Part shown: positions 1 to 64,000 of the stretch, one piece after another
How the letters are laid out: the number at the start of each line of letters is the position of its first letter
Position numbering within the stretch: the first letter of the stretch is position 1
DNA from: Bacteroidales bacterium
GTDB taxonomy: Bacteria > Bacteroidota > Bacteroidia > Bacteroidales > WCHB1-69
DNA: 64,000 nucleotides
NCBI GenBank assembly: GCA_017651425.1
Contig: JAGCCZ010000001.1
Span: 6,222 to 70,221 of the forward strand
Reading direction: 5' to 3'
Position numbers and translations under genes: made by a program
Notes under the pieces: generated by a model
Databases searched by the model: none
What the model was told of the DNA's origin: nothing
Seen by the model: only the letters and a program-made list of their open reading frames with translations

Positions 1-594
1 GATAACACCTGCCGTGGAAAGCGTAATGCGCGTGGGAGAGAGGCCAAAACCCTTGGGGTCGGTCAGCTTGTCGATGGCTGTCATCACATTGTCGAAGTTC
101 AGCAGCGGCTCGCCCATGCCCATGAAGACGATGTTGGAGATGCTGTTCCCATACAGCCTCTTGGCGCGGGCGTTCATCAGCACATACTCGTCCACAATCT
201 CAGCATAGTGCAGATTTCGTTTGAAGCCCATCGTGCCGGTGGCGCAGAAGGAGCAGTGCAAGGGACAGCCCACCTGCGAGGAGACACATGCCGTGACGCG
301 GTCACCGGAGGGGATGAGCACACCCTCCACCAAAAGCCCGTCATGGAGCTTGAGGGCAAATTTGGCCGTCTTGTCGCGACTTTGCACCTCCTGGTCTATG
401 ACGGTGCGTGCGAAGGCGAACTGTTCCGCCAACTTCGAGCGCAACGCCAACGAGAGGTCGGTCATCTCGTCAAAGGATCCGACACCCCGCTGCCACAGCC
501 ACGTCCAGATCTGCTTGGCCCGGAATTTCTTTTCTTGAATGGAGAAGAGGAATTGCTCCAACTCCTCGTATGTAAGGGTGCGAATATCGGTCAT
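1..594 (-). CDS. rlmN: Radical-SAM rRNA/tRNA adenine-C2 methyltransferase RlmN, N-terminal ~198 codons; the 3' end runs off the window
   Basis: Absent from the ORF track because it is open at the window edge. My reverse-strand translation from ATG 594..592 gives MTDIRTLTYEELEQFLFSIQEKKFRAKQIWTWLWQRGV...SSQVGCPLHCSFCATGTMGFKRNL...FMGMGEPLLN, which has the CxxxCxxC radical-SAM motif. Confidence 0.9.
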   Translation of the reverse strand, partial: MTDIRTLTYEELEQFLFSIQEKKFRAKQIWTWLWQRGVGSFDEMTDLSLALRSKLAEQFAFARTVIDQEVQSRDKTAKFALKLHDGLLVEGVLIPSGDRVTACVSSQVGCPLHCSFCATGTMGFKRNLHYAEIVDEYVLMNARAKRLYGNSISNIVFMGMGEPLLNFDNVMTAIDKLTDPKGFGLSPTRITLSTAGVI

Positions 595-599
595 GGTCG

Positions 600-2033
600 T
601 TATTTTTCTTGAGCGGTATGTTTTAGTATGATGTTGATTTCAGGATATTTGCGGGCAAGATGCTGTGCCGTGCGCTCGGCAAAGAAGACGGAGCGGTGCT
701 GGCCGCCCGTACAGCCAAAGCTGACCATCAGGTGGTCGAAACGGCGTGTCAGGTAGTTGTCCACCGCCGCATCGACAAGGGCGAACACATGCTGCTCAAA
801 GTCGTGAACCTCGGGACAGGCGAGCAGATACTCCTGCACACAGGCATCGCGACCCGTGAAGGTGCGGAAACGGGGTTCGCGGCCAGGGTTAGGCAGGGCG
901 CGACAGTCGAAAACGAAGCCGCCGCCATTGGGTGAAGGGTCCTGCGGGATGGCAGCCTTGAAGGAGAAACTCTGCACCCGCACGGTCAACGTGGTTCCCG
1001 GCTGGTAAGGCTTCCCGAAATCGGAGGCTATGATTGCCCGCATGGCGGAGGTGAGCTCCGGCAACTCCATGGGCAACTCATAGTGGTCCAGGATGCCCTG
1101 CAAGTTGCGGACTGCAAACGGGATGCTCTGCAGGAAATGCGATTTACGCTCAAAGTAGCCCCGATAGCCATACGCGCCCATCGCCTGGAGAATACGGATA
1201 AGCACAAAGCCCTGAAAATAGGAGGCAAATGTTTTGCGGTCAACGGGCATGCGCTCCGAAAGGGCATCAAGATAGACGTTGAGCAGGTGTTCCCGCAAGG
1301 CGGGCGACAGGTCGGCCCGGACCTGATAGAGCAACGAAGCGAGGTCGTATTGCAACGCCCCCTTGCGCCCTCCCTGATAGTCGATGAAATAGACCTCCCC
1401 GTCCTTCAGCATGATGTTGCGCGACTGGAAATCGCGATAGAGGAAATAGTCGCTCTCAGCGGTCAACAGATAGTCCATCAAGGTGTTGAAGTCGTCTTCC
1501 AAGCGCTGTTCGTTGAAGGGGACGTTGGCGAGCTTCAGAAAGAAGTATTTGAAGTAGTTAAGGTCCCACTGCATCGACTGCCGGTCGAAGGCGGCGCGGG
1601 GGTAAGCCACAGAGAAGTCGAGGCCCTCCTTGCCGGAGAGCTGCAGGGCGGGCAGGGCGCGCACAGCCTTCTCGTAGTAGGTAACCGTCTCCTGCGACGG
1701 GCCGTTCTCGGTCCGGTTGGCAAAGAGATGGTCGTAGAGGGTGACATTGCCGAGGTCGCTTTGCAGGTAGTGCATGTTGTCGGGCGCGACGGCGAGAAGC
1801 GTGGGCACCGGGAACCCCTTTTCCGTGAAAAAGCGGGTGTAAGTAAAGAAGGCGCGGTTCTCCTCAATGTCGTCGTTGAAGGCCCCGATGAGGGTGCTGC
1901 CGTCCTGCAGGGCGATGCGATAGTAGGCACGATGCGAGCCCGACTTGGGCAAAGCCGTGATGTCGGTCACGGTCTGGTTCTTCAAAGACTGCGCCAGGGT
2001 GCGCAGGAGTTCGGTGTTGGGGGCGTTTTCCAT
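600..2033 (-). CDS. APH/AmgK-type phosphotransferase-like kinase domain fused to a RapZ C-terminal domain
   Basis: 477-aa ORF with ATG at 2033. The N-terminal part is kinase-like (RDFQSRNIML...FIDYQGG). The C-terminal ~130 aa match the E. coli RapZ C-domain by eye: LPNP, TGRD..VQEYL, GCTGGQHRSVFFAE. Confidence 0.75.
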   Translation of the reverse strand: MENAPNTELLRTLAQSLKNQTVTDITALPKSGSHRAYYRIALQDGSTLIGAFNDDIEENRAFFTYTRFFTEKGFPVPTLLAVAPDNMHYLQSDLGNVTLYDHLFANRTENGPSQETVTYYEKAVRALPALQLSGKEGLDFSVAYPRAAFDRQSMQWDLNYFKYFFLKLANVPFNEQRLEDDFNTLMDYLLTAESDYFLYRDFQSRNIMLKDGEVYFIDYQGGRKGALQYDLASLLYQVRADLSPALREHLLNVYLDALSERMPVDRKTFASYFQGFVLIRILQAMGAYGYRGYFERKSHFLQSIPFAVRNLQGILDHYELPMELPELTSAMRAIIASDFGKPYQPGTTLTVRVQSFSFKAAIPQDPSPNGGGFVFDCRALPNPGREPRFRTFTGRDACVQEYLLACPEVHDFEQHVFALVDAAVDNYLTRRFDHLMVSFGCTGGQHRSVFFAERTAQHLARKYPEINIILKHTAQEK

Positions 2034-2052
2034 GAAAGGTTATTAGAAAGTG

Positions 2053-2060
2053 CAAATGTA
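2053..2060 (-). promoter_or_regulatory. Bacteroidetes -7 box TAnnTTTG (TACATTTG) for the kinase/rlmN operon
   Basis: The box lies 19 nt upstream of the ATG at 2033. The same TATGTACATTTG context recurs upstream of yicC. Confidence 0.55.
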
Positions 2061-2102
2061 CATAAATTTCAAATATACACAGGCACATGAAATTGCCGTA
2101 TG

Positions 2103-2128
2103 TATAGACGTGCCGCGGCACGTCTATA
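2103..2128. repeat. Perfect 26-bp palindrome TATAGACGTGCCGCGGCACGTCTATA
   Basis: Read directly. It belongs to an AGACG..CGTCT hairpin family also seen at 26330-26357 and 28688-28717. It lies between the C10 terminator and the kinase promoter. Confidence 0.8.
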
Positions 2129-2143
2129 TGAATAGGAAAGATA

Positions 2144-2173
2144 CAAAAAAGGAGAGCTTCACGCTCTCCTTTT
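2144..2173 (-). terminator. Rho-independent terminator downstream of the C10 peptidase gene, possibly bidirectional
   Basis: GGAGAGC/GCTCTCC stem with a 5-nt loop. It is followed by TTTTTTG on the minus strand and by TTTT on the plus strand. Confidence 0.7.
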
Positions 2174-2196
2174 CCATATATAATATATTGTATCGC

Positions 2197-4467
2197 TTAT
2201 TCGACGATGAATTTGCGGATCACCTTGCCGTTCTCGTTCTGGAGGTTGAGGAAGTAGAATCCGCTGGCGAGGCCGCTGACAGAGATGTCGTGGGTCTCGG
2301 TGCCGCCGCCGAAGGAGATCTGCTCGGTGCGCACAATCTTGCCTGTCATGTCCACCACAGTGGCTTTGAAGTTCTGGGCTTGTTCGCCCTCGATGGCCAC
2401 GTGAAGCACGCTGGAAACGGGATTCGGGTAGGTGGTCACGTTGGCAATGTCGCTATGCTCGTCAATACCGGCGATTTTCCAGAATTCCATTTCAAAACCT
2501 TCACCTTCAAGCCAGTTGTCGGTGTTGAACTTGATTTGGATTCTTGAGGCGTTTGCATTGATGACACCCATGGGAGGATTTTCGGCATCGAAGTGGGCCA
2601 AAATAGGATAGTCGTTACCGGAGGTGCTATAGACATCGATGAAATCACCACCCTTGAGGTCGAATTTTCTGAAATAGAGTGCATAACCGGCGGCCTGGGG
2701 CACACGAAGTTGCCAAGAGCAGGAGTGGAGAGCCTTGTAGGGGTTGTCGTTGCCTTGCTCGTTGTTGGGCTTGTCCGTGAACACACCAAACCATTGGTCG
2801 GTATTGATGGGAGCCGTCACGGCAGCACAACCGGAAGTGGTGATGTTGGTGGCCTCAAATCTGAGCACGAAGCCATAGTCGGTCAGGCTGTCACCATTGG
2901 TGGTGAAGACCACAAGGACGCTGTCCGCATTGACCGTCACGGCAGCAGGGAGGGCCTGGCCTTGATAGTCGCCATGCATACATCCCGGAATGCTGGTATA
3001 ATCGCTGCAGGCAGCCATCAGGTAGTTGCCGGAGTACTCGGCGAGAACAGGGCTGTTGGGGGTGCCGCCGTTGTAGATGATCACCTTGTCGCCCGGTTGG
3101 GTTTTGAGTTTGGAGAACTGCAAAGAGTAACGGGTTGCATCCGGGGTTGCAATGGTCCAGCTACGGGAGGTGTTGGGCTGGTATTTCATGTTGCCGGCAC
3201 CATCACTGATGGTTCCAATGGCAGCGGTGATGCGCATATCGCCCGTGGTCGGCTTAATGATGTCTTCGCTTTCGGGAGCCAGGAGGGTCATCATGGATTC
3301 CGAATTCTCATAGTTGAAGTTGCCGTAGGAAGATGTGTTCTGATTGTTGATCAGATAGAAGCCGTTGCTGCTGCCAGCCCAGCCCCAGTTCACATGGAAA
3401 TAGGTCAGGGTGTCGTCAATGGTCGTATAGCCGTCCACAATCCAGGCATGGCCGCCTTCTGTTTCGCTTTGTCCAGAGAAGAACAAAGGACGACGGGCAT
3501 CCAGTTCAGCCTTGGCCATGTTTTCCCAATCGGCCAAAGTGGCGCCGCTCTCCAAGACATCCGCATATTCTTTGAATTGGGCATCCTGGGAGAATCTGAA
3601 ATTATCCTGCAGGGCCGTGATGGCATATTCGGACTGGGAACCGGATCCGTCATGACCATAGCTCATACGGACGGAGACACCGGCATTGTAGATCAACTTG
3701 GCCAGTTCGCCATTGTACTTTTCCAAACGATCGGTCATAGCCTCGTATGTATAGGTCTGTTGGCTGAAATTGACCATCTGGGAAGGATAGGTGTAGAACA
3801 GTTCACCGTTTTCATACTCGCGGGGAATGTAGCTGAGGGCGCCCGCACCGCTGTGGGGGAAACGGTAGTAATACATGATGTTTGCCATAGTCAGGGCGAC
3901 GCAACCCACGGGCGTACGATAGTCCATATTTTCTCCTGGCACGGAGCTGAACGGACAGCGGGCGTTGTAATACGTCTCCTGGGTCCAGCGGGTGGTCACG
4001 AGAGGTTCCACACAAGGATTGCTCTTTCCTCCCTTGATAGCCGGCAGGCGGAAAGAACTGCTGGCATACTTGTCCCACAACCTGGCAGCCTCCGGACGGG
4101 CCGTGGCAGGATTCTCGTTCAGATAGGTGAGTTGCTTTTTGTATTTGTCGCAATAGAAATCAGCCGAGGTGCCGGGCTTGAAGTCGGACTCCAAAGAGTA
4201 CGCCAACACGGGGACGGCGAGATCCGTGGCGGAAACAATCATGAATCCTTTTTCACCCACCTGGAAACGGTAGAAAAGAGGCGTGCCGTCTTCGGCATAC
4301 TCGGTGTAAACGTGGGTCATCGAAATGCCCTTGCTGTCCTGCATGCCGATACGCTCGGACAGGAAATTCCGGGATGCGTTCATGGCGGTCTCCACGGACA
4401 CCATGTTCTGGGAATATCCGAGCAGGACCAGCATGACCAATGCAAAAGAGATAAAAATTTTCTTCAT
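2197..4467 (-). CDS. Secreted C10-family (streptopain/SpeB-like) cysteine peptidase with a T9SS C-terminal sorting domain
   Basis: It has a signal peptide. The catalytic Cys context VGCVALTMANIMYY matches SpeB TGCVATATAQIMKY. The His context GGHAWIVDGY...HVNWGWAG also matches. The C-terminus YPNPVSSVLHV...GFYFLNLQNENGKVIRKFIVE is a typical T9SS CTD. Confidence 0.85.
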   Translation of the reverse strand: MKKIFISFALVMLVLLGYSQNMVSVETAMNASRNFLSERIGMQDSKGISMTHVYTEYAEDGTPLFYRFQVGEKGFMIVSATDLAVPVLAYSLESDFKPGTSADFYCDKYKKQLTYLNENPATARPEAARLWDKYASSSFRLPAIKGGKSNPCVEPLVTTRWTQETYYNARCPFSSVPGENMDYRTPVGCVALTMANIMYYYRFPHSGAGALSYIPREYENGELFYTYPSQMVNFSQQTYTYEAMTDRLEKYNGELAKLIYNAGVSVRMSYGHDGSGSQSEYAITALQDNFRFSQDAQFKEYADVLESGATLADWENMAKAELDARRPLFFSGQSETEGGHAWIVDGYTTIDDTLTYFHVNWGWAGSSNGFYLINNQNTSSYGNFNYENSESMMTLLAPESEDIIKPTTGDMRITAAIGTISDGAGNMKYQPNTSRSWTIATPDATRYSLQFSKLKTQPGDKVIIYNGGTPNSPVLAEYSGNYLMAACSDYTSIPGCMHGDYQGQALPAAVTVNADSVLVVFTTNGDSLTDYGFVLRFEATNITTSGCAAVTAPINTDQWFGVFTDKPNNEQGNDNPYKALHSCSWQLRVPQAAGYALYFRKFDLKGGDFIDVYSTSGNDYPILAHFDAENPPMGVINANASRIQIKFNTDNWLEGEGFEMEFWKIAGIDEHSDIANVTTYPNPVSSVLHVAIEGEQAQNFKATVVDMTGKIVRTEQISFGGGTETHDISVSGLASGFYFLNLQNENGKVIRKFIVE

Positions 4468-4513
4468 TATAGTACGGTTTTAAAAATAATAATCTACAAT
4501 TTCAAAAAGTTGC

Positions 4514-4521
4514 CAAAAGTA
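4514..4521 (-). promoter_or_regulatory. -7 box TACTTTTG upstream of the C10 peptidase gene
   Basis: TAnnTTTG on the minus strand, 46 nt upstream of the ATG at 4467. Confidence 0.45.
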
Positions 4522-4599
4522 CAAAAAATATCAAAATGACACCTTGTTGTATGATTTTTTGTAATATATTGATTTTCGTGTCTTTAAGATTGGTTCAAA

Positions 4600-5631
4600 C
4601 TATTTTGTCAAAATATCCACACCCTCTTTGTCTGTCACGCGGCCGATGACACTTGCCTTTTCGCCCAGTTCTTGGAACAGAGAAAGCGTCTGATCCGCAT
4701 CTTCGGGACGGACGACAAGGACCATGCCGATGCCCATGTTGAAAATATTGAACATTTCGCGGTGGTCAACTTTGCCATATTTTTCGAGGAAGGGGAAGAT
4801 CGGGGGCATCTCCCACGTGCCCTCTTCCACATGGATGCCCTGGCCGGGCTGCAGCACACGGGGGATGTTCTCGTCGAAGCCGCCGCCGGTGATGTGGCAG
4901 ATGGCATGGATGTCGATTTTCTCCAACACTTGCAGAACAGGCTTCACATATATGCGCGTGGGGGTGAGCAGGACGTTGCCCAGTGTGTCGGGCAGCCCTT
5001 CGTATTGGGTGTTGAGGTCCAAGTGGTTGTCTTTGAAGACGATTTTGCGGACGAGGGAGAAGCCGTTGGAGTGGACGCCCGTGGAGGCAAGCCCCACCAG
5101 TAGGTCGCCCACCTGCACTTTGCTGCCATCGATGAGCTTGGATTTCTCCACCGCACCGACGGTAAAGCCGGCGATGTCATATTCGTCCTCGTCGTACATG
5201 TCCGGCATCTCGGCGGTCTCGCCGCCGATGAGGGCGCAGTTGGACATGACGCAACCATCGGCCACGCCTTTGACGATGGCCTCGATCTTGGCAGGGTCGT
5301 TTTTACCCACGGCGATGTAGTCGAGGAAAAACAGCGGTGCGGCGCCCTGGGCGAGCACGTCGTTGACGCACATGGCCACAGCATCCTGCCCGATAGTGTC
5401 GTGCTTGTCCATCATGAAGGCGATTTTGAGCTTGGTGCCCACACCATCAGTGCCGCTGACAAGGATCGGTTCCTTATAGTTGAGCGAAGCGAGGTCGAAC
5501 ATGCCGCCAAAGCTGCCGATGTTGCCCATCATGCCGGGACGCTGCGTGGCCGCAATGTGCTTCTTGATACGTCTCACCGACTCATAGCCGGCCTCCAATG
5601 TCACACCCGCCTCTTCGTAAGATTTTGCCAT
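4600..5631 (-). CDS. purM: Phosphoribosylformylglycinamidine cyclo-ligase (AIR synthetase)
   Basis: The 343-aa ORF has full-length PurM-like sequence (YEEAGV..., [19 protein letters not shown]). Confidence 0.93.
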
Positions 5632-5673
5632 ATTTTGTTTTATTTTGAGTTATGAACTTTGAAAAAATTGGGA

Positions 5674-6747
5674 TTACAGGATAAGCATGGCGTCGCCATA
5701 GGTGAGGAAACGGTATTTTTCCGCGACAGCCTCCTTGTAGGCACGCATGACGAACTCGTATCCGCCGAAGGCGGCGACCATCATCAGCATGGAGCTTTGG
5801 GAAGCATGGAAATTGGTGATCATGGCGTTGCCCACCATGAAGTTGTAGGGCGGATAGATGAACTTGTTGGTCCACATGTCCTCCTTGCCGTTCATCTCGG
5901 TTGTCTTGACATGGCCGTTGGCATAGACGGAGGACTCGAGTGCTTTCATGGTGGTGGTGCCCACCACGACGATCTTGTGCCCGTCGTCCTTGGCCTTGTT
6001 GATGGTGTCGGCCACTTCGGCACGGATGATCATTCGTTCGGAGTCGGCCTTGTGCTTGGAGAGGTCCTCAACATCGATGTCGGTGAAGTTGCTCAATCCC
6101 GCATGAAGGGTGATGTAAGTGGTCTCTATCCCTTTGAGTTCCATTCTCTTGAGGAGTTCTCGGCTGAAATGGAATCCTGCGGCGGGAGCCACCACGGCAC
6201 CCTCTTCGGAAGCATAGATGGTCTGATAGTCGTTCTCGTCTTCCGGTTCGATCTCGCGCAGGCGCTGAATGTCGTCGGGCACGGGTGTGGTGCCTATGTC
6301 CATCAGCTTCTGCTTGAAGGCATCATGGTCGCCATCGAAGAGGAAGCGGAGCGTTCTTCCGCGGGAGGTGGTGTTGTCAATGACCTCGGCCACCAAGCTG
6401 TCGTCCTCGCAAAAACAGAGTTTGTTGCCGATGCGGATTTTACGGGCGGGGTCCACTAAGACATCCCACAGCCGGCTTTCGGCATCCAACTCACGCAACA
6501 GGAAGACGCGGATTTTGGCACGGGTCTGCTCCTTTTCGCCGTACAGGAGCGCCGGGAAGACGCGCGTATTGTTCATCACGAACATATCGCCTTCGTCAAA
6601 ATAATTAATGACATCCTTAAACAACTTGTGCTCAATCGTTTTAGTCTTACGATCCAGCACCATCAAACGGGCTTCGTCCCGTTCTTGCACAGGATGAAGG
6701 GCAATCAACTCCTGTGGCAAATAGTACTTGAATTCTGATAATTTCAT
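5674..6747 (-). CDS. queA: S-adenosylmethionine:tRNA ribosyltransferase-isomerase
   Basis: [19 protein letters not shown] is a typical QueA N-terminus. The track ORF starts at a TTG (6768) that overlaps the promoter box, so I start at ATG 6747. Confidence 0.9.
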
Positions 6748-6765
6748 TGTGAAAAAATTGGCCTG

Positions 6766-6773
6766 CAAAGATA
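6766..6773 (-). promoter_or_regulatory. -7 box TATCTTTG upstream of queA
   Basis: Lies 18 nt upstream of ATG 6747. Confidence 0.55.
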
Positions 6774-6853
6774 CAACAAAAAAGCACTTTTGTCAAGTGT
6801 TTTTTTGAGATTTTTGAAAGAAAAACATTTTTTAACGTTCGGCCACTCGGAAA

Positions 6854-7720
6854 TTATTCCTTCCGCAAGCGCCTGTGGTTGAGGAAGCGGTTTTCCTGGC
6901 TGATGGCGCGCAACCGCTCCACCGTTTCCGGCGAGAAGAAAGATTCCGCCACTTTTTCCTCCAAGTAATCGATTGCCAGATCGTTAGGATGGCAGAGATC
7001 CTTGGCGTAAAAACGATAGTCGCGCAAGTCGTCCACCAAATATTCGTACGACGGGAAATAGAAGGTGCTTTCCTGGTCCACTAACTTCTCCTCGGCCAGC
7101 AGCAACACGGCCTTGCTCAGGCTGTTCTCGTGCATGCCGTCGCCGGCGTGGCGCACCGGACTCACCGTGAACACCACCTTCATGTCGGGCCGCACTTCGC
7201 GCACCGCCTGCAAGGTCGTGTTCCACAAGGAGACAATCTTCTTCACGTCGAGCCGCAAGCGGTCGAACTGATAGTTGGGGATTTTGTGGCAATTGGCCAC
7301 GATGAGGTCGCGGGGAATGTATTTGTAGCAAAACGCCGTGCCGAACGTGACAAAAAGGATGTCCGTTTCGCGGAAAAACTGCGCCGCCGCCGCCAATTGC
7401 TCATCGATGTTGCGTTCAAACTCCTCGAAATTTTCACGGGAGAACTTACCATGATGCGCAAAACTCACCCACAAATCCCTGTTTTTCAAAAAATAACGGT
7501 CCTTGTCGAAAGATTCGGGATGCATCAGAAGCCTAAGCGCATGATCAATGGAAACAGGGTTGAACAGCACGCCGAACGGATTAGAGCAGACCTGAAAACG
7601 ATGACGGTAGAAATAGCTGCCGATGTTGTCGGAAAAACAGGATCCGAGCAACATGATTTTGCTGTTATAATTGATTTCAAATGGGTATTCCGGAGCGGGT
7701 ATATTTGTTCTAAAAATCAT
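6854..7720 (-). CDS. GSCFA-domain family protein
   Basis: 288 aa with the eponymous LLGSCFSDNIG motif near the N-terminus. Confidence 0.75.
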   Translation of the reverse strand: MIFRTNIPAPEYPFEINYNSKIMLLGSCFSDNIGSYFYRHRFQVCSNPFGVLFNPVSIDHALRLLMHPESFDKDRYFLKNRDLWVSFAHHGKFSRENFEEFERNIDEQLAAAAQFFRETDILFVTFGTAFCYKYIPRDLIVANCHKIPNYQFDRLRLDVKKIVSLWNTTLQAVREVRPDMKVVFTVSPVRHAGDGMHENSLSKAVLLLAEEKLVDQESTFYFPSYEYLVDDLRDYRFYAKDLCHPNDLAIDYLEEKVAESFFSPETVERLRAISQENRFLNHRRLRKE

Positions 7721-7728
7721 ATCTTCAA

Positions 7729-10098
7729 TTATTTAGGAATAATTAACTTGGCAAATTTCAGCAAGAGGGTCTTGAGTCCGACCGTATCGAAGAGCACCTG
7801 GGCCTTGGCATCGGGGCCGGCACCGTCCATGTTCTGCACCACACCATAGCCGAACTTGCTGTGATAGACGCGCATGCCGACCCTGATTTGATCAAAGGTG
7901 GCCGACGAGCCCATCTGTTCGAGACGCACATCGCGTACACTCTTCATTTTCGGCTTGGGGGCAGGTGCGAACGTGCCGCCGGAAGTTTTCGGTTGCGTTG
8001 TGGCGGAACGGGAAGCGAAGGGACGGAAAGAACCAAATCGCGTTTTCGGCTCCTCTTCGCGAGGTGCGCCGAAGCCTCCCCATCCTTGCGATGCCTTCAC
8101 GCTGACATTCAGGTATTTTTCCGGGATTTCCTCAAGGAACCGGCTCTCTTCGCAAAACTGCAGGGAACCGAACCTGTAGCGTGTCTGCGCGCAAGTGAGC
8201 GTCACCTTCTTGCGGGCCCGGGTGAGCGCAACGTAAAAAAGCCGCCGCTCCTCCTCCATCTCCTGCCGTGAGTTGACGCACATCGACGAGGGAAAGAGGT
8301 TCTCTTCCAAACCCGTGATGAAAACGTAGTCGAACTCCAATCCCTTGGCGGAGTGGATGGTCATGAGACTCACGCGGTCGGCATTCTCCTCGGCGCTGTT
8401 TTCCTCGTCGTCGCTCAGCAGGGCGATGGATTCCATGAAATGGTCCAATGAGGGGAAATAGTCCTCAATCAGCTCGCCGGTGCGCTCGTCGATGCTACTT
8501 TCGGGTTCCTTTTCGATGAAGCCCTTGATGGCGTCAAGGAGCTCTTCGAGGTGATCGACGCGCTCCTTTTCGTCGGTGTTGTCCTTGAGCATCTTGACAA
8601 TGCCCGTCTTGAATGCGATTTGTTTGGCTAACTCGTAGGCATCGGTCGTGCGGAGCTGCGCGGAAAAGCCCTTGATCATGTCCGCAAACTCTACAAGCTT
8701 GTTGGCGACGGCACTGCTCACGCCGAGATCGAAGAGGGCGGGTTCCTCGACCACTTCCCAGAAGTGGACATTCTGTTCCTGGGCGGCGGCGGCGATGCGG
8801 GAAACCGTGGTGTCGCCGATGCCGCGCAGAGGATAGTTGATGATGCGACGCAGCGACTCCTCGTCGTAATGGTTGATGGTCAGCCGGAAATAGGCCAACA
8901 TATCCTTGATTTCCTTGCGTTTGTAGAAGGAAAGGCCCCCGTATATCTTGTACGGGATGTTGCGCTTGACAAGCGCCTCCTCCAACGTGCGCGACTGGAT
9001 GTTGGTGCGGTAAAGGATGGCGAACTGCCGGTTGGCGGCATGCTCGACCATCTTGGTCTCGAATATGGCGTTAGCAACCGTGAAGGCTTCGTCGGTGTCG
9101 CTGTTAGAATGGATCACCTGGATGGGTGCGCCAACCTCGTTCCCGCTCCATACCTCCTTGGGCATCTGGTCCTTGTTGTTCTTGATGACGGCATTGGCGG
9201 CGTTGACGATATTCTGGGTGGAGCGGTAGTTGCGCTCAAGCTTGTAAATCTGCGCGGTTGGGAAATCGCGGCGGAAGTTGAGGATGTTCTGGATGTCGGC
9301 CCCGCGGAAGCCGTAGATGCTCTGCGCATCATCGCCGACCACGCAGAGGTTCTGGTGGGCGGCGGAGAGTTTCTTGACAATGAGGTATTGCGCGAAGTTG
9401 GTGTCCTGGTACTCGTCCACGAGAATGTAGCTGTAGCGGTTCTGGTACTTGTAGAGCATGTCGGGAAAGTCGCGCAGCAAAACGTTCATGTAGTAGAGCA
9501 GATCGTCAAAATCCATGGCGTCGGCACGGCGCAGGCGAGCGTTATAGCGGGCAAAAATGTCGTGAATGAGAGGTCGTCCGGCCGCCGCGTCCGCAATCAT
9601 GATATCCTGGTTGTTGGCATACTCCTGGGCGGACAGCAGGTTCGACTTGGCCATGGAGATGCGGTTAAGGATAAAGTTGGGGGCATAGACTTTCGGGTCG
9701 AGGTTCAAGTCGCGCACAATGTTCTTTATCAACGACTTGGAATCATCGGTGTCATAAACGGTAAGGTTGTGGGTGAAGCCGAGCTTCTCGGCCTCGGCAC
9801 GGAGGATGCGGTAAAAGACGGAGTGGAAGGTGCCCATGGTGACAGCCTTGGCCACATCGCCACCCACCAGCGACACGATACGGGCCCGCATCTCGGCGGC
9901 GGCCTTGTTGGTGAAGGTCAAGGCCAGTATGCGGTACGGGTTGATGCGGTGCGACAGCATGTAGGCGATGCGATAGGTCAGCACCCGGGTCTTTCCGGAA
10001 CCGGCCCCCGCCAACACCATGACTGGTCCATCTATCTGTTTGACAGCAAGTTGTTGCTGGTCATTCAATTCCGACAATATCTTTTCTTCCTGCGTCAT
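7729..10098 (-). CDS. UvrD/PcrA/Rep-family ATP-dependent DNA helicase
   Basis: Walker A AGAGSGKTRVL, an SF1 motif series, and a C-terminal Tudor-like tail (VYHSKFGYGVV). Confidence 0.92.
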   Translation of the reverse strand: MTQEEKILSELNDQQQLAVKQIDGPVMVLAGAGSGKTRVLTYRIAYMLSHRINPYRILALTFTNKAAAEMRARIVSLVGGDVAKAVTMGTFHSVFYRILRAEAEKLGFTHNLTVYDTDDSKSLIKNIVRDLNLDPKVYAPNFILNRISMAKSNLLSAQEYANNQDIMIADAAAGRPLIHDIFARYNARLRRADAMDFDDLLYYMNVLLRDFPDMLYKYQNRYSYILVDEYQDTNFAQYLIVKKLSAAHQNLCVVGDDAQSIYGFRGADIQNILNFRRDFPTAQIYKLERNYRSTQNIVNAANAVIKNNKDQMPKEVWSGNEVGAPIQVIHSNSDTDEAFTVANAIFETKMVEHAANRQFAILYRTNIQSRTLEEALVKRNIPYKIYGGLSFYKRKEIKDMLAYFRLTINHYDEESLRRIINYPLRGIGDTTVSRIAAAAQEQNVHFWEVVEEPALFDLGVSSAVANKLVEFADMIKGFSAQLRTTDAYELAKQIAFKTGIVKMLKDNTDEKERVDHLEELLDAIKGFIEKEPESSIDERTGELIEDYFPSLDHFMESIALLSDDEENSAEENADRVSLMTIHSAKGLEFDYVFITGLEENLFPSSMCVNSRQEMEEERRLFYVALTRARKKVTLTCAQTRYRFGSLQFCEESRFLEEIPEKYLNVSVKASQGWGGFGAPREEEPKTRFGSFRPFASRSATTQPKTSGGTFAPAPKPKMKSVRDVRLEQMGSSATFDQIRVGMRVYHSKFGYGVVQNMDGAGPDAKAQVLFDTVGLKTLLLKFAKLIIPK

Positions 10099-10118
10099 CT
10101 CTCATTTTTAAAAGGGTG

Positions 10119-10126
10119 CAAAATTA
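10119..10126 (-). promoter_or_regulatory. -7 box TAATTTTG upstream of the helicase gene
   Basis: Lies 20 nt upstream of ATG 10098. Confidence 0.55.
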
Positions 10127-10471
10127 CTATTTTTTCATCAAATCTTATTGTTAATATTATGTTAATAACTTTTTTATAAAAACATGTTGTATTATTAATA
10201 ATTTGTCTATTTTTGCCGCGCATTGTTTGACAAAGGTAACCGGTAAGTCCCACCTATAAATACAATAAACAATTATCCCACATACTTTTGGCAATTACTT
10301 CATTCAAAATCCGGTTACCTTGTTTTAATTAGAAAAATAAATTAACAATTTATCATTAAAATCGGCAGGAAGCGACTATCTGTCCGCTGTCAGCATGCGC
10401 ATGTCGGATGACTGTCGGACATCGGCCGATGGTCAACCGCCTTTGACCTTTGACCCTATTTTCTTTTTTTG

Positions 10472-10479
10472 TATTTTTG
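10472..10479 (+). promoter_or_regulatory. -7 box TATTTTTG upstream of aspS
   Basis: Lies 22 nt upstream of ATG 10502. Confidence 0.55.
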
Positions 10480-10501
10480 CGCCCTCTAAAATTATAATAT
10501 A

Positions 10502-12262
10502 ATGTATAGAACTCATACTTGCGGCGAGTTACGTCTCGCCGATGTGCAGAAAGAGGTCACCCTGTGCGGGTGGGTTCAGAAAATACGCCATCTTGGCGGC
10601 ATGATATTCATCGATTTGCGCGACCGCTACGGCATCACGCAGTTAGCCTTCAACCACGAGCTGAAGTCCGAGTTGTGCGAGCAGGTGGAGAAGATGGGCC
10701 GCGAATGGGTCATCCAGGCCACCGGCATTGTCATCGAAAGATACAGCAAGAATCCGAATATCCCCACGGGTGAAATCGAGATTGACGTGCAAAAAGTGAA
10801 TGTGCTCAACGAGGCCATCACTCCGCCATTCACCATCGAGGACGTGTCTGACGGCGGCGACGAGCTCCGCATGAAGTACCGTTACCTCGACTTGCGCCGC
10901 AACCCCGTCAAAAACAACATCATTTTCCGTCACAAACTGGGCCTTGAAATCCGCAAATACCTCAACGGCCAAGGTTTCCTCGAAATCGAGACTCCCTTCT
11001 TGGTGAACAGCACGCCCGAGGGCGCACGCGACTTCCTCGTGCCCTCCCGCATGAACCCAGGCGAATTCTACGCCCTCCCGCAGTCGCCCCAGACCCTCAA
11101 GCAGCTGCTCATGATCTCCGGCATGGACCGCTATTTCCAGATCGTGCGCTGTTTCCGCGACGAGGACCTGCGCGCCGACCGCCAACCCGAGTTCACCCAA
11201 ATCGACTGCGAGATGTCGTTCATCGAACAGGAAGACATCCTCAACCTCTTCGAGGGCTTGGTGAAACATATTTTCAAGACATTCAAGAACATCGACCTGG
11301 AGCCCATCGAGCGCATCACTTGGGCCGATGCCATGAAATATTACGGTTCCGACAAGCCCGACGCACGCTTCGGCATGCGTTTCGTGGAACTCAACGACCT
11401 GTTGCAGCACAAGGAGTTCAAGGTCTTCAACGAGGCCGAGCTCGTGGTCGGCATCAAGGTCGATGGTTGCGGCAACTACTCCCGCAAGCAGCTTGACGGC
11501 CTCGTGGAGTTCGTCAAGAGCCCGCACGTGGGCGCTGGCGGATTGGTCTATATCCTTTGCAACGCCGACGGCACCTTCAAGTCGTCGGTGGACAAGTTCT
11601 ACGACCAAGAGGACCTCAAGGCGGTGGCGGCACGTTGTGAAGCCAAGCCCGGCGATCTCATCCTCATCATGTCCGGCAAGGCCATGAAGACCCGCACGCA
11701 GCTGTCGGCCCTCCGTTTGGAGATGGGCAACCGTCTCGGCCTGCGCAAGGCGGGCGAGTACAAGGTGCTGTGGGTCGTCGATTTCCCGCTGTTGGAGTGG
11801 GACGAGGAGACGCAGCGCTTCTATGCCATGCACCATCCCTTCACGGCTCCGAAGCCGGAGCATGAGGGCATGTTGGAAAGCGATCCGGGCGCTGTGAACG
11901 CCAACGCCTACGACCTGGTCATCAACGGCTCCGAGGTGGGCGGCGGCTCCATCCGTATCCACGACCCGGAGCTGCAGAAGCGGATGTTCAAGGCCCTGAA
12001 CTTCACCGAGGAACAGGCACAGAGCCAGTTCGGCTTCCTCATCGATGCCTTCCGCTTCGGCGCACCCCCTCATGGCGGCATCGCTTTCGGCTTCGACCGT
12101 CTCTGTGCCGTGCTCTCCGACTGCGACAGCATCCGCGACTTCATTGCCTTCCCCAAGAACAACGCCGGCCGCGACACGATGCTGCCCGCCCCCACCCCCA
12201 TCGCCCAAGCCCAGCTGGACGAACTGAACATCGACATCAAAAGCCCACAAAATGCAAAATAA
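10502..12262 (+). CDS. aspS: Aspartate--tRNA ligase
   Basis: 586 aa with class II aaRS motifs, including [18 protein letters not shown] and GGGSIRIH. Confidence 0.95.
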
Positions 12263-13280
12263 CGACTCCTACAATTCCTTCGGCCTTCTGAAGTTCATTT
12301 GGAAGTGGCGCTGGTGGTTTGTCATCATCGGTCTGGCCACCGCCATCCTCTCCCTGCTCTGTTCCTATCTCGTGGCACCACGATACAAGTCCACCGCCGT
12401 GGTCTATGCCACACGCACCAACTCCAACGCCAAGATTCTTCTCAACAAAGAGAACTATAACGAGCGGCTCGAAGTGAAGGCATACGGCACAGAAGAGGAG
12501 ACCGAACAGCTCATGCAGTTGTTCAACGCATTGGAAATCAAAGATTCTCTTATCCAACGTTACAAGTTGGCCGAGCATTACGACATCAGCACCAATTCAA
12601 AGGGCTGGCAGACGAAGCTCTACAAGAAGTTGACCAGCAACCTGACGATCAAGCGCACGGACTTCGGGGCCGTCTCCGTCTCGGTGTCGGATGAGGACCC
12701 GCAGACGGCCTGCGACATGGCCAACTACGTCTTGCAGCTCATCGACACGGTGAAGAACCGCACGGAGTGTGAACGCGCCGCTGCGGCATACGCCGCCCTG
12801 AAGCGCCAAGTCGATTCCGTGGACAAGGAGATTGCCCGCATCGACGACTCCATCAAAGTGTGTATGGAGCACGGCGTCTTCCAGCTCGACGAGCAGACCA
12901 ACCGCGTCATGCAGCAATACGCCATCGCCGTGGCCCAAGGCAACCAGGCCGCCATCGCCCGTCTTGACAACGAGCAGCGCAAGCTCGCCACCTGGGGCCC
13001 GAAACTCGACGCCTGGCAGGACCTGCAGTACAACTTCCGCGAATACCAATCGCTCTGCAAAGAGAAAATGATGAGCGTCCAACTCGACATGCAGGGTGCC
13101 ATACCGGTCAAGTTTGTCGTGGACAGACCCATCGTTGCCGACAAGAAATACTTCCCCAAGCGCTCCGTCATCATGATTGTCTCCACCTTCTGTGTGCTGG
13201 CCATCACTTTGATTGTGCTCCTAATGATTGACAAAATTGAAGAAAAGCCTGCCACCAAGCCTGAAAAAGCTGTTGACTAA
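12252..13280 (+). CDS. Wzz-like polysaccharide chain-length determinant family protein
   Basis: It has N- and C-terminal TM helices flanking a coiled-coil periplasmic region. The ATG overlaps the aspS 3' end by 11 nt. Confidence 0.6.
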
Positions 13281-13302
13281 ACCGACAGGCGGACAATGGG
13301 CC

Positions 13303-14727
13303 ATGTTGCTCACCGCCATCGTGGTTGTCGTCATCAACTGCTTCGCCATCACCAAGGAACTTCCCATCATCCCCTTGCTGACTGGCGGTGTCCTCTTGGT
13401 CTATCTGCTCATCTTCCACGTCGATTGGGTGATGTACCTCATGGCGTTCCTCACCCCTCTTTCCATCGCCCTCGAAATCAAAGATTACAAGTTGGGGCTC
13501 TCGTTTCCAGGGGAAATCGTGATGATTGCCGTCACCTTCCTTTTCCTTTGCCGCATCATCTACGATCTGAGTCTTGACCGCAAGCTGCTGCGTCACCCCA
13601 TTTCCATTGCCATCTTCGTCTATCTGACCTGGATGTTTCTGACCTGTCTCACCAGCGAGATTCCGTTGGTGTCGTTCAAATTCTGGGCTGCGAAACTATG
13701 GTTCACCACTGCCTGCTATTGGATGGCCATCCAGCTTATCAAGGATGACAACCGCAACCTTTTGCGCTATTTCAACAGTTATGCGGTCGCCTTGGCCATC
13801 GTGGTCATCATCACCACTATCAAGCACGCACTCAGCGGCTTTGACGACAACTATGCCCACTGGGTGATGGATCCTTTCTACAATGACCACACCGCATACG
13901 GTGCGGTGCTGGCTTTCTTCTTGCCCATATCGGTCTGCTGTTTTTTCCTGCCGGGGAACAACATCCTGCAGAAGTTCTTCTATGCCGGCCTGTCGCTGAT
14001 TTTCTTAATGGGGTTCTACCTCTCCTTCAGCCGGGCGGCCTGGATCAGCTTAATGGTGGCCATCGGAGTCTTCGTGGTGCTGAAGTTGCGCATCAAGCTC
14101 TCGTGGCTTGTGGCCGCCGGAATCGTTTTGGGCACCGCTTTCTATTTCTATGCCGACGATATTCTCTACAAGATGAGCCGCAACAGCCAGGACTCCTCCG
14201 GCAACCTCACGGAGCAGTTGCAGTCCATATCGAACATCACGACGGACGCCTCCAATGTGGAGCGACTGAACCGCTGGAACTCGGCATTCGGCATGATTCG
14301 CGAGCGGCCCGTGGTGGGCTGGGGCCCCGGCACCTATCAGTTTGTCTATGCCCCATTCCAAAAAAGCCAATTCAAGACCATCATCACCACAGACTTCGGT
14401 GACGGCGGCAATGCGCACAGCGAGTACATCGGCCCCTGCGCCGAAAGCGGCATCATCGGGATGCTCACCGTATTTGCCCTCCTGTTTTGCAGCCTTTACA
14501 CGGGCATCCGCACCTACAACCATTCGCACGACCCCACCAAGCGTCTCTTCTGCCTGATGATGACCCTTGCCCTTGTCACCTATTTCGTCCACGGCACACT
14601 CAACAACTTCCTCGACACCGACAAGCTCTCGCTTCCCTTCTGGGGCGCTTTTGCCGTCATCACCGTGATGAGCCTCAAACCAGACAACCAACCTTACGCT
14701 GTCGAACCAGCGCAACAAAATCCATAA
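13303..14727 (+). CDS. O-antigen ligase/polymerase-like polytopic membrane protein
   Basis: Multi-TM protein with SFSRAAWISL and GWGPGTY...GGNAHSEY motifs typical of the family. The track start at 13228 is a TTG inside the upstream gene. The first ATG is at 13303. Confidence 0.7.
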   Translation: MLLTAIVVVVINCFAITKELPIIPLLTGGVLLVYLLIFHVDWVMYLMAFLTPLSIALEIKDYKLGLSFPGEIVMIAVTFLFLCRIIYDLSLDRKLLRHPISIAIFVYLTWMFLTCLTSEIPLVSFKFWAAKLWFTTACYWMAIQLIKDDNRNLLRYFNSYAVALAIVVIITTIKHALSGFDDNYAHWVMDPFYNDHTAYGAVLAFFLPISVCCFFLPGNNILQKFFYAGLSLIFLMGFYLSFSRAAWISLMVAIGVFVVLKLRIKLSWLVAAGIVLGTAFYFYADDILYKMSRNSQDSSGNLTEQLQSISNITTDASNVERLNRWNSAFGMIRERPVVGWGPGTYQFVYAPFQKSQFKTIITTDFGDGGNAHSEYIGPCAESGIIGMLTVFALLFCSLYTGIRTYNHSHDPTKRLFCLMMTLALVTYFVHGTLNNFLDTDKLSLPFWGAFAVITVMSLKPDNQPYAVEPAQQNP

Positions 14728-14730
14728 CCT

Positions 14731-16206
14731 ATGGCAAACTCCTTGAAAAAACTGGCGGGACAAACCGCCATCTACGGCCTCAGCAGCATTATCGGGCGTT
14801 TCCTGAACTACATGCTGGTGCCGCTTTACACCTACAAAATCGCCGCCGCATCCGGCGGCTACGGCATCGTCACCAACATCTACGCCTATACCGCGCTGTT
14901 GTTGGTGCTGCTCACCTTCGGCATGGAGACGACCTTCTTCTACTATGCCAACCGGGAAGACATAGACTCACGCAAGGCCTTCTCCACCGCCGGCAACGCC
15001 GTGGGCATCGTATCCCTGATATTCTGGCTGATATGCCTGGTGTTTGGCGGCGTGATTGCCAAAGGACTTCACTATGAGAGCCATCCGGAATACATCCGCG
15101 TAATGGCCACCGTGGTCGCCCTCGATGCCTTTCAGGCCATCCTCTTCGCCCGCTTGCGTAACGAGAACCGCGCCCTGAAGTTCGTCACTCTGAAACTCTC
15201 CTTCATCTTCAGCAACATACTGCTCAACCTTTTCATCTTCCTGGTGGCCCCGGCTTTGCAACAAAGCCACCCCGGCCTCATGAGTTGGTACGACCCCAAC
15301 TACCAGGTGGGCTACGTGTTCATCGTCAACCTCCTCTGCACCGCCGGCGTCACCTTTGGCTTCATCCCTGAAATCAAAGGGTTGCGCTATGGCATTGACC
15401 GCACATTGCTGAAAGACATGCTCAAATACACCTGGCCGCTGCTGCTGCTCGGCCTTATCGGCATCCTCAACCAGGTGGCCGACAAGATCTGCTACAAGTT
15501 CATCGTGCCCGGACAAGCCGGTGAAGTGCAACTCGGCATCTACGGCGCCTGCGTCAAAATCGCCATGATCATCGCCATCTTCACCCAGGCTTTTCGCTAT
15601 GCCTACGAACCCTTCGTCTTTGGTGGACAAAAAGACAAAAACAGCAAAGAGATGCAGGCCGACGTGATGAAGTATTATGTGATCTTCACCCTCATGGCCT
15701 TCCTGATTGTTGTACTCTACCTCGACATTTTCAAATATATTATCCAAGAAAACTACTGGGAAGGTTTGCGCACGGTGCCGATTGTGATGATGGCCGAAAT
15801 TTTCATGGGGGTCTATTTCAACCTCTCGTTCTGGTACAAACTCAACAAACAGACCTGGTGGGGCGCTATCTTCTCCGCCATCGGATGCGCCGTGATGCTG
15901 GCCATCAATTTCATCTTCGTGCCGAAGTATGGCTACATGGCCTGCGCGTGGGGCGGTCTCGCCGGCTATGGCACCTGCATGGTGCTCTCTTATATCGTCG
16001 GACAGCTCAAGAGCCCCATCCCCTACAAGCTGGGACCGTTGTTCGGCTACTTCGCCCTCGCCTTGCTGCTCTACTACTTCAGCATCCTCTTCCACCCGCA
16101 AAAGCAAATCTGGGTTTTTGTGGTCAACACGGTGCTGATGCTGGTCTATGTGGGCGTGGTGGTCTATAACGAACGCGAACTCGTCATGAAAGCGCTCCGA
16201 CGCTAA
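14731..16206 (+). CDS. Wzx-type oligosaccharide/polysaccharide flippase family protein
   Basis: 491 aa with roughly 12-14 TM segments. The N-terminus LAGQTAIYGLSSIIGRFLNYMLVPLYT is typical of the family. Confidence 0.75.
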   Translation: MANSLKKLAGQTAIYGLSSIIGRFLNYMLVPLYTYKIAAASGGYGIVTNIYAYTALLLVLLTFGMETTFFYYANREDIDSRKAFSTAGNAVGIVSLIFWLICLVFGGVIAKGLHYESHPEYIRVMATVVALDAFQAILFARLRNENRALKFVTLKLSFIFSNILLNLFIFLVAPALQQSHPGLMSWYDPNYQVGYVFIVNLLCTAGVTFGFIPEIKGLRYGIDRTLLKDMLKYTWPLLLLGLIGILNQVADKICYKFIVPGQAGEVQLGIYGACVKIAMIIAIFTQAFRYAYEPFVFGGQKDKNSKEMQADVMKYYVIFTLMAFLIVVLYLDIFKYIIQENYWEGLRTVPIVMMAEIFMGVYFNLSFWYKLNKQTWWGAIFSAIGCAVMLAINFIFVPKYGYMACAWGGLAGYGTCMVLSYIVGQLKSPIPYKLGPLFGYFALALLLYYFSILFHPQKQIWVFVVNTVLMLVYVGVVVYNERELVMKALRR

Positions 16207-16260
16207 CTGCCAGCTCTTGTCAATCTGTCATTTTTTAATCACTAACAATTTATCAATATC

Positions 16261-18696
16261 ATGAAGCGACTGGCTCTCCTCCTGCTCCTCTCTCTCCCTT
16301 TGCTCACCTTTGCTCAGACCTATACCGTGCGTGGTACGGTAGTGGACAGCGCCCGTCATGAACGGCTTTTCTATGTGCGTGTCGGACTTGTGACACCCGA
16401 CTCGAACATGAATGCGGTGGCGATGACCTTTACCGACGCGGAGGGCAACTTCACGCTTACCGATGTGTCGGCAGGCCGGTATAATCTCATGGCATTTTTG
16501 GTGAGTTACGCGCCCGTCACAAAACCTGTGGTCTTAGAGGGGGATAATTCCATTGTAGATGTGGGGCGCATCCGCTTGCGCAAGCAGAGCAACGCCTTGC
16601 AAGAGGTCACCATCGCCGGCGAGCGGCCCGTCTATATGGTGGACGGCGAGAAGACGATGTACAATGTGGCCGAGGACCCGACCATACAGGACGGTACGGC
16701 CGCCGATGCGCTGGAAAACGCTCCCGGCGTGGAGGTTGATATTGAGGGCAACATCACCCTCCGTGGCGTCTCCTCCGTGGAAATATGGCTCAACGACAGA
16801 CCCTCCCACCTCACCGAGGAGAACCTCAAGGAGTTCATCCAGCAACTGCCCGCCAACTCTTTGGAACGCATCGAGGTCATCACCAACCCTTCCGCCAAGT
16901 ACAGCTCCAAGAGCGATGCCGGCATTATCAATATCGTGACCACTTCCGCCATCAAGAAAAACAGCTTTGTCAGCTTCGGCATCCGGGGCTCCTCCTCGCC
17001 CAATGTCACCCCGTGGGTCTCCTACGTTTGGGCCAACCAGAAGCTCTCCCTGAACTTCTACCTCAACGCCAGCTATTCGTTCAAACGGAACAACAGTTCA
17101 ATGGCCTACACCCAATTCAACAACGAACACGACACCGCCACCACCTTCTACGGTTCCGGCAAAGGTCGTAGCCATAACATCAACACGGGCTTTAACTTCA
17201 ACGGGTCCTACGTCTTCGACACCCTCAACACCATGCGTTTCTGGGCCGGCACCTACCCTCGCTACAGCATCTCCAACAGCCTGTCCCAATCTCTGCGGCA
17301 GGAGTATTTCCCATACGAACTGTTCCAATACAACACCTCGGAGATTTCTGAAAGCCTCAGCGCCGGCGCCTACGGCGGATTAGCCTTCGAGCATATTTTC
17401 AACCGGCAGACAGGACACAAGATTGATGCCGACTGGACCTTCAACTATCGGCACAACCACGGCAGCTCCGACTATTTTCGCGACTATATGCAGCAAAACG
17501 AGCTGGACAAGCGACGCTTAGGCTCGCCCAAAGGCAACAGCTTCTCCACCTCGGCCAGTCTCGACTATGTGATTCCTTACCACAAAAACGGCGAAATAAG
17601 CGTGGGTGTCAGTGGCGACATCGAGATCGACAAGAGCCTCACCCTGTACGACACATTGGTGCCTGAAACGGACATCTACAACACGGACTCCTTGCGGCTC
17701 AAGGATGTGGATGACCGCGAGTACGACCTCGACGCCTACGTCACCATCCAGCACAAGTTCGGCAACTTCACCGTCAAGGGCGGCCTGCGTTCCGAATATG
17801 TCTTCTACGACTATCACATCCTCAACGCCCCTTACGGCGACGTGGCCAAGGGCTATTTCAGCCTCTACCCCTCCCTGCACCTCAGCTACCGCACCAAATC
17901 CATGCACAACTTCAGCCTGAGCTACACCCGAAGGGTCAGCAACCCGTCGGCATCGCGGCTGTCAACCTACATTTCATACGGGGAAGACGACTTTTCCATG
18001 GGCAACCCCTACCTGCGTCCCACCTACACCAACTCCGTGGAGGCCGGCTGGACCAAGTTCTTCAAGAAGTTCGGCAATGTGGGTATCAACGCCTATTTCC
18101 GAAACTCCAAGGATCTGACCAGCAACATGACCGATGTGATTTTCAATGACTATTTCGGGCGCATCGTCTCCTTCTCGCAGCCCGTGAATGCCGGAAAATC
18201 CTTCAACACGGGTACGGACCTGAATGTCACCTACCGTCTGAAGGCTTTCATGAACATCCGGTTTTACGCCAACCTTTACTACACGCGGTCGGAGTTCCAA
18301 TTCCGTAACGAAACCGACCCGCGCATCACTTCCAACCTCGGCTACAGCTTCCGTTTGCGTTTCTGGGCAAAGCTGTGGAAGAAACTGGAGGTCAACGTCT
18401 CCGCCAACTACCGTTCCAAGAATGTGTCGCTTTTCACGACCACACTGCCGCACTACTCCATCAACGCCGGCTTGCGCGCCGACTTTTTCGACCGGAAGCT
18501 CTCTGTTCATCTCAATGTGAACGACATCTTCAATTGGAACCGCCGCCGCACGACCAACGAGAACCCCTATTATGTGTCCACCAGCACCTACAAGAACGTG
18601 AGCCGCTTCATCACAGCGGGCATCACTTTCCGTTTCGGCAAGATGGAATTGGAGAAGAAGGCCACCGAGGACAGTGGCGTGGAAAGCACGGATTAA
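16261..18696 (+). CDS. Outer-membrane beta-barrel protein, TonB-dependent-receptor-like, with an N-terminal carboxypeptidase-regulatory-like domain
   Basis: It has a signal peptide, a YTVRGTVVDS...GNFTL Cna/CarbopepD_reg-like domain, a plug-like segment (DALENAPGVEVD) and an aromatic-rich barrel ending in GITFRFG. Confidence 0.8.
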   Translation: MKRLALLLLLSLPLLTFAQTYTVRGTVVDSARHERLFYVRVGLVTPDSNMNAVAMTFTDAEGNFTLTDVSAGRYNLMAFLVSYAPVTKPVVLEGDNSIVDVGRIRLRKQSNALQEVTIAGERPVYMVDGEKTMYNVAEDPTIQDGTAADALENAPGVEVDIEGNITLRGVSSVEIWLNDRPSHLTEENLKEFIQQLPANSLERIEVITNPSAKYSSKSDAGIINIVTTSAIKKNSFVSFGIRGSSSPNVTPWVSYVWANQKLSLNFYLNASYSFKRNNSSMAYTQFNNEHDTATTFYGSGKGRSHNINTGFNFNGSYVFDTLNTMRFWAGTYPRYSISNSLSQSLRQEYFPYELFQYNTSEISESLSAGAYGGLAFEHIFNRQTGHKIDADWTFNYRHNHGSSDYFRDYMQQNELDKRRLGSPKGNSFSTSASLDYVIPYHKNGEISVGVSGDIEIDKSLTLYDTLVPETDIYNTDSLRLKDVDDREYDLDAYVTIQHKFGNFTVKGGLRSEYVFYDYHILNAPYGDVAKGYFSLYPSLHLSYRTKSMHNFSLSYTRRVSNPSASRLSTYISYGEDDFSMGNPYLRPTYTNSVEAGWTKFFKKFGNVGINAYFRNSKDLTSNMTDVIFNDYFGRIVSFSQPVNAGKSFNTGTDLNVTYRLKAFMNIRFYANLYYTRSEFQFRNETDPRITSNLGYSFRLRFWAKLWKKLEVNVSANYRSKNVSLFTTTLPHYSINAGLRADFFDRKLSVHLNVNDIFNWNRRRTTNENPYYVSTSTYKNVSRFITAGITFRFGKMELEKKATEDSGVESTD

Positions 18697-18701
18697 TCAA
18701 A

Positions 18702-20006
18702 CTATTTTCTTCTGAAAAAGATCTCCATCGGCACGCCGCTGAAGTCCCAGTTCTTGCGAATCTGGTTTTCCAAGAATCGCTTGTAAGAATCAACGACGTA
18801 TTGCGGCAGGTTGCAGAAGAAGGCAAAGGCCGGATAGGCAAGGGGCAGCTGGGTGGCGTACTTGATGCGGATGACCTTGTCCTTGTTCATCGGGGGCGGC
18901 GTGTTCTGGATGATCGGCAACATCACATCATTCAGCTCTGACGTGGAAATTTTCCGCGTGCGGTTCTGATAAACCTGCACAGCCGTCTCCAACACCTTGA
19001 AGATGCGCTGTTTCTCCAACACGGAGGTGAAAATGATGGGCACGTCGTTGAAGGGCGCGATGCGGCCCTTGACGAGGTCTTCGTACTGCTTGTGGGTGTG
19101 GTTGTCTTTCTCAATAAGGTCCCACTTGTTAAGCACCAACACAACACCTTTGTGGTTGCGGGCGGCAAGACCGAAGATGTTGAGGTCCTGCTGTTCGAAG
19201 CCCTGCGAGGCATCGGCCATGACGATGCAGACATCCGAGTTTTCGATGGAGCGCACCGCGCGCATCACGGAGTAGAATTCCAAGTCTTCCTCCACCTTGC
19301 TCTTTTTGCGCAGACCTGCGGTGTCAATGAGGTAGAAGTCGAAGCCGAAACTGCGATAGCGGGTGAAGATGGTGTCGCGGGTGGTGCCGGCCAACGGGGT
19401 CACGATGTGCCGCTCCTCACCCAAGAAGGCGTTGATGATGGAAGACTTGCCCACGTTGGGTTTGCCCACGATGGCGATACGGGGCAGGTCATCGGGCAGG
19501 TTGTCGATCTCCTTGCTGAAATGTTTCACCACTTCGTCGAGCAACTCGCCAGTGCCGCCGCCGGAGGCAGCTGAGATGGGAAACACCTGTTCCACACCGA
19601 GCGCATAGAACTCCGCGTAGTCTAAAAAGTTGCTGGGACTGTCAATTTTGTTGACCGCCAAGTAGTAGGGCTTCTTGGAGCGGCGCAGAATCTGCGCAAT
19701 CTCCTCATCTAACGGGGTCAGCCCCTCGCGCCCATCGACCATAAAGACAATAACATCGGACTCATCGATGGCCAACTGCGCCTGCTTGCGGATCTCCGCC
19801 TCGAAGATGTCGTCGGAGCCCACCACATAGCCACCCGTGTCAATGACCGAGAATTCGTAACCGTTCCAGTCGGACTTGCCATAGTGACGGTCGCGCGTCA
19901 CGCCTGCCACGGAATCGACGATGGCTTCGCGCGCCTTGATCAAGCGGTTAAACAAGGTTGACTTGCCCACATTGGGCCTTCCAATCAGCGATAATATATT
20001 GGACAT
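18702..20006 (-). CDS. der: Ribosome-associated GTPase Der (EngA)
   Basis: It has two tandem G domains (GRPNVGKSTLFN and GKPNVGKSSIIN) and a KH-like C-terminus. Confidence 0.95.
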   Translation of the reverse strand: MSNILSLIGRPNVGKSTLFNRLIKAREAIVDSVAGVTRDRHYGKSDWNGYEFSVIDTGGYVVGSDDIFEAEIRKQAQLAIDESDVIVFMVDGREGLTPLDEEIAQILRRSKKPYYLAVNKIDSPSNFLDYAEFYALGVEQVFPISAASGGGTGELLDEVVKHFSKEIDNLPDDLPRIAIVGKPNVGKSSIINAFLGEERHIVTPLAGTTRDTIFTRYRSFGFDFYLIDTAGLRKKSKVEEDLEFYSVMRAVRSIENSDVCIVMADASQGFEQQDLNIFGLAARNHKGVVLVLNKWDLIEKDNHTHKQYEDLVKGRIAPFNDVPIIFTSVLEKQRIFKVLETAVQVYQNRTRKISTSELNDVMLPIIQNTPPPMNKDKVIRIKYATQLPLAYPAFAFFCNLPQYVVDSYKRFLENQIRKNWDFSGVPMEIFFRRK

Positions 20007-20008
20007 CT

Positions 20009-20028
20009 CTTAATTTCTTAGTTTCTTA
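20009..20028 (-). repeat. 20-nt A-rich motif TAAGAAACTAAGAAATTAAG that fills the yicC-der spacer
   Basis: Exact inverted match to 24196-24215. Confidence 0.8.
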
Positions 20029-20029
20029 A

Positions 20030-20902
20030 CTATAAAATATTTGCCAGCTGCTCCTTGAGTTTCTCCAACTCGTCCTTCATCCGGACCACGATCTGCTGAA
20101 TGTCAAAGTCGTTGCTTTTGGAGCCGAGGGTGTTGATTTCACGACCGCACTCCTGCACGATGAAGCCGAGTTTCTTGCCGTTGGCCTGGGGTTCTTCCAT
20201 GGTTTCGAGGAAGTAGTTGCAGTGTTTGCGCAATCGAACCTTCTCCTCGGTGATGTCGAGTTTTTCGATATAGTAGAAAATCTCCTGTTCAAGGCGGCTG
20301 GGGTCGTACTGGGTCTTGGTGGCCAGTTCGGCGAGCGATTTCTCGAATTTGGCCCGAAGGGTGACAATGCGGTTTTCCTCAAAGGGGGTCACCTCGTCGA
20401 TGGTGTCGCGGATGAGGCAGATGCGTTTCTCAAAGTCCTTGGCCAGCACGGCGCCCTCGGTGGTGCGGAACTCGTTGACCTGTCGGCAGGCATCGAGGAT
20501 GGCGTTGCGAACAGCCTCCCACAGCGTGTCGGACAGCTCCTCCTGCGGGGTGGAGATGACATCGGGCATACGCAGTGCCTGCAGGAAAATGTCGCTCTGC
20601 ACGGGATTGCCCAAAGACAGGGAGAGTTGCGACAGCGTGTCGTAGTACGACTTGGCGAGGGTCTCGTTGATGGAAACGGTCGTGGCCGTATTGCGGTCGA
20701 GCGTTAGGGTGAAATCGATCTTGCCGCGCTCGAGCTCTCGGGCGAGGATGGCGCGGATTTCGTTTTCCTTGTTGCGGAACAGCGGTGCAATGCGCGTGTT
20801 CACATCGAGTTGCTTGCTGTTCAAAGTGCGCACCTCAACGGTGACGGACTTGCCTTCGGTCTCTATGGTGGTGCGACCGAAACCGGTCATGGATTTGATC
20901 AT
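20030..20902 (-). CDS. yicC: YicC-family stress-induced protein
   Basis: MIKSMTGFGR is a typical N-terminus. The longer track ORF (start 20938) overlaps the -7 box, so I use ATG 20902. Confidence 0.88.
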   Translation of the reverse strand: MIKSMTGFGRTTIETEGKSVTVEVRTLNSKQLDVNTRIAPLFRNKENEIRAILARELERGKIDFTLTLDRNTATTVSINETLAKSYYDTLSQLSLSLGNPVQSDIFLQALRMPDVISTPQEELSDTLWEAVRNAILDACRQVNEFRTTEGAVLAKDFEKRICLIRDTIDEVTPFEENRIVTLRAKFEKSLAELATKTQYDPSRLEQEIFYYIEKLDITEEKVRLRKHCNYFLETMEEPQANGKKLGFIVQECGREINTLGSKSNDFDIQQIVVRMKDELEKLKEQLANIL

Positions 20903-20927
20903 AGCAGGGCGGTTTTTAAAAAGCGTA

Positions 20928-20935
20928 CAAATGTA
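20928..20935 (-). promoter_or_regulatory. -7 box TACATTTG upstream of yicC-der
   Basis: Lies 25 nt upstream of ATG 20902. Confidence 0.55.
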
Positions 20936-21207
20936 CATAATTTTTAAAATCGCACGGATGAATAATAATTACAAGCAAAAGCCATGGGCTTCGTTATCCT
21001 TGTAATTTCATTCACAAACAGTTACAAAGATAATAATCTGTGGTTCAGAAATTGTTCACTGCAATTAGTGATCGGTGATCAGTGATCAGTTTTGGGGTGG
21101 GCAGCGGAATATGTCGCAAACAGCTCATCTCCGAGGGGATGCCTATCTGTAGAGCGCTCCCGTATGCGGGCCAAATCCCCGTCAGGGGATTCATAACAGG
21201 GCTCGTC

Positions 21208-22761
21208 TTAAAACGTGTGAAGAAATTTGGAGACTATGGCGAACAGTTTATCACTATTGTAGATCCAAACTCCGTCGTGATCCACAAATAGTGGAACGTA
21301 AACCCTGGTTTTTGCTTTTTTGAAATCAATCAGCATTGTCGGGGAGGAAATGTTCTGCTGCGAATCTATCGTGCAACAGGCCATACAATATTTTCCGGAT
21401 GAATAGCCGCCCACAACGCATGCCTCCCCACTTTTTCCCTGATAGTTGGCGATATTATCGATGAAGAAGACGTGAATCATGTCGTCTTTCATATATGTAT
21501 TAAATGAGAACATACTTATTCTCAGTAAGTTCAAAGACCTGGCAGCTGACATTATCGCCTGACTTTTTTGAATCATACTCGCATCGGAAAGATCTCCCTT
21601 CTTGTTGACAAAATTGACTATGATATTTCCGGCCAGCGTATATGTGTCTGACATGATGGACGTCTCGTTATGGGGTTCGCCCAGAAGTGCCAGTGTGCCA
21701 TCGCTGAACTCGTAAAAATCCAGCGGCCAAACTGTGTATTCCTTGGCGGGATCCCCTGATTTCGGATGCTTATATGAAAAATATTCCTGCGGGAATTTTG
21801 CAAAGCTGATTATAGGGTTGTAAAAAGATTCGTTCTCAAAACAAATGGTGTAAGTCCCGACTTCTTTGCCGCCGAGCTCGGATGCATAATACCCGCCGAT
21901 GACTGGTCTTCCGTCCTCTGTTACCAGAATTTTTCCGTTAGAGGGTGACCCGAACTCGAAAGTGGAAAAATCGTCGGTAGTTGCCATAACATCATCTCTG
22001 TTCAGTCTGAAAGAATGCAATGTCTCATTGGAATAAGCATTCCCTTTTTTGTTAAATGATTTGATGACAGCGAACGCAGTGGCATCGTTTCCGATGGCGA
22101 AATCGAAAAGCTGAAGGGTATTGTTGGCTGTGCCCACAGCAATGGATTGTGACCAAACCAGGCCTTCTTCCCCGAATGCGACAGCCGCTGCTCCTTTGAA
22201 AGTGTAATCGTTTCTTTCAATCAGGACGCTGTTATTCCTGGTGTGCATCATCAGCACGGCAGCTTTAGAGTCATCCTTAGAACGTGCCACATGAACCAGC
22301 ATGTCGTCCCTTCTCTCCATCGGAATTGAGATTATTTTTTCCGGATTCCATACGCCGCTTTGCCCTGTTTCTTTAGGTACTCTGTTCAGATAGAGTACGA
22401 AATTCTTTTCACTATCCTTGAATTGGCAATAGACAAGAATCAGCTCTTCGGCCCCCTCGTATGCCGTCAGAAGCTCATATTCAGCCGTGTGTTCGACGTT
22501 TATTCTCTTCCCGGTTGTGCCGTCTTTCTGGGCGAGAACGATAACGTCCCGCACGATCCATTTGCTGTATGACGGGTTTGCCGAATTAATCACAATTCCG
22601 CTGAAAAAGAGGTAATGGTCGGAACCATTTCCTTCCAAACGTGTGAGATAATTGCGGTACGTGCCCACTTTGTCCACCACTTTGGAGACTGTCTCCTGTG
22701 AATAGACAGAAAGTGTGGCAAGCATGAACAGGAAAAATAAAATCTTTCTCATTGTCAACAT
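21208..22761 (-). CDS. Hypothetical secreted protein, no family recognised
   Basis: 517-aa ORF with signal peptide MRKILFFLFMLATLSVYSQ. It is visibly more AT-rich than its neighbours. Confidence 0.6.
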   Translation of the reverse strand: MLTMRKILFFLFMLATLSVYSQETVSKVVDKVGTYRNYLTRLEGNGSDHYLFFSGIVINSANPSYSKWIVRDVIVLAQKDGTTGKRINVEHTAEYELLTAYEGAEELILVYCQFKDSEKNFVLYLNRVPKETGQSGVWNPEKIISIPMERRDDMLVHVARSKDDSKAAVLMMHTRNNSVLIERNDYTFKGAAAVAFGEEGLVWSQSIAVGTANNTLQLFDFAIGNDATAFAVIKSFNKKGNAYSNETLHSFRLNRDDVMATTDDFSTFEFGSPSNGKILVTEDGRPVIGGYYASELGGKEVGTYTICFENESFYNPIISFAKFPQEYFSYKHPKSGDPAKEYTVWPLDFYEFSDGTLALLGEPHNETSIMSDTYTLAGNIIVNFVNKKGDLSDASMIQKSQAIMSAARSLNLLRISMFSFNTYMKDDMIHVFFIDNIANYQGKSGEACVVGGYSSGKYCMACCTIDSQQNISSPTMLIDFKKAKTRVYVPLFVDHDGVWIYNSDKLFAIVSKFLHTF

Positions 22762-22908
22762 TTCGGGTTCTGGATTTATTTTCCATATCCGTGCAAGCAG
22801 AACCCATTAACCTGCACTTCAATTTAATTGGGGCCGCCACAATCAGAGCCGCCACAATGTGACGGCTCTGCGTTGTGTTATTTTGTATGGTATTAGGAAT
22901 ACATCGTG

Positions 22909-24141
22909 TTATTTCATCGCTTCCACGGCGGCCTTGATGCGACGGCAGGCCTCCTGGAGCTTTTCCTCAGAGGTGGCGTAGGAGAGGCGGATACAGTCGT
23001 CGTCGCCAAAGGCGCTGCCCTGCACGGTGGAGACGTTGGCGTCGAGCAGGATGTAGAAGGCGAGGTCCTTGGAGTTCTCAATGACGGTTTTGCCATACTC
23101 CTTGGCGAACTCGGAATCGGCGGGCACATGCTTGCCGAAAAGGGATTTCACCTTCGGGAAGAAGTAGAAGGCGCCCTGGGGCAGGCACACCTCGAAACCG
23201 GGGATCTGCTGGAGCAGTCCATAGACCAGGTCGCGGCGCTTTTGGAAGGTGGCGCGCATCTGGAGGATGTCCTCGGAAGTGGCGGGGTCCATCTCCATTG
23301 CGCGCAGGGCGGCGCGCTGCGAAATGGAGCCGGTGGCGGACGTGATCTGACCCTGCATCTTGCCGCAGGCCTTGGCCACATCGACAGGAGCGCCGATGAA
23401 ACCGATACGCCAGCCCGTCATCGCGAAGCCCTTCGCCACACCGTTCACCGTGACCACTTGGTCCTTGATGAAGTCGAACTGGGCGATGCTCTCGTGACGG
23501 CCCACGAAGTTGATGTGCTCGTAAATCTCGTCGGACATCACCATCATCTGCGGGTGCTTGGCCACCACCTCGGCGAGGGCGCGCAACTCCTCCTTGCTAT
23601 ACACCATACCCGTCGGGTTGGAGGGGCTGCTGAACATCATCAGCTTGGTGTTGGGTGTGATGGCGGCCTCGAGCTGCTCGGGCGTGATCTTGAAGTCGTT
23701 CTCCAACTTGGCGGGCACATAGATGCATTTGCCTTCGGCCATCTCCACGATGGCGCGATAGGAGACCCAGTAGGGGGTTGGGATGATGACCTCGTCGCCG
23801 GGGTTCACCAACGCCATCACCACCTGGTAGATGGACTGCTTGCCGCCGGTGGAGACCACAATCTGGTTGGTGGCGTAGTCCAAGTTGTTGTCTCTCTTGA
23901 ATTTATTGCTGATGGCCTTCAACAGATCGGCATAACCGGGCACGGGAGGATAATGCGTGAAATTATCGTCAATAGCCTTTTTGGCATACTCCTTGACCGT
24001 TTCCGGGGTGTTGAAGTCGGGCTCACCGATGCTCAAACTGATGACATCCTTGCCCTTTTCCTTGAGGTCGCGGGCCAAAGCGGTCATGGCTAACGTCTCC
24101 GACGCGGCCATAGAAGTGACTCTTTTTGATAAACGTTCCAT
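22909..24141 (-). CDS. Class I pyridoxal-phosphate-dependent (aspartate-type) aminotransferase
   Basis: 410 aa with SIGEPDFNTP and the SKGFAMTGWRIG PLP-lysine context. Confidence 0.88.
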   Translation of the reverse strand: MERLSKRVTSMAASETLAMTALARDLKEKGKDVISLSIGEPDFNTPETVKEYAKKAIDDNFTHYPPVPGYADLLKAISNKFKRDNNLDYATNQIVVSTGGKQSIYQVVMALVNPGDEVIIPTPYWVSYRAIVEMAEGKCIYVPAKLENDFKITPEQLEAAITPNTKLMMFSSPSNPTGMVYSKEELRALAEVVAKHPQMMVMSDEIYEHINFVGRHESIAQFDFIKDQVVTVNGVAKGFAMTGWRIGFIGAPVDVAKACGKMQGQITSATGSISQRAALRAMEMDPATSEDILQMRATFQKRRDLVYGLLQQIPGFEVCLPQGAFYFFPKVKSLFGKHVPADSEFAKEYGKTVIENSKDLAFYILLDANVSTVQGSAFGDDDCIRLSYATSEEKLQEACRRIKAAVEAMK

Positions 24142-24174
24142 ATATGAGGGTTCCTTTTTGATAATAATTACTTG

Positions 24175-24215
24175 AAAATAAGAAAATTAAGAAAATAAGA
24201 AACTAAGAAATTAAG
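24175..24215. repeat. Five tandem units of AAAWTAAG, followed at 24228-24253 by ~3.5 units of TTAACTC
   Basis: Read directly in the 111-bp spacer between the two aminotransferase genes. Confidence 0.8.
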
Positions 24216-24252
24216 GGCGTTCAACTTTTAACTCTTAACTCTAAACTCTTAA

Positions 24253-25452
24253 CTATTCCGTTCTTCCCGGATACACCTTAAGGGCTTCTTCGAGGCACTT
24301 GACGGCCTTCCGGAGGTCTTCGACCTTGAGGCAGTAGCTGATGCGCACCTCGTTCTTGCCCTTTCCGGGAGTGGAGTAGAAACCGGTGGCGGGGGCCATC
24401 ATTGTGGTTTCGCCGTTGTAGTTGAACTCTTCGAGCATCCAGCGGCAGAAGCGGTCGGAGTCGTCGATGGGCAGGCGGGCCACACAGTAGAAGGCGCCCT
24501 TGGGCATCGGCACAAAGCAGCCGGGGATGGCGTTGACACCGTTCACCACGGTGTTGCGGCGGGCCACATAGTCGGTGATGACGGCATCGAAGTACTCCTT
24601 GGGGGTGCTGACGGCAGCCTCGCCGAGGATCTGGCCGTAGGTCGGGGGGCTCAGACGGGCCTGGGCAAACTTCATCGCCGTGTTATAGACATCCTTGTTG
24701 TGGGTGATGAGGGCGCCGGTACGCACACCGCAGGCGCTGTAACGCTTGGAAACGGAGTCCAAAAGCACCACATTCTGCTCCAAACCTTCCAGCTGCATCA
24801 CGGAGAAATGCTTGACACCGTCGTAGCAGAACTCGCGATAGACCTCGTCGGCAAAGAGGAACAGGTCGTGTTTCTTGGCGATCTCGCCCAATTGGCGAAT
24901 TTCCTCTTCCGTGTAGAGATAGCCCGTCGGGTTGTTGGGGTTGCACACCATAATGGCCTTGGTCTTCGGGGTGATGAGTTTCTCGAACTCCTCGATGGAG
25001 GGCAGTGCGAAACCGTTGTCGATGGTAGAAACGATGGGTTTCACCACGACACCGCAGGTGACGGCGAAGCCGTTGTAGTTGGCGTAGAAGGGTTCGGGGA
25101 TGATGATCTCGTCGCCCGGATCCATACAGCTGTTGAAGGCGAAAAGGAGGCCTTCGCTGCCGCCGGTGGTGATAAGGATCTCGTCAGGGGTGATCTCGAT
25201 GCCCACGCTGTGGTAGTACTCCACGAGTTTCTTGCGGTAGCTGAGGTTGCCGGCGGAGTGGGTATAGGCGATGACGGGGATGTCGGCCTGTCGGACAGCC
25301 TCGCGGGCGCCCTTCGGCGTCTCGATGTCGGGCTGGCCGATATTGAGGTGATACACGTGAACTCCGCGTTGCTTGGCAGCGTCGGAGAAGGGCACTAATT
25401 TACGGATCGGCGAGGAGGGCATGGTTTGCCCTTTTTTGGATATTTGCGGCAT
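24253..25452 (-). CDS. Class I/II pyridoxal-phosphate-dependent aminotransferase
   Basis: 399 aa with NIGQPDIETP and SVSKRYSACGVRTG motifs. Confidence 0.85.
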   Translation of the reverse strand: MPQISKKGQTMPSSPIRKLVPFSDAAKQRGVHVYHLNIGQPDIETPKGAREAVRQADIPVIAYTHSAGNLSYRKKLVEYYHSVGIEITPDEILITTGGSEGLLFAFNSCMDPGDEIIIPEPFYANYNGFAVTCGVVVKPIVSTIDNGFALPSIEEFEKLITPKTKAIMVCNPNNPTGYLYTEEEIRQLGEIAKKHDLFLFADEVYREFCYDGVKHFSVMQLEGLEQNVVLLDSVSKRYSACGVRTGALITHNKDVYNTAMKFAQARLSPPTYGQILGEAAVSTPKEYFDAVITDYVARRNTVVNGVNAIPGCFVPMPKGAFYCVARLPIDDSDRFCRWMLEEFNYNGETTMMAPATGFYSTPGKGKNEVRISYCLKVEDLRKAVKCLEEALKVYPGRTE

Positions 25453-25500
25453 AGTTTTTTAGGTTATGTTGTTAATAATAATACTCTTAAAAATGGGGCG

Positions 25501-25508
25501 CAAAGATA
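25501..25508 (-). promoter_or_regulatory. -7 box TATCTTTG upstream of the aminotransferase gene
   Basis: Lies 48 nt upstream of ATG 25452. Confidence 0.5.
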
Positions 25509-25664
25509 CTATTTTTTTCAAGGCAATGGCTAACACCTTTTTATTGGGGATGAGTTGACCCGCTCACCATCGCCCCCATCGGCAGAATGCTGTCATTCAG
25601 TCCGATACGTGTGTCGGCGGTAAATTCGACAAAGCGGTGATAGGTTCTTTCCTGCACAGCCGCT

Positions 25665-25936
25665 GAAGCCCGTCAGGGCTTCCATATCTGCAGCCGATGG
25701 CGTTCCCATGGTGTTCCACAACCCCGTGAGGGGTTGCATGACGAATATGACAATGTTTTGACAACATGTTGTATATGAATCCCCTACGGGGATTTTGGGT
25801 TGCGGAGGGCACCCTTTTTCTACAGATATGGATCCCCTAACGGGGATGGTGGTTGGTTGTTGGTGGGGGCGTGTGAAAACGATGTCTGGTAGATATATAT
25901 AATAGATAATATTCCTTAAGCAGCCCCGTTAGGGGC
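25665..25936. repeat. Cluster of five short GC hairpins of the form (G/C)CCC-N3-4-GGG(G/C)
   Basis: The hairpins are at 25665-25682 (GAAGCCC gtca GGGCTTC), 25719-25736 (CAACCCC gtga GGGGTTG), 25778-25794 (AATCCCC tac GGGGATT), 25832-25847 (ATCCCC taac GGGGAT) and 25923-25936 (GCCCC gtta GGGGC). Confidence 0.85.
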
Positions 25937-26033
25937 AAGAGCTTGGTAGCCAGGGGTTAAAGCGCGAGGAACGAGCGCTGCAACCCCTGGAATGGGGTGC
26001 GTGCGCGGGAAAATCGCGGCGCGGGAGAAGGTT

Positions 26034-26328
26034 GAGACGAGGTTGTGGGGTGCTCGCCGCGAAACGGATGTGGGGTTCGACGAGCCTGCGTGAGGGATTG
26101 CAGTGGAAATGATTTTGGCGAGAATGCGCTCCTTAGTGAGACGGAGGTTCCGCTTGACGCTTCGCGTCTCGCGGAATGGTGGTGGGCACTAAGCCAAAAT
26201 CATTGGAACGGAAAGCCCGACGGCGCGGCGGCATTGGACGACGTGTGCGAACGGAATGTGATTTTCCGCCGCCGCGCCGGCACGCCCAAATAAAAAAAAG
26301 GATGCAAAAGCACTGATTTGTGCCATCA
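26034..26328 (-). repeat. Copy A of a ~300-bp GC-rich structured repeat with two long nested hairpins, inverted relative to copy B
   Basis: The reverse complement aligns by eye with 28602-28922. Shared blocks are TTTTTTTATTTGGGCGTGCCGGCGCGGCGGC, GCCGCCGCGCCGTCGGGCTTTCCGTTCCAATGATTTTGGC, CTCGCCAAAATCATTTCCACTGCAATCCCTCACGCA and CACAACCTCGTCTC. Confidence 0.85.
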
Positions 26329-26329
26329 T

Positions 26330-26368
26330 GTTGAGACGCGACGCGACGCGTCTCAACGATTTTTTTTT
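26330..26368 (+). terminator. Strong intrinsic-terminator-like hairpin with no annotated upstream plus-strand gene
   Basis: 11-bp stem GTTGAGACGCG/CGCGTCTCAAC with a 6-nt loop, then GA followed by nine T. Confidence 0.65.
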
Positions 26369-26413
26369 AATGAATAAGTCCCGGCAAGAAAACCTTCATA
26401 TTGAAATAATACC

Positions 26414-26421
26414 TATTTTTG
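26414..26421 (+). promoter_or_regulatory. -7 box TATTTTTG upstream of trxA, with a long leader
   Basis: Lies 107 nt upstream of ATG 26529. The leader contains a 10-bp inverted repeat, AATGGGCTTC..GAAGCCCATT. Confidence 0.4.
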
Positions 26422-26528
26422 CAGCCGCAATTTCCATATCGTGTACAATGGGCTTCGCACGGCCTGGAAGTTGCGCGACTAATAAAGACTAATGAAGCCC
26501 ATTTACTTATTATACAAAGATATACACT

Positions 26529-26843
26529 ATGGCATTAGCAATTGATTCTTCCAATTTCGAGACCCTTGTCAACGGCGACAAGCTGGTCGTGATTGACTTC
26601 TGGGCACCGTGGTGCGGCCCTTGCCGCCACCTGGCCCCCACCATCGATGAGTTGGCCGCCGAATACGAAGGCAAGGCCGTCATCGGCAAGTGCGACACCG
26701 ACGAGAACAACGACATCGCCATGCAGTTCGGCGTGATGAACATCCCCATGCTCGTCTTCGTCAAGAACAAGGAGGTCGTGGACAGCCTGGTGGGCCTGGT
26801 CCCCAAGGATATGATCGTCGAAAAGATCAACCAGTATCTGTAA
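26529..26843 (+). CDS. trxA: Thioredoxin
   Basis: 104 aa with the WAPWCGPC active site. Confidence 0.95.
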   Translation: MALAIDSSNFETLVNGDKLVVIDFWAPWCGPCRHLAPTIDELAAEYEGKAVIGKCDTDENNDIAMQFGVMNIPMLVFVKNKEVVDSLVGLVPKDMIVEKINQYL

Positions 26844-26874
26844 ATTCTATTTTTTCATTCTAAATTTTACGCCT

Positions 26875-28533
26875 ATGAATTTCATTTCCAATTTATGGCA
26901 TGACCATCGAACGCTGATGGTGTTTTTCATGGTCCTGATTGTTGTCATCCCCTTCTTGCTTTTCTATTTGAAGAAAGCCAAGAACGAACATCCCAAAGGT
27001 TTGATCGCCGCCGCCTTGAGCAACATGGGCGAGCGTTTCGGCTATTACATCATGAATGCCGTTTTGGTGTTGTTCATCTGTTCCAAATTCGGCATCTCCG
27101 ATGAGACCTCCGGCCTTATTTTCGGGGTGTTCTATTTCCTGATCTATGTGCTGGCCCTGCCGGGCGGTATCATTGCCGACCGCACCCAGAACTACAAGAG
27201 GACCATCATCACCGGTATCATTGTGATGGCTATCGGCTATGCCTTGCTGTCTATTCCGGTATTCAGCGAGCACGGAGCCAAATCCTGGGTGTTCGTGCTG
27301 GCCATGATTGCCCTGCTGCTCATCGCCTGTGGTAACGGTCTCTTCAAAGGAAACCTGCAAGCCATTGTGGGCCAGCTGTATGACGACTTTGAAGCCGAAG
27401 CCGCCAAGCAAGGTCCTGAAGCTTTGGCCAAGGCCAAGGAGAAAAGAGACAGCGGATTCCAGATTTTCTACGTGTTCATCAACATCGGCGGTGTGATCGC
27501 CCCCTTTGTGGCTCCCATTATCCGCGACTGGTGGCTGAGCGCCCGCAATCTGGTTTACAACGCCGACCTTCCCCGCTTGTGCCACAAGTTCATCATGGGC
27601 ACGATGGAGGGTAACGACATGTCCAACTTGACAGAGCTTTCTCAGAAATTTGCGGGAGCAGCCGACAATCTCCCCGCCTTCTGCCAGAACTACCTGCAAG
27701 TCTATAACACCGGCGTACACCTCTCCTTCATCGTCTCCGTGGTGGCCATGCTGATCTCCCTTTGCATCTTCGTTGCAGTTCGTCACAAACTTCCGAACCC
27801 TGTCAAGAAAGAAAAAGTCGATGTGCAAGAATACACCCACGAGGAGCGTCTCGCCAATGCCAAAGAGATCAAACAACGTATGATGGCCTTGTATGCCGTT
27901 CTCGGTATCGCTGTGTTCTTCTGGTTCTCCTTCCACCAGAACGCCCAGTCGTTGTCCATCTTTGCCCGCGATTTCGTTGACACGACGAATCTCCCGCCTG
28001 AGATCATGCAGTTTATCAATCCGTTCTTTGTGATTGTGCTGACGCCCATTATCATGTGGATATTCGCCTCTTTTGCCCGCAGAGGCAAGGAGGTTTCCAC
28101 TCCGAAAAAGATCGCCTTGGGTATGTTTATCGCGGCATGTGCCTATATTTTCCTGATTATCATTGCCGTCATGCACAACTATCCTTCCGGCACCGAATTC
28201 AAGGCCATGGAGGAAGGTGTCAAGATGAGCATGAAAGCCAGCCCCGGCGTGCTGATTGTGACCTACTTCTTCCTCACGGTGGCAGAATTGTTCATCTCCC
28301 CGCTGGGATTGTCGTTCGTTTCCAAGATTGCACCGCGTCACATGGTCGGCAAATGCCAAGGCTTGTGGTTGTCCGCAACCGCCATCGGCAACTTGTTCAT
28401 CTTCCTCGGTGTCAGAATGTTGAATGCATTCCCGCACCAGTGGATGACTTGGGGTGTCTTCGCCCTGATCTGTCTCGCCTCCATGTCCATCATGCTCGGC
28501 ATGCTCAAATGGCTGGAGAGAGTGACGCAATAA
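26875..28533 (+). CDS. Proton-dependent oligopeptide transporter (POT/PTR2 family, DtpT-like)
   Basis: 552 aa, polytopic. NMGERFGYYIMN matches the ExxERFxYY motif region. Confidence 0.88.
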   Translation: MNFISNLWHDHRTLMVFFMVLIVVIPFLLFYLKKAKNEHPKGLIAAALSNMGERFGYYIMNAVLVLFICSKFGISDETSGLIFGVFYFLIYVLALPGGIIADRTQNYKRTIITGIIVMAIGYALLSIPVFSEHGAKSWVFVLAMIALLLIACGNGLFKGNLQAIVGQLYDDFEAEAAKQGPEALAKAKEKRDSGFQIFYVFINIGGVIAPFVAPIIRDWWLSARNLVYNADLPRLCHKFIMGTMEGNDMSNLTELSQKFAGAADNLPAFCQNYLQVYNTGVHLSFIVSVVAMLISLCIFVAVRHKLPNPVKKEKVDVQEYTHEERLANAKEIKQRMMALYAVLGIAVFFWFSFHQNAQSLSIFARDFVDTTNLPPEIMQFINPFFVIVLTPIIMWIFASFARRGKEVSTPKKIALGMFIAACAYIFLIIIAVMHNYPSGTEFKAMEEGVKMSMKASPGVLIVTYFFLTVAELFISPLGLSFVSKIAPRHMVGKCQGLWLSATAIGNLFIFLGVRMLNAFPHQWMTWGVFALICLASMSIMLGMLKWLERVTQ

Positions 28534-28557
28534 TGTGACACTTCAAACCACACTACA

Positions 28558-28588
28558 GAGGATGGCGCAAGGCCATCCTCTTTTTTTT
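28558..28588 (+). terminator. Rho-independent terminator of the trxA/POT unit
   Basis: 9-bp stem GAGGATGGC/GCCATCCTC with a 5-nt loop, followed by eight T. Confidence 0.8.
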
Positions 28589-28601
28589 GCAATGATATAC
28601 C

Positions 28602-28922
28602 TGATGACACGAATCAGGGTTCTGCATCTTTTTTTTTATTTGGGCGTGCCGGCGCGGCGGCTATGGCGGCATCTGCGTTCTCGCAGATGTAGAGACGTGC
28701 CATGGCGCGTCTCTACAGAACGGACGTGATTTCCGCCGCCGCGCCGTCGGGCTTTCCGTTCCAATGATTTTGGCGTAGTTCCGCCGCCGACGATAGGAGG
28801 TAGCGGAATCTCCGACTGGCAACGGCACCCATTCTCGCCAAAATCATTTCCACTGCAATCCCTCACGCATGTTCGTGGAAACCCACACCCTTTTCGTGGC
28901 GGGCAACGCACAACCTCGTCTC
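28602..28922 (+). repeat. Copy B of the ~300-bp GC-rich structured repeat
   Basis: Hairpin 1 is at 28650-28746, with 12-bp arms CGGCGCGGCGGC/GCCGCCGCGCCG. Hairpin 2 is at 28761-28851, with arms CCAATGATTTTGGC/GCCAAAATCATTTCC. An internal palindrome lies at 28688-28717. Confidence 0.85.
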
Positions 28923-28952
28923 TTTGTCCGCACACCCGTGCGGACACCCCAT

Positions 28953-29215
28953 AACTCCCCTTCTGATTTTCAGAAGGGGTGCCCGAAGGGCGGGGTAGTT
29001 AATATATAGATTTATAATACCTTATAAAAGAAACAACCACCTTTAATAGCAGCAGAATCAAAGATCTCTATGTCCAAGATCTCCCCCATGAATAGAAATT
29101 TTGTCGGATTATTCTCACACGATCCACAGATAGATAACAAGGATGGCCTAACGGCCAATCTCTCATATATCTACCCCGCCCTTCGGGCACCCCTTCTTCA
29201 AAAAGAAGGGGAGTT
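28953..29215. repeat. MITE-like unit: ~45-bp terminal inverted repeats around a 173-bp AT-rich core
   Basis: The left arm is AACTCCCCTTCTGATTTTCAGAAGGGGTGCCCGAAGGGCGGGGTAG (28953-28997). The right arm (29171-29215) is its reverse complement apart from changes in one hairpin. Confidence 0.7.
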
Positions 29216-29320
29216 TTTGGGTGCGGCACCCAAGGTGCCGCGAACATAATGAACGATGAAATTCACGCCGTTATTGGTCTCCTTGGGTCAACTATTATAT
29301 TATCTTTACCTTTTTTTTCA

Positions 29321-30043
29321 TCAAACCAACAGATAGGGCTCCATCAACCGCAGATACGCCTCCGTGTATCGGTTGGCGGCGTCGCGGATGACGAGACGCT
29401 CCTCCTCGCATGGGGAGCCCGTGCGGGCGTAAGACAGCACCACACGGTGCGCGGGCTTAAGCGAAGTGGGCTGCACGGTCACACGACGCACACAAGTCAG
29501 CGACTGGCAGGCTATCCTGTCGAACGCCTCCCCCTCCCGCACAGGCAGGATGAGTGAGAACCGTCCCTCATCGTCAAGGATTTTTAACACACCCTCTAAC
29601 AGGTCCGCGAACGGCAAGTTGCCATCACCATGGCGGCTTTGGCGGCGCGAAGGATTGTCCGGCTTGAGGTCGTTGTGATAAAAAGGCGGATTAGAGAGGA
29701 TATAATCGAAGGGGGCGCCCTGCCACTGTTGTGCAAACTCCTGTATTGTTGCCTGTTCAAAGTGCAGGTTTTCGGCGGGCAGCAGCGGATAGGACGCTGC
29801 GTTTTGTCGGGCCTCCGCAATGGAGGCCGCATCAGGGTCGATGCCGAAAACGACAGGGTTAACAGATTTTAACACCGCCTGCTGTGCGGCACAGAAGGCC
29901 ACCACCCCGCAACCGCAACCCACATCCAAGACACGTCGCGCACCGCTGGTGTCGCACAAAGACACCAAAAGCATCGCGTCAGTGCCCACCTTCATCGTGC
30001 TGCGATCGTGGTGGAGCGAAAAACGTTTGAAGCTGAAATCCAT
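29321..30043 (-). CDS. tRNA (adenine37-N6)-methyltransferase, TrmN6/YfiC-like
   Basis: FSFKRF..., VGTDAMLL, LDVGCGCG and SNPPFYH motifs. The track start is a TTG. ATG 30043 overlaps the manA stop as TGATG. Confidence 0.8.
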   Translation of the reverse strand: MDFSFKRFSLHHDRSTMKVGTDAMLLVSLCDTSGARRVLDVGCGCGVVAFCAAQQAVLKSVNPVVFGIDPDAASIAEARQNAASYPLLPAENLHFEQATIQEFAQQWQGAPFDYILSNPPFYHNDLKPDNPSRRQSRHGDGNLPFADLLEGVLKILDDEGRFSLILPVREGEAFDRIACQSLTCVRRVTVQPTSLKPAHRVVLSYARTGSPCEEERLVIRDAANRYTEAYLRLMEPYLLV

Positions 30044-31029
30044 CAGCAATAGACCTCCAACAACTTGGCACGACTGTCGGGGATAAGCTGCACCTCCTCG
30101 ACTTCGGCAGGCACAAGGGTCACGGCACCCGTCTCCAACACGAGGTGGCCGTCACCGTAAAAGAGATGCACGCGCCCTTCAAGACACATATAGACCACAA
30201 AAGAGTCGATTTCCACAAACGTCTTCTTGAGCGGCTGTTCAAACTCAAGCACGTTGGTGTTGAAATAGGGGGAGCGCACAAGCTTGACGGTCTGGTTCAA
30301 CTTCGGGGTGTAGTCAACCTTGAAGCCGCCTTGGCTGTTCTCCTCAAAATGGATGGCTTCGAGGGCTTCGGCGGTGTGCAGCTCGCGACTGTTGCCCTCG
30401 TCATCAACTCGATTCCAGTCGAAGATGCGGAAGGTCACGTCGGAGGGCTGCTGGATTTCGGCAAGGAGCACGCCCTTGCCGATAGCATGCACCGTGCCGG
30501 CGGGGATCATGAAGGTGTCGCCCGCTACAACAGGATAGAACTGCAGCAGCTCGTGAAGCACCCCCGTGTCCACCGCTTCCACATACTGCGCCTTCGTGAC
30601 CTTCTGCTTGAAGCCCACATACAGTCCGGCGCCCGGCTCGGCTGCGATAACGTGCCACATCTCCGTTTTGCCGTTCTGCCCATATTTTTTTTGCGCCAAC
30701 TCATCGTCAGGATGCACCTGCACGGAGAGATTGTCTTGCGCATCTATATACTTGATTAACAATGGGAAACCGAGTCCATACTTCTCGTAATTCTTCTCTC
30801 CCACCAAATCGGTGAGATAGACCTCGAGAAGTTCATTGATGTTGTTCTCCGCCAAAAAGCCGTTGGTCACCACGGACTCGTCGTCGATGATGCCGGAGAT
30901 TTCCCAGCTCTCGCCGCAACGTGCCATGCCGCCGGTTTCGTGTTTGAGAATTTTCTGGATTCTGCCGCCACCCCATATTTTTTCCTTCAAGATGGGCTTA
31001 AAGAGGAAAGGATATAAGAATTTGCTCAT
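30043..31029 (-). CDS. manA: Class I mannose-6-phosphate isomerase
   Basis: FKPILKEKIWGG N-terminus, with cupin QVHPDD and H..G motifs. Confidence 0.85.
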   Translation of the reverse strand: MSKFLYPFLFKPILKEKIWGGGRIQKILKHETGGMARCGESWEISGIIDDESVVTNGFLAENNINELLEVYLTDLVGEKNYEKYGLGFPLLIKYIDAQDNLSVQVHPDDELAQKKYGQNGKTEMWHVIAAEPGAGLYVGFKQKVTKAQYVEAVDTGVLHELLQFYPVVAGDTFMIPAGTVHAIGKGVLLAEIQQPSDVTFRIFDWNRVDDEGNSRELHTAEALEAIHFEENSQGGFKVDYTPKLNQTVKLVRSPYFNTNVLEFEQPLKKTFVEIDSFVVYMCLEGRVHLFYGDGHLVLETGAVTLVPAEVEEVQLIPDSRAKLLEVYC

Positions 31030-31031
31030 TA

Positions 31032-31988
31032 TCAGTTATTTGGATTATAAATTTGTCGGGGTTTATATTCATAGTCGGGTTTAACCTTGTCGGGATTGCT
31101 GCCGATCACGCTTTTCATGAAGAGCCAGCGGCCGTCCTCCTCGATGAATCCCTGACTCAGGCTGGATTCGGGCACCATGTAGGCGGGAATGGAGGGCATG
31201 TTCTCGTCCAACGGGATAAGCTGGTCGAAAATGATCATCGGGCTGGTCACGCGACGGTAGTCCACCTGGCGCGTCTTGGGGTTGTACTTGCCCGTGCTGA
31301 CAAGATACTCCTGGGTCTCGTAGTTGAGATGCAGCGATGCATTTTTGGAATACTCGAAAATGACGCGGCTGACTTTCCCGGGATAATTTTTAAAAACGCG
31401 CGCCCCGAAGACAGGTACCATCTCCTTGTTAAAATGCAGTATTTCAATAATCTTCTGGTTTGTAAACAGATTATTCCCATTCAATCCCAACAAGGTGTAG
31501 TATGTGATGTTTTTCTCCTTGACCGGAATCATCTTGTAATAGACGGCGCCGTACCAGCGGTTGTGGTTACCCACTTGCGTGTTGGGATAGTCTATTGTGC
31601 CGCGCTTGTCATACAGTGGGAAAAGCACATGTTTTTTTCGGGATTCATTGTAAACCTGCACAAAACCGAAATTCTCCACCGTATAGTCTTTTTTCACCAC
31701 ATGCCAGGTGAAAATCTTGAACACCTTGTCGGGGGAGGCCAGCACGGCGAAGTTGCGCACCGAGTCCCATGGATATTCAAAGGAGTGGGGTTTTTGCAAG
31801 ACCGTCTCCAACAGGGTCATGAACTCCTCGTTCATCTCCAACCGGACGGTCTCGTCAGGCTCGTTCATCACAATGTCGCGCAATGCGATCAGGGAATCCT
31901 CCCAGAATCGGAACTCCGACTGGCTTTTTTGGGCGAACACCGCCGTGCAAAGCAGCATCAGCATAATATGACAAAGGAGCTTCTTCAT
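31032..31988 (-). CDS. Hypothetical secreted protein
   Basis: 318 aa with a signal peptide. Its stop is 3 nt upstream of the manA ATG. Confidence 0.6.
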   Translation of the reverse strand: MKKLLCHIMLMLLCTAVFAQKSQSEFRFWEDSLIALRDIVMNEPDETVRLEMNEEFMTLLETVLQKPHSFEYPWDSVRNFAVLASPDKVFKIFTWHVVKKDYTVENFGFVQVYNESRKKHVLFPLYDKRGTIDYPNTQVGNHNRWYGAVYYKMIPVKEKNITYYTLLGLNGNNLFTNQKIIEILHFNKEMVPVFGARVFKNYPGKVSRVIFEYSKNASLHLNYETQEYLVSTGKYNPKTRQVDYRRVTSPMIIFDQLIPLDENMPSIPAYMVPESSLSQGFIEEDGRWLFMKSVIGSNPDKVKPDYEYKPRQIYNPNN

Positions 31989-32051
31989 AAAAGAGAGCGC
32001 AAAAGTAATAAAATTGTTGCTATATAACGTGCATTATTCAGTTTTGTTTTA

Positions 32052-32059
32052 TATCTTTG
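32052..32059 (+). promoter_or_regulatory. -7 box TATCTTTG
   Basis: Lies 25 nt upstream of ATG 32085. This supports the plus-strand ORF over the antisense one. Confidence 0.55.
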
Positions 32060-32084
32060 CAGGCTCATTATAAACATCCTTGTT

Positions 32085-32975
32085 ATGAAAACTTTGAAAA
32101 TCATCAAAAAAGAGTACCAACGCATTGGTTACGACGAAAACGACATCCAGCCTGTGGAGTATCTGGAGGTCTCCGCGCAGTACAACGACCACGGACAAAT
32201 CCTTCGCGAGGAGCGTTTCGACCCTGATGGAAACCTCAACACCCTGACGGTCAACAGTTACAACGACAACAACCTCCTTTGGAAGACGGAACAGTACGAC
32301 ATGGACAACATCCTTCTGCAAAAGACGGTGAACGAGTATGACGATCAGCAGCAGTTGGTGCAGGAAAACAACTATTTTGGTGACAGTGACCAAGTTTATG
32401 TCACAAAACTCATTTATGACGAGGATGGCAATCTGCTGCGACGGGAGATGTATTTCGAAGGAAAACTCGACTACGTGGAGAACATCTACGAATACAAGGA
32501 TGGTTTGTTGGTCAAGGAGGTGGAAAACGACGAATACGGCAAGGAGCTCAATGTCCACACCTACTCCTACAACGACAAGGGGCTGCTGGCCCGGCATGTT
32601 CGCGACGAGGTGCAGAACAAGGACCGCCGGTCCTACGAATACACTTACGACGACAATGACAATTGTATCAAGGAGTTGGTTTATGATTACGACAACGCCC
32701 TCATCGCAAAGGTCTATCGTAAGTATAACGAAAATGGTAAAATTGTGGAGACCGAGGAGGAGGATTTGGACCATTATCGCAAAATCACCTTGGAATATGA
32801 CGGCGACCTGGTGGTCAAGAACTCCATCCTCGACCGTGACGGGAACCTGCAAGGATGGGCGGAGTACTCTTACAACGAGGATGGGAAGGAAAACGCCTCG
32901 CGCGAGTTCATCAAGGACGAGGTGCAACCCGACCATTTCCGCCAGTTGCGTGAAACCAGATACGTGAGAGAGTAG
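32085..32975 (+). CDS. Acidic protein built of YD/RHS-like repeats, with no signal peptide
   Basis: About 10 repeats match the YD-repeat idea G..x..Y.YD..G.L: YSYNDKGLL, LIYDEDGNLL, YEYTYDDNDN, YSYNEDGKE. Confidence 0.65.
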   Translation: MKTLKIIKKEYQRIGYDENDIQPVEYLEVSAQYNDHGQILREERFDPDGNLNTLTVNSYNDNNLLWKTEQYDMDNILLQKTVNEYDDQQQLVQENNYFGDSDQVYVTKLIYDEDGNLLRREMYFEGKLDYVENIYEYKDGLLVKEVENDEYGKELNVHTYSYNDKGLLARHVRDEVQNKDRRSYEYTYDDNDNCIKELVYDYDNALIAKVYRKYNENGKIVETEEEDLDHYRKITLEYDGDLVVKNSILDRDGNLQGWAEYSYNEDGKENASREFIKDEVQPDHFRQLRETRYVRE

Positions 32976-33055
32976 GGAAAAACAATTATTCAGGAATTCC
33001 ACCGTTATTATCAGGAAGCTTTTGCAAAACCAAAAGCCGCTTCGTACATTTTTTG

Positions 33056-33063
33056 TATTTTTG
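33056..33063 (+). promoter_or_regulatory. -7 box TATTTTTG upstream of serS
   Basis: Lies 20 nt upstream of ATG 33084. Confidence 0.55.
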
Positions 33064-33083
33064 CGGCTTAAAATTTTTGAGCA

Positions 33084-34355
33084 ATGTTACAAATACAACT
33101 TTTACGCGAAAATCCGCAAGAAGTAATTGATAGATTGAAGATTAAAAACTTCGATGCAACCGAATTGGTGGCTCTGATCCGCCAGCTTGACACAGAAGCC
33201 CGCAATCTCAAAAAGGGGCTTGACGACAATCTCATGGAGCAAAACAAGGGAGCGAAGGAGATCGGCAAGCTCTTCAAGGAGGGCCGCCGCGACGAGGCCG
33301 AGGTGCTCAAGGCCCGCATGGCCGAGCTCAAGGAGAGCGAGAAGCGCGACCGCGCACGCATGCAGGAGGCCGAGGCCGAATTGTTGGAGAAGATGGTGCT
33401 GCTGCCCAACCTGCCCAACCATGCTGTGGCCCCCGGCAAGGGTGCCGAAGACAACGAGATTGTCTATACCGAAGGCGATGCCTCCAACATGGGTCCCGAT
33501 GCCCTGCCCCACTGGGACTTGGTGAAAAAATACGATATCATCGACTTCGAGTTGGGCAACAAGATCACGGGCGCAGGATTCCCCGTCTATAAGGGCAAGG
33601 GAGCCCGCATGCAGCGTGCCCTCATCGACTTTTTCCTCGACAGCGCCATCGAACACGGCTTCACCGAAATACAACCCCCGTACATGGTCAACGAGGATTC
33701 CGCCTACGGCACAGGCCAGCTGCCTGACAAGGAGGGCCAGATGTACCACTGCCAAGTCGATAACTTCTACCTGATCCCCACCGCCGAGGTGCCCGTCACC
33801 AACATCTACCGCGATGTCATCCTCAAGGAGAGCGACTTTCCGTTGAAGAACTGCGCCTATTCCGCCTGTTTCCGTCGCGAGGCCGGCTCCTATGGCAAGG
33901 ATGTGCGCGGACTCAACCGCCTGCACCAGTTCGACAAGGTCGAAATCGTCACCATTGAGCATCCCGACCGCTCGTACGAGACTTTGGAGAAGATGACCGA
34001 CTACGCCAAGAGTCTGCTCACCAAGCTGGGCCTGCCTTTCCGCGTGCTGCGTCTCTGCGGCGGCGACATCAGCTTCACCTCCGCGCTCACCTACGACCTT
34101 GAAGTTTATTCCAAGGCCCAGCAGAAATGGTTGGAAGTCAGCTCCGTGTCCAACTTCGAGTCCTATCAGGCCAACCGTCTGAAGTTGCGTTTCAAAGACG
34201 CCAACGGCAAAACCCGCTTGGCACACACCCTCAACGGCAGTGCTCTCGCCCTGCCCCGCGTGATGGCCGCCCTTCTCGAGAACAACCAAACCCCCGAAGG
34301 CATCATCGTGCCCGAAGTGTTGCGCCCCTACACCCATTTCGACATCATCGACTAA
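33084..34355 (+). CDS. serS: Serine--tRNA ligase
   Basis: 423 aa with an N-terminal coiled-coil arm and class II motifs (TAEVPVTN, FRREAGS). Confidence 0.95.
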   Translation: MLQIQLLRENPQEVIDRLKIKNFDATELVALIRQLDTEARNLKKGLDDNLMEQNKGAKEIGKLFKEGRRDEAEVLKARMAELKESEKRDRARMQEAEAELLEKMVLLPNLPNHAVAPGKGAEDNEIVYTEGDASNMGPDALPHWDLVKKYDIIDFELGNKITGAGFPVYKGKGARMQRALIDFFLDSAIEHGFTEIQPPYMVNEDSAYGTGQLPDKEGQMYHCQVDNFYLIPTAEVPVTNIYRDVILKESDFPLKNCAYSACFRREAGSYGKDVRGLNRLHQFDKVEIVTIEHPDRSYETLEKMTDYAKSLLTKLGLPFRVLRLCGGDISFTSALTYDLEVYSKAQQKWLEVSSVSNFESYQANRLKLRFKDANGKTRLAHTLNGSALALPRVMAALLENNQTPEGIIVPEVLRPYTHFDIID

Positions 34356-34363
34356 CCGCCGAA

Positions 34364-36241
34364 ATGAAACGCATCCTCTTTGTTTTCTTGCTCGTGCTGT
34401 CCTGCGTCGCGCTCTGGGCCCAACAGAGCGAAGACGAGAAGTTGGCTTTGCAATATTACAAGGATAAGGAATTCGACAAGGCCATCACACTCTTCGAGAA
34501 AATACAGAACCAAAAGCCGAACTCTTACATATACTATTATTACTACGCCTCCCTGATGGAACTGGAACGCTACTCTGATCTGGAAAAGCTGACCAAGAAA
34601 CAGATCAAGGCGTTCCCCAACGTGCAACGCTACAAGGTCGATCAAGGATATGCCTACGAACGGGCCGGCGACAACGCCAAGGCGGAAAAGATCTACCAAG
34701 ACCTCATCAAGAGCTTGCAAGCCAAAGAGTTTTCCGTGCAGGAACTCTACAGCGCCTTCTATTCGCGTGCCAAATACGACTATGCTATCGAGACGATCTT
34801 GAAAGGGAGAAAAATGCTGAACAACAGCAACCTCCTGTCCAAGGAACTGCTCTCTATTTACCAGCACCTCAACCAAACGGACAAGATTATCGAGGAGGTG
34901 CTCTCTCTTGTGAAAGACGACAACTCCGCCAACATGGAGCCTGCGCAAAACGCCCTCCAGAACCTGCTGCTTGACGACGAAGACAACCAGAAATACCTGG
35001 CTGTCAAAGGAACCTTGCAGAAATATTCCCAAAAATCGCCCGACAACATCTGCTATCTGATGCTGCTCTCTTGGATCAACCAGCTGCACAAGGAGTACGG
35101 TGAGGCGCTGATTCTGGCCAAGGCCATCGACAAACGGCAAAAAACGGAATGCATCCGCACCTACGACTTGGCCTGCGTTGCAGCCGACAACCACGACTAT
35201 GCCACCGCCATCGAAGCATTGGAATACATCGTTTCCAAAGGGGAATCTGTACACAACTACGTCCAGGCTAAAATGAAAATTCTGGATGTCAAGTATTTAC
35301 AACTTACGGAAACCTATCCTATCAAGATGGTGGATGCTATCAACCTTGAACGGAATTTCAAGAAGGTGTTGGATGAAAACGGCATGCACTCCGGCACGGC
35401 CGACTGGATCCGCAAGTACGCCCACCTGCTCGCCTTTTATGTCAACAAGCCCCAGGAGGCCGTCGATGTGCTCACCGAAGCGATGAACAACGCCACCCGA
35501 GACCCGAAGGAGAAAAACCAGTTTAAGATCGACCTGGCCGATGTGCAACTCTACATGGGCAATGTGTGGGATGCCACGCTCAACTATTCGCAAGTCAACA
35601 AAGACCTGCCTAACGACGATCTCGGCAACGAAGCCAAGTTCAAGAACGCCAAGCTCTCCTTCTACATCGGCGAGTTTGACTGGGCCAAGAGCCAGCTTGA
35701 CGTGCTCTCCTCCGCCACCACCAAGCTCATCGCCAACGATGCCATCTATTTCTCCTTGCTCATTTCCGACAACCAGGAAGAGGAGGAGGAAGAAGAAGGC
35801 GAAGAGGAGGACACTACATACTTGCTCTTCGAGAAACCCTCCACCAACATGCCGCTCCTGAAATATGCCGAAGCCGATTTTCTCATCTTCCAGAACAAGG
35901 ACGACAAAGCGCTTGAAAAACTCGACTCCGTCATTGCGCTCGCACCCTTTGGAACGCTGGTGGACGATGCCCTCTACCAAAAGGCCCTCATCTTCATCAA
36001 AAGGAAGGATTACCTCGGTGCCGAGAATTTGCTCAAGAACATCATCGAAAACCACGGCACTGAGTTGCTGGCCGACGATGCCGTTTTCAAGTTGGCGGAA
36101 CTGTATGAATATTACATCAAGGATATTCCCAAGGCCATGGAGTATTACCAGAAGATACTGAAAGACCACAGTGGCAGTCTCTTCGTGGTGGAAGCCCGGA
36201 AGCGCTATCGTGCTCTTCGCGGTGACAACGTCATAGAATAG
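34364..36241 (+). CDS. Secreted tetratricopeptide-repeat protein with an internal poly-Glu tract
   Basis: The true start MKRILFVFLLVLSCVALWAQ is at 34364. The track ORF from 34127 overlaps serS out of frame. TPR-like helices run throughout. Confidence 0.75.
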   Translation: MKRILFVFLLVLSCVALWAQQSEDEKLALQYYKDKEFDKAITLFEKIQNQKPNSYIYYYYYASLMELERYSDLEKLTKKQIKAFPNVQRYKVDQGYAYERAGDNAKAEKIYQDLIKSLQAKEFSVQELYSAFYSRAKYDYAIETILKGRKMLNNSNLLSKELLSIYQHLNQTDKIIEEVLSLVKDDNSANMEPAQNALQNLLLDDEDNQKYLAVKGTLQKYSQKSPDNICYLMLLSWINQLHKEYGEALILAKAIDKRQKTECIRTYDLACVAADNHDYATAIEALEYIVSKGESVHNYVQAKMKILDVKYLQLTETYPIKMVDAINLERNFKKVLDENGMHSGTADWIRKYAHLLAFYVNKPQEAVDVLTEAMNNATRDPKEKNQFKIDLADVQLYMGNVWDATLNYSQVNKDLPNDDLGNEAKFKNAKLSFYIGEFDWAKSQLDVLSSATTKLIANDAIYFSLLISDNQEEEEEEEGEEEDTTYLLFEKPSTNMPLLKYAEADFLIFQNKDDKALEKLDSVIALAPFGTLVDDALYQKALIFIKRKDYLGAENLLKNIIENHGTELLADDAVFKLAELYEYYIKDIPKAMEYYQKILKDHSGSLFVVEARKRYRALRGDNVIE

Positions 36242-36270
36242 TTTGATAATCAAAATATTATAAGAAAGTC

Positions 36271-37080
36271 TTGAAAAAACCCGCGAGGACATACTCATAT
36301 TCGGAGGTCAAGGCCAAGAAGCGGTTGGGGCAGCATTTCCTCAAGAACGAGGAGATCGCCCGACGCATTGCGGAGGCCGTACGCACCCCCGACGCCCATG
36401 TGCTTGAGGTGGGTCCCGGCATGGGTGTGCTCACCCAATATCTGCTCCAGCAGCCCTTCGCCTCCTTTTCCGCCGTCGAGCTTGACGAGGAATCCGTCAC
36501 CTACCTGCAAGAGCACTTCCCGCAGTTGGGCGACAACCTCATAGCGGGCGATTTTTTGCGCATGGACCTTGCCGCACGCTATCCTGGCAAGTTCGTCATC
36601 GTGGGAAACTTCCCCTACAACATCTCTTCGCAGATTCTCTTCAAGCTGCTCGAGTACCGCGACCAAGCCGTCGAGCTGGTCGGGATGTTCCAAAAGGAGG
36701 TCGGGGAGCGCGCCACCACCAGCCCCGGCAACAAGCAATACGGCATCGTCAGTGTGCTGCTCCAGGCCTTCTACGACACCGAATATCTCTTCACGGTGGA
36801 TGAGCACGAGTTCAACCCGCCGCCGCAAGTCAAATCCGCCGTCATCCGCGTCACCCGCAATTTCGACAAGAAGCTGCACTGTGACGAGAACACCTTCAAG
36901 ACGGTGGTCAAGACCGCCTTCAACTACCGCCGCAAGACGCTTCGCAACGCCTTGCAGGCGTTGCCTTTTCCGCCTGACATCGTGGCCGCCGACCCCCTCT
37001 TCGCCCTCCGTGCAGAACAACTCTCCCTACAGGATTACGAGCGACTCAGCAACCTCTTGATTCAAAACGAGAAAAAGTAA
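36271..37080 (+). CDS. rsmA: 16S rRNA (adenine1518/1519-N6)-dimethyltransferase
   Basis: KKRLGQHFL, EVGPGMG and GNFPYNISS motifs. The only in-frame start after the upstream stop is TTG 36271, so a non-ATG start is inferred. Confidence 0.88.
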   Translation: MKKPARTYSYSEVKAKKRLGQHFLKNEEIARRIAEAVRTPDAHVLEVGPGMGVLTQYLLQQPFASFSAVELDEESVTYLQEHFPQLGDNLIAGDFLRMDLAARYPGKFVIVGNFPYNISSQILFKLLEYRDQAVELVGMFQKEVGERATTSPGNKQYGIVSVLLQAFYDTEYLFTVDEHEFNPPPQVKSAVIRVTRNFDKKLHCDENTFKTVVKTAFNYRRKTLRNALQALPFPPDIVAADPLFALRAEQLSLQDYERLSNLLIQNEKK

Positions 37081-37137
37081 GACACAAGGTGTAGTCCGAT
37101 TAAACATTTCCCTTTCGAAACCAATCAAAATAATTCG

Positions 37138-37145
37138 TAATTTTG
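37138..37145 (+). promoter_or_regulatory. -7 box TAATTTTG
   Basis: Lies 25 nt upstream of ATG 37171. Confidence 0.55.
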
Positions 37146-37170
37146 CACCGGAAATAAATCATACAAGAAA

Positions 37171-37548
37171 ATGAAAAAACTCTTTTATATCAGCATGCTG
37201 TTGCTTTTGATGACGGGTTGCCAGTCCCAGAAAAAAATCGTCTCCGTCAGCAAGGAGACCAATGAGTTCACCATGCGCAAGGGGCAATATTGCGAAATCG
37301 CCTTCCGCACGAACGCCTCCACCGGATTCTGGTGGCAACTGGCAAACAAGGATGAGATCACCATTGTGGACTCTTTGGAGTCGCGCTACGAAAGCGACGC
37401 CCCGAAGGGCATGGTGGGCGCCTCCTCGGATCGTTATTGGAAGTTCTACGCCAAGGAAAAGGGCACACAGACGCTGAGGTTCGTCTATGCCCGCGACAAT
37501 CAAGACGAGGCCATCCGGACCCGCGAGGTCACCATCACCGTCAAGTGA
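37171..37548 (+). CDS. Chagasin-family (I42) cysteine-peptidase inhibitor lipoprotein
   Basis: Lipobox LLMTGC. NASTGFWW matches the NPTTGY.W loop, and there are further G-rich and W.F loops. 125 aa. Confidence 0.72.
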   Translation: MKKLFYISMLLLLMTGCQSQKKIVSVSKETNEFTMRKGQYCEIAFRTNASTGFWWQLANKDEITIVDSLESRYESDAPKGMVGASSDRYWKFYAKEKGTQTLRFVYARDNQDEAIRTREVTITVK

Positions 37549-38783
37549 TGCCCTCCCCCCGTCTGTTCGTCGCCATCCCCGCGATGGATGAATGTGACCA
37601 CTTGCCCCTCACGCTTCAGGATTTGAAGGAACAAGTGGATGTTTCCTCTTTTGACACTTACATCTGCGTAAACCAGCCCGACGACTACTGGCAACAGCCG
37701 GAAAAGAGAGGTTTGTGCGAGCGCAACATGCAGACGCTGCGCTTGTTGGAGCTTGAAGCTCAAAATTCGGCTCAAAGCGGTGCTGGTATGCTTCATGTGT
37801 TGGACCATGCCTCGCCGGGCAAGGGATGGCAAGGGCGGAAGCGTGGTGTGGGTTGGGCCCGCAAGACGCTCTTCGACACCATCATGCAGGTGGCCGATGC
37901 CGACGACCTTATCGTCAGCTTGGATGCCGACACCCGCGTGCCTGCCGACTATCTGCACGCCGTGACCGAGGCCATGGTGCTGCATCCCGAATGGCCGGCG
38001 CTCTCCGTGCCCTACTACCACCCGCTCGCGGGCAACGATGCCCAGGACCGGGCCATGTTGCGCTATGAAATCTACATGCGCAACTACGCCCTCAATCTCT
38101 TCAAGATCGGAAGTCCGTACAGTTTCACCGCCCTCGGGTCCGCCATCGTCATGCGCGTGGGCGCCCTGAGAAAAATCGGCGGCATAACGCCCGTACAGAG
38201 CGGCGAGGACTTCTACTTGTTGCAAAAATTCCGCAAGATGGCATCCATCGGAAATTACTGCAACACCACGGTTTATCCATCCTCCCGTCTCTCCGACCGC
38301 GTCCTTTTCGGCACCGGTCCCGCCCTCATCAAAGGAACGCAAGGCGACTGGGAAAGCTATCCTGTTTACCATCACAGCCTCTTTGAGAGCATTGCCGAAA
38401 CCTACCGGCGACTGCCGCAACTCTACCGTGAAGATGTGGAGACCGACTTCCTCCTTTTTCTGCAAAAACAGTTCAACGAAAAGCATATTTGGGACAAAAT
38501 CCGGCATAATGTGACCGATTTCCGACATTTTGCACTGGCCTTTCACCAAAAAGCCGACGGCTTGCGCATCCTGCAGTATCTTCGCCTCAAACATCGCGAG
38601 TTGCCGATGTCAACAGAGAAATCGTTGTTTGAAAACATGGTCCGATGGATTCCGGAAAAAGTTCCTTCCTGGCTCAAAAAAGAGGCCGCATTTGCTGATT
38701 TTACTACCGAACAGATGGACAAAATCCGGAGATTATTATTCGGGATTGAAAATGAATGTCGTAGAAATAATTTTTCCATATAA
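37548..38783 (+). CDS. Family-2-like glycosyltransferase
   Basis: The start MPSPRLFVAIPAMDE overlaps the upstream stop as ATGA. It has an SLDADTRVP DxD-type motif and QSGEDFY. Confidence 0.62.
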   Translation: MPSPRLFVAIPAMDECDHLPLTLQDLKEQVDVSSFDTYICVNQPDDYWQQPEKRGLCERNMQTLRLLELEAQNSAQSGAGMLHVLDHASPGKGWQGRKRGVGWARKTLFDTIMQVADADDLIVSLDADTRVPADYLHAVTEAMVLHPEWPALSVPYYHPLAGNDAQDRAMLRYEIYMRNYALNLFKIGSPYSFTALGSAIVMRVGALRKIGGITPVQSGEDFYLLQKFRKMASIGNYCNTTVYPSSRLSDRVLFGTGPALIKGTQGDWESYPVYHHSLFESIAETYRRLPQLYREDVETDFLLFLQKQFNEKHIWDKIRHNVTDFRHFALAFHQKADGLRILQYLRLKHRELPMSTEKSLFENMVRWIPEKVPSWLKKEAAFADFTTEQMDKIRRLLFGIENECRRNNFSI

Positions 38784-38801
38784 AACTATGGATAAAAATA
38801 G

Positions 38802-38809
38802 TATCTTTG
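38802..38809 (+). promoter_or_regulatory. -7 box TATCTTTG upstream of gapA
   Basis: Lies 45 nt upstream of ATG 38855. Confidence 0.5.
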
Positions 38810-38833
38810 CACGCTTATTTCAGCAACACATAA

Positions 38834-39865
<1,032 letters not shown>

Positions 39866-39899
39866 TCAAAAACCCATTTGCCTTTTATGGCATCAAAAA

Positions 39900-39930
39900 G
39901 GAGGATGTTGAAAAACGTCCTCCTTTTTTT
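39900..39930 (+). terminator. Rho-independent terminator after gapA, A-run upstream so possibly bidirectional
   Basis: GGAGGATG/CGTCCTCC stem with an 8-nt loop, followed by seven T. Confidence 0.75.
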
Positions 39931-40035
39931 GTCACATATAGTTGTCTTTTTTCGCGTTTTCAAAACTGTGCATGTGCGAAACATGAGACTGCAAAAATAA
40001 AAAAACTTGAGAGATAGAGAACTGTAAATGCAATA

Positions 40036-42081
40036 TCATTCTTTATTCTTCACCACAAATTTAATCGCTGTGCTCCCGACAGAGGTGCTTACGTGCGCGA
40101 CGTACAACCCGGAAGGGAGATTACGGACGGAAAGCTCGGTGCTGCAGGAGGCGGCGGGCTTCAGGAAGAGCAGCTGGCCGGACTCGTTGGTGACGGCCAC
40201 CATGCTGACAGACAGTCCCTCGGGACTCTCGATGACCACCCGGTCGGTGGCGGGGTTGGGGTAGAGCCGGATTTCCGACAGCCGCTCGTCATACTGCGCC
40301 ACGCCTGTCGTATCTTCCGGATATGGTTCCAATATGGACGGGTCGTAGCGAAGGGCGATGACGGCACTGGATTGTGAAGATGGGCAATCCACCAAAACAT
40401 CATTGCCAAATTGCACTGGCCCTATGGCAGTTAAACTGGTGAAAATGTAACCGTTTTCATTCACAATCGGCATACCATCCTCCATTTTGTCACCAATCAA
40501 GGTGTCTGCTTTGATAAAAGAACCATCAATTCCCCACTGTATCAGTATTCTTCCTTGGCCAGACAAATTATAAGGACCAATACCAAAAACCCTGTTATTT
40601 ATACAAAAAGGTATTCTGTCTGTTCCTGCATTCATCATTGGGACAATTCCTTGGTTGATGTATCTGCCATCATCTTTGTTATATCTGACAAAAAAACCAA
40701 TATGATCTGAGTCTTCCTGATAATACTGAAGTGGCGTGTCTTCATCGTCGAAGTATAATAGAGAGTTATTAGAGACGGTATATCCACCGTCACCTAAAAC
40801 AAAAACAGAATTTCCCATAACACAACTCCTTCCCCAGCGAGCTGCAGGGTGGAGATTCTGATTGTTGCCACATCTTGATGAAAGTTGGTTACACCATTGT
40901 ACATCACCGGATGTGTTATATTTTACTATGAAATTTAGCCTGATCGCAGAAGAAAAATCATGCATGGTTTGGACATGTAAACTGTCCCACCATATATGTA
41001 CGGGGTATTGATTCAATAACCCTCCCAGACCTGGCAAAGACTGAAATAATCGGATAAAGCCAGTCAAATACATGTTATCATCGTCGTCAAAAGACAAGCC
41101 TTCTAAATGGGGTTCGAACTGATACTTGACATAATCTCCCGGTTGTTGTCCGCTATATGGTGCTATTCCTTCAGTTTCAGCAACAAGTGGCTTTGCAAAT
41201 TCCAACTCCCAATTAGACGAAAATTTATACAAAATGAAATTGTTTATGTACCACGGAGCATTCGCACTGCCGGGAAAATATTGGTTGTATGTTTTGTTTG
41301 AATCTTCATCAATGACTATTGTGTAGGGCTGGTTTTCGTTTCCTGTGTACTGTATGGGAGTATAAACGTACACGCTCCCGTCATCTCCTATGTGGACAGG
41401 ACTAATGTCATTCATGCACAAATTCATGTTTCTTCTAATGGAATCTGTTCCATTGATAATCTTTTCTCTTGAATATGCCACTACAAAATGGTCTTCTAAC
41501 AGATTGCCGTCCAAATCCATCTGGGCAAAGAACGTCCACCTGCTGTATGCTTTAAACGGCAATTCTTGTTGTTCCAAAGGAATGTTGTTGATCTGATTTC
41601 TAAAAACAAGTGTGTCCAAATAATATAGCCAGTCATTAGGATTGCTTCCATAAAAGCCACAATTTCCCGCAATAGTAATTTTGTTGTTTCGGACCTCCAT
41701 CCATAGGGGAAAAGCCATTTCGGCACTGCTTTTCACTACCTTATACCACAACATATTCCCTAATGTGTCAAACTTGGTTAATAATATAGTCCGTTCATTG
41801 TCAGAGAGTACTTGGGGGTGGTTATCATAATGGAATAATTCTCCATCAAAGGCTGCATGTCCTCCCATTGAGCCATAGACGTAGATATTGCCATCATCGT
41901 CAAAGGCTGTGTTGATGATTTTATTGTAATAGATACTTGCTGATTCATCGTTGCCGCTCCAATAATGCGCCCACTTCCACTCGCCCTGGGCGTGGACAGT
42001 AACAGCGGCCAGAAGAATGGGGACAAGGGAAATCAGGTGTTCAAATATGGCCTTGCAAAATTGTAGGGAATTGAGTTTCAT
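40036..42081 (-). CDS. Secreted protein of unknown function with a T9SS C-terminal sorting domain
   Basis: 681 aa. The C-terminus LYPNPATDRVVIE...GLYVAHVSTSVGSTAIKFVVKN is a T9SS CTD. The gene is AT-richer than flanking gapA and metG. Confidence 0.75.
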   Translation of the reverse strand: MKLNSLQFCKAIFEHLISLVPILLAAVTVHAQGEWKWAHYWSGNDESASIYYNKIINTAFDDDGNIYVYGSMGGHAAFDGELFHYDNHPQVLSDNERTILLTKFDTLGNMLWYKVVKSSAEMAFPLWMEVRNNKITIAGNCGFYGSNPNDWLYYLDTLVFRNQINNIPLEQQELPFKAYSRWTFFAQMDLDGNLLEDHFVVAYSREKIINGTDSIRRNMNLCMNDISPVHIGDDGSVYVYTPIQYTGNENQPYTIVIDEDSNKTYNQYFPGSANAPWYINNFILYKFSSNWELEFAKPLVAETEGIAPYSGQQPGDYVKYQFEPHLEGLSFDDDDNMYLTGFIRLFQSLPGLGGLLNQYPVHIWWDSLHVQTMHDFSSAIRLNFIVKYNTSGDVQWCNQLSSRCGNNQNLHPAARWGRSCVMGNSVFVLGDGGYTVSNNSLLYFDDEDTPLQYYQEDSDHIGFFVRYNKDDGRYINQGIVPMMNAGTDRIPFCINNRVFGIGPYNLSGQGRILIQWGIDGSFIKADTLIGDKMEDGMPIVNENGYIFTSLTAIGPVQFGNDVLVDCPSSQSSAVIALRYDPSILEPYPEDTTGVAQYDERLSEIRLYPNPATDRVVIESPEGLSVSMVAVTNESGQLLFLKPAASCSTELSVRNLPSGLYVAHVSTSVGSTAIKFVVKNKE

Positions 42082-42108
42082 GTTGTTATAATTTTATTTA
42101 ACATCCAA

Positions 42109-42116
42109 CAAAGATA
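42109..42116 (-). promoter_or_regulatory. -7 box TATCTTTG
   Basis: Lies 27 nt upstream of ATG 42081. Confidence 0.55.
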
Positions 42117-42219
42117 CTATTTTCTTTTATAGGAGGTACACAAAAATGCAATTTTGTTATAAAGAAACGGAAGCCTTCGGGCAACCACCATATCCACACC
42201 TTCGTATAAGCAATTTTCG

Positions 42220-42227
42220 TACTTTTG
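42220..42227 (+). promoter_or_regulatory. -7 box TACTTTTG upstream of metG
   Basis: Lies 28 nt upstream of ATG 42256. Confidence 0.55.
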
Positions 42228-42255
42228 CAGCCTTAAAATAAAATCATATCAAGAC

Positions 42256-44304
42256 ATGGAAAATCCTAAACGATACACGGTTACCTCTGCCCTGCCCTAC
42301 GCCAACGGCCCCGTCCACATCGGCCACCTCGCCGGCGTCTATATCCCTGCCGACATCTACGCGCGCTACCTGCGCAACAACGGCAAGGAGGTGCTCTTCA
42401 TCGGCGGCTCCGACGAGCACGGCGTGCCCATCACCATCAAGGCCCGCAAGGAGGGCGTGACCCCGCAGGACATCGTGGACCGCTACCATAACATCATCAA
42501 GCAATCGTTCGAGGACCTCGGCATCTCCTTCGACATCTACTCCAGAACCTCCAACCCCACCCACCACGAGACCGCCGCCGCCTACTTCAAGAAACTGTAC
42601 GACGAGGGCAAGCTCATCGAGAAGACCTCTATGCAGTACTACGACGAGGAGGCCAAGCAGTTCCTCGCCGACCGCTACATCACCGGCACGTGCCCCCACT
42701 GTAAGAACGAGCACGCCTACGGCGACCAGTGCGAGGTGTGCGGCACCTCCCTCAACGCCACCGACCTCATCGACCCCAAGTCGGCACTCAGCGGCAACAC
42801 CCCTGTGCTGAAGGAGACCAAGCACTGGTATTTGCCTTTGGACCAGTACGATCCGTGGCTCCGCGAGTGGATCCTCCAGGGGCACAAGGACGACTGGCGC
42901 CCCACGGTGTATGGCCAGTGCAAGTCGTGGATTGACCAAGGGCTGCAGCCCCGCGCCGTCACCCGCGACCTCAACTGGGGCGTGAAAGTCCCCCTGGAAG
43001 ATGCCGATGGCAAGGTGCTCTATGTCTGGTTCGACGCTCCCATCGGCTACATCTCCGCCACCAAGGAGTGGGCCGAGGCGCACCACACCGACTGGCAGCC
43101 CTGGTGGAAAGACCAGGAGACCCAGCTGGTACACTTCATCGGCAAGGACAACATCGTGTTCCACTGCATCATATTTCCCTGTATGCTGAAGGCCGACGGC
43201 TCTTACATACTGCCCGACAACGTGCCCGCCAACGAGTTCCTGAACCTCGAGGGCGACAAGATCTCCACCTCCCGCAACTGGGCCGTCTGGGCGCACGAGT
43301 ATCTCCACGACTTCCCCGGCAAGCAGGACGTGCTGCGCTACACGCTCACCGCCATCGCGCCGGAGACCAAGGATGCCGACTTCACATGGGCCGACTACCA
43401 GGCGCGCAACAACAACGAGCTGCTGGCCATCTTCGGCAACTTCGTGAACCGCACCGTGGTGCTCACCCATAAATACTACGGAGGCATTGTGCCCGCCCCG
43501 GGCGAGTACTCCGACTACGAGAAGGAAATCGTGGCCAAGATGGCCGAGTTCCCCAAGACCATCGGCGACTCGATTGAGCATTACCGTTTCCGCGAGGCGC
43601 TGCAGGAGTTTATGAACCTGGCCCGCATCGGCAACAAGTACCTCACCGACACCGAGCCGTGGAAGAAGCAGAAGGAGAACCCCGAAGCCGTGAAGACCAT
43701 CCTGCACCTGTCGTTGCAGATCTGCGCCGCCCTTTCTGTGTTGTGCGAGCCGTTTTTGCCCTTCACTGCCAAGAAGTTGCAGCACATCCTCAACATCGAC
43801 AACAAGAACTGGCAGGATGGCGGCCGTGCCGACCTGCTGAAGGTGGGCGCGCAGCTCAACCCTGCCGAGTACCTTTTCGAGAAGATCGAGGACGCCGTCA
43901 TCGCCCAGCAGATCCAGAAGTTGGAGGACACCAAGAAGGCCAACGAGATTGCCACCGCCGAGGCCGTGGCTGCCAAGGAGGACGTCACCTTCGAGGAGTT
44001 CCAGAAGATGGACTTGCGGGTAGTCACCGTGTTGGAGGCCGAGAAGGTGGCCAAGACCAAGAAGCTGTTGAAGTTGAAGGTGAACACGGGCGTGGACGTG
44101 CGCGAGATCGTGTCGGGCATTGCCGAGTACTACGAGCCGCAGGACCTTGTGGGCAAGCAGGTGCTGATGCTCATCAACCTGGCCCCGAAGAACATCAAGG
44201 GTGTGGAGTCGCACGGAATGGTATTGATGGCCGAGCACGCCGACGGCACCCTGAGCCTGATGCAGCCGCAGAAGGCAGTGAAAGAGGGAAGTACTGTGAA
44301 ATAG
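42256..44304 (+). CDS. metG: Methionine--tRNA ligase
   Basis: HIGHLAG (HIGH) and KISTSRN (KMSKS-like) motifs, zinc knuckles CPHC/CEVC, and a C-terminal tRNA-binding domain. Confidence 0.95.
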
Positions 44305-44318
44305 ACAGGAACGCACCT

Positions 44319-45470
44319 ATGGCCGACGGATATTTGAATTTTGACGAATACATACGCCAAGGTGAACCGGCGCAGCGGGAACGGGCCGAAGCTTGGCGCG
44401 TGGCTATAGGATTGCAGGCCGTGGATGGGCTGAAGACCTCTGAGTATCTGCAAGAGACCGCCCGTCGCAACATCAAAGGGGAAATCACTATTGACGAGGC
44501 CCGTGAGATGGTGAAACAATACTATATCACCAAAACCACCCACGACGAGGATGATGGTGATAAAGCAGAAGCCGACAACGTTTCCGGAAACATTTCAAAG
44601 TTGCTTCAAACAGATACGTTTACCTATAGTGCAGCCGGGGTGGCAGCCATCCATCGGGCTATCTTCGAAGGCGTGTTCAAACACGCTGGACAATTCCGCG
44701 AATATGACATTTCAAAAAAGGAATGGGTGCTACGTGGTGACTCTGTGCTTTACGGACGTTGGCAGGATCTACGCATGGCAATAGACTACGACCTTGAACA
44801 AGAACGTCAGTTTGACTATTCAACATTGGATAAAGGACAGATAGTGGAGCATCTTGCCAAGTTTGTTGCGGGTTTATGGCAGATTCATCCGTTTCGGGAA
44901 GGCAACACTCGTACAACTGCCGTTTTCACCATCAAGTACCTGCGGGCTCAAGGTTTTCAGGTCAACAACGAAATGTTTGAGCAGCATTCGTGGTATTTCC
45001 GCAACGCACTGGTGCGCGCCAACTATCGGAATCTTGCAAAAGGGATAGGTTATGAACCGAAGTTCCTTGTGCGTTTCTTCCGTAATTTGCTGCTTGGCGA
45101 AAACAACATATTGAAGAACCGTTATATGGTAATTAATCCACCCGAAAAATGGAAGATGCCGGAAAGCGAACAAGTACCCGACAAGCACGGGATAAGCACA
45201 GGACAAGTACAGGACAAGCTGTACACCGACAACTATAATATTGTTGAGATCATTAAGGTTGTTGGGGGCAATATGTTGTCTGTAAAAGAGATGATGGCTG
45301 GTCTAAACCTCAAAGGAAGAGATAACTTTTTAAACCTTTATCTATCGCCCTCAATAGCAGAGGGGTATATCCGTCTGCTTTATCCCCAATCGCCCCGTCA
45401 CCCCCGCCAGAAGTATCTGCTGACCGTAAAGGGAATGGCCTTGTATAATGAGTTGATGAAAGGGGAATAG
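44319..45470 (+). CDS. Fic/DOC-family protein with an N-terminal VbhA-antitoxin-like helix and a C-terminal winged-helix-like tail
   Basis: The real start MADGYLNFDEY is at ATG 44319. The track ORF from 43659 runs out of frame through metG. The Fic motif region reads HPFREGNTRTTA. Confidence 0.8.
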   Translation: MADGYLNFDEYIRQGEPAQRERAEAWRVAIGLQAVDGLKTSEYLQETARRNIKGEITIDEAREMVKQYYITKTTHDEDDGDKAEADNVSGNISKLLQTDTFTYSAAGVAAIHRAIFEGVFKHAGQFREYDISKKEWVLRGDSVLYGRWQDLRMAIDYDLEQERQFDYSTLDKGQIVEHLAKFVAGLWQIHPFREGNTRTTAVFTIKYLRAQGFQVNNEMFEQHSWYFRNALVRANYRNLAKGIGYEPKFLVRFFRNLLLGENNILKNRYMVINPPEKWKMPESEQVPDKHGISTGQVQDKLYTDNYNIVEIIKVVGGNMLSVKEMMAGLNLKGRDNFLNLYLSPSIAEGYIRLLYPQSPRHPRQKYLLTVKGMALYNELMKGE

Positions 45471-45596
45471 GGGGTAGCGTCGCCCGCCGCGACCCGCCAT
45501 CTCAGCCAAAAGAGCTTGGTGAGGACGGAGGGGATTGCTGTGTTCCGTAACTGTCACTTTCCCGCAGGAAAGTGGAAGATTATGGTGGTTTTTTGT

Positions 45597-45604
45597 TATT
45601 TTTG
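45597..45604 (+). promoter_or_regulatory. -7 box TATTTTTG upstream of hsdM
   Basis: Lies 25 nt upstream of ATG 45630. A weak hairpin at 45555-45574 precedes it. Confidence 0.55.
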
Positions 45605-45629
45605 CAGGTTGAATATCTAACGACTAAAA

Positions 45630-47138
45630 ATGGCAAAGAAAACCAATACAGCAGACCTCGGATTTGAGGATAAGATATGGAAGGCGGCTAATATTCTTCG
45701 AGGTAATATTGCAGCTGCTGAATACAAGAATGTGGTGTTAGGTCTCATTTTCTTGAAATACATTTCCGATTGCTTTGATGTTAAGCACCAACAATTAGTG
45801 GACGAAGGTGATGGTTTTGAAGAAGATAAGGACGAATACATCTCTGAAAACATCTTTTATGTGCCTACTGATGCTCGTTGGAGCGTGATTGCTAATGCTG
45901 CTCACACCCCTGAAATTGGCAAAGTGATAGACAATGCCATGATGGAAATTGAGAAAGAGAATGACCGTCTAAAAGGCATTTTGCCCAAGAACTTTGCACG
46001 ACCAGAACTGGACAAACGTCGTTTGGGTGATGTGGTAGATCTCTTCACCAACACCATTGATCTTGGAAAAGAGGAAGAAAACAAAGATCTTTTAGGCCGC
46101 ACATACGAATATTGTCTCGCCAAGTTTGCATCGCTTGAAGGCAAGAATGCTGGTGAATTTTATACACCAAGTTGTATTGTACGAACAATCGTAGCTGTTC
46201 TTCAGCCTTTCAAAGGGCGTTGTTATGACCCGGCAATGGGAAGTGGCGGAATGTTTGTGCAAAGTGCAGAATTTGTACGCCATCATCAGGGTGACATTAA
46301 GAATCTTTCTATTTTTGGTCAAGAGTTTGTTGCCGAGACGCGCAAGATGGCCATGATGAACCTCGCTATCCGCGGCATTGAGGCCAATTTGGGCGAAAAG
46401 AACGCAGATACTTTTTTCGATGACCAGCATCCGACTTTGAAAGCCGATTTTGTGATGGCCAATCCTCCATTCAATATGAGTGATTGGGGTGCAGATAAGC
46501 TGCAAGATGATGTGCGTTGGAAATACGGCATTCCTCCGGCGGGCAATGCCAACTTTGCTTGGATGGAACACATGATCAGCCATCTCTCTCCGACAGGTCG
46601 GATAGGTTTGGTATTGGCCAACGGTTCTTTGAGCAGCCAGACGGGTGGTGAAGGAGAGATTCGTAAAAACATCTTGCAGGCCGACTTGGTGGAAGGCATT
46701 GTGGCGCTTCCCAGCCAGTTGTTCTACAGTACAGGCATTCCTGTTTGTCTTTGGTTCTTATGCAGGCAAAAAGCACAACCCGGCAAGGTACTTTTCGTTG
46801 ATGCCCGCAATATGGGCAAGATGGTGACACGCAAGCTGCGTGAGCTGACCGAAGCCGATATTGAGCGCATTGCCCAGACCTTTACCGATTACCGGAATGG
46901 CACACTCACTGATGAAAAAGGTTATTGCGCCGTTAAGACACTTGATGAGGTGGCTGCGCAAGACCATATCCTAACTCCCGGCCGTTATGTGGGCATTGCC
47001 GAGCAGGAGGATGATGGGGAACCTTTTGAGGAGAAGATGAATCGCCTCACCACCGAATTGAGCGGACTTTTCCAAGAAAGCCATAGATTGGAAGAGGAAA
47101 TAAAGAAACAGTTGGGGAGCATTGGTTTTTTTGTTTAA
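45630..47138 (+). CDS. hsdM: Type I restriction-modification system, N6-adenine DNA methyltransferase subunit
   Basis: HsdM N-terminal domain (LRGNIAAAEYKNVVLGLIFLKY), then GEFYTP, DPAMGSGGM and MANPPF. Confidence 0.93.
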   Translation: MAKKTNTADLGFEDKIWKAANILRGNIAAAEYKNVVLGLIFLKYISDCFDVKHQQLVDEGDGFEEDKDEYISENIFYVPTDARWSVIANAAHTPEIGKVIDNAMMEIEKENDRLKGILPKNFARPELDKRRLGDVVDLFTNTIDLGKEEENKDLLGRTYEYCLAKFASLEGKNAGEFYTPSCIVRTIVAVLQPFKGRCYDPAMGSGGMFVQSAEFVRHHQGDIKNLSIFGQEFVAETRKMAMMNLAIRGIEANLGEKNADTFFDDQHPTLKADFVMANPPFNMSDWGADKLQDDVRWKYGIPPAGNANFAWMEHMISHLSPTGRIGLVLANGSLSSQTGGEGEIRKNILQADLVEGIVALPSQLFYSTGIPVCLWFLCRQKAQPGKVLFVDARNMGKMVTRKLRELTEADIERIAQTFTDYRNGTLTDEKGYCAVKTLDEVAAQDHILTPGRYVGIAEQEDDGEPFEEKMNRLTTELSGLFQESHRLEEEIKKQLGSIGFFV

Positions 47139-47150
47139 TTTCAAATCTAA

Positions 47151-47987
47151 ATGATTCCTAATATGAAAGATATGTTTTATCCAAATATCGAATTTCTGAA
47201 TATTGATGATTTAAATGTCTTTTTGGGAGACATGCCTGTTTTGTATAAATATATGCCGTTGGAGAACACTTTAAATACTTTGAAAAATAAAACAATATGG
47301 TTAGCTGACCCTAAAACATGGGAAGATCCTTTTGAAAAGAGATTCCTCAATGCTAAATATAAGAATTCAAAGGGGGTAGAAATGGTATTTCCGTATTCGG
47401 GAAAAACATTTGCAACATGTTTAACACGCAATCCATCCAGTGAAGCTCAATGGAATGTATACTCAAGAAATGAAATTGGAATCAAATTTAAAATAAGTAC
47501 AAAAGTACTTCTTGAACAATTGAATAAATTCTCACAAAATCATCCTAAATACAAGGTGTATTTTGGAAAGGTTGAGTATCACAAAAGAGAAGAAATAGAA
47601 CAAACACAACTATCTAAATTGACATTTGAAGCAGAAAGAAAAGGAGTTAAAATAAACAAGAGTTTGCAAAATAAAGACTTTTGCGCTCGTTTGTTTCTTT
47701 TAAAAAGACGTGATTTTGAATATGAAGACGAGGTTCGTATAATTGTTTTTAAGGATATTAAGAATACTGCGGCAGGAATCAGCTTTGATTATACTTGTTC
47801 TAACAGTATGATCTTTCCTCAATTAACAATTTCACCTCGTGTAAAAAACAATGTTGAAAACATGCTAAAAGAATACCTTATCCAATTCGGCATGAATCCT
47901 CTTGTAGACAGCCTCGGGAGAAAACAACATCGCGTTGTTAAAAGCCATCTTTTTGATGACGAAAACGAGGTTACAATAAGCATATGA
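47151..47987 (+). CDS. DUF2971-family protein embedded in the R-M operon
   Basis: VLYKYMPLENTLNTLKNKTIWLADPKTWEDPFE, AQWNVYS..IGIKF and LLKRRDFEYEDEVRII match my recollection of the DUF2971 signature. It starts 12 nt after the hsdM stop. Confidence 0.7.
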   Translation: MIPNMKDMFYPNIEFLNIDDLNVFLGDMPVLYKYMPLENTLNTLKNKTIWLADPKTWEDPFEKRFLNAKYKNSKGVEMVFPYSGKTFATCLTRNPSSEAQWNVYSRNEIGIKFKISTKVLLEQLNKFSQNHPKYKVYFGKVEYHKREEIEQTQLSKLTFEAERKGVKINKSLQNKDFCARLFLLKRRDFEYEDEVRIIVFKDIKNTAAGISFDYTCSNSMIFPQLTISPRVKNNVENMLKEYLIQFGMNPLVDSLGRKQHRVVKSHLFDDENEVTISI

Positions 47988-48037
47988 CATTAACTTGGAT
48001 AAAAGATATGTTAGGAAATAGACTTTATTATTAAAAT

Positions 48038-48466
48038 ATGGAAACGATAGTACAATGGACAACAATCTTAAGCCCGATTATTGCGGTTATTATAGCAATA
48101 TTGATGGTTAGAAGCAGCAATAGAGATACTGCCAAACAAATTGAGAGCATTAAGGAAAGTACCTCTCGTCAGATTGAAAGTATCAAGAACTTATCCAGAC
48201 AAATGATAGATTCTTCCATTAAACAAGTGGAATTAGAAATAGAAAAGACCCTTATTCTAGCACAACAAGCACAACAAGAATGGGAAGGTGTTGAAGAGAT
48301 TAATCGTTCTGGATTATCTCACATGGTATCTTTTAGAAATGAAGCTATGAGACAGTATCACGAGGAAAAGCCTAAAAGAGATCATCAGTTATATTCCTCA
48401 TCTATTAAGAATCTTCAGGCTATTAAGAAAGACCTGGAAGCTCATAAAAAAGAATTGAACTCATAA
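48038..48466 (+). CDS. Small protein with one N-terminal TM helix and a coiled-coil tail
   Basis: 142 aa. The TM segment is WTTILSPIIAVIIAILMV. It has heptad-like repeats KQIESIKESTSRQIESIKNLSRQ. Its stop TAA 48464-48466 is 1 nt before the hsdS ATG. Confidence 0.6.
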   Translation: METIVQWTTILSPIIAVIIAILMVRSSNRDTAKQIESIKESTSRQIESIKNLSRQMIDSSIKQVELEIEKTLILAQQAQQEWEGVEEINRSGLSHMVSFRNEAMRQYHEEKPKRDHQLYSSSIKNLQAIKKDLEAHKKELNS

Positions 48467-48467
48467 T

Positions 48468-49631
48468 ATGGAAGAGTGGAAAGAATATAGGTTGGGAGAT
48501 ATAGCGGTTGTAACCATGGGACAATCACCAAATTCCTCTTATTATAACAATGTAGGAGATGGAGTGCCATTTCTGCAAGGCAACAGAACTTTTGGAATGA
48601 AATATCCAACTTTTGATACGTTCACTACTTCTGCCACAAAATACGCCGAAGGAAACGACGTAATTATGAGTGTACGAGCACCTGTAGGGGATGTGAATAT
48701 TACTCCAATAAGAATGTGCTTGGGGCGTGGACTATGTGGGTTGCGTTTAAACAATGGTAATCAGGAGTTTTTGTATTATTTGATGCGTTATTACGCTAAT
48801 AATCTGATTAACAAAGAATCAGGAACGGTTTTTGGGTCTATCAATCGCAATGATATTGCAAATCTTATAGTGAGAGTCCCGTCATTTGAACTTCAGAAAA
48901 AAATAGCCTATATATTATCTTCCTTTGATGACAAAATCGAAGTAAATCAGCGTATAAATGATAATTTAGAGCAACAAGCCACAGCTTTATTCAAGTATTG
49001 GTTTGTGGATTTCGGGCCATTCAAGGATGGCGAGTTTGAGGAAAGTGTATTGGGAATGATACCTAAAGGGTGGAGAGTGGGAAAACTATTAGATGTTGCA
49101 AATATCACGATGGGAACTTCACCTGTAGGTTCAAGTTATAATGTGACAGGAGAAGGAGATGTTTTTTATCAAGGTCGAGCAGAATTTGGTTTTAGATTTC
49201 CAAAGAGAAATATGTACACTACAGAGGCCAAGAGATTTGCTGATATTGATAGCGTTTTGTTAAGTGTCCGTGCTCCTGTTGGAGATATTAATGTTGCAGA
49301 TGAAAGATGTTGTATTGGTCGAGGGTTAGCTTCGATTCAATCGAGGGATGGGAACAACTCTTACATTCTATATTTGATGAAAAGTCTGTATCCACAATTC
49401 GAAAAGTATAATAGCGAAGGCACTGTTTTTGGGTGTATTAATAAGAAAGCATTGGAACAATTAGCTGTGGTGACTCCTCCGAATGAAACGATAAGTAGAT
49501 TTGATAAAATATGCAGTGAAATAGATGGCCAAATTAAAATACTTGATCAAGAAACCCGCCGACTTGCCACCCTTCGGGACACATTATTGCCGAGATTAAT
49601 GTCAGGAAAGTTAAAAGTAAATGAATTATAA
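48468..49631 (+). CDS. hsdS: Type I restriction-modification system, specificity subunit
   Basis: Two target-recognition domains are separated by conserved helices (LEQQATALFKYWFVDF and LATLRDTLLPRLMSGKL). Confidence 0.9.
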   Translation: MEEWKEYRLGDIAVVTMGQSPNSSYYNNVGDGVPFLQGNRTFGMKYPTFDTFTTSATKYAEGNDVIMSVRAPVGDVNITPIRMCLGRGLCGLRLNNGNQEFLYYLMRYYANNLINKESGTVFGSINRNDIANLIVRVPSFELQKKIAYILSSFDDKIEVNQRINDNLEQQATALFKYWFVDFGPFKDGEFEESVLGMIPKGWRVGKLLDVANITMGTSPVGSSYNVTGEGDVFYQGRAEFGFRFPKRNMYTTEAKRFADIDSVLLSVRAPVGDINVADERCCIGRGLASIQSRDGNNSYILYLMKSLYPQFEKYNSEGTVFGCINKKALEQLAVVTPPNETISRFDKICSEIDGQIKILDQETRRLATLRDTLLPRLMSGKLKVNEL

Positions 49632-49639
49632 GTACTACT

Positions 49640-51475
49640 ATGAGAATTAAGAAAGTAATTATTGACAATTTTAAATCCATTGATCATATTGATTTAGATT
49701 TTGACAAGGTCGGGGATAGTTATACGAAGATTTTTGTAGGTATAAATGAGTCTGGTAAAAGTAATATATTAGAGGCATTATCATATTTCAAGGTTCCGGA
49801 TAATAATGTTTCTTTCGATAGTTACTGTAACCAAAAGATTGAAGACAGGGATATATGCAGTATCCTCTTCGAATTAGAATTTGAGCCTAATACGCCATTT
49901 GTCCTTAATGAAAAAAAAGGAAAAGGACAAGGTTTAAATCTCTCTCTTTCTAATATTACCAAGAAAGTGTATCTTTCCAAGGGTGCAAATAGGTTTGATC
50001 ACTCCTATAGTTTTGATATACAATTATTAGATGCTAATCTTTTTATAAAAAAAACACCAACACCAAATCAATATGGCATTGGTCGTGGTGTTAACGATAG
50101 TATTGTGCCTGAATCAGAAAAAGATGATAATTCCGAACCGCTCACAATTAAGCATGTTGAACATATTTATAATGACACCATAATAAAGTATATTGAAAAT
50201 AATGAACCTTCAGTTTCCGTGTGGAAAGCGTCATCGGAATATTTATTCTCAAATGTTAATTTGAATGCTTTCGCGCAAAATATCGATTCAAATAAACCAT
50301 TAAAAAATATTTTCCATTTAAGTGGTTTTAAAGATCAACCATCTATTGTCGAAGCAATTAGCAAGGTTAGAAACCCTAAAAACAGAAGTATTCTTTCAAG
50401 TAGATTAAATGAATCCTTAAACAATTATATAAACAAGGTCTGGAGTAATAAAATAAACATTGTTATTGAGATAACTGAAACTGGTGCATTGTCTTTTCTT
50501 ATTAAAGATCAGGGTGCAGAAAATGAGCACAACCGCTTTGATATAACGGAAAGAAGCCAAGGTGCTCAACAATTCTTGTCACTTATTTTATCATTATCCC
50601 TTGAAGCCGAAAATCAAGAAAGAAAAAATGAATTGATCTTGATAGATGAACCTGAAACACACTTGCATCCTTCTGGTATTAGGGATTTAGGACGAGAATT
50701 ACTAAAAGTTGGAAAAGAAAATTATGTTTTCTTAGCAACACATTCTCCTTTCATCATTGATAAAAGTCATAAGGAGAGACATTATATTGTGAAAAAGGAC
50801 AAGAAATCTATCACAGAAATAAAAAGAATAAGAGAAAGTGACAACATTATTGATGATGAAGTGCTTAATGAGGCATTTGGAATCAATGTATATCAAGATC
50901 TATTAAATCCTCATAGCGTTTTGGTTGAAGGAGCATCTGATAAAGTTATCTTGCAAAAAGTTTTTTCTCTATTGGGCCGGAAAGATATTGGAATCACTAA
51001 CGGACATGGAACAAATATTGATACATTGGCTTCGAAAATGAACTTTGATAATATTTCTGTTTTAGTTGTTACTGACGATGACAAAGATGGTAAAAAATAT
51101 AAAGAAAAAATACTCAAAATAGGTGGCGTGTTTAATGAGAATAATGTTTTCACTATTCGTGATCTGGAAGGTAGAATTGTTGATCAAGGAACCATTGAGG
51201 ATACGTTAGGTATAGGATACGTTAAGTCTCAATTTCAAGAATTCTATAGGAATAGATTTGATGAGGAATTGTCGGATTTTGATCTATTAGATGATAGAAC
51301 TGTTATTTCACAAATCGAAGAATTCTTGAAAGGTAAAAGAAAATTCAGCAGTTGGGATATGGATGCTTTTAAGAAGCTTGTTTCTGATAATTTCAATCCC
51401 GGTAAATCTGCTTTAAACAAACAATTTGGAATTTTGAAGGGTTTAGCGGAAAAAATGATTGAAAAGTTGAATTAA
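49640..51475 (+). CDS. OLD-family-like ABC-type ATPase fused to a TOPRIM nuclease domain
   Basis: Walker A GINESGKSN, signature-like RSQGAQQF, Walker B LILIDEPETHLHP and LATHSPF. The TOPRIM motifs are VLVEGASDKV and VLVVTDDDKDGKK. Confidence 0.8.
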   Translation: MRIKKVIIDNFKSIDHIDLDFDKVGDSYTKIFVGINESGKSNILEALSYFKVPDNNVSFDSYCNQKIEDRDICSILFELEFEPNTPFVLNEKKGKGQGLNLSLSNITKKVYLSKGANRFDHSYSFDIQLLDANLFIKKTPTPNQYGIGRGVNDSIVPESEKDDNSEPLTIKHVEHIYNDTIIKYIENNEPSVSVWKASSEYLFSNVNLNAFAQNIDSNKPLKNIFHLSGFKDQPSIVEAISKVRNPKNRSILSSRLNESLNNYINKVWSNKINIVIEITETGALSFLIKDQGAENEHNRFDITERSQGAQQFLSLILSLSLEAENQERKNELILIDEPETHLHPSGIRDLGRELLKVGKENYVFLATHSPFIIDKSHKERHYIVKKDKKSITEIKRIRESDNIIDDEVLNEAFGINVYQDLLNPHSVLVEGASDKVILQKVFSLLGRKDIGITNGHGTNIDTLASKMNFDNISVLVVTDDDKDGKKYKEKILKIGGVFNENNVFTIRDLEGRIVDQGTIEDTLGIGYVKSQFQEFYRNRFDEELSDFDLLDDRTVISQIEEFLKGKRKFSSWDMDAFKKLVSDNFNPGKSALNKQFGILKGLAEKMIEKLN

Positions 51476-51489
51476 TTTACTTCAGCAAT

Positions 51490-54400
51490 ATGTCAGACTT
51501 CAACGAAGATCATTACGAGCAGACGCTGATTGAGCTGTTTAAAGAGCGATTGGACTACAAGTATCTCAACGGCTACGAGGCACAAGAGGCATTTGAGGAC
51601 AAGGACTACTATTGTCCTGTCTATCTCGAACGGCTGCAGATGAAACTGCGCGACCTCAATCCCAAACTGCCGCAATCGGCACTCGATGAAGCGGAGCGGA
51701 AGTTGCTTCATATTGAAGCGGGCAATATGGTTCAGAACAACGAGCTCTTCATGGACTACCTGCAACATGGCGTGGAGGTGACCTTTCATGATGGTCATGA
51801 GTTGAAGAATGACATTGTTTATCTGGTTGATTATAAAGATATCTTAGAGAATGACTTCCTACTGGCGAACCAATGGACATTCGTGGAGAAGTCTAAAAAA
51901 CGCGCCGATTTAATCCTTTTCCTTAACGGTCTGCCTGTAGTGTTGATGGAACTGAAATCGCCTTCGCGCGAAGAAACCGATGCCAGCGCCGCTTACCGCC
52001 AACTCAAAAACTATATGAAGGAGATTCCTACCATGTTCACCTACAATGTATTCTGTGTAATGAGCGATATGGCGGAATCAAAAGCAGGCACCATCACCTC
52101 CAACGAGGATCGTTTTATGCAATGGAAATCAAAAGATGGCGTCTATGAAAGCACAGAGGTGGTGGATTACGATGTGTTCTTCGAGGGAATGTTCCGAAAG
52201 GAGAGGCTGTTGGATATTATCCGCAATTTCGTCTGCTACAGCAAGGACGAGGGAAAGGACAACAAGATATTGGCAGGTTACCATCAGTATTTTGCGGTGA
52301 AGAAAGCGGTGGAGCGTACCAAATTGGCGGTCACTGGCGATGGAAAGATCGGCGTATTTTGGCACACCCAGGGCAGCGGCAAGAGTCTCTCGATGGTGTT
52401 TTATGCCCATCTGCTGCAATCCACTATTTCGCAACCAACCATTGTGGTCATTACCGACCGTAACGACCTTGACAATCAACTTTATAGTCAGTTTGCCAAG
52501 TGCAAGGATTTTCTGCGACAAGTGCCAGTGCAAGCCATTTCTCGTCAGCATTTGCGCGAACTACTTGAGGGCCGCACAGCCAATGGCATCATATTTACCA
52601 CAATGCAGAAGTTCGAGGAATACGATGCGCCATTGTCCACCCGCCGAAACATCATTGTGATGAGCGATGAAGCCCATCGCGGGCAGTACGGTTTTGAGGA
52701 GAAGATTGACCCGGCGACAGGAAAAGTCAGCGTCGGCACCGCCCGTCTCATCCACGATTCGCTGCCTCACGCCTCGTTCATTGGCTTCACCGGCACCCCT
52801 ATCGCCAAGACAGACCGAAACACCATCGAGGTGTTTGGTGACTGCATTGATGTGTATGATATGACGCAGAGCGTTTTGGACCACGCCACCGTACCAGTCT
52901 ATTACGAAAGCCGCGTCATCAATCTCAAACTTGACGACGAGACGCTCCAACTTATCGACAAAGAATTTGAACTTTTGGAAGCGGAAGGTGCCGATGCACA
53001 GCAAGTTGAAAAGAGCAAGCGAGACCTCTCGCATCTTGAAGAGCTGCTTGGAGCTGATTCCACCATAGATTCGTTGGTACAAGACATTCTTAACCACTAT
53101 GAAAACTATCGTGAGCAAGAACTGACCGGCAAAGCGATGATTGTGGCATACAGCCGCCCGATTGCTATCAAGATATACAAGCGAATACTTGAATTGAGGC
53201 CTGAATGGACGGAGAAGGTGAAATGCGTAATGTCAGGCGACAACAATGACCCCGAGGAATGGCACAACATCATTGGCAACAAGCAGTACAAACAAGAACT
53301 GGCGAAGAAGTTCAAGGATGACAATGATCCGATGAAGATTGCCATAGTGGTTGATATGTGGCTCACGGGGTTCGATGTTCCATCCTTGGCTACAATGTAC
53401 GTTTTCAAGCCACTGAATGGGCACAACCTGATGCAGGCCATTGCCCGTGTAAACCGCGTGTTCAATGGGAAAGAAGGCGGTCTGGTGGTCGATTACATCG
53501 GCATCGCACAAGCTTTGAAGTCGGCTATGAAATTTTACAGCGCTCACGACCGTCAAAAGTTCGGTGATCCGGACATCAAGACCACCGCCTTGAAAAAATT
53601 CCAGGAGGAGTTGGAAATCTGTCGCGATCTGATGCACGGTTTCGATTATTCAAAGTTCAAAGATTCTTCAGACCTGAAACGGGCTGAACTCATCAAAGGC
53701 GGCACCAACTTCCTGCTGTCCAAAGATATGCAGGAGAAGAAATCGGACTATATGAAACACGCCACCTTGCTGCACCAGTCCATCACACTGTGTCGCAGCC
53801 TGCTCAATGAAAACCAACGTTGGGAAAGTGCCTTTTTTGAGACGGTGCGTGTGATGATTCTGCGTTTGAGCGGCAAAGGAAAGATAACCAAGAAGGAAAT
53901 CGACGAACGCATCCGTGAACTGCTGAAACAGAGCGTAAAGAGCGAAGGCGTCATCAACCTGTTCCAAGACGCTGGCAAAGAGTTTTCATTAAACGATCCT
54001 GCTTTCTTGGAAGAGTTGACCAAGATGAAGGAGAAGAACATCTCCATCCAAATTTTGGAAAACCTGTTGAAAGACAAGGTGAAAGCGTTCCAACACAAGA
54101 ATCTCGTGCAAAGTGAGAAGTTTTCTGAGCTGCTGAACCATGCGTTAAGCAACTATCTGAAAGGGATGTTGACCAATGAAGAGGTGATTCAGGAATTGCT
54201 CAAGTTGGCATCGCAAATCAAGGAAACCGAGCAACAGGGCAATGAGCTTGGTTTGACCGATGAGGAAAAGGCCTTTTATGATGCGCTGACGCGTCCACAA
54301 GCGGTGCGAGACATTTATGAGAACGACGAATTGGTGGCTATGACCAAGGAACTGACCGAAACACTCCGCAAGAATCGCACCATCGACTGGCAACACAAAG

Positions 54401-54645
54401 AGTCTGCCCGTGCGGGCATGCGCAAGATGGTGAAACGACTGTTGAAGAAATACAAATATCCGCCCGAGGAGGCTGAGCACGCCATGGACATTGTGCTGAA
54501 GCAGTGTGAGGAGTGGGCGGACGAAGATGAATACACTGTGACAGAACCGAAAGTCATACGGTTTTATTCTCAAAAAGAGGAAGAATCTAGGAATATTGCT
54601 GCTGAAGACGAATTACCGTACAACACTGAATTTATTGAATCATAA
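51490..54645 (+). CDS. hsdR: Type I restriction endonuclease, R subunit
   Basis: 1051 aa with an N-terminal nuclease region (ADLILFLNGLPVVLMELK), then TQGSGKS and the DEAH box SDEAHRGQ. Confidence 0.93.
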   Translation: MSDFNEDHYEQTLIELFKERLDYKYLNGYEAQEAFEDKDYYCPVYLERLQMKLRDLNPKLPQSALDEAERKLLHIEAGNMVQNNELFMDYLQHGVEVTFHDGHELKNDIVYLVDYKDILENDFLLANQWTFVEKSKKRADLILFLNGLPVVLMELKSPSREETDASAAYRQLKNYMKEIPTMFTYNVFCVMSDMAESKAGTITSNEDRFMQWKSKDGVYESTEVVDYDVFFEGMFRKERLLDIIRNFVCYSKDEGKDNKILAGYHQYFAVKKAVERTKLAVTGDGKIGVFWHTQGSGKSLSMVFYAHLLQSTISQPTIVVITDRNDLDNQLYSQFAKCKDFLRQVPVQAISRQHLRELLEGRTANGIIFTTMQKFEEYDAPLSTRRNIIVMSDEAHRGQYGFEEKIDPATGKVSVGTARLIHDSLPHASFIGFTGTPIAKTDRNTIEVFGDCIDVYDMTQSVLDHATVPVYYESRVINLKLDDETLQLIDKEFELLEAEGADAQQVEKSKRDLSHLEELLGADSTIDSLVQDILNHYENYREQELTGKAMIVAYSRPIAIKIYKRILELRPEWTEKVKCVMSGDNNDPEEWHNIIGNKQYKQELAKKFKDDNDPMKIAIVVDMWLTGFDVPSLATMYVFKPLNGHNLMQAIARVNRVFNGKEGGLVVDYIGIAQALKSAMKFYSAHDRQKFGDPDIKTTALKKFQEELEICRDLMHGFDYSKFKDSSDLKRAELIKGGTNFLLSKDMQEKKSDYMKHATLLHQSITLCRSLLNENQRWESAFFETVRVMILRLSGKGKITKKEIDERIRELLKQSVKSEGVINLFQDAGKEFSLNDPAFLEELTKMKEKNISIQILENLLKDKVKAFQHKNLVQSEKFSELLNHALSNYLKGMLTNEEVIQELLKLASQIKETEQQGNELGLTDEEKAFYDALTRPQAVRDIYENDELVAMTKELTETLRKNRTIDWQHKESARAGMRKMVKRLLKKYKYPPEEAEHAMDIVLKQCEEWADEDEYTVTEPKVIRFYSQKEEESRNIAAEDELPYNTEFIES

Positions 54646-54658
54646 ATCCAATAGCACT

Positions 54659-55240
54659 ATGCAAAAACACCTCCCTCTCCTCCTCGCCTGCCTCATGTTT
54701 GCAGGCTCCATCTTCGCCCAACAGCATCTTTCCTTCAAAGGCGTGCCCATTGACGGCACATTGAAGGCATACACCGACGCCATGGTGAAAGCCGGATTCC
54801 ACTACGAAGACACCCAAGATGGAATTGCGCTGCTGACAGGCGATTTTGCCGGATATAAAAACTGCGTCGTCGGGGTATCCACCCTGGAAAATCTGGATGT
54901 GGTCAGCCATATAGCTGTGCTCTTCCCCGAAAAGGAAACCTGGACGGCCGTGCTTAATGACTATGAAACTCTCAAAGCAATGCTCACCGAAAAATATGGC
55001 AAACCATCGGACTCGCAGGAAAAATTTACCGGTTATGTCGGAGACAACAGCAATGGTTTTATTATGCACGCCTTGAATGAGGGTGAATACGTATGGTACA
55101 CCACATTCACAACCGAATTGGGCGACATCCAGCTGTCCATTGCAGAGGGAACCAAATATGCCACCGCAATGGTCCGTCTCGTCTATCGCGACAAGGCCAA
55201 TGGTGAGAAGGTGCGCAGCGCGGCGATGGATGATCTGTAG
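54659..55240 (+). CDS. Hypothetical secreted protein
   Basis: The start MQKHLPLLLACLMFAGSIFAQQ (signal peptide) is at ATG 54659, 13 nt after the hsdR stop. Confidence 0.55.
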   Translation: MQKHLPLLLACLMFAGSIFAQQHLSFKGVPIDGTLKAYTDAMVKAGFHYEDTQDGIALLTGDFAGYKNCVVGVSTLENLDVVSHIAVLFPEKETWTAVLNDYETLKAMLTEKYGKPSDSQEKFTGYVGDNSNGFIMHALNEGEYVWYTTFTTELGDIQLSIAEGTKYATAMVRLVYRDKANGEKVRSAAMDDL

Positions 55241-55282
55241 TCTATCTCTTCGCCTGCCCTGCCAGCATAGCTCACCCCCTCC

Positions 55283-55332
55283 CCTTCCGCGGCGAGCCAT
55301 CCACAACCTCTTGGCGGGCCATCCCCGCGCCG
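55283..55332 (+). repeat. GC-rich ~50-bp repeat, direct partner at 57295-57346
   Basis: CCTTCCGCGGCGAGCCATCCACAACCTCTTGGCGGGCCATCCCCGCGCCG compared with CCCTTCCGCGGAGAACATGTCCACACCTTTGTGGCGGGCCATCCCCGCGCCG. The core also resembles 26039-26061 (reverse complement) and 28895-28917. Confidence 0.8.
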
Positions 55333-55671
55333 CGGCGGATGCCCGGGACACCGCATACCTACCGGGCCACCCACCCCCGCACGCCGCCGGCGTGCGACAT
55401 CCGCCCGCACATCCTCAACGCTACCAACCCCCGCAGCCCGATGGGCTGCGACGACAGCGCACATAATTGCAAACATGTTGATTTTCCCCACGGACCGTGT
55501 CCCGGAGGGAGACAATCTTAGTAAGGAGCACGGCAACTCGACTGCAACCCGCGACGTAGTTTTCAAAACCATCTTCGAGCAGGCGGAGAGTTTTAAGAAG
55601 AATAGCGATCTTGGGGATGATCCCGAGATGATAAAAAATTTCAACATACACTTTCTGTTATTAAAAAATTG

Positions 55672-55679
55672 TATCTTTG
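55672..55679 (+). promoter_or_regulatory. -7 box TATCTTTG upstream of the toxin gene
   Basis: Lies 22 nt upstream of ATG 55702. Confidence 0.55.
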
Positions 55680-55701
55680 CAAACTAAAAAAACATTCGCA
55701 G

Positions 55702-56043
55702 ATGGATTTGACTTTTGCAGATAAGAATCTAAAGAAATGTGCTTTGGATCAACGTAAATGCCAGAAGGAGATGGGAAAGCAACGTGCCGAGTTGTATCTT
55801 AGAAGAATCGCAGATCTTGATGCAGCATACACTCTCGAGGACGTCAGGTATTTGCCAGGGCATTACCATGAGCTGACACAGGATAAAAAGGGGAAATGGG
55901 CTTGTGATTTAGACCAACCTTATCGACTGGTTTTCAAACCCCATGAAGACCCTATTCCAGAGGATGAAAATCACAAATACATTTGGGCTGAAATATTAGG
56001 AGTGGAGATTATTGAAATAGTTAATTACCATAAGGAAAAGTAA
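55702..56043 (+). CDS. HigB-like (plasmid-maintenance killer, RelE/ParE superfamily) toxin
   Basis: 113 aa: MDLTFADKNLKKC...RRIADLDAAYTLEDV...HELTQDKKGKWACDLDQPYRLVF matches the killer-protein family pattern. Confidence 0.72.
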   Translation: MDLTFADKNLKKCALDQRKCQKEMGKQRAELYLRRIADLDAAYTLEDVRYLPGHYHELTQDKKGKWACDLDQPYRLVFKPHEDPIPEDENHKYIWAEILGVEIIEIVNYHKEK

Positions 56044-56055
56044 AATAATAAAGAT

Positions 56056-57165
56056 ATGGCACAAAAGAAAAAATTCAGAGCAGTTTACGCATTTCATCCT
56101 GGAACCACATTGAGGGAGAAACTGGACGAAATGGGAATGAGCGTGAAAGAATTCGCAGTGAGAACCTCCAAACCTGAGAAAACCATCAATGCAGTGTTGA
56201 TGGGTGATAGCTCTTTGACACCAGACATGGCTGTTGCTTTTGAACAAATCACTATGATTCCCGCCCACATGTGGCTAAACCTCCAGCGGAATTACGATGA
56301 ATATATGGCGCGTCAAAAGCGGGAGTCGATTCTCAACGATGAAGACACCATCGCTTGGGCAAGGCGCTTCCCATATTCTATTATGGCAAATTTAGGTTGG
56401 GTTCCTGCGACACGCAGCATTAGCGAAAAAATCACAAATCTTTTTTCGTTTTTTAAAATCACTACGGCAAATGCCTGGACAAATTTATTCCTAAACCAAG
56501 CTTTGAAGTCTGAATTTAGACTTTCTTTGTCGGGCACTAAAGATCCTTACGCCATCTCAGCGTGGTTAAGACAAGGGGAAATCTTAGCCGATAATACGAG
56601 CACTAATAACAGCTATTCGGCAGAACGCTTGAAAGAGGAACTGCCTCTGATGTTGAAATTGGTGCAATCACAACCTGATAATTTTGATGCACAATTAAAG
56701 GAGTTATGTTCCAATGCGGGAGTGAAGTTGATCTATATCAGTCATATCACTCATGCTCCCGTGAATGGATGTGCTCGATGGATTGACAACACGCCCTGTA
56801 TTCAGATGACAGACCGTCAAAAGCGTAATGATGTTTTTTGGTTTTCTTTCTTTCACGAAATAGGACATATTCTCTTACATGGGAAAAAAGATGTTTTTTT
56901 AGAGGACACAGAATATCATGATCAACAAAAAGAAAAAGAAATGGCAGCCGATCGATTCGCTTCGGACATTCTTCTTGACAAGAAAAATGAGCAAGCTATC
57001 ATTAGAGAGATTCACGAAAAGACCGTTCAAGCCGATCTAATAAGTGAATTGGCAGACAAATACAAAACACATCCGGCGATTATTATTGGCCGTCTTCAGC
57101 ATCTTCAGATATTGCCTCAGAACTCGGCTTTGAACAGTTTGAAGGCCACTGTTCGCTTCAATTAA
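56056..57165 (+). CDS. HigA/VapI-type HTH antitoxin domain fused to an ImmA/IrrE (COG2856) zinc-metallopeptidase domain
   Basis: The N-terminus has FHPGTTLREKLDEMGMSVKEFA...INAVLMG...WLNLQRNYD. The C-terminus has the HEXXH motif FFHEIGHILLH. Confidence 0.78.
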   Translation: MAQKKKFRAVYAFHPGTTLREKLDEMGMSVKEFAVRTSKPEKTINAVLMGDSSLTPDMAVAFEQITMIPAHMWLNLQRNYDEYMARQKRESILNDEDTIAWARRFPYSIMANLGWVPATRSISEKITNLFSFFKITTANAWTNLFLNQALKSEFRLSLSGTKDPYAISAWLRQGEILADNTSTNNSYSAERLKEELPLMLKLVQSQPDNFDAQLKELCSNAGVKLIYISHITHAPVNGCARWIDNTPCIQMTDRQKRNDVFWFSFFHEIGHILLHGKKDVFLEDTEYHDQQKEKEMAADRFASDILLDKKNEQAIIREIHEKTVQADLISELADKYKTHPAIIIGRLQHLQILPQNSALNSLKATVRFN

Positions 57166-57294
57166 TCTTATCATTTTTGTTTCCTCTATAAAGGTACATT
57201 TCTTTCTACGTAAATGGATGTACCAAACGAACAGGTGCGTACATACCTTAACAGCAAGGATTTTCGTCACGGTGTCTGCGGGCAACAAAGGGAA

Positions 57295-57346
57295 CCCTTC
57301 CGCGGAGAACATGTCCACACCTTTGTGGCGGGCCATCCCCGCGCCG
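57295..57346 (+). repeat. Second copy of the GC-rich ~50-bp repeat
   Basis: See 55283-55332. Confidence 0.8.
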
Positions 57347-57480
57347 GACTGCCAAAATATCAAGACACAGGAAAACAGATTGCCATTCACATTTTTCTTA
57401 TCTTTGCCCTTTCTTTTTTGTGACCAATTTTTTTAATGAAAAATAATCTACAATAACAACCCTGCTAAAAACATCATACA

Positions 57481-58167
57481 ATGAGACACTCTTTTTTAAC
57501 CTTATTATTCACATTGTTGGCGGTTTTCTGCTATGCGCAGGACATTATAGTCACCACAGATGCCCGAAGGATAGAAGCCAAAATTCTGGAAGTTTCTGAA
57601 TCGGAAATAAAATACAAGGAGCTCGACAATCTGGAAGGCCCGATTTACATATTGTCCACCCAAAGCATCGTGTCCATTATTTATGCCAACGGGAAGGTTA
57701 CGATATTTCAGGACTCCTCATCAGAAAAGGAGTATCAGCAGGAAACAACCCCGAGCCTTCTCACCCGTTTAGGTGAAACATACACCTATAAAGGTCATGC
57801 GATGAGAGGCGATGTCTATGCCAATTTCTTGAATGACCATTGCCCAAGTGCCTATGAAATATACCATAGCGGATACATTATCTCCTATACCGGAATATGT
57901 TTGCTGTCTGCCGCAATCGGAATGGAATTGGGTACACTTATTGGCTGTGCCATTGCGGGAGGCAACCTCAACTATTCCATTCCTTACATGTATTGCGCCC
58001 TGGGGTTGTCTGTCGCCAGCATCCCCCTGTTGATTGTTGGATACAACAAAATGCATAAGAGTGTGGATGTCTTCAATCAAAAATGTGCCCCGGATGTCGA
58101 TCATCGTCAAATCTACTGGAGCATTAACACAAATCGGCATGGTGTGGGATTGACACTGAACTTCTGA
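57481..58167 (+). CDS. Hypothetical membrane protein with a signal peptide, a small beta-rich domain and C-terminal TM helices
   Basis: 228-aa ORF. MRHSFLTLLFTLLAVFCYAQ, with hydrophobic segments in the C-terminal half. Confidence 0.5.
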   Translation: MRHSFLTLLFTLLAVFCYAQDIIVTTDARRIEAKILEVSESEIKYKELDNLEGPIYILSTQSIVSIIYANGKVTIFQDSSSEKEYQQETTPSLLTRLGETYTYKGHAMRGDVYANFLNDHCPSAYEIYHSGYIISYTGICLLSAAIGMELGTLIGCAIAGGNLNYSIPYMYCALGLSVASIPLLIVGYNKMHKSVDVFNQKCAPDVDHRQIYWSINTNRHGVGLTLNF

Positions 58168-58261
58168 AAATTAGTTGATCGGTTTTCTCACTTGCCTCTT
58201 CTCCCGTTCCCTCCGACTCCACATTTTTTCTTCCTCCCCATTTTTTGAAAGATAAAAAGAC

Positions 58262-58269
58262 TATTTTTG
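58262..58269 (+). promoter_or_regulatory. -7 box TATTTTTG upstream of the giant surface-protein gene
   Basis: Lies 28 nt upstream of ATG 58298. Confidence 0.55.
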
Positions 58270-58297
58270 CACCTTGGAAACACGAACGCCTCGACTT

Positions 58298-61200
58298 ATG
58301 TTAAAGTTTTTCATAAGGTTGTTTTGGGCATCATTCTTGTTTTTGATGTTGCCATGGACCATGCAGGGCCAAAGTTTCCCTTATGTAGTTTCCGTACAGA
58401 CTGTTCAGGGACTCTGCTATGACGATTCCCACATCATAATCACCCTGTCCGACAACAGCGGACATACGGTGCAAATAGACCCGGAGACCCACAATGCGGC
58501 GGATTCGATCTCCTATCCGCTGCGCAACGTTCAATACTACTACCAAAACATCACAGCCGGGACATCGTTGCAGTATAGCTATGACAATGACATCATAGTG
58601 ACCGCCGGCACATATCTCGTGGGCGTTGTGGCCAATATTCCTGGGGCAAACGGCGTGTGGACAAGCGTCAATGTCCCGTATGGGAACGTCCAGGTCACCA
58701 CCCAATACAATCACCTCGTGGCCACCGTGTTGGATTTGGCCAGCACCAATGTCTATGGCTCTGAGCGATGTGGAATGCACCCGTCGCTGACCTGCATTGA
58801 CTGCGGGCGACTGCAACTGAAACTTACCGACGGCCGTTTCCCCTTTCATGTGGTGATCCTCAACGATCAAAACGATACGGTTCAGGATGTCATCTATACC
58901 CAGCGGGTTCAATCCGGGACGAATGTCAACTACGCCAATTACCGGGACTACTACACGTTTGATGGAATGGCTGCGGGAAACTACTCCATCTTCGTTTCCG
59001 ATGCGTGCAACTACTCCATATCGCTGTCTGCCACCATCCCCGATGCATCCCCAAGCAGTTATTATCTTTATACCCATGCCATTGAGACATGTACGGAGAG
59101 TCCCAACACGATATCCTTCGCTTTTGATATGAGAGGTGATGGGATTCTTCGCGATTATATGCACCCCTATCTGGACAGTATGGTCCAATACCGTTTTGTG
59201 AATCCCGGACACGACACGACGGTTTGGAGACACGCGCAGTTCCAAGATCCGAGTGGAGGATGGGAATTTGCCACGGACACCCTCTCCTTGAATTCCCGCT
59301 TCTGTGACATATTGGGTGACACCATTGAATTCCAGCTGTATGACCTCTGCTTGGACAGCATTTTCCGGGCCTTCTGGCATGTTGTTTCCGGTTTTTCTTT
59401 GGAGGACTCCGTTACAACCATTTCTCCAAATGCCACTGAAATCCCGGACACCTGTTTGATACATGTTACAGGAGGGACGACCACCCAGTCTTATCTCTAT
59501 TATGGCGCAGATTCAGGACATTTTGGCTGGTGGATAGGGTCTACTGGAAATTATATTAGTACTTATCAGGTGTGTTATTCCGGATGCCCCCTGTATTTTG
59601 ACGTGTGGTCACAGATTGATTCTTCCCTTTTGGCCCACGCCGAGTCCAATGACTATATCGGATTGGGGGCTCCTGTGAGTTTTGCCGTGGACACGACGAT
59701 ACCCGTACATATTGCCATCAGCGATGCCTATGGCTGTGTTTTATCCGAACATGACACCGTATTCACCTTCCAAACAACACCTGCCACAGACAGACACTAT
59801 TGGTGGGAGTGCGGACATTTCGAGAACAACATTCACGGATGGCCAACCTGTTGCGAATATCGCTATATGTGGATTCAGGAGCATTGGGTGGAGGCGGACT
59901 CCTTCCGCAGAAACATGACCCTGCATCTCATAGAAAGCCCGTTGTATAATCGTTTCAATTTCACGGCAGTGCGGCAGAACGGAGTCTGGACCGTGACGAA
60001 CGACAACCCGGCCAACACTTCCACATACGTACAATTCACCTACGAAGACGGTTGGCGTGCCACAATCCGTGATTCCGAATGTCTCGCCCCGGGACGCTAT
60101 GTGTTTGAGATACTTACCGACTGCGGTCTCGACACCGTTACATACCAGTGGGACGGATATTATACGGACTCCGCGTTTTTCCCCACGCCGCCTCGATACG
60201 AGATCCATCAGGTCTGCGACCAGCTCGTGATCCAGCCAATCGACATTTCCGTTGCCCGAAATTTCTATTACATCCACCCTGATATTGACAACAACGTGCC
60301 GGAAGTCCAGGTACGTCAAAATCAAAGTTTTTACTATACAGTCGCTGGTCTGACCAACGATGTTTACTTTTATGTGTCTGCTCCTGCATCGAACCTCACC
60401 ATTTCCACTCCCGGAACTTACCGTTTATCCATAACGACAAATGATGGAAGCGCTTATTGTAGTCGTCTCATTCATCACGACACCATCACCTTCACACCGA
60501 CTTTTCTTGAATTTGATGTTGCGGATGCCTACGTTTGTGATGTGACGAGTTCTTATGGCTCCGTAATGGCGCAAGCCATCCATGGAAACAAACCTTACAC
60601 CTATAGTCTATACGACCAATGGAACGCCACCGGCAATGTCATCGCCACCAGTGACACCGGGTTTTTCAACAACGTCCCCATGATGGCGGGGCAGCATCTG
60701 TCCGTATTGGTAACGGATTCCTGCAACAACAGCTTCTCGGTCAACCTTACGGCTTCCGCACTGACCCAAGAAAACCTGATTTGGACAGTCGGCGATTCCA
60801 TACACTGCGAAGGGGATTCCATACACCTGGAGGCAAAACAGTTCGCGTTCCCGACAAGCTACCAGTGGACGGGACCCAACGGATTCAGCGACACATCGCG
60901 GGTCATTGATGTCCATATCCCCTACGGCAGCGAAAGTGGCTGGTATAGGGTAAGCATCACAAACAGCTTGTGTGAAAGCACCCTTTCCGACAGCATTTAC
61001 ATCACGGTGACACCAGCCCCGAGAGTGACCATCTTGGGCGACACGATTGTTTGCCCCGACAGGCAGGTCACCTTGAACTTCGTCCCACATGGAACAGGAA
61101 CCGTCAACTTCGACATTTTTCATTCCGACATCAATGATAGCACACACTACTCGGTACCTGCCGGCGACACCGTGCAACAAGAGGTGCAAATCCTTTCCAA

Positions 61201-64000
61201 CATCGTTTTCTGGGCCGACAATATCGTGGACGAGGCCTGCGCCTACCACTCCTTTATCGACAGTTTCCCTGTCTTGATGAGGGTGTTGGACTATGGTCCC
61301 ACCCATGTTTACGACACCGTCTTGGAAAACGACCTGCCTGTCAACATCCATGATACTGTTTTTCAAGATGCTGGTGTTTACGAGATTATTCTCCCGGACC
61401 AATTCGGATGTGACAGTGTGGTATTTGTTCACCTTACCGTCCTCTACAACGTCACCGCAGAGGATGACCTCACCGTGTGTTTCAGTGCGTTGCCATTTAC
61501 ATGGAACAACACGGTATTCCGTGCAGACATGATGGACACCCTTGCTGGTTCAAGCGTTCCCGTCATAACACAATCCGCCGTGCTTACAGCCTCCAACGGG
61601 GTGGACAGCACCGTGACGATGACTCTGTACGTCCGCCCGACCTACTCCGTCGCCGACACCGCAACTATCTGCGCTAACGAACTCCCCTATACTTGGAACG
61701 GTGTCACTTTCACAGAGGCGGGTACCCAATATGTCACTCTCCCGACCGTGGACAACTGCGACTCCATGGTCGCGATGACGCTGATTGTCAAACCGCTCTA
61801 TTCCGTCACCGACACCGCCGCCGTCTGCCAGAATGCGTTTCCCCACATCTGGAACGGTGTCACCTTCACGGAGGCGGGCACGCAAAGCGCCACCCTCCAG
61901 AGCGTGGACGGCTGCGACTCCGTCGTCGCGATGACTTTGACTGTAATCACGACATACTCCGTCACCGACACTAAGACCGTCTGCGCCAACGAGCTCCCCT
62001 ACACCTGGAACGGTGTCACTTTCACCGAGGCGGGTACTCAAAGCACCACCCTGCCGACCGTCAGCAGCTGCGACTCTGTCGTTACCATGACACTGATGGT
62101 CAAACCGCTCTATTCCGTCACCGACACCGCCGTCATTTGCGCCAATGAGCTCCCCCATACCTGGAACGGGGTCACCTTCACGGAAGCGGGCACCCAAAGC
62201 ACCACTCTCCAGAGCATGTATGGCTGCGACTCCGTCGTTGCGATGACCTTGATTGTCAACCCGACCTACTCCGTCAATGACACCGTGACCATCTGCGCTG
62301 ACGAGCTCCCCTACAGCTGGAACGGTGTTACCTTCACGGAGGCGGGCACCCATAGCACCACCCTCCAGAGTGTCAGCGGCTGCGACTCCATAATTGCGAT
62401 GATGTTGGTGGTCAAGCCGCTCTATGCCGTCACCGACACCGCTGTCATCTGCGCTGACGAACTCCCCTACACCTGGAACGGGGTCACCTTCACGGAGGCG
62501 GGCAACCAAAACGCCACCCTCCCGACCGTCCATGGCTGCGACTCCGTGGTGGCCATGGCGCTGATGGTCAACCCGACCTACTCCGTCACCGACACCACTG
62601 TCGTCTGTGCCAACGAGCTCCCCTACACTTGGAACGGCGTCGTCTTCACCGGGGCAGGGACCCAAAGCGCCACCCTCCAGACCGTGAACGGCTGCGACTC
62701 TGTGGTCGCGATGATGCTGATTGTCAACCCGACCTACACCATCAATGACACCACTGTCATCTGCGCTGACGAGCTCCCCTACATCTGGAACGGGGTCACC
62801 TTTACCGAGGCCGGCACCCAAAGTATCACCTTCCCTACTGTGGATGGCTGCGACTCCGTGGTTGCGATGACGCTGATTGTAAACCCGCTCTACTCCGTCG
62901 CCGACACCGCTGCCATTTGCGCTGACGAACTCCCCCACACTTGGAACGGGGTCACTTTCACGGAGGCGGGCACCCAAAGCGTTATCCTCCAGAGTGTCAA
63001 CGGCTGCGACTCCGTGGTGGCGATGACGCTGGTGGTCAAGCCGCTCTATGCCGTCACCGACACCGCTGTCATCTGTGCCAGTGAGCTCCCCTACAGTTGG
63101 AACGGCGTCACCTTTACCGGGGCCGGCACCCAAAGTGCCACCCTCCAGACTGTCTATGGTTGCGACTCCGTGGTGGCGATGACGCTGCTGGTTAACCCGA
63201 CCTACTCCGTTACGGACACGGACACCATCTGTGCCATAGAACTCCCCCACATTTGGAACGGCGTCACTTTCACCGGGGCAGGGACCCAAAGCGCCACCCT
63301 CCAGACCGTGGACGGCTGCGACTCCGTCGTTGCGATGACGCTCGTCGTGCTGCCCATGCCTGAATTTTACGACACCCTGCATTTGGTCCAGAACCAAATG
63401 CCGTATCATTTCCTGCCTAACGACACGATACTGACGTTGAGCTCGACATTCATACAGTTCCAATACATCCACCCTGCCGAGGGCTGCGACTCCATCTTCC
63501 ACCAGACGGTCTTCGTACACCTGAACACGGCACAACAGGTGGACACTGTCGTATGTGCCGCATCGTTGCCGATCTCCTGGCACGGGCATCTCTTCACCGG
63601 GAACGCCTCCTTCACCGACACACTGCGGACGGTCTTCCAGAGCGACAGCGTCGTGACTTACTCACTCACCGTCACGAACATCTCCGCCGACATCGGCAAC
63701 GTTGTCCATATCGTCTGTTTTGGTGACTCCACGGGCACCGCCACCGCCACTGTTTCGGGCGGCAACGCACCGCTGACCCTGCGGTGGACCAACGCGGCAA
63801 ACGCTCTCGTCTCCTCGACCGTCAACCTCGTCGGCCAGCCGGCGGGATTTTATACCTTCACTGTCACCGACAACCTTGGTTGCTCCGCCTCCGACACGGT
63901 CACCCTCCGGCACCTGCATGCCACGATGGCACCGGGTGCTGTCTCCGAAGACCAGGACCTCTGCGAAGGCAACACGCCGGATCCCTTCCTCGGAACCCCG
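58298..64000 (+). CDS. Giant secreted adhesin-like protein (>1900 aa, 3' end beyond the window) with SprB-type and Cys-containing repeat modules
   Basis: Absent from the ORF track because it is open-ended. I translated frame 2 from ATG 58298 (MLKFFIRLFWASFLFLMLPWTMQGQ) without meeting a stop. SprB-like segments include VCFGDSTGTATATVSGGNAPLTLRW and YVCDVTSSYGSVMAQAIHGNKPYTYSL. Confidence 0.85.
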   Translation, partial: MLKFFIRLFWASFLFLMLPWTMQGQSFPYVVSVQTVQGLCYDDSHIIITLSDNSGHTVQIDPETHNAADSISYPLRNVQYYYQNITAGTSLQYSYDNDIIVTAGTYLVGVVANIPGANGVWTSVNVPYGNVQVTTQYNHLVATVLDLASTNVYGSERCGMHPSLTCIDCGRLQLKLTDGRFPFHVVILNDQNDTVQDVIYTQRVQSGTNVNYANYRDYYTFDGMAAGNYSIFVSDACNYSISLSATIPDASPSSYYLYTHAIETCTESPNTISFAFDMRGDGILRDYMHPYLDSMVQYRFVNPGHDTTVWRHAQFQDPSGGWEFATDTLSLNSRFCDILGDTIEFQLYDLCLDSIFRAFWHVVSGFSLEDSVTTISPNATEIPDTCLIHVTGGTTTQSYLYYGADSGHFGWWIGSTGNYISTYQVCYSGCPLYFDVWSQIDSSLLAHAESNDYIGLGAPVSFAVDTTIPVHIAISDAYGCVLSEHDTVFTFQTTPATDRHYWWECGHFENNIHGWPTCCEYRYMWIQEHWVEADSFRRNMTLHLIESPLYNRFNFTAVRQNGVWTVTNDNPANTSTYVQFTYEDGWRATIRDSECLAPGRYVFEILTDCGLDTVTYQWDGYYTDSAFFPTPPRYEIHQVCDQLVIQPIDISVARNFYYIHPDIDNNVPEVQVRQNQSFYYTVAGLTNDVYFYVSAPASNLTISTPGTYRLSITTNDGSAYCSRLIHHDTITFTPTFLEFDVADAYVCDVTSSYGSVMAQAIHGNKPYTYSLYDQWNATGNVIATSDTGFFNNVPMMAGQHLSVLVTDSCNNSFSVNLTASALTQENLIWTVGDSIHCEGDSIHLEAKQFAFPTSYQWTGPNGFSDTSRVIDVHIPYGSESGWYRVSITNSLCESTLSDSIYITVTPAPRVTILGDTIVCPDRQVTLNFVPHGTGTVNFDIFHSDINDSTHYSVPAGDTVQQEVQILSNIVFWADNIVDEACAYHSFIDSFPVLMRVLDYGPTHVYDTVLENDLPVNIHDTVFQDAGVYEIILPDQFGCDSVVFVHLTVLYNVTAEDDLTVCFSALPFTWNNTVFRADMMDTLAGSSVPVITQSAVLTASNGVDSTVTMTLYVRPTYSVADTATICANELPYTWNGVTFTEAGTQYVTLPTVDNCDSMVAMTLIVKPLYSVTDTAAVCQNAFPHIWNGVTFTEAGTQSATLQSVDGCDSVVAMTLTVITTYSVTDTKTVCANELPYTWNGVTFTEAGTQSTTLPTVSSCDSVVTMTLMVKPLYSVTDTAVICANELPHTWNGVTFTEAGTQSTTLQSMYGCDSVVAMTLIVNPTYSVNDTVTICADELPYSWNGVTFTEAGTHSTTLQSVSGCDSIIAMMLVVKPLYAVTDTAVICADELPYTWNGVTFTEAGNQNATLPTVHGCDSVVAMALMVNPTYSVTDTTVVCANELPYTWNGVVFTGAGTQSATLQTVNGCDSVVAMMLIVNPTYTINDTTVICADELPYIWNGVTFTEAGTQSITFPTVDGCDSVVAMTLIVNPLYSVADTAAICADELPHTWNGVTFTEAGTQSVILQSVNGCDSVVAMTLVVKPLYAVTDTAVICASELPYSWNGVTFTGAGTQSATLQTVYGCDSVVAMTLLVNPTYSVTDTDTICAIELPHIWNGVTFTGAGTQSATLQTVDGCDSVVAMTLVVLPMPEFYDTLHLVQNQMPYHFLPNDTILTLSSTFIQFQYIHPAEGCDSIFHQTVFVHLNTAQQVDTVVCAASLPISWHGHLFTGNASFTDTLRTVFQSDSVVTYSLTVTNISADIGNVVHIVCFGDSTGTATATVSGGNAPLTLRWTNAANALVSSTVNLVGQPAGFYTFTVTDNLGCSASDTVTLRHLHATMAPGAVSEDQDLCEGNTPDPFLGTP
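61640..63355 (+). repeat. 11 tandem copies of a 156-bp (52-aa) coding repeat
   Basis: The period was verified at 61640, 61796, ... 63200. The consensus is xYSVTDTxxICAxELPYTWNGVTFTEAGTQSxTLQxVxGCDSVVAMTLxVxP. Degenerate copies lie on both sides. Confidence 0.92.

What the first reader, a model, noticed from the sequence alone, without database searches (positions are those of the whole stretch)
45597..54645. Type I R-M operon interrupted by three unrelated genes: hsdM | DUF2971 | TM-coiled-coil | hsdS | ABC-ATPase/TOPRIM | hsdR
Seen: the junctions are very tight. The hsdM stop at 47138 is followed by an ATG at 47151. The small ORF ends with TAA at 48464-48466 and the hsdS ATG is at 48468. The hsdS stop at 49631 is followed by an ATG at 49640. 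The 611-aa ORF stops at 51475 and the hsdR ATG is at 51490. I see no TAnnTTTG box and no hairpin plus T-run at any junction. The only larger gap is 50 nt (47988-48037). All six genes therefore look like one transcript driven from the box at 45597. The 47.15-51.5 kb block, including hsdS, is visibly more AT-rich than hsdM and hsdR, which suggests the middle of the operon was swapped in as a unit. Established: canonical type I loci contain only hsdR, hsdM and hsdS. The classic exception is the E. coli prr locus, where the PrrC anticodon nuclease sits between hsdS and hsdR. PrrC is held latent by the R-M complex and released when phage T4 Stp attacks that complex. Inference: this could be a guarded R-M system in which up to two backup effectors are coupled to the R-M complex. 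The candidates are a TOPRIM nuclease and a membrane protein with a DUF2971 partner. I do not recognise this exact six-gene architecture as a described system.
Basis: partly seen in the sequence, partly recalled or inferred. Interest (0 to 1): 0.85.

Follow-up and report, generated by a model that had tools for sequence, protein, structure and literature searches.

The report
Type I restriction operon carrying nested defence genes
A complete type I restriction-modification operon in a gut or rumen Bacteroidales genome holds three extra genes that come and go independently in related loci: two are known stand-alone anti-phage genes, and the third is an undescribed small membrane protein that always sits directly in front of the specificity gene hsdS.

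Summary
Six co-directional ORFs lie at 45630-54645. The gaps between them are 12, 50, 1, 8 and 14 nt. No promoter box or terminator lies in any gap. The four middle genes have 31-38% GC, against 46-48% for hsdM and hsdR.

This is not a conserved six-gene system, and the middle was not swapped in as one unit.

- **DUF2971** is PADLOC candidate PDC-S31. It has a DarT-like ADP-ribosyltransferase fold and belongs to the same Pfam family as the validated single-gene system Aristaios. It is a clean insertion relative to locus L001. Elsewhere it sits in unrelated defence islands.
- **The ATPase/TOPRIM protein** is an OLD-family nuclease with all catalytic motifs intact. In 7 of 7 contexts examined it directly follows a methylation-based system: type I, type IIG or BREX.
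- **The 142-aa membrane/coiled-coil protein** is not a DUF2971 partner. In 33 of 33 informative loci it precedes hsdS, and 32 of those are gene-to-gene adjacent.

Defence genes embedded in type I operons are already published. The hsdS-linked small protein is the undescribed element.

The parts
45597..45604 (+). TATTTTTG, a Bacteroidetes-type -7 promoter box 26 nt upstream of the hsdM ATG
   Evidence: It is the only TAnnTTTG between the Fic stop (45470) and hsdM. No -33 TTTG partner lies at 14-24 nt. Promoter function is not tested.
45630..47138 (+). hsdM, the type I methyltransferase subunit (502 aa)
   Evidence: Pfam N6_Mtase 4e-104 and HsdM_N 2e-28. PADLOC MTase_I 1.5e-208. It is 94% identical in amino acids to the L001 HsdM.
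47151..47987 (+). DUF2971 protein, matching PADLOC candidate PDC-S31. It is a DarT-like predicted ADP-ribosyltransferase and an independently mobile embedded defence gene.
   Evidence: Pfam DUF2971 scores 40.3 bits against a cutoff of 22. PADLOC PDC-S31 6e-42. The AF2 model has pLDDT 92.3. The top 7 Foldseek PDB hits are all DarT, best E=1.7e-4 with probability 1.00. Y191, E192, E194 and R196 are invariant. The gene is absent from L001, with breakpoints at about 47130 and 48033.
48038..48466 (+). Small hsdS-linked membrane protein (142 aa). It has an N-terminal transmembrane helix followed by a helical hairpin predicted to face the cytoplasm. The family is uncharacterised.
   Evidence: It has no significant Pfam, PADLOC or PHROG hit. 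The only family hit is a sub-threshold NCBIfam match of 19.9 bits against a cutoff of 80. It has more than 517 homologues. Median dN/dS is 0.14. AF2 predicts helices 2-24, 30-90 and 99-141. One hydrophobic segment has no K/R on its N-terminal side and 2-5 K/R on its C-terminal side. hsdS follows in 33 of 33 informative loci.
48468..49631 (+). hsdS, the specificity subunit with two target-recognition domains (387 aa)
   Evidence: Pfam Methylase_S 1e-37 with two stretches. PADLOC Specificity_I 4e-104. Its ATG lies 1 nt after the stop of the small gene.
49640..51475 (+). [quoted passage not shown]
   Evidence: Pfam AAA_15 5e-27, AAA_21 3e-16 and OLD-like_TOPRIM 1e-5. PADLOC Old 2.3e-30 and AriA 1e-29. 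The closest solved structures are TsOLD 6p74 (3e-7) and GajA. Invariant residues are G34-K40-S41, S306-Q307-G308, D336-E337, H368, E430 and D479-D481.
51490..54645 (+). hsdR, the restriction/translocase subunit (1051 aa)
   Evidence: Pfam HSDR_N, SWI2_SNF2, T1R_D3-like and T1RH-like_C. PADLOC REase_I 1e-284. TIGR00348 hsdR 3.6e-172.
44319..45470 (+). Fic-family protein matching PADLOC candidate PDC-S72. It is an island neighbour upstream of the operon's promoter box, not one of the six genes.
   Evidence: Pfam Fic and Fic-like_C. PADLOC PDC-S72 2.5e-109. The start codon was located. A 61%-identical Fic sits directly upstream of the small gene in L041.

Best explanation
The locus is a complete type I restriction-modification operon (hsdM, hsdS, hsdR) inside a GC-poor defence island of a gut or rumen Bacteroidales genome. 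It has picked up three passengers with separate evolutionary histories. It is a nested, layered defence locus, not a dedicated six-gene machine.

1. **DUF2971 (PDC-S31).** A stand-alone ADP-ribosyltransferase with a DarT-like fold. By analogy with DarT and the Aristaios system, it most likely acts by abortive infection through ADP-ribosylation of nucleic acid. This is inferred.
2. **OLD-family ABC-ATPase/TOPRIM nuclease.** It belongs to a clade that habitually sits directly downstream of methylation-based systems. It most likely acts as a second-line nuclease that works beside the R-M enzyme or fires when that enzyme is bypassed or inhibited. This is inferred. No physical coupling is shown.
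3. **The 142-aa membrane-anchored helical-hairpin protein.** Its stop lies from 4 nt inside to 16 nt before the hsdS start codon in 31 of the 34 loci, suggesting translational coupling, and it is found only in type I loci. It is most likely an accessory or regulatory factor of the methyltransferase/restriction complex. One example would be tethering or sequestering HsdS-containing complexes at the inner membrane. This is inferred, with low to moderate confidence.

All six genes are probably co-transcribed from the box at 45597. That is inferred from the gaps only.
For: **Shown: modularity among loci that share this hsdM/hsdR family (84-94% amino-acid identity).**

| Locus | Gene order |
|---|---|
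| window | M, DUF2971, small, S, OLD, R |
| L001 | M, small, S, OLD, R |
| L049 | M, DUF2971, small-like, S, R |
| L043 | M, integrase, S, S, OLD, GmrSD, R |

**DUF2971.** PDC-S31 6e-42. DarT fold. Other contexts are a GmrSD island and a reverse-transcriptase/Dnd island. A DUF2971 protein, Aristaios, gives single-gene abortive infection (PMC11381338). DUF2971 is predicted to be a DarT-like ART (PMC12522546).

**OLD.** Motifs are intact. All 7 contexts examined are adjacent to methylation-based defence: type I four times, type IIG twice and BREX once. OLD-ABC/TOPRIM modules have been described as backup effectors of BREX and RM-like systems (PMC12839542).

**Small protein.** hsdS follows in 33 of 33 loci. 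In 31 of the 34 loci the gap is -4 to +16 nt. It occurs with two HsdM families that are only about 27% identical to each other. dN/dS is 0.14. It was not found in viral contigs. Among 132 cluster representatives there are no fusions.

**Embedding is a published general phenomenon**.
Against: - There are no expression, interaction or phenotype data.
- A single transcript is not demonstrated. Internal TAnnTTTG boxes lie within the hsdS and OLD coding sequences.
- The 7 of 7 linkage of OLD to R-M or BREX could reflect real functional dependence, as in a PrrC-like guard. The "independent passenger" description would understate that.
- The small protein is absent from closely related loci (L043, L057). 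It is therefore not needed for basic R-M function.
- The small-protein tree is only loosely partitioned by R-M family.
- The context samples are modest: 7 OLD contexts, 4 DUF2971 contexts and about 30 small-protein loci. They come mostly from rumen and gut metagenomes.
Confidence: 0.75

Rival explanations
1. This is an integrated guarded R-M system. OLD, and perhaps DUF2971 with the membrane protein, would be held latent by physical association with the HsdMSR complex. They would be released as abortive-infection effectors when a phage anti-restriction protein attacks the complex, as PrrC is in EcoprrI.
For: - OLD occupies the hsdS-hsdR slot that prrC occupies. Like PrrC it is an ABC ATPase fused to a nuclease (the PrrC position is from my own knowledge).
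- This OLD clade is adjacent to methylation-based systems in 7 of 7 contexts.
- PARIS, an OLD-type ABC ATPase with a TOPRIM partner, senses the anti-restriction protein Ocr.
- AriA and AriAB PADLOC models score almost as well as Old.
Against: - The same OLD clade sits next to type IIG enzymes and BREX, which share no subunits with HsdMSR. A specific protein-protein latch to the type I complex is therefore unlikely.
- DUF2971 homologues occur away from any R-M system.
- The three inserts do not co-occur.
- The small protein is linked to hsdS, not to DUF2971.
Confidence: 0.15
2. The small membrane protein is itself an independent embedded defence effector, such as an abortive-infection membrane disruptor or a block to superinfection. 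It would not be an accessory of the R-M enzyme. Its fixed position before hsdS would be only a favoured insertion slot.
For: - Small single-pass membrane proteins are common defence effectors (my own knowledge).
- It is dispensable in related loci L043 and L057.
- The hsdM-hsdS gap is an insertion hotspot. It holds an integrase, Bro-N proteins, AAA_14/DUF4143, an alpha-CTD-like protein and signal-peptide ORFs.
- A second, unrelated transmembrane/coiled-coil ORF lies in the same slot in L015.
Against: - Every other embedded gene examined also occurs in other contexts. The small gene never does: hsdS follows in 33 of 33 loci, and it is absent from viral contigs.
- When other inserts are present it stays next to hsdS, with those inserts upstream of it.
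- The 1-8 nt or overlapping junctions with hsdS point to coupled translation.
Confidence: 0.3
3. The inserts are inert or decaying passengers, or the small ORF is a gene-calling artefact.
For: Low GC marks the middle genes as horizontally acquired.
Against: - All ORFs are full length with catalytic motifs intact.
- The small gene is under purifying selection, with dN/dS 0.14, mean column identity of 76% and more than 517 homologues.
Confidence: 0.03

Closest known systems
Defence genes embedded in type I R-M, BREX, DISARM and Hma operons ('guilt-by-embedding'; Payne, Hughes, Fineran and Jackson, bioRxiv 10.1101/2024.01.29.577857)
   Same: Same phenomenon: same-strand genes nested between hsdM, hsdS and hsdR. 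PDC-S31 (DUF2971) and PDC-S72 (the upstream Fic) are PADLOC PDC candidates, the class of models derived in that screen. OLD is listed there among the ABC-ATPase defences.
   Different: This particular combination is not described. The small hsdS-linked protein has no PADLOC model. The family is nearly absent from reference genomes, with 4 loci among 185,579 GTDB species representatives. It may therefore have fallen below that study's abundance filters; this last point is my inference.
EcoprrI-PrrC (E. coli prr locus)
   Same: An ABC-ATPase-nuclease fusion gene lies inside a type I operon between hsdS and hsdR. It is the conceptual model of an R-M guardian.
   Different: The nuclease here is a TOPRIM/OLD domain, not the PrrC anticodon-nuclease domain. 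The clade is not exclusive to type I systems; it also follows type IIG and BREX genes. No latency or Stp-like trigger is known.
Class 1 OLD nucleases (P2 Old, Thermus scotoductus OLD 6P74, Vibrio cholerae OLD) and PARIS AriA/AriB
   Same: ABC ATPase plus TOPRIM in a single polypeptide, with no helicase or retron partner. Walker A and B, the signature motif, the TOPRIM glutamate and the DxD motif are all conserved.
   Different: Similarity to solved OLDs is remote (E about 1e-7, covering only part of the protein). Class 1 is described as single genes that are not near other defence genes (PMC10568477). This clade is next to an R-M or BREX gene in 7 of 7 contexts. Old and AriA/AriAB models score about equally.
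Aristaios (Lactococcus plasmid single-gene abortive-infection system, DUF2971) and the DarT toxin
   Same: DUF2971 domain, ADP-ribosyltransferase fold and an invariant Y-E-x-E motif. It is a single gene with no conserved neighbour.
   Different: Direct sequence similarity to Aristaios was not measured. No DarG-type macrodomain antitoxin is adjacent. TM-scores to DarT are low (0.32-0.43), which fits the large helical inserts reported for the DUF2971 family.

Membership tests
Type I restriction-modification system | HsdM with an N6-adenine methyltransferase domain and the HsdM N-terminal domain | tested here: met
   N6_Mtase 4e-104, HsdM_N 2e-28; MTase_I 1.5e-208.
Type I restriction-modification system | HsdS with two target-recognition domains | tested here: met
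   Methylase_S with two stretches across the 387 aa. Specificity_I 4e-104.
Type I restriction-modification system | HsdR with an N-terminal nuclease domain, an SF2 motor and a C-terminal domain | tested here: met
   HSDR_N, SWI2_SNF2, T1R_D3-like, T1RH-like_C; TIGR00348 at 574 bits against a cutoff of 285.
Type I restriction-modification system | Restriction and methylation activity | not testable with these tools
   This needs methylome sequencing and restriction assays.
OLD-family nuclease (class 1-like) | N-terminal ABC ATPase with Walker A, signature, Walker B and H-loop motifs | tested here: met
   (AAA_15, AAA_21, SMC_N); invariant G34/K40/S41, S306-Q307-G308, D336-E337 and H368 in 26 homologues.
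OLD-family nuclease (class 1-like) | C-terminal TOPRIM domain with a conserved glutamate and a DxD metal-binding motif | tested here: met
   (OLD-like_TOPRIM at 26.4 bits against a cutoff of 23.2); aligned to TsOLD and GajA; invariant E430 and D479-D480-D481.
OLD-family nuclease (class 1-like) | No UvrD-like helicase partner (class 2) and no reverse transcriptase or ncRNA (class 3) next to it | tested here: met
   The neighbours are hsdS and hsdR. Rfam finds no RNA family in 44000-58500.
OLD-family nuclease (class 1-like) | Single gene not near other defence genes, as class 1 is described in PMC10568477 | tested here: not met
   It is embedded in a type I operon. Homologues are adjacent to R-M or BREX in 7 of 7 contexts.
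PARIS (AriA/AriB or fused AriAB) | Sequence membership in the AriA/AriAB family rather than in Old | tested here: inconclusive
   Old 2.3e-30, AriA 9.9e-30 and AriAB 2.7e-24 are too close to separate. Pfam assigns OLD-like_TOPRIM, and no DUF4435 hit was listed.
PARIS (AriA/AriB or fused AriAB) | Triggered by anti-restriction DNA mimics such as Ocr | not testable with these tools
   This needs co-expression assays.
PrrC anticodon nuclease | Gene embedded in a type I operon between hsdS and hsdR | tested here: met
   OLD at 49640-51475 lies between hsdS and hsdR.
PrrC anticodon nuclease | C-terminal anticodon-nuclease domain of the PrrC/RloC type | tested here: not met
   The C-terminal domain is TOPRIM. 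PrrC is not among the best 25 PADLOC families.
DUF2971 / PDC-S31 / Aristaios-type single-gene defence | DUF2971 domain above the Pfam threshold and a match to the PADLOC PDC-S31 model | tested here: met
   40.3 bits against a cutoff of 22; PDLC04993, 6e-42, covering residues 31-250.
DUF2971 / PDC-S31 / Aristaios-type single-gene defence | ADP-ribosyltransferase fold with conserved catalytic motifs (a motif II tyrosine and an ExE motif III) | tested here: met
   The AF2 model has pLDDT 92.3. The top 7 PDB hits are DarT. Y104, Y191, E192 and E194 are invariant in 34 sequences. The motif definition is from PMC12522546.
DUF2971 / PDC-S31 / Aristaios-type single-gene defence | Acts alone, with no conserved partner gene | tested here: met
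   The downstream neighbours differ in all four contexts: small, a 133-aa small-like protein, a 244-aa ORF and a 109-aa ORF. The last two are unrelated to small and to each other.
DUF2971 / PDC-S31 / Aristaios-type single-gene defence | Anti-phage activity | not testable with these tools
   Only the Lactococcus DUF2971 protein Aristaios has been tested.
DarTG toxin-antitoxin | Adjacent DarG macrodomain antitoxin | tested here: not met
   The neighbours are hsdM and the small membrane protein. No macrodomain was found.

The most novel reading that the evidence does not exclude
The 142-aa protein is a previously unrecognised fourth component of type I R-M systems in gut and rumen Bacteroidales. 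It would be an inner-membrane anchor whose cytoplasmic helical hairpin docks onto HsdS-containing complexes, perhaps on the HsdS/HsdM coiled-coil bundle. That would place or regulate restriction and modification at the membrane, where foreign DNA enters. Separately, the OLD clade here may be an obligate companion of methylation-based defences, a PrrC- or PARIS-like guardian that is not tied to one system type.
Probability: 0.25. Interest if true: 0.7.

Novelty: new variant of a known kind. Interest (0 to 1): 0.45.

Why it matters
The overall architecture is one more example of defence genes nested in an R-M operon. That phenomenon has already been used systematically to discover new systems. 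Two points are worth carrying forward.

1. **A strongly conserved small membrane protein is tightly joined to hsdS.** The link holds across two distantly related type I families and in more than 30 loci. No database or paper I searched describes it. If it modulates or localises the enzyme, it would add a component to one of the oldest known enzyme systems. It may have been missed because it is nearly confined to uncultured rumen and gut Bacteroidales.
2. **An OLD clade always sits directly downstream of type I, type IIG or BREX genes.** It is a tractable candidate for testing whether single-gene OLD nucleases act as guardians of methylation-based immunity. The OLD literature lists the defence role of class 1 proteins as an open question (PMC10568477).

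Tried and rejected
- **Small protein as a DUF2971 partner: rejected.** DUF2971 has 42 homologues against more than 517 for the small protein. They co-occur only in the window and in L049.
- **Middle block swapped in as a unit: rejected** by nucleotide comparison with L001, L043 and L049.
- **Flanking repeats, shufflon inverted repeats or target-site duplications around the inserts:** none of note.
- **Fold search of the small-protein model:** only generic helical hairpins such as HlyD, ClyA and Vipp1, none at E<=1e-3. This was uninformative.
- **Similarity of the small protein to HsdS helices:** none.
- **Fusions of the small domain to HsdS or HsdM:** none among 132 cluster representatives, all 179 aa or shorter.
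- **Small family in viral contigs:** none.
- **Rfam families in 44-58.5 kb:** none.
- **Sigma-70 promoter scan:** not above chance (33 found, 26.9 expected) and not appropriate for Bacteroidetes.
- **Literature searches:** nothing found for 'PDC-S31' or for a small membrane protein between hsdM and hsdS. The Campylobacter rlo (restriction-linked ORF) literature surfaced only as passing mentions and was not followed up.
- **Small-protein phylogeny fully independent of R-M family: softened.** Proteins from the second family cluster together (65% mean identity). Window-type ones are basal and diverse. The partition is therefore partial.

Full report
**1. Observation**

| Gene | Coordinates |
|---|---|
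| hsdM | 45630-47138 |
| DUF2971 | 47151-47987 |
| small ORF (142 aa) | 48038-48466 |
| hsdS | 48468-49631 |
| 611-aa ATPase/TOPRIM | 49640-51475 |
| hsdR | 51490-54645 |

- The junction sequences were read directly. They give gaps of 12, 50, 1, 8 and 14 nt.
- TATTTTTG lies at 45597, 26 nt before the hsdM ATG.
- TAnnTTTG is enriched in the window (50 matches, 28.5 expected). This fits a Bacteroidetes genome.
- None of the five gaps holds such a box, and no + strand terminator-like hairpin lies between 47.1 and 51.5 kb.
- There are + strand boxes inside coding sequence at 49369, 49496, 49990, 50008 and 51253. None has a -33 TTTG partner. Co-transcription is therefore likely but unproven.
- GC is 0.31-0.38 for the four middle genes and 0.46-0.48 for hsdM and hsdR. 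Most flanking long ORFs in the window have 0.51-0.60. The whole island is GC-poor, and its core is more so.

**2. Gene identities**

- HsdM, HsdS (two recognition domains) and HsdR are complete by Pfam, PADLOC and NCBIfam.
- The 278-aa protein carries DUF2971 and matches PADLOC candidate PDC-S31 at 6e-42.
- The 611-aa protein has AAA_15, AAA_21 and OLD-like_TOPRIM domains. Its best PADLOC hits are Old (2.3e-30) and AriA (1e-29).
- The 142-aa protein has no significant hit in Pfam, PADLOC or PHROGs. Its only family hit is a sub-threshold NCBIfam match of 19.9 bits against a cutoff of 80.
- The source is a Bacteroidales metagenome-assembled genome, judging from the names attached to identical proteins.
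- The neighbours are as follows.
  - metG lies upstream, followed by a Fic protein at 44319-45470 that matches PDC-S72 at 2.5e-109.
  - A lipoprotein-like ORF lies downstream of hsdR.
  - A HigB-like toxin and an M78 peptidase resembling PD-Lambda-2_B follow it.

**3. DUF2971**

- It has only 42 homologues.
- The AlphaFold2 model is confident (pLDDT 92.3).
- Its seven best PDB matches are all DarT DNA ADP-ribosyltransferases, best E=1.7e-4 with probability 1.00. TM-scores are low (0.32-0.43).
- Y191, E192, E194 and R196 are invariant across 34 sequences. This matches the ExE motif III described for DUF2971 as a DarT/AbiGi-like ART (PMC12522546).
- A Lactococcus DUF2971 protein, Aristaios, is an experimentally validated single-gene abortive-infection system (PMC11381338).
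- Contexts of homologues vary:

| Locus | Identity to window | Context |
|---|---|---|
| L049 | 65% | M, DUF2971, 133-aa small-like, S, R, Vsr |
| L050 | 41% | island with GmrSD, PIN and AbiH |
| L053 | 40% | between a reverse-transcriptase/iREC pair and a Dnd cluster |

- Relative to L001, the gene is a clean insertion of about 900 bp between the hsdM stop and the small-gene ATG.

**4. OLD**

- At least 790 homologues score E<=1e-10.
- In 26 aligned homologues the following are invariant:
  - Walker A (G34, K40, S41);
  - the signature motif (S306-Q307-G308);
  - Walker B (D336-E337);
  - the H-loop (H368);
  - the TOPRIM glutamate (E430);
  - the DxD motif (D479-D481).
- The closest solved relatives are the class 1 OLD from Thermus scotoductus (6p74, 3e-7) and GajA (2e-6).
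- Homologues for the context survey were chosen for long contigs and a range of identities, not for their context. All are directly downstream of, and co-directional with, a methylation-based defence gene:

| Locus | Identity to window | Context |
|---|---|---|
| window | 100% | S, OLD, R |
| L001 | 76% | S, OLD, R |
| L043 | 74% | S, OLD, GmrSD, R |
| L057 | 58% | M, S, OLD, R |
| L044 | 61% | type IIG Eco57I-like enzyme, then OLD |
| L055 | 65% | type IIG Eco57I-like enzyme, then OLD |
| L047 | 63% | BREX brxL, then OLD |

- The partners differ, so a specific latch to HsdMSR is unlikely. The consistent linkage still argues for functional synergy.
- OLD-ABC/TOPRIM modules have been described as a backup effector layer of BREX and RM-like systems. 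PARIS senses the anti-restriction protein Ocr (PMC12839542; PMC12707154).
- Class 1 OLDs are described as single genes away from other defence genes (PMC10568477). This clade departs from that description.

**5. The small protein**

*Family size and conservation*
- It has more than 517 homologues at 55-77% identity.
- Mean column identity is 76% in a 30-sequence alignment.
- At 50% clustering there are 132 representatives, all 179 aa or shorter. No fusions were seen.
- Median dN/dS is 0.14 over 77 unsaturated pairs.

*Predicted structure and topology*
- AlphaFold2 predicts a transmembrane helix (2-24) followed by a helical hairpin (30-90 and 99-141), with pLDDT 77.
- All 30 members have one hydrophobic segment. 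No K/R precedes it and 2-5 K/R follow it. By the positive-inside rule this predicts an N-out, C-in topology.

*Linkage to hsdS*
- I examined 34 non-identical loci.
- hsdS follows immediately in 32 of them.
  - In 31 the gap is -4 to +16 nt.
  - In L041 the hsdS start is ambiguous.
- One locus has a 94-aa ORF between the small gene and hsdS.
- One contig ends too early to tell.
- hsdS identity was confirmed by Pfam for 10 of 10 tested, by an HsdS HMM, or by the called genes.
- The loci belong to two type I families. Their HsdM proteins are only about 27% identical, and their HsdR C-terminal domains differ (T1RH-like_C versus EcoR124_C). The small proteins remain about 54% identical between the two families.
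- When other genes are inserted between hsdM and hsdS, they lie upstream of the small gene, which stays next to hsdS. These inserts include an integrase, Bro-N proteins, AAA_14/DUF4143, an alpha-CTD-like protein and signal-peptide ORFs.

*Distribution*
- The family is rare in reference genomes: 4 loci among the GTDB species representatives, all rumen or gut Bacteroidales or Prevotella MAGs.
- It is absent from viral contigs.
- It is missing from closely related loci L043 and L057, so it is dispensable.

*Reading*

I take it to be an hsdS-coupled accessory or regulator, possibly a membrane tether. An independent membrane effector is the main rival.

**6. Synthesis**

- Loci sharing this hsdM/hsdR family carry the inserts in different combinations (see the table under the best explanation).
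- The slot between hsdS and hsdR also holds GmrSD, an AAA_21 ATPase with a partner, Fic, PF05635 four-helix proteins and unknown ORFs.
- The six-gene arrangement is thus one state of a modular hotspot. Apart from proteins identical to the window's own, I found all three inserts together in no other locus.
- Embedding in type I operons is a published general phenomenon, and PADLOC's PDC class of candidates, to which PDC-S31 belongs, was derived from that screen.
Layered defence with a possible OLD guardian role remains plausible.

**7. Verdict**

- This is a new variant of a known kind, with interest 0.45.
- The undescribed element worth following up is the hsdS-linked small membrane protein. 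The R-M/BREX-linked OLD clade comes second.

Noticed in passing
window 44319-45470 (+); L041 5-388; L037 11575-12606: A Fic-family protein directly upstream of the operon matches PADLOC candidate PDC-S72 (2.5e-109). A 61%-identical Fic sits directly upstream of the small gene in L041. A different Fic lies between hsdS and hsdR in L037. Fic proteins therefore look like recurrent associates of these type I loci.
   Followed up: partly
window 54659-55240 (+): A 193-aa lipoprotein-like ORF (MQKHLPLLLACLMFAGS...) starts 13 nt after the hsdR stop and runs in the same direction. Its GC is about 0.5 and it has no family hit. It may be a seventh co-transcribed gene. Small ORFs with signal peptides are also embedded in related loci: L005 7621-8004; L013 2788-3201, which is 46% identical to L028 659-1057; and L025 3529-3906.
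   Followed up: partly
window 55240-55480: A C-rich (GC 0.54-0.59), apparently non-coding stretch lies between the lipoprotein-like ORF and the toxin-antitoxin pair. A shorter GC-rich stretch lies at 45470-45540 between Fic and hsdM. No repeat relationship between the two was detected.
   Followed up: no
window 55669-56043 (+) and 56056-57165 (+): A HigB-like toxin (Pfam 1.2e-4; phrog_3066 'toxin of TA system' 4.5e-10) is followed 12 nt later by an M78/IrrE-type peptidase protein that matches PADLOC PD-Lambda-2_B (3e-34). This is probably another defence or toxin-antitoxin module in the same island.
   Followed up: partly
L012 11580-12308; L058 8700-9431; L060 9742-10401: PF05635 (23S_rRNA_IVP four-helix-bundle) genes recur between hsdS and hsdR in the EcoR124_C-type loci that also carry the small gene.
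   Followed up: no
L015 1994-2278 (also L016 4840-5124): A second, unrelated 94-aa ORF with a transmembrane segment and a coiled-coil tail lies between the small gene and hsdS. It is the only case where the small gene and hsdS are not adjacent.
   Followed up: no
L043 3534-7004; L022 991-1983: Related type I loci carry a tyrosine recombinase between hsdM and hsdS. L043 also has two full hsdS genes. This looks like a phase-variable specificity shufflon and is an alternative occupant of the same slot.
   Followed up: no
window 42256-44304 (+): metG has GC 0.605 and GC3 0.90, at the top of the window's range. The island begins 15 nt after its stop codon, so the metG 3' end may be the integration boundary. 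No tRNA gene lies anywhere in the window.
   Followed up: no

What the first reader, a model, noticed from the sequence alone, without database searches (positions are those of the whole stretch)
47151..48466. DUF2971 protein plus a small single-pass coiled-coil membrane protein as a possible two-gene sensor/effector pair
Seen: a 278-aa ORF with DUF2971-like motifs (LYKY...W.ADP..WEDPFE, FEYEDEVRII) is followed 50 nt later by a 142-aa ORF. That ORF has one N-terminal TM helix and repeated KQIESIK-type heptads, and its stop abuts the hsdS start codon. Both are among the most AT-rich genes in the window. Established: DUF2971 has no assigned function. Small TM proteins are frequent abortive-infection effectors in defence operons. 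Inference: the pair may form an independent module lodged between hsdM and hsdS. Alternatively the TM protein may tether or regulate the methylase/specificity complex.
Basis: partly seen in the sequence, partly recalled or inferred. Interest (0 to 1): 0.72.

Follow-up and report, generated by a model that had tools for sequence, protein, structure and literature searches.

The report
Not a pair: ART cargo, hsdS-coupled membrane protein
The two genes are real but are not partners: one is a known kind of stand-alone anti-phage gene (a DarT-like ADP-ribosyltransferase) dropped into a Type I restriction operon, and the other belongs to an undescribed family of small membrane proteins that almost always sits directly in front of the restriction system's specificity gene.

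Summary
Both ORFs exist as described. The 278-aa ORF is a true DUF2971 protein (Pfam 40 bits, cut-off 22; PADLOC PDC-S31 E=6e-42). Its model (pLDDT 93) matches only DarT DNA ADP-ribosyltransferases at the top of the PDB search. DUF2971 does have an assigned function: it is classed as ART-like, and a single DUF2971 gene (Aristaios) is a validated antiphage system.

The "pair" reading fails. Against the closest relative operon, the DUF2971 gene is a clean ~900-bp indel. Its relatives also sit beside GmrSD, after an RT/iREC system and on plasmids, without the small ORF.

The small ORF is under purifying selection (median dN/dS 0.17). Its family has 514 close relatives and 126 clusters at 50% identity, with no match in Pfam, NCBIfam, PHROGs or PADLOC. 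In 27 of 33 dereplicated clusters it ends −8 to +16 nt from the hsdS start, in operons with three different HsdR types. Only 3 of 16 have DUF2971 upstream.

All 202 members tested predict an N-out/C-in topology: a cytoplasmic coiled-coil hairpin on a conserved TM helix. A distant clade sits in a hypervariable spot of Bacteroidales phages.

Best reading: autonomous ART cargo, plus an hsdS-coupled membrane accessory protein. Its mechanism (tether or regulator) is inferred, not shown.

The parts
45630..47138 (+). hsdM (Type I methyltransferase, 502 aa), operon backbone
   Evidence: Pfam HsdM_N + N6_Mtase, E=4e-104; PADLOC MTase_I. It is 94% identical to L001 HsdM and 91% to L011 HsdM. GC 45.9%.
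47151..47987 (+). DUF2971 / PDC-S31 gene: DarT-like ADP-ribosyltransferase fold, single-gene cargo cassette. The start may be the ATG at 47163, as in the public annotation.
   Evidence: PF11185 at 40.3 bits against a cut-off of 22; PDC-S31 E=6e-42. AF2 pLDDT 93. The top 7 PDB matches are all DarT, E=1.7e-4 to 8.7e-3. Y104 and Y191-E192-x-E194-x-R196 are invariant. Clean indel against L020. GC 31.7%, the 1.3 percentile of the window.
48038..48466 (+). Small membrane protein (142 aa) of an undescribed family that abuts hsdS
   Evidence: 514 homologues and 126 clusters at 50% identity among 1.84 billion proteins, never fused to another domain. No family in Pfam, PADLOC, NCBIfam or PHROGs. Median dN/dS 0.17. 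The hsdS start lies within -8..+16 nt in 27 of 33 clusters.
48041..48109 (+). Transmembrane helix (residues ~2-24) with a conserved S12-P13 and a small-residue face (S12, A16, A20)
   Evidence: AF2 helix 2-24. Family mean hydropathy 2.10. K+R is greater on the C-flank than the N-flank in 202 of 202 members, which predicts N-out/C-in. This is the most conserved segment of the family.
48134..48247 (+). Juxtamembrane 11-residue repeats (KQIESIKESTS / RQIESIKNLSR / ...), the start of the cytoplasmic coiled-coil hairpin
   Evidence: Read directly from the sequence. The number of repeat copies varies among members, for example P0179 and P0196. AF2 helix 30-90 with pLDDT up to 94.
48468..49631 (+). 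hsdS (specificity subunit, 387 aa); its ATG is one base after the small ORF's stop codon
   Evidence: Pfam Methylase_S x2, E=1e-37; PADLOC Specificity_I. Only the central conserved region (48911-49083) aligns with L020 at DNA level.
49640..51475 (+). OLD-family ATPase-TOPRIM gene (611 aa), a second embedded cargo gene
   Evidence: AAA_15 E=5e-27 and OLD-like_TOPRIM; PADLOC Old E=2e-30 and AriA E=1e-29. Absent from L011, where it is an indel, and present in L001/L020. GC 31.2%.
51490..54645 (+). hsdR (restriction subunit, 1051 aa), operon backbone
   Evidence: HSDR_N, SWI2_SNF2 and T1RH-like_C; PADLOC REase_I E=1e-284. GC 47.8%.
44322..45470 (+). Fic-domain gene immediately upstream of hsdM (same island, not part of the finding)
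   Evidence: Pfam Fic + Fic-like_C; PADLOC PDC-S72 E=1e-117.

Best explanation
The region is one Type I restriction-modification operon: hsdM - [slot 1] - small gene - hsdS - [slot 2] - hsdR. Two unrelated cargo genes have been dropped into it.

Slot 1 holds the DUF2971 gene. It is an autonomous single-gene cassette of the Aristaios / PDC-S31 kind. Its fold is that of DarT, an NAD+-dependent DNA ADP-ribosyltransferase. It most likely acts as an abortive-infection toxin that ADP-ribosylates nucleic acid when triggered by infection. This last step is inferred from fold, conserved Tyr/ExE residues and literature.

Slot 2 holds an OLD-family nuclease.

The small ORF is not DUF2971's partner. It is a backbone gene of a set of Bacteroidales Type I operons. 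It is positioned for translational coupling with hsdS (stop and start within a few bases, or overlapping). It encodes a single-pass N-out/C-in inner-membrane protein whose cytoplasmic part is an antiparallel coiled-coil hairpin.

The most likely role is a membrane-anchored accessory factor for HsdS-containing complexes. It would hold or gate the methylase/restriction enzyme at the inner face of the membrane where foreign DNA enters. This role is inferred.

Shown: the gene order, the coupling to hsdS, independence from DUF2971, purifying selection, predicted topology and folds. Inferred: physical contact with HsdS, and the tether/regulator role.
For: Architecture:
- In 10 of 10 first-look loci, hsdS follows the small ORF immediately, and none has DUF2971.
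- In the full census of 36 clusters at 90% identity, 33 have at least 300 nt downstream. In 27 of those the hsdS start lies within -8..+16 nt.
- Distant members P0171, P0206 and P0177 behave the same way.
- The position holds in operons with three HsdR C-terminal types: T1RH-like_C (window, L001, L011), EcoR124_C (L004) and EcoEI_R_C (L065, L067).
- At short evolutionary distance the small gene stays with hsdM while the TRDs are swapped. L049 vs L050: small 97%, HsdM 95%, TRD1 24%, TRD2 21%.

DUF2971 as independent cargo:
- Clean indel against L020.
- Other contexts are GmrSD/PIN/AbiH, RT-HisKin-conflict/iREC and Klebsiella and Vibrio plasmids.
- No conserved neighbour.
- It has the lowest GC in the window, together with the OLD gene.

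ART assignment:
-.
- PMC12522546 describes DUF2971 as ART-like, close to DarT/AbiGi, with a conserved Tyr and an ExE motif.
- PMC11381338 shows that Aristaios, a single DUF2971 gene, gives phage resistance with an Abi phenotype.
- PDC families come from the guilt-by-embedding study (10.1101/2024.01.29.577857).

Small protein:
- Purifying selection.
- TM helix plus helical hairpin.
- C-in topology predicted in 202 of 202 members.

Literature context:
- Family-dependent cellular localisation of Type I enzymes has been studied (Holubova et al. 2004). I know it only as reference B31 in PMC2481252 and did not read it.
- Embedded genes in Type I operons are established: PrrC (PMC12707154) and TgvAB (PMC11411939).
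Against: - No interaction between the small protein and HsdS was tested.
- The small protein does not co-evolve with the Hsd proteins, as a tight subunit would be expected to. L011 shares 91% HsdM and 85% HsdR with the window, but the small protein is only 43% identical. Operons with 31% HsdM identity have small proteins 59-62% identical.
- Conservation is highest in the TM and juxtamembrane part, not in the coiled coil that would have to contact HsdS.
- A distant clade occurs in phage morphogenesis regions with no hsd genes.
- One member (L027) lies inside a Type I operon but not before hsdS.
- The census is ascertained through the proteins themselves and is dominated by rumen and gut metagenome contigs. 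Independence of the clusters is therefore imperfect.
- For DUF2971, the DarT matches have modest TM-scores (0.31-0.43). No DarG-like antitoxin is present. No similarity to the Aristaios sequence itself could be checked.
Confidence: 0.5

Rival explanations
1. First reader's model. DUF2971 and the small TM protein form a dedicated two-gene sensor/effector (Abi) module lodged between hsdM and hsdS.
For: They are adjacent and co-oriented, 50 nt apart. The same adjacency recurs in L011. Both are AT-rich.
Against: L011 shares the window's operon backbone (HsdM 91%), so that recurrence is not independent. L001/L020 has the small ORF without DUF2971, and the difference is a clean indel. DUF2971 is upstream in only 3 of 16 clusters. 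In L017-L019 two other genes lie between them. Four of 7 DUF2971 contexts lack the small ORF. Small-protein identity between the two adjacent cases is only 43% while DUF2971 is 65%.
Confidence: 0.04
2. The small protein is an autonomous membrane-acting conflict gene. It would work without touching the R-M enzyme, as a superinfection-exclusion factor or an abortive-infection effector that oligomerises in the membrane. It merely rides in the hsdS-proximal slot.
For: - Conservation peaks in the TM helix, with a small-xxx-small face and Ser-Pro.
- It does not co-evolve with HsdM or HsdR and has been exchanged across families.
- Phage-borne relatives sit in a hypervariable accessory spot: flanking genes are 95-100% identical, the small gene 64-81%.
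- Other small TM or lipoprotein ORFs also occur in the same slot: the L031 94-aa ORF and the L004 127-aa ORF.
- From my own knowledge: small single-pass phage proteins such as HK97 gp15 act as exclusion factors.
Against: An autonomous gene has no reason to keep the exact position abutting the hsdS start in 27 of 29 non-phage clusters and in three Type I families, while true cargo genes (DUF2971, AAA_14, ATPase_2, AbiJ, OLD) take variable positions. The predicted C-in topology puts the large domain in the cytoplasm, which is not where injection is blocked. The hsdS-linked clade was not found in 2.9 million viral contigs.
Confidence: 0.22
3. PrrC-like guard. The small protein is held inactive by binding HsdS or the methylase. 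When a phage anti-restriction protein disables the enzyme, it is released and damages the membrane.
For: It is almost exclusive to Type I operons, as PrrC is (10.1101/2024.01.29.577857, Fig. 6 legend on PrrC). The close or overlapping stop and start with hsdS would give matched dosage. The TM helix is conserved. The guard logic is established for PrrC/EcoprrI (PMC12707154). Fast-evolving phage-borne homologues could act as decoys or antidotes.
Against: There is no evidence of toxicity. One TM helix with a long soluble hairpin is not a typical pore former. The small protein does not co-vary with Hsd proteins. There is no similarity to any PADLOC effector.
Confidence: 0.14
4. Regulator rather than anchor. 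The small protein shifts the enzyme between modification and restriction, or limits assembly. This would be functionally like restriction alleviation or lambda Ral. The phage copies would then be captured anti-restriction factors.
For: Coupling to hsdS. Phage-borne, rapidly diversifying relatives nest near the 'TSKDATRQIESIK' subclade, which is itself hsdS-linked. Lambda Ral is a small phage protein that changes EcoKI to de novo methylation (PMC3874165).
Against: This model gives no reason for a conserved membrane anchor. There is no sequence or fold similarity to Ral or any known regulator. It is untested.
Confidence: 0.1

Closest known systems
Aristaios (Lactococcus plasmid single-gene antiphage system, DUF2971) and PADLOC candidate PDC-S31
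   Same: Both carry the DUF2971 domain. The window protein gives a strong PDC-S31 HMM hit. Both have an ART-like predicted fold (PMC11381338) and stand alone with no conserved partner. PDC candidates were defined by being embedded in BREX/DISARM/Type I R-M (10.1101/2024.01.29.577857).
   Different: The window protein is 278 aa against 316 aa for Aristaios, and comes from Bacteroidales, not Lactococcus. No direct sequence comparison with Aristaios was possible: tblastn against plasmids listed no Lactococcus among the ten most frequent genera. Antiphage activity is untested here.
DarT toxin of DarTG toxin-antitoxin systems
   Same: DarT structures are the best and only significant structural matches, filling ranks 1-7. 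Tyr and ExE-type acidic residues are invariant, as described for DUF2971 in PMC12522546.
   Different: Sequence identity is 7-13% and TM-scores 0.31-0.43, with large helical inserts. No DarG-like macrodomain antitoxin lies next to it in any context seen. The substrate is unknown.
PrrC in the EcoprrI locus and TgvAB in Vibrio cholerae VPI-2 (defence genes embedded in Type I R-M operons)
   Same: Extra genes lie in the same orientation between hsd genes. They are thought to complement or guard the R-M enzyme (PMC12707154; PMC11411939).
   Different: PrrC is an ABC-ATPase anticodon nuclease and TgvAB are GmrSD-like. Neither is a small membrane protein. DUF2971 is not restricted to Type I operons. 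The small protein keeps a fixed position at the hsdS start, unlike known embedded cargo.
Canonical three-gene Type I R-M systems (HsdR2M2S1; families IA-IE)
   Same: hsdM, hsdS and hsdR are present with all expected domains. There is cassette-like variation of hsdS TRDs.
   Different: A fourth conserved gene for a membrane-anchored coiled-coil protein is inserted between hsdM and hsdS. It occurs in operons with three different HsdR types. I found no description of such a component in the reviews consulted (PMC3874165; PMC12707154).
Rz-type i-spanins and phage superinfection-exclusion proteins (small N-terminal-TM coiled-coil proteins)
   Same: Similar size, one N-terminal TM helix and two coiled-coil helices with a hinge. 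Some relatives are phage-borne.
   Different: The only hit to a spanin family is non-significant (phrog_739, E=0.29). The predicted topology is C-in, not periplasmic. No o-spanin, holin or endolysin lies adjacent.

Membership tests
DUF2971 (Pfam PF11185) | Match to the family HMM above the curated gathering score | tested here: met
   E=8.4e-10, 40.3 bits against a cut-off of 22, covering the full 89-position model.
DUF2971 as ART-like superfamily member (per PMC12522546) | ADP-ribosyltransferase fold closest to DarT | tested here: met
   AF2 model pLDDT 93. PDB ranks 1-7 are all DarT, E=1.7e-4 to 8.7e-3, probability 0.85-1.00. TM-scores are modest at 0.31-0.43.
DUF2971 as ART-like superfamily member (per PMC12522546) | Strictly conserved Tyr (motif II) and ExE (motif III) | tested here: met
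   Y104 and E192-x-E194 are invariant in 30 homologues. Their assignment to the motifs is by analogy with the paper's description, not by superposition.
Aristaios / PDC-S31 single-gene defence | Match to PDC-S31 models | tested here: met
   PDLC04993 E=6e-42, residues 31-250, plus three further PDC-S31 models.
Aristaios / PDC-S31 single-gene defence | Acts alone, with no conserved partner gene | tested here: met
   The downstream neighbours differ in 7 contexts: small TM ORF, 321-aa, 244-aa, 109-aa, EcsC-family, 181-aa hypothetical.
Aristaios / PDC-S31 single-gene defence | Confers phage resistance | not testable with these tools
   Needs a phage challenge of the cloned cassette.
DarTG toxin-antitoxin | Adjacent DarG macrodomain antitoxin | tested here: not met
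   No macrodomain among the neighbours in the window or related loci.
Type I R-M system | hsdM, hsdS and hsdR with their signature domains in one operon | tested here: met
   N6_Mtase/HsdM_N, Methylase_S x2, and HSDR_N/SWI2_SNF2/T1RH-like_C.
   DUF2971 is upstream in 3 of 16 small-ORF clusters. Four of 7 DUF2971 contexts lack the small ORF. DUF2971 is a clean indel against L020.
PrrC-type R-M-embedded guard | Near-exclusive location inside Type I operons | tested here: inconclusive
   Small ORF: inside Type I operons in 29 of 33 clusters, with 4 in a phage clade. DUF2971: not exclusive.
PrrC-type R-M-embedded guard | ABC-ATPase plus anticodon-nuclease domains | tested here: not met
   Neither protein has such domains.
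Rz-type i-spanin | Periplasmic coiled-coil domain (N-in/C-out) and a cognate o-spanin within a lysis cassette | tested here: not met
   The positive-inside rule gives C-in in 202 of 202 members. phrog_739 E=0.29 only. No lysis genes nearby.
Any curated family for the small protein (Pfam, NCBIfam, PHROGs, PADLOC, PDB) | Significant HMM or fold match | tested here: not met
   No hit passes a cut-off. The best recurrent weak hit is DUF6680, in 5 of 34 members at E>=0.0077. The PDB profile best is E=0.0032, to an unrelated coiled coil. Foldseek gives no hit at E<=1e-3 in PDB or BFVD.

The most novel reading that the evidence does not exclude
Some Bacteroidales Type I restriction enzymes have a fourth, membrane-anchored component. 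It would be made together with HsdS and would place or gate the enzyme at the inner membrane. Temperate phages would have captured and rapidly diversified copies of it as a counter-measure. This would mean that a class of enzymes treated as three-subunit soluble machines for decades can be spatially organised by a dedicated protein.
Probability: 0.22. Interest if true: 0.8.

Novelty: new variant of a known kind. Interest (0 to 1): 0.5.

Why it matters
The DUF2971 half adds little. It is one more embedded copy of a catalogued, partly validated kind of single-gene defence.

The small protein is the part worth attention. It is an uncatalogued family with a very strict genetic coupling to hsdS, in operons with three different HsdR C-terminal types. 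It has a conserved transmembrane helix and fast-evolving relatives in phages.

If it does partner HsdS, it offers a concrete handle on an old, thinly explored question: where in the cell Type I enzymes act, and how self-restriction is avoided. If instead it is an autonomous membrane effector or a PrrC-like guard, it is a new small defence gene.

Either way, it should be included when Type I systems of Prevotella or Bacteroidales are cloned, or removed to make these gut and rumen bacteria transformable.

Tried and rejected
- **Small ORF as a chance ORF or untranslated leader.** Rejected by 514 homologues and dN/dS 0.17.
- **Small ORF as a split or fused part of HsdS.** Rejected. All 126 representative clusters are short stand-alone proteins of at most 179 aa. 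The junction with hsdS occurs in different frames and spacings.
- **Known-family assignment for the small protein.** Pfam, NCBIfam, PHROGs, PADLOC, a PDB sequence profile, and Foldseek against PDB and BFVD gave only sub-threshold hits or generic coiled coils.
- **Spanin or exclusion-protein reading.** Weakened by the uniform C-in topology prediction.
- **The small gene travels with the adjacent TRD1 of hsdS.** Rejected by L049/L050: small 97% identical, TRD1 24%.
- **Tight co-evolution of the small protein with HsdM or HsdR.** Rejected across families, although they correlate at short distance (Spearman 0.60).
- **Repeats flanking the DUF2971 gene as an insertion footprint.** These are an 18-nt inverted repeat (47167-47184 / 47995-48012) and a 14-nt direct repeat. 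About three such matches are expected by chance in AT-rich sequence (my estimate), and in L011 the 15-nt gap between DUF2971 and the small ORF leaves no room for such a repeat. Not pursued.
- **Promoter and terminator scans.** They gave no excess over shuffles. Bacteroidales promoters are not covered by that consensus.
- **Viral-contig scan with the divergent alignment A3.** It failed for lack of a conserved stretch. Scans with A1 and P0187 were used instead.
- **Direct comparison with Aristaios.** Not possible. tblastn against plasmids listed no Lactococcus among the ten most frequent genera.
- **PDB profile search with the DUF2971 alignment.** It found nothing. Only the fold comparison reached DarT.
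Full report
**Observation.** The window carries a co-directional gene array:

| Gene | Coordinates |
|---|---|
| Fic | ~44322-45470 |
| hsdM | 45630-47138 |
| 278-aa ORF | 47151-47987 |
| 142-aa ORF | 48038-48466 |
| hsdS | 48468-49631 |
| OLD-family ATPase-TOPRIM | 49640-51475 |
| hsdR | 51490-54645 |

The 278-aa ORF passes the Pfam DUF2971 model (40.3 bits, cut-off 22). It hits PADLOC PDC-S31 at E=6e-42 and phrog_1762.

The small ORF has no hit in any library. It does have a strongly hydrophobic N-terminus and an 11-residue repeat (KQIESIK... / RQIESIK...).

Both ORFs are AT-rich: 31.7% and 34.7% GC against 50.8% for the window. The OLD gene is the same (31.2%). hsdS is intermediate (37.6%), and hsdM and hsdR are 46-48%.

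**The DUF2971 gene.**
- Thirty homologues share invariant D59-P-F-E62, C90, W101, Y104, G139, K185 and Y191-E192-x-E194-x-R196.
- The AlphaFold2 model is confident (pLDDT 93, pTM 0.89).
- Its seven best PDB matches are all DarT DNA ADP-ribosyltransferases (E=1.7e-4 to 8.7e-3). Other ART-fold proteins (TreTu, KptA) follow at non-significant E-values (0.39-3.3). TM-scores are modest.
- This agrees with PMC12522546, which places DUF2971 among ART-like families near DarT and AbiGi, with a conserved Tyr and an ExE motif.
- It also agrees with PMC11381338, where a single DUF2971 gene, Aristaios, gave phage resistance with an abortive-infection phenotype.
- PADLOC's PDC families derive from a survey of genes embedded in BREX, DISARM and Type I R-M loci (10.1101/2024.01.29.577857).

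This gene is a new member of a catalogued kind.

**Is it paired with the small ORF? No.**
- The closest relative operon (L001/L020; HsdM 94%, HsdR 92% identical) reads hsdM-small-hsdS-OLD-hsdR. At DNA level the window differs from it by a clean indel at ~47130-48033 that contains only the DUF2971 gene.
- L011 has hsdM-DUF2971-small-hsdS-hsdR but lacks OLD.
- L017-L019 have hsdM-DUF2971-321 aa-AbiJ-small-hsdS.
- More distant DUF2971 relatives sit beside GmrSD/PIN/AbiH, after an RT/HisKin-conflict plus iREC system, and on Klebsiella and Vibrio plasmids. None of these has a small-ORF homologue or an hsd gene.
- The downstream neighbours of DUF2971 are unrelated to one another.

**The small ORF.** It has 514 homologues at E<=1e-3, nearly all 138-142 aa. 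An exhaustive profile search of 1.84 billion representatives found 126 clusters, all short stand-alone proteins. Median dN/dS is 0.17 over 106 pairs.

I assembled 62 loci from context look-ups and from scans of reference genomes, metagenomes and viral contigs. I annotated them with HMMs built from the window's proteins.

After dereplication at 90% identity there are 36 clusters, and 33 have at least 300 nt downstream. In 27 of those the hsdS start lies -8 to +16 nt from the small ORF's stop. The six exceptions are:
- one with a second 94-aa TM ORF interposed (L030/L031);
- one inside a Type I operon but between hsdS and hsdR (L027);
- four from a phage clade.

Upstream, among 16 clusters with hsdM in reach:
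- hsdM abuts the small ORF in 7;
- other cargo intervenes in 6 (AAA_14/DUF4143 plus a lipoprotein-like ORF, ATPase_2, an unknown 328-aa protein, and others);
- DUF2971 abuts in 2;
- DUF2971 lies further upstream in 1.

The arrangement recurs in operons whose HsdR carries T1RH-like_C, EcoR124_C or EcoEI_R_C C-terminal domains. All named source genomes are Bacteroidales: Prevotella, Butyricimonas, and rumen or gut MAGs.

**Structure and topology of the small protein.**
- AlphaFold2 gives helix 2-24 (TM), a long helix 30-90, and helices 99-141 folding back on it. pLDDT is above 90 in the hairpin core.
- Foldseek finds only generic antiparallel coiled coils in PDB and BFVD, with nothing at E<=1e-3.
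- In 202 of 202 family members, Lys+Arg is richer on the C-terminal flank of the TM helix. By the positive-inside rule this predicts N-out/C-in, so the hairpin is cytoplasmic.
- Conservation is highest in the TM helix and juxtamembrane segment (residues 7-36). S12-P13, A16 and A20 are nearly invariant and form a small-residue face. Conservation is lowest in the C-terminal half.

**Evolutionary behaviour.**
- At short distances the small gene stays with hsdM while the TRDs are swapped. L049 vs L050: small 97%, HsdM 95%, TRD1 24%, TRD2 21%. L038 vs L039: 99%, 96%, 100%, 27%.
- Over longer distances it is decoupled. L011 shares 91% HsdM with the window but only 43% of the small protein. Operons with 31% HsdM identity have small proteins 59-62% identical to the window's.
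- The gene has therefore been exchanged between Type I families, yet each time it occupies the position abutting hsdS.

**The phage clade.** A distant subclade (P0187, L025/L026, L056-L058, L060-L062) lies in a co-directional array with a head maturation protease (phrog_53, E=7e-52). It occurs in IMG/VR viral contigs. There the flanking genes are 95-100% identical between contigs, but the small gene is only 64-81% identical, and adjacent indels are present. dN/dS is also higher, at 0.38-0.55. That is how a phage accessory gene under conflict behaves. Its nearest sequence relatives, the 'TSKDATRQIESIK' type (P0206, P0177), are again hsdM-small-hsdS. The main hsdS-linked clade was not found in viral contigs.

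**Interpretation.** The operon is a mosaic: a backbone of hsdM-small-hsdS-hsdR, with two optional cargo slots filled here by DUF2971 and OLD. These are the two lowest-GC genes in the window. This fits the known habit of Type I operons to host embedded defence genes, such as PrrC (PMC12707154) and TgvAB (PMC11411939).

DUF2971 most likely acts alone as a DarT-like ADP-ribosylating abortive-infection toxin. This is inferred.

For the small protein, the fixed position and near-overlap with hsdS argue for a functional tie to HsdS, and the topology puts its hairpin where HsdS is. I therefore favour a membrane-anchored accessory role, as tether or gate. Cellular localisation of Type I enzymes has been reported as family dependent (Holubova et al. 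2004, seen only as a reference in PMC2481252).

This mechanism is not shown. The lack of co-evolution with Hsd proteins, the TM-centred conservation and the phage relatives keep three rivals alive: an autonomous membrane effector or exclusion factor, a PrrC-like guard, and a Ral-like regulator (Ral: PMC3874165).

**Limits.**
- Loci were ascertained through the two proteins themselves.
- Many contigs are short.
- Sampling is dominated by rumen and gut metagenomes.
- No multimer prediction or experiment was possible.

**Verdict.** The pair hypothesis is not supported. DUF2971 is a new member of a known kind. The hsdS-coupled membrane protein is an undescribed accessory of Type I operons, which makes the whole a new variant of a known kind.

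Noticed in passing
window 49640-51475: An OLD-family ATPase-TOPRIM gene (AAA_15 + OLD-like_TOPRIM; PADLOC Old/AriA/GajA-like) is embedded between hsdS and hsdR. It is present in L001/L020 but is an indel relative to L011. With DUF2971, it has the lowest GC in the window (31.2%).
   Followed up: partly
window 44322-45470: A Fic-domain gene lies immediately upstream of hsdM. It matches PADLOC candidate PDC-S72 (E=1e-117) and has a weak VbhA-antitoxin-like N-terminal hit. The defence island therefore starts right after metG.
   Followed up: no
L056 5001-5453; L025 7992-8387; L060-L062: Phage-borne relatives of the small protein sit in a hypervariable spot of otherwise near-identical Bacteroidales phage genomes. 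Flanking genes are 95-100% identical and the small gene 64-81%, with neighbouring indels. The spot is downstream of a head maturation protease.
   Followed up: partly
L031 4840-5124 (also L030): A second, unrelated 94-aa ORF with one TM helix and a coiled-coil tail lies between the small ORF and hsdS. Its start overlaps the small ORF's stop by 4 nt.
   Followed up: no
L004 5621-6004: A 127-aa ORF with a lipoprotein-type signal peptide (…PLMGYC…) overlaps the start of the small ORF by 4 nt, downstream of an AAA_14/DUF4143 ATPase. It is one more small envelope protein in the same slot.
   Followed up: no
L027 3028-4690 and 7818-8261: This Type I operon has a YhcG/DUF1016 PDDEXK nuclease and a 136-aa RNA_pol_A_CTD-like protein in front of hsdS. 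Its small-protein family member lies between hsdS and hsdR, ahead of an unknown 339-aa ORF. It is the one clear exception to the hsdS-abutting rule.
   Followed up: partly
window 47163-47184 and 47995-48012: An 18-nt inverted repeat (89% complementary) and an overlapping 14-nt direct repeat bracket the DUF2971 gene. I estimate this is within chance expectation for AT-rich sequence, and in L011 the 15-nt gap after DUF2971 leaves no room for it.
   Followed up: partly
window 42256-44304: metG is 60.5% GC, well above the window mean of 50.8% and the adjacent island. This produces a long spurious antisense ORF (42244-44316, 690 aa).
   Followed up: no
P0179, P0196, P0231, P0233, P0264 (family members): The juxtamembrane 11-residue unit (…KQI.ALE.ST…) is present in a variable number of copies between family members, giving proteins of 130-165 aa. 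The length of the membrane-proximal helix is therefore not fixed.
   Followed up: no
L015/L016 215-5401: A DUF2971 relative directly follows an RT (RVT_1 + HisKin-conflict) gene and an iREC gene, and is itself followed by HATPase_c_3, Methyltransf_35 and PAPS_reduct genes. This looks like a composite conflict island worth separate study.
   Followed up: no

What the first reader, a model, noticed from the sequence alone, without database searches (positions are those of the whole stretch)
49640..51475. OLD-like ABC-ATPase/TOPRIM nuclease in the PrrC position (between hsdS and hsdR), without a helicase partner
Seen: the ATPase motifs are Walker A GINESGKSN, Walker B LILIDEPETHLHP and LATHSPF. 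The TOPRIM acidic motifs are VLVEGASDK and VVTDDDKDGKK. The protein is 611 aa. Established: this domain pair defines OLD-family nucleases. Examples are class 1 OLD, Gabija GajA and the AriA/AriB pair of PARIS, which responds to an anti-restriction protein. GajA normally has an adjacent UvrD-like GajB, and no such gene is adjacent here. PrrC also has an ABC-like ATPase head and occupies the same hsdS-hsdR slot. Inference: this may be a functional analogue of PrrC in which a TOPRIM nuclease replaces the anticodon-nuclease domain. It could act as a fail-safe that fires when the R-M complex is inhibited.
Basis: partly seen in the sequence, partly recalled or inferred. Interest (0 to 1): 0.75.

Follow-up and report, generated by a model that had tools for sequence, protein, structure and literature searches.

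The report
OLD-family nuclease inside a restriction operon
A complete type I restriction-modification operon carries a single-chain OLD-type ATPase-nuclease gene between its specificity and restriction genes; it is a new example of the already described habit of defence genes nesting inside restriction systems, not a new kind of system.

Summary
ORF 49640-51475 (+) encodes a 611-aa protein with all five quoted motifs. It has an ABC ATPase domain (Pfam AAA_15, residues 1-373) and an OLD-like TOPRIM domain (residues 427-481, above Pfam's cut-off). It lies 8 nt after hsdS and 14 nt before hsdR in an intact hsdM-DUF2971-orf142-hsdS-OLD-hsdR operon. No helicase, retron or split AriA/AriB partner is present. 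The best structural match is Thermus scotoductus class 1 OLD. Sequence profiles place it about equally far from P2 Old, GajA and retron effectors, so it is a distinct single-chain subfamily centred on Bacteroidales.

Of 16 close homologues (51-77% identity; 15 at 58% or more), 6 sit between hsdS and hsdR. Two follow a fused methylase-specificity enzyme, one ends a BREX operon, and 7 have no abutting R-M gene. Across related loci OLD identity is uncoupled from HsdM/HsdR identity, and the gene's GC content is far lower than that of its neighbours. Its hypervariable insert follows OLD phylogeny, not the host system.

The gene is therefore best read as mobile, autonomous defence cargo in a known R-M insertion hotspot. 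A PrrC-like dependence on the R-M complex is not supported. The guardian idea is already published (Payne et al. 2024). Verdict: new member of a known kind, moderate-to-low interest.

The parts
49640..51475 (+). OLD-family nuclease gene (611 aa). Domains from the AlphaFold2 model: ABC ATPase N-lobe with Walker A (residues 1-70); hypervariable beta-rich insert (71-165); helical insert (166-270); ATPase C-lobe with signature SQGAQ, Walker B and H-loop (271-400); conserved linker modelled with low confidence (401-424); TOPRIM (425-524); C-terminal helical region (525-611).
45630..47138 (+). hsdM, the type I R-M methyltransferase subunit (HsdM_N + N6_Mtase). It is the first gene of the tightly spaced run from hsdM to hsdR.
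   Evidence: It is 91-94% identical to HsdM of L001, L002 and L087.
47151..47987 (+). Embedded DUF2971 gene, matching the PADLOC defence candidate PDC-S31. It is second cargo in the same operon.
   Evidence: PDC-S31, E 6e-42. GC 0.317.
48038..48466 (+). orf142, a small protein with an apparent N-terminal hydrophobic (membrane-type) segment, read by eye from the translation. It ends 1 nt before hsdS.
   Evidence: A homologue of 71% identity sits at the same position in L001.
48468..49631 (+). hsdS, the specificity subunit, with two Methylase_S target-recognition repeats.
   Evidence: It is only 33-49% identical in otherwise near-identical operons.
51490..54645 (+). hsdR, the restriction/translocase subunit, with the full domain set.
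   Evidence: It is 86-91% identical in L001, L002 and L087.

Best explanation
The gene encodes an autonomous, single-chain OLD-family defence nuclease with class-1-like architecture. It has been captured as mobile cargo in the hsdS-hsdR junction of a type I R-M operon and is probably co-transcribed with it.

Inferred mechanism, by homology with TsOLD, P2 Old, Vc OLD, GajA and HEC-04: the ABC ATPase head with its helical insert forms an oligomer that keeps the TOPRIM two-metal nuclease restrained. A phage-derived cue is sensed through the fast-evolving beta-rich insert of the ATPase (residues 71-165). This releases nicking or degradation of nucleic acid, which stops the phage or the infected cell.

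The nesting gives shared regulation and shared horizontal transfer with the R-M system. It adds a second layer of defence behind restriction, but the protein does not need the Hsd subunits to work.

What is shown: the domain architecture, the conservation of catalytic residues, the operon position, the recurrent but non-obligatory R-M/BREX linkage, and the uncoupled evolution of OLD and Hsd genes. What is inferred: oligomerisation, the trigger, the substrate and the abortive outcome.
For: Architecture and intact catalytic motifs.

Family placement. The best PADLOC model is Old at 104 bits, ahead of AriAB (83.8), the retron ATPase-Toprim model (80.2) and GajA (67). The best Foldseek match in the PDB is TsOLD 6p74 at E 3.8e-16, against about 3e-12 for the next hits. 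hhalign against P2 Old gives 96% probability.

No conserved partner. Close homologues have variable neighbours: type I R-M, a fused N6_Mtase/Eco57I/Methylase_S enzyme, BREX, an AAA_21+RloB pair, a 650-680-aa plus 97-aa pair, and other defence-island genes.

Uncoupling from Hsd. OLD is 74-77% identical where HsdM/HsdR are 86-94%, and 58% identical where HsdM/HsdR are 29-35%.

GC mosaic. OLD has GC 0.312 (GC3 0.25), against 0.459 for hsdM and 0.478 for hsdR (GC3 0.60).

Insert 1 is hypervariable, with mean column identity 0.29 against 0.74-0.80 in the catalytic domains. Its similarity follows OLD phylogeny, not the host system.

Tight co-directional spacing of 8 and 14 nt.

Literature. The hsdS-hsdR junction is a hotspot for embedded defence genes such as DarTG2, TgvAB and PrrC. 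The embedded ATPase-TOPRIM fusion HEC-04 defends and needs its Walker A and metal-site residues. PARIS works without any R-M in the cell.
Against: The enrichment next to methylation-based systems is high. Nine of 16 close homologues abut one, nearly all co-directional with gaps under 25 nt. That may be more than a passive genomic sink would give, and no baseline for other defence genes was computed here. Nothing tested here shows activity, a trigger or independence from Hsd proteins. Sequence profiles do not place the protein cleanly in class 1: the A2 profile hits GajA at 6e-13 and TsOLD at 1.3e-7. The context sample is small and comes mostly from metagenome assemblies.
Confidence: 0.6

Rival explanations
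1. PARIS-like anti-anti-restriction sensor. The OLD ATPase directly binds phage anti-restriction proteins (DNA mimics of the Ocr/ArdA type, which inhibit type I R-M and BREX) and then fires its TOPRIM nuclease. It would not need the R-M proteins physically, but its usefulness beside them would explain the enrichment next to type I, fused R-M-S and BREX systems.
For: The subfamily recurs next to three different methylation-based systems. A hypervariable insert could serve as a sensor surface. There are precedents: Ocr triggers PARIS and Gabija, both of which carry OLD-type ATPase-TOPRIM modules.
Against: Seven of 16 close homologues have no abutting R-M or BREX gene. PADLOC scores AriAB below Old, there is no DUF4435-type TOPRIM hit, and no AriA structure appears among the top 50 Foldseek matches. 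No trigger could be tested.
Confidence: 0.25
2. PrrC-type latent guard. The OLD protein is bound and silenced by the HsdMSR complex and is released when a phage inhibitor disables the complex.
For: The genomic slot is the same as for prrC, and the gene is tightly packed into the operon. The N-terminal head is of the ABC type, as in PrrC. Six of 16 close homologues sit between hsdS and hsdR.
Against: The same clade sits in type I systems with only 29-35% identical HsdM/HsdR, next to non-type-I systems, and alone. OLD and Hsd identities are uncoupled, and the insert does not converge by host system. Payne et al. describe PrrC as found almost exclusively embedded in type I R-M, and this family is not.
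Confidence: 0.08
3. Accessory exonuclease of the restriction pathway. After HsdR (or a fused R-M enzyme) makes rare double-strand cuts, OLD degrades the linearised foreign DNA 5' to 3', as P2 Old and TsOLD do in vitro.
For: Class 1 OLDs are nonspecific 5'-3' exonucleases in vitro. The gene is co-expressed with a nuclease that cuts rarely.
Against: This does not explain the BREX-linked copies or the copies with no R-M nearby. It gives no reason for a hypervariable ATPase insert. No example is known in the literature searched.
Confidence: 0.05

Closest known systems
Class 1 OLD nucleases (Thermus scotoductus OLD, PDB 6p74; P2 Old; Vibrio cholerae Vc OLD)
   Same: It is a single polypeptide of ABC ATPase with inserted domains plus a C-terminal TOPRIM, with no dedicated partner gene. 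It gives the best Foldseek match (E 3.8e-16), the best single-sequence PDB match and the best PADLOC model (Old). hhalign against P2 Old gives 96% probability. The modelled TOPRIM core (426-505) is compact.
   Different: Sequence similarity is remote: 17% identity to TsOLD in the structural alignment, and the P2 Old alignment covers only residues 277-461. The protein is about 80 aa longer than TsOLD, with a large beta-rich insert. Reviews describe class 1 genes as lying away from other defence genes, whereas this subfamily is often nested in R-M or BREX operons. Only one decent homologue (34%) was found in viral contigs.
HEC-04 and HEC-01, ABC ATPase-TOPRIM systems embedded in Hma (Payne et al. 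2024, bioRxiv 10.1101/2024.01.29.577857)
   Same: The concept and the domain pair are the same: an ABC ATPase-TOPRIM fusion nested co-directionally inside a methylation-based defence operon. HEC-04 is experimentally defensive and needs its Walker A and TOPRIM metal-site residues. HEC-01A models hit this protein's ATPase at about 70 bits.
   Different: The host system is type I R-M rather than Hma. HEC-04 is not among the 25 best PADLOC hits, so this is probably a different ATPase lineage. No experiment exists for this subfamily.
PrrC anticodon nuclease of the EcoprrI locus
   Same: It occupies the same hsdS-hsdR slot and has an ABC-type ATPase head.
   Different: The effector is a TOPRIM domain, not an anticodon-nuclease domain. 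PrrC is described as almost exclusively type I-embedded, while this family is embedded in only a minority to about a third of cases. Nothing here shows masking by the R-M complex.
PARIS (AriA/AriB, class 4 OLD) and Gabija GajA (class 2 OLD)
   Same: All belong to the OLD superfamily of ATPase plus TOPRIM. Both PARIS and Gabija are triggered by the anti-restriction protein Ocr. The A2 profile hits GajA at E 6e-13 across the ATPase C-lobe and TOPRIM.
   Different: There is no adjacent GajB helicase. There is no split AriB and no DUF4435-type TOPRIM hit. AriAB scores below Old, and no AriA structure is in the Foldseek top 50.
RloA/RloB-type restriction-linked ATPase plus TOPRIM-like pairs
   Same: They are an ATPase plus TOPRIM-like module. 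That RloB is named after restriction-linked ORFs is my own recollection and was not checked here.
   Different: They are split two-gene systems. In L090 and L095 an AAA_21+RloB pair sits immediately upstream of an OLD homologue, so the two are distinct modules.

Membership tests
OLD family (ABC ATPase + TOPRIM nuclease) | N-terminal ABC-type ATPase with Walker A, signature motif, Walker B and H-loop | tested here: met
   GINESGKSN, SQGAQ, LILIDEPE and ATHSP are present. K40, S306/G308, D336/E337 and H368 are invariant in 48 homologues. AAA_15 covers 1-373 at E 4.9e-27. The model matches Rad50, SMC and OLD heads.
OLD family (ABC ATPase + TOPRIM nuclease) | C-terminal TOPRIM domain with a conserved Glu and a DxD acidic cluster | tested here: met
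   PF20469 OLD-like_TOPRIM covers 427-481 at 26.4 bits, above the 23.2 cut-off. E430 and D479/D480/D481 are invariant. They align to the GajA and P2 Old TOPRIM glutamate motif.
Class 1 OLD | Stand-alone gene with variable neighbourhood and no conserved partner | tested here: met
   At least seven different neighbourhoods were seen among 16 close homologues, and no neighbouring gene is shared by all.
Class 1 OLD | No alpha-helical insertion inside the TOPRIM domain, unlike classes 2 to 5 | tested here: inconclusive
   The AlphaFold2 secondary structure shows an uninterrupted beta-alpha TOPRIM core over 426-505, with the extra helices all C-terminal (519-610). TsOLD is the best structural match. 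No residue-level superposition was made.
Class 1 OLD | Not proximal to other defence genes, as worded in the 2023 review (PMC10568477) | tested here: not met
   The gene is nested in a type I R-M operon together with DUF2971/PDC-S31. Nine of 16 close homologues abut R-M or BREX genes.
Class 2 OLD / Gabija GajA | Adjacent UvrD/PcrA/Rep-like helicase GajB | tested here: not met
   The flanking genes are hsdS and hsdR. No such helicase abuts the gene in any close homologue.
Class 3 OLD / retron effector | Adjacent reverse transcriptase and msr-msd non-coding RNA | tested here: not met
   No Rfam family reaches its threshold anywhere in the window. The neighbours are hsd genes. NCBIfam retron_eff_Eco8 scores 64 bits against a cut-off of 250.
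Class 4 OLD / PARIS | Split AriA ATPase plus AriB TOPRIM, or an AriAB fusion of that lineage | tested here: not met
   The protein is a single chain. Its only TOPRIM-type Pfam hit is OLD-like_TOPRIM. The AriAB model scores 83.8 bits, below Old at 104. The two AriA models that score well have the same lengths and matched coordinates as the generic AAA_15 and AAA_21 Pfam profiles, so they are probably uninformative. No AriA chain is in the Foldseek top 50.
PrrC-type R-M guard | Embedded between hsdS and hsdR of a type I R-M locus | tested here: met
PrrC-type R-M guard | C-terminal anticodon-nuclease domain | tested here: not met
   The C-terminal half is a TOPRIM domain plus a helical region. 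No PrrC model is among the best 25 PADLOC hits.
PrrC-type R-M guard | Activity masked by, and dependent on, the R-M complex | not testable with these tools
   Only indirect evidence is available, and it points against. The clade occurs without R-M and with unrelated R-M systems, and OLD identity is uncoupled from Hsd identity.
Defence genes embedded in defence systems (Payne et al. 2024) | Co-directional gene located between the core genes of a BREX, DISARM, Hma or type I R-M system | tested here: met
   All six genes are on the + strand, with gaps of 1-50 nt from hsdM to hsdR. The concept is described.

The most novel reading that the evidence does not exclude
This roughly 610-aa OLD subfamily, centred on Bacteroidales, may be a dedicated single-chain guardian of methylation-based immunity. 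It would have been recruited repeatedly to type I R-M, fused R-M-S enzymes and BREX because it senses inhibitors of those systems, either directly as PARIS does or through the methyltransferase-specificity core. It would then fire its TOPRIM nuclease. That would define an R-M-linked OLD class beyond the current classes 1 to 5.
Probability: 0.2. Interest if true: 0.6.

Novelty: new member of a known kind. Interest (0 to 1): 0.35.

Why it matters
Class 1-type OLD nucleases are the least understood OLD class, and their triggers are largely unknown. A subfamily that repeatedly nests in type I R-M, fused R-M-S and BREX operons would be a convenient natural system for two questions. Do single-chain OLDs act as second-line defences behind restriction? 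What do their variable ATPase inserts sense? It also adds a Bacteroidales, gut- or rumen-type example to the catalogue of embedded defence genes, in an operon that carries two further uncharacterised cargo genes. It does not reveal a new mechanism or architecture.

Tried and rejected
- The C-terminal 210 aa alone were searched against PADLOC to type the TOPRIM domain. No meaningful hit came back, so the nuclease half could not be assigned to a class by that route.
- The sigma-70 promoter and intrinsic terminator scan of 44.5-56.5 kb gave counts no higher than shuffled sequence. It is not suited to Bacteroidota, so co-transcription rests on gene spacing only.
- Comparison with E. coli YbjD, reported as a class 1 OLD, aligned only the first 52 residues and was uninformative.
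- The viral contig scan found only one decent homologue (34%). The idea that this is a prophage-borne Old of the P2 type was dropped.
- A retron or tRNA-linked context was excluded.
- A possible conserved partner between OLD and hsdR in distant type I-embedded loci turned out to be unrelated cargo: Fic, AAA_14-DUF4143 and a YhgA-like transposase.
- A test of whether the variable insert converges among copies in the same kind of host system was negative.
- Literature searches for OLD family together with hsd gene names found no paper describing this specific arrangement. One search call failed on term length.
- The neighbour-joining tree is crude. It was used only to show that contexts are interspersed, not for class assignment.
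Full report
**1. The observation**

The window has an ATG-to-stop ORF at 49640-51475 on the + strand, encoding 611 aa.
- GINESGKSN, residues 34-42
- LILIDEPETHLHP, 332-344
- LATHSPF, 365-371
- VLVEGASDK, 427-435
- VVTDDDKDGKK, 476-486

Pfam gives AAA_15 over residues 1-373 (E 4.9e-27), AAA_21, and OLD-like_TOPRIM (PF20469) over 427-481 at 26.4 bits, above the curated 23.2-bit cut-off.

All lie on the + strand:

| Gene | Coordinates | Gap to next gene |
|---|---|---|
| hsdM | 45630-47138 | 12 nt |
| DUF2971 | 47151-47987 | 50 nt |
| orf142 | 48038-48466 | 1 nt |
| hsdS (two Methylase_S repeats) | 48468-49631 | 8 nt |
| OLD | 49640-51475 | 14 nt |
| hsdR (full domain set) | 51490-54645 | - |

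The R-M system looks intact. In an alignment of 48 homologues of 58-84% identity, K40, S306/G308, D336/E337, H368, E430 and D479-D481 are invariant. The gene is therefore under purifying selection on both catalytic centres.

**2. What the protein is**

PADLOC models rank as follows: Old 104 bits, AriAB 83.8, retron ATPase-Toprim_I-B 80.2, GajA about 67. Two models labelled AriA also score well. They have the same lengths and matched coordinates as the generic Pfam AAA_15 and AAA_21 profiles, so they are probably uninformative. NCBIfam gives only sub-threshold hits: retron Eco8 effector at 64 of 250 bits, PtuA, and a restriction-system-associated AAA ATPase.

Against PDB sequences, the single protein hits T. 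scotoductus class 1 OLD best (2.9e-7), then GajA. A profile of the 48 homologues reverses the order, with GajA at 6e-13 and TsOLD at 1.3e-7. hhalign against P2 Old gives 96% probability over residues 277-461. E. coli YbjD aligns only at the Walker A region.

An AlphaFold2 model has mean pLDDT 83. It shows:
- an ABC head carrying a beta-rich insert (about 72-157) and a helical insert (about 170-267);
- a compact beta-alpha TOPRIM core (426-505);
- a C-terminal helical region.

Foldseek against the PDB puts TsOLD first at E 3.8e-16. That is four orders of magnitude ahead of retron/Septu PtuA and GajA. No AriA chain appears in the top 50.

No helicase, reverse transcriptase, non-coding RNA or AriB-type gene is adjacent. 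The protein is therefore an OLD-family nuclease with class-1-like architecture. It is a remote relative of every characterised member. The subfamily is sizeable, with 404 representatives at 50% clustering at E<=1e-30, and almost all full-length listed members are about 600-650-aa single chains. Close members are mostly Bacteroidales. Only one decent homologue (34%) was found in viral contigs.

**3. Genomic context here**

The operon lies between metG (GC 0.605) and a higB-like toxin gene followed by an HTH/M78-peptidase gene. A Fic/DOC gene sits just upstream of hsdM.

GC content is strongly mosaic:

| Gene | GC | GC3 |
|---|---|---|
| hsdM | 0.459 | 0.463 |
| DUF2971 | 0.317 | 0.272 |
| orf142 | 0.347 | 0.308 |
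| hsdS | 0.376 | 0.304 |
| OLD | 0.312 | 0.250 |
| hsdR | 0.478 | 0.603 |

The central cassette therefore has a different history from the hsdM and hsdR genes that frame it.

**4. Context of relatives**

I examined 16 dereplicated close homologues (51-77% identity; all but L007 are at 58% or more):

| Context | Loci |
|---|---|
| Between hsdS and hsdR of a type I system (6) | window, L001, L002, P0017/L087-89, L006, P0117/L097-98 |
| 22-23 nt after a 1303-1310-aa N6_Mtase/Eco57I/Methylase_S fusion (2) | P0049, P0031 |
| Last gene of a BREX-type operon, after brxL (1) | P0069 |
| Directly after an AAA_21+RloB pair (2) | P0078, P0079 |
| After a 650-680-aa plus 97-aa gene pair (3) | L003, L004, P0033 |
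| Island with an N6_N4 methylase, DUF4062 and GIY-YIG genes (1) | L005 |
| No defence-related gene next to it (1) | L007 |

In P0017 a GmrSD gene also lies between OLD and hsdR, and the operon carries an integrase with several hsdS copies.

Across 86 dereplicated homologues down to about 25% identity, from many phyla, home-built profiles gave these counts:
- 16 have type I R-M genes within 10 kb, and 9 of these are flanked on both sides;
- 2 follow R-M-S-type fusions;
- 1 is with BREX;
- 5 abut an N6_N4 methylase, and 7 more have one within 10 kb;
- 55 have none.

On a rough neighbour-joining tree the R-M-linked copies are interspersed with unlinked ones. In distant type I-embedded loci the other embedded genes are unrelated cargo such as Fic, RhuM-Fic, AAA_14-DUF4143 and a YhgA-like transposase. 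There is no conserved partner. The R-M linkage is therefore recurrent and probably more than chance, but it is not obligatory. I did not compute a baseline for other defence genes.

**5. Tests bearing on dependence on the R-M complex**

Three results argue against a co-evolved OLD-Hsd interface of the PrrC kind.
- Between the window and L001, L002 and L087, HsdM and HsdR are 86-94% identical but OLD is only 74-77% identical. Between the window and L006 and L097, OLD is 58% identical while HsdM and HsdR are 29-35%. OLD has moved between unrelated type I families and has been swapped within one family.
- The beta-rich insert (71-165) is hypervariable. Its mean pairwise column identity is 0.29, against 0.74-0.80 in the catalytic domains and 0.90 in the linker.
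- Similarity in that insert follows OLD phylogeny, not the host system. The insert of a fusion-enzyme-linked copy (L099) is 78-81% identical to those of R-M-free copies (L003, L004, L093). Type I-embedded copies from different branches share only 26-28%.

These results fit an autonomous, mobile module whose variable surface more probably faces phage factors.

**6. Mechanism**

The best-supported reading is an autonomous OLD-type second-line defence nuclease. It would be co-expressed with, and co-transferred with, the R-M operon. By homology, it would use ATP-controlled oligomerisation to gate a two-metal TOPRIM nuclease. The trigger and substrate are inferred, not shown.

The rivals are:
- direct sensing of anti-restriction proteins, as in PARIS, which needs no R-M in the cell;
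- PrrC-like masking by HsdMSR;
- a role as accessory exonuclease of restriction.

I rate these 0.25, 0.08 and 0.05, against 0.6 for plain autonomy.

**7. Comparison with what is known, and novelty**

The hsdS-hsdR junction is already described as a hotspot for embedded defence genes. Examples are PrrC, DarTG2 and an ATPase-containing gene pair, and TgvAB.

Payne et al. 2024 introduced 'guilt by embedding'. They showed that ABC ATPases with TOPRIM partners or fusions (HEC-01, HEC-04) are common cargo in Hma systems, and they validated HEC-04. They reported thousands of genes embedded in BREX, DISARM and type I R-M. They also explicitly proposed PrrC-like back-up and Ocr-triggered roles for embedded ABC-ATPase systems. 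The DUF2971 gene in this same operon matches one of their candidates, PDC-S31.

What is mildly new here is that a class-1-like OLD subfamily is frequently nested in R-M and BREX operons. One review describes class 1 genes as not lying near other defence genes, and another describes them simply as stand-alone genes in variable neighbourhoods.

**Verdict.** This is a new member of a known kind, with interest 0.35.

Noticed in passing
window 47151-47987 (+): A DUF2971 gene is embedded between hsdM and hsdS. It matches the PADLOC defence candidate PDC-S31 (E 6e-42) and has very low GC (0.317). It is a second, uncharacterised cargo gene in the same operon and is absent from the otherwise near-identical operons L001, L002 and L087.
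   Followed up: partly
window 48038-48466 (+): orf142 has an N-terminal hydrophobic stretch (WTTILSPIIAVIIAILMV) that looks like a membrane segment, followed by a charged region that looks like a coiled coil; both were read by eye and not predicted. It has no Pfam family. It ends 1 nt before hsdS, and a 71% identical copy sits at the same place in L001 (8375-8803).
   Followed up: partly
window about 44400-45470 (+), within ORF 43659-45470: A Fic/DOC-family gene (Fic plus Fic-like_C) lies just upstream of hsdM. Fic genes also turn up as embedded cargo in distant type I R-M loci that carry an OLD homologue (L035, L072).
   Followed up: partly
window 55300-55332 and 57314-57346; genes 55669-56043 and 56056-57165 (+): Two 33-nt direct repeats (88% identical) bracket a HigB-like toxin gene and an HTH/M78-peptidase gene. 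The latter matches PADLOC PD-Lambda-2_B (E 3e-34), RmrA models and the HigA N-terminus. This looks like a separately inserted cassette downstream of hsdR.
   Followed up: no
window 45630-54645: There is a sharp GC mosaic inside one operon. hsdM is 0.459 and hsdR 0.478, against 0.31-0.38 for the four central genes, while the neighbouring housekeeping gene metG is 0.605 (GC3 0.90). The whole island is foreign to the host, and the middle of the operon is foreign to its own ends.
   Followed up: yes
window 50840-50911 (OLD residues 401-424): The ATPase-TOPRIM linker (NIIDDEVLNEAFGINVYQDLLNPH) is the most conserved segment of the protein (0.90 column identity). It is also the only part modelled with pLDDT of about 50. 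It could be a conserved flexible regulatory or interaction element.
   Followed up: no
L003 1625-3938; L004 442-2755; L093 5353-7588: A pair of genes of 650-680 aa and 97 aa recurs immediately upstream of OLD homologues in three loci without R-M. The only Pfam signal for the larger gene is a sub-threshold PHP hit in L003. It could be another defence cassette or an alternative partner.
   Followed up: partly
L087 4576-15092; L088; L089: The type I operon holding the 74% identical OLD homologue also has a tyrosine recombinase with several hsdS copies, a likely phase-variable arrangement. A GmrSD-type (type IV restriction) gene lies between OLD and hsdR, so three defence modules sit in one operon.
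   Followed up: no
L090 6093-9827; L095 6155-9830: An AAA_21 ATPase plus RloB (TOPRIM-like) pair lies directly upstream of an OLD homologue, with a 4-nt overlap in L095. Two ATPase/TOPRIM-type modules are therefore in tandem.
   Followed up: no
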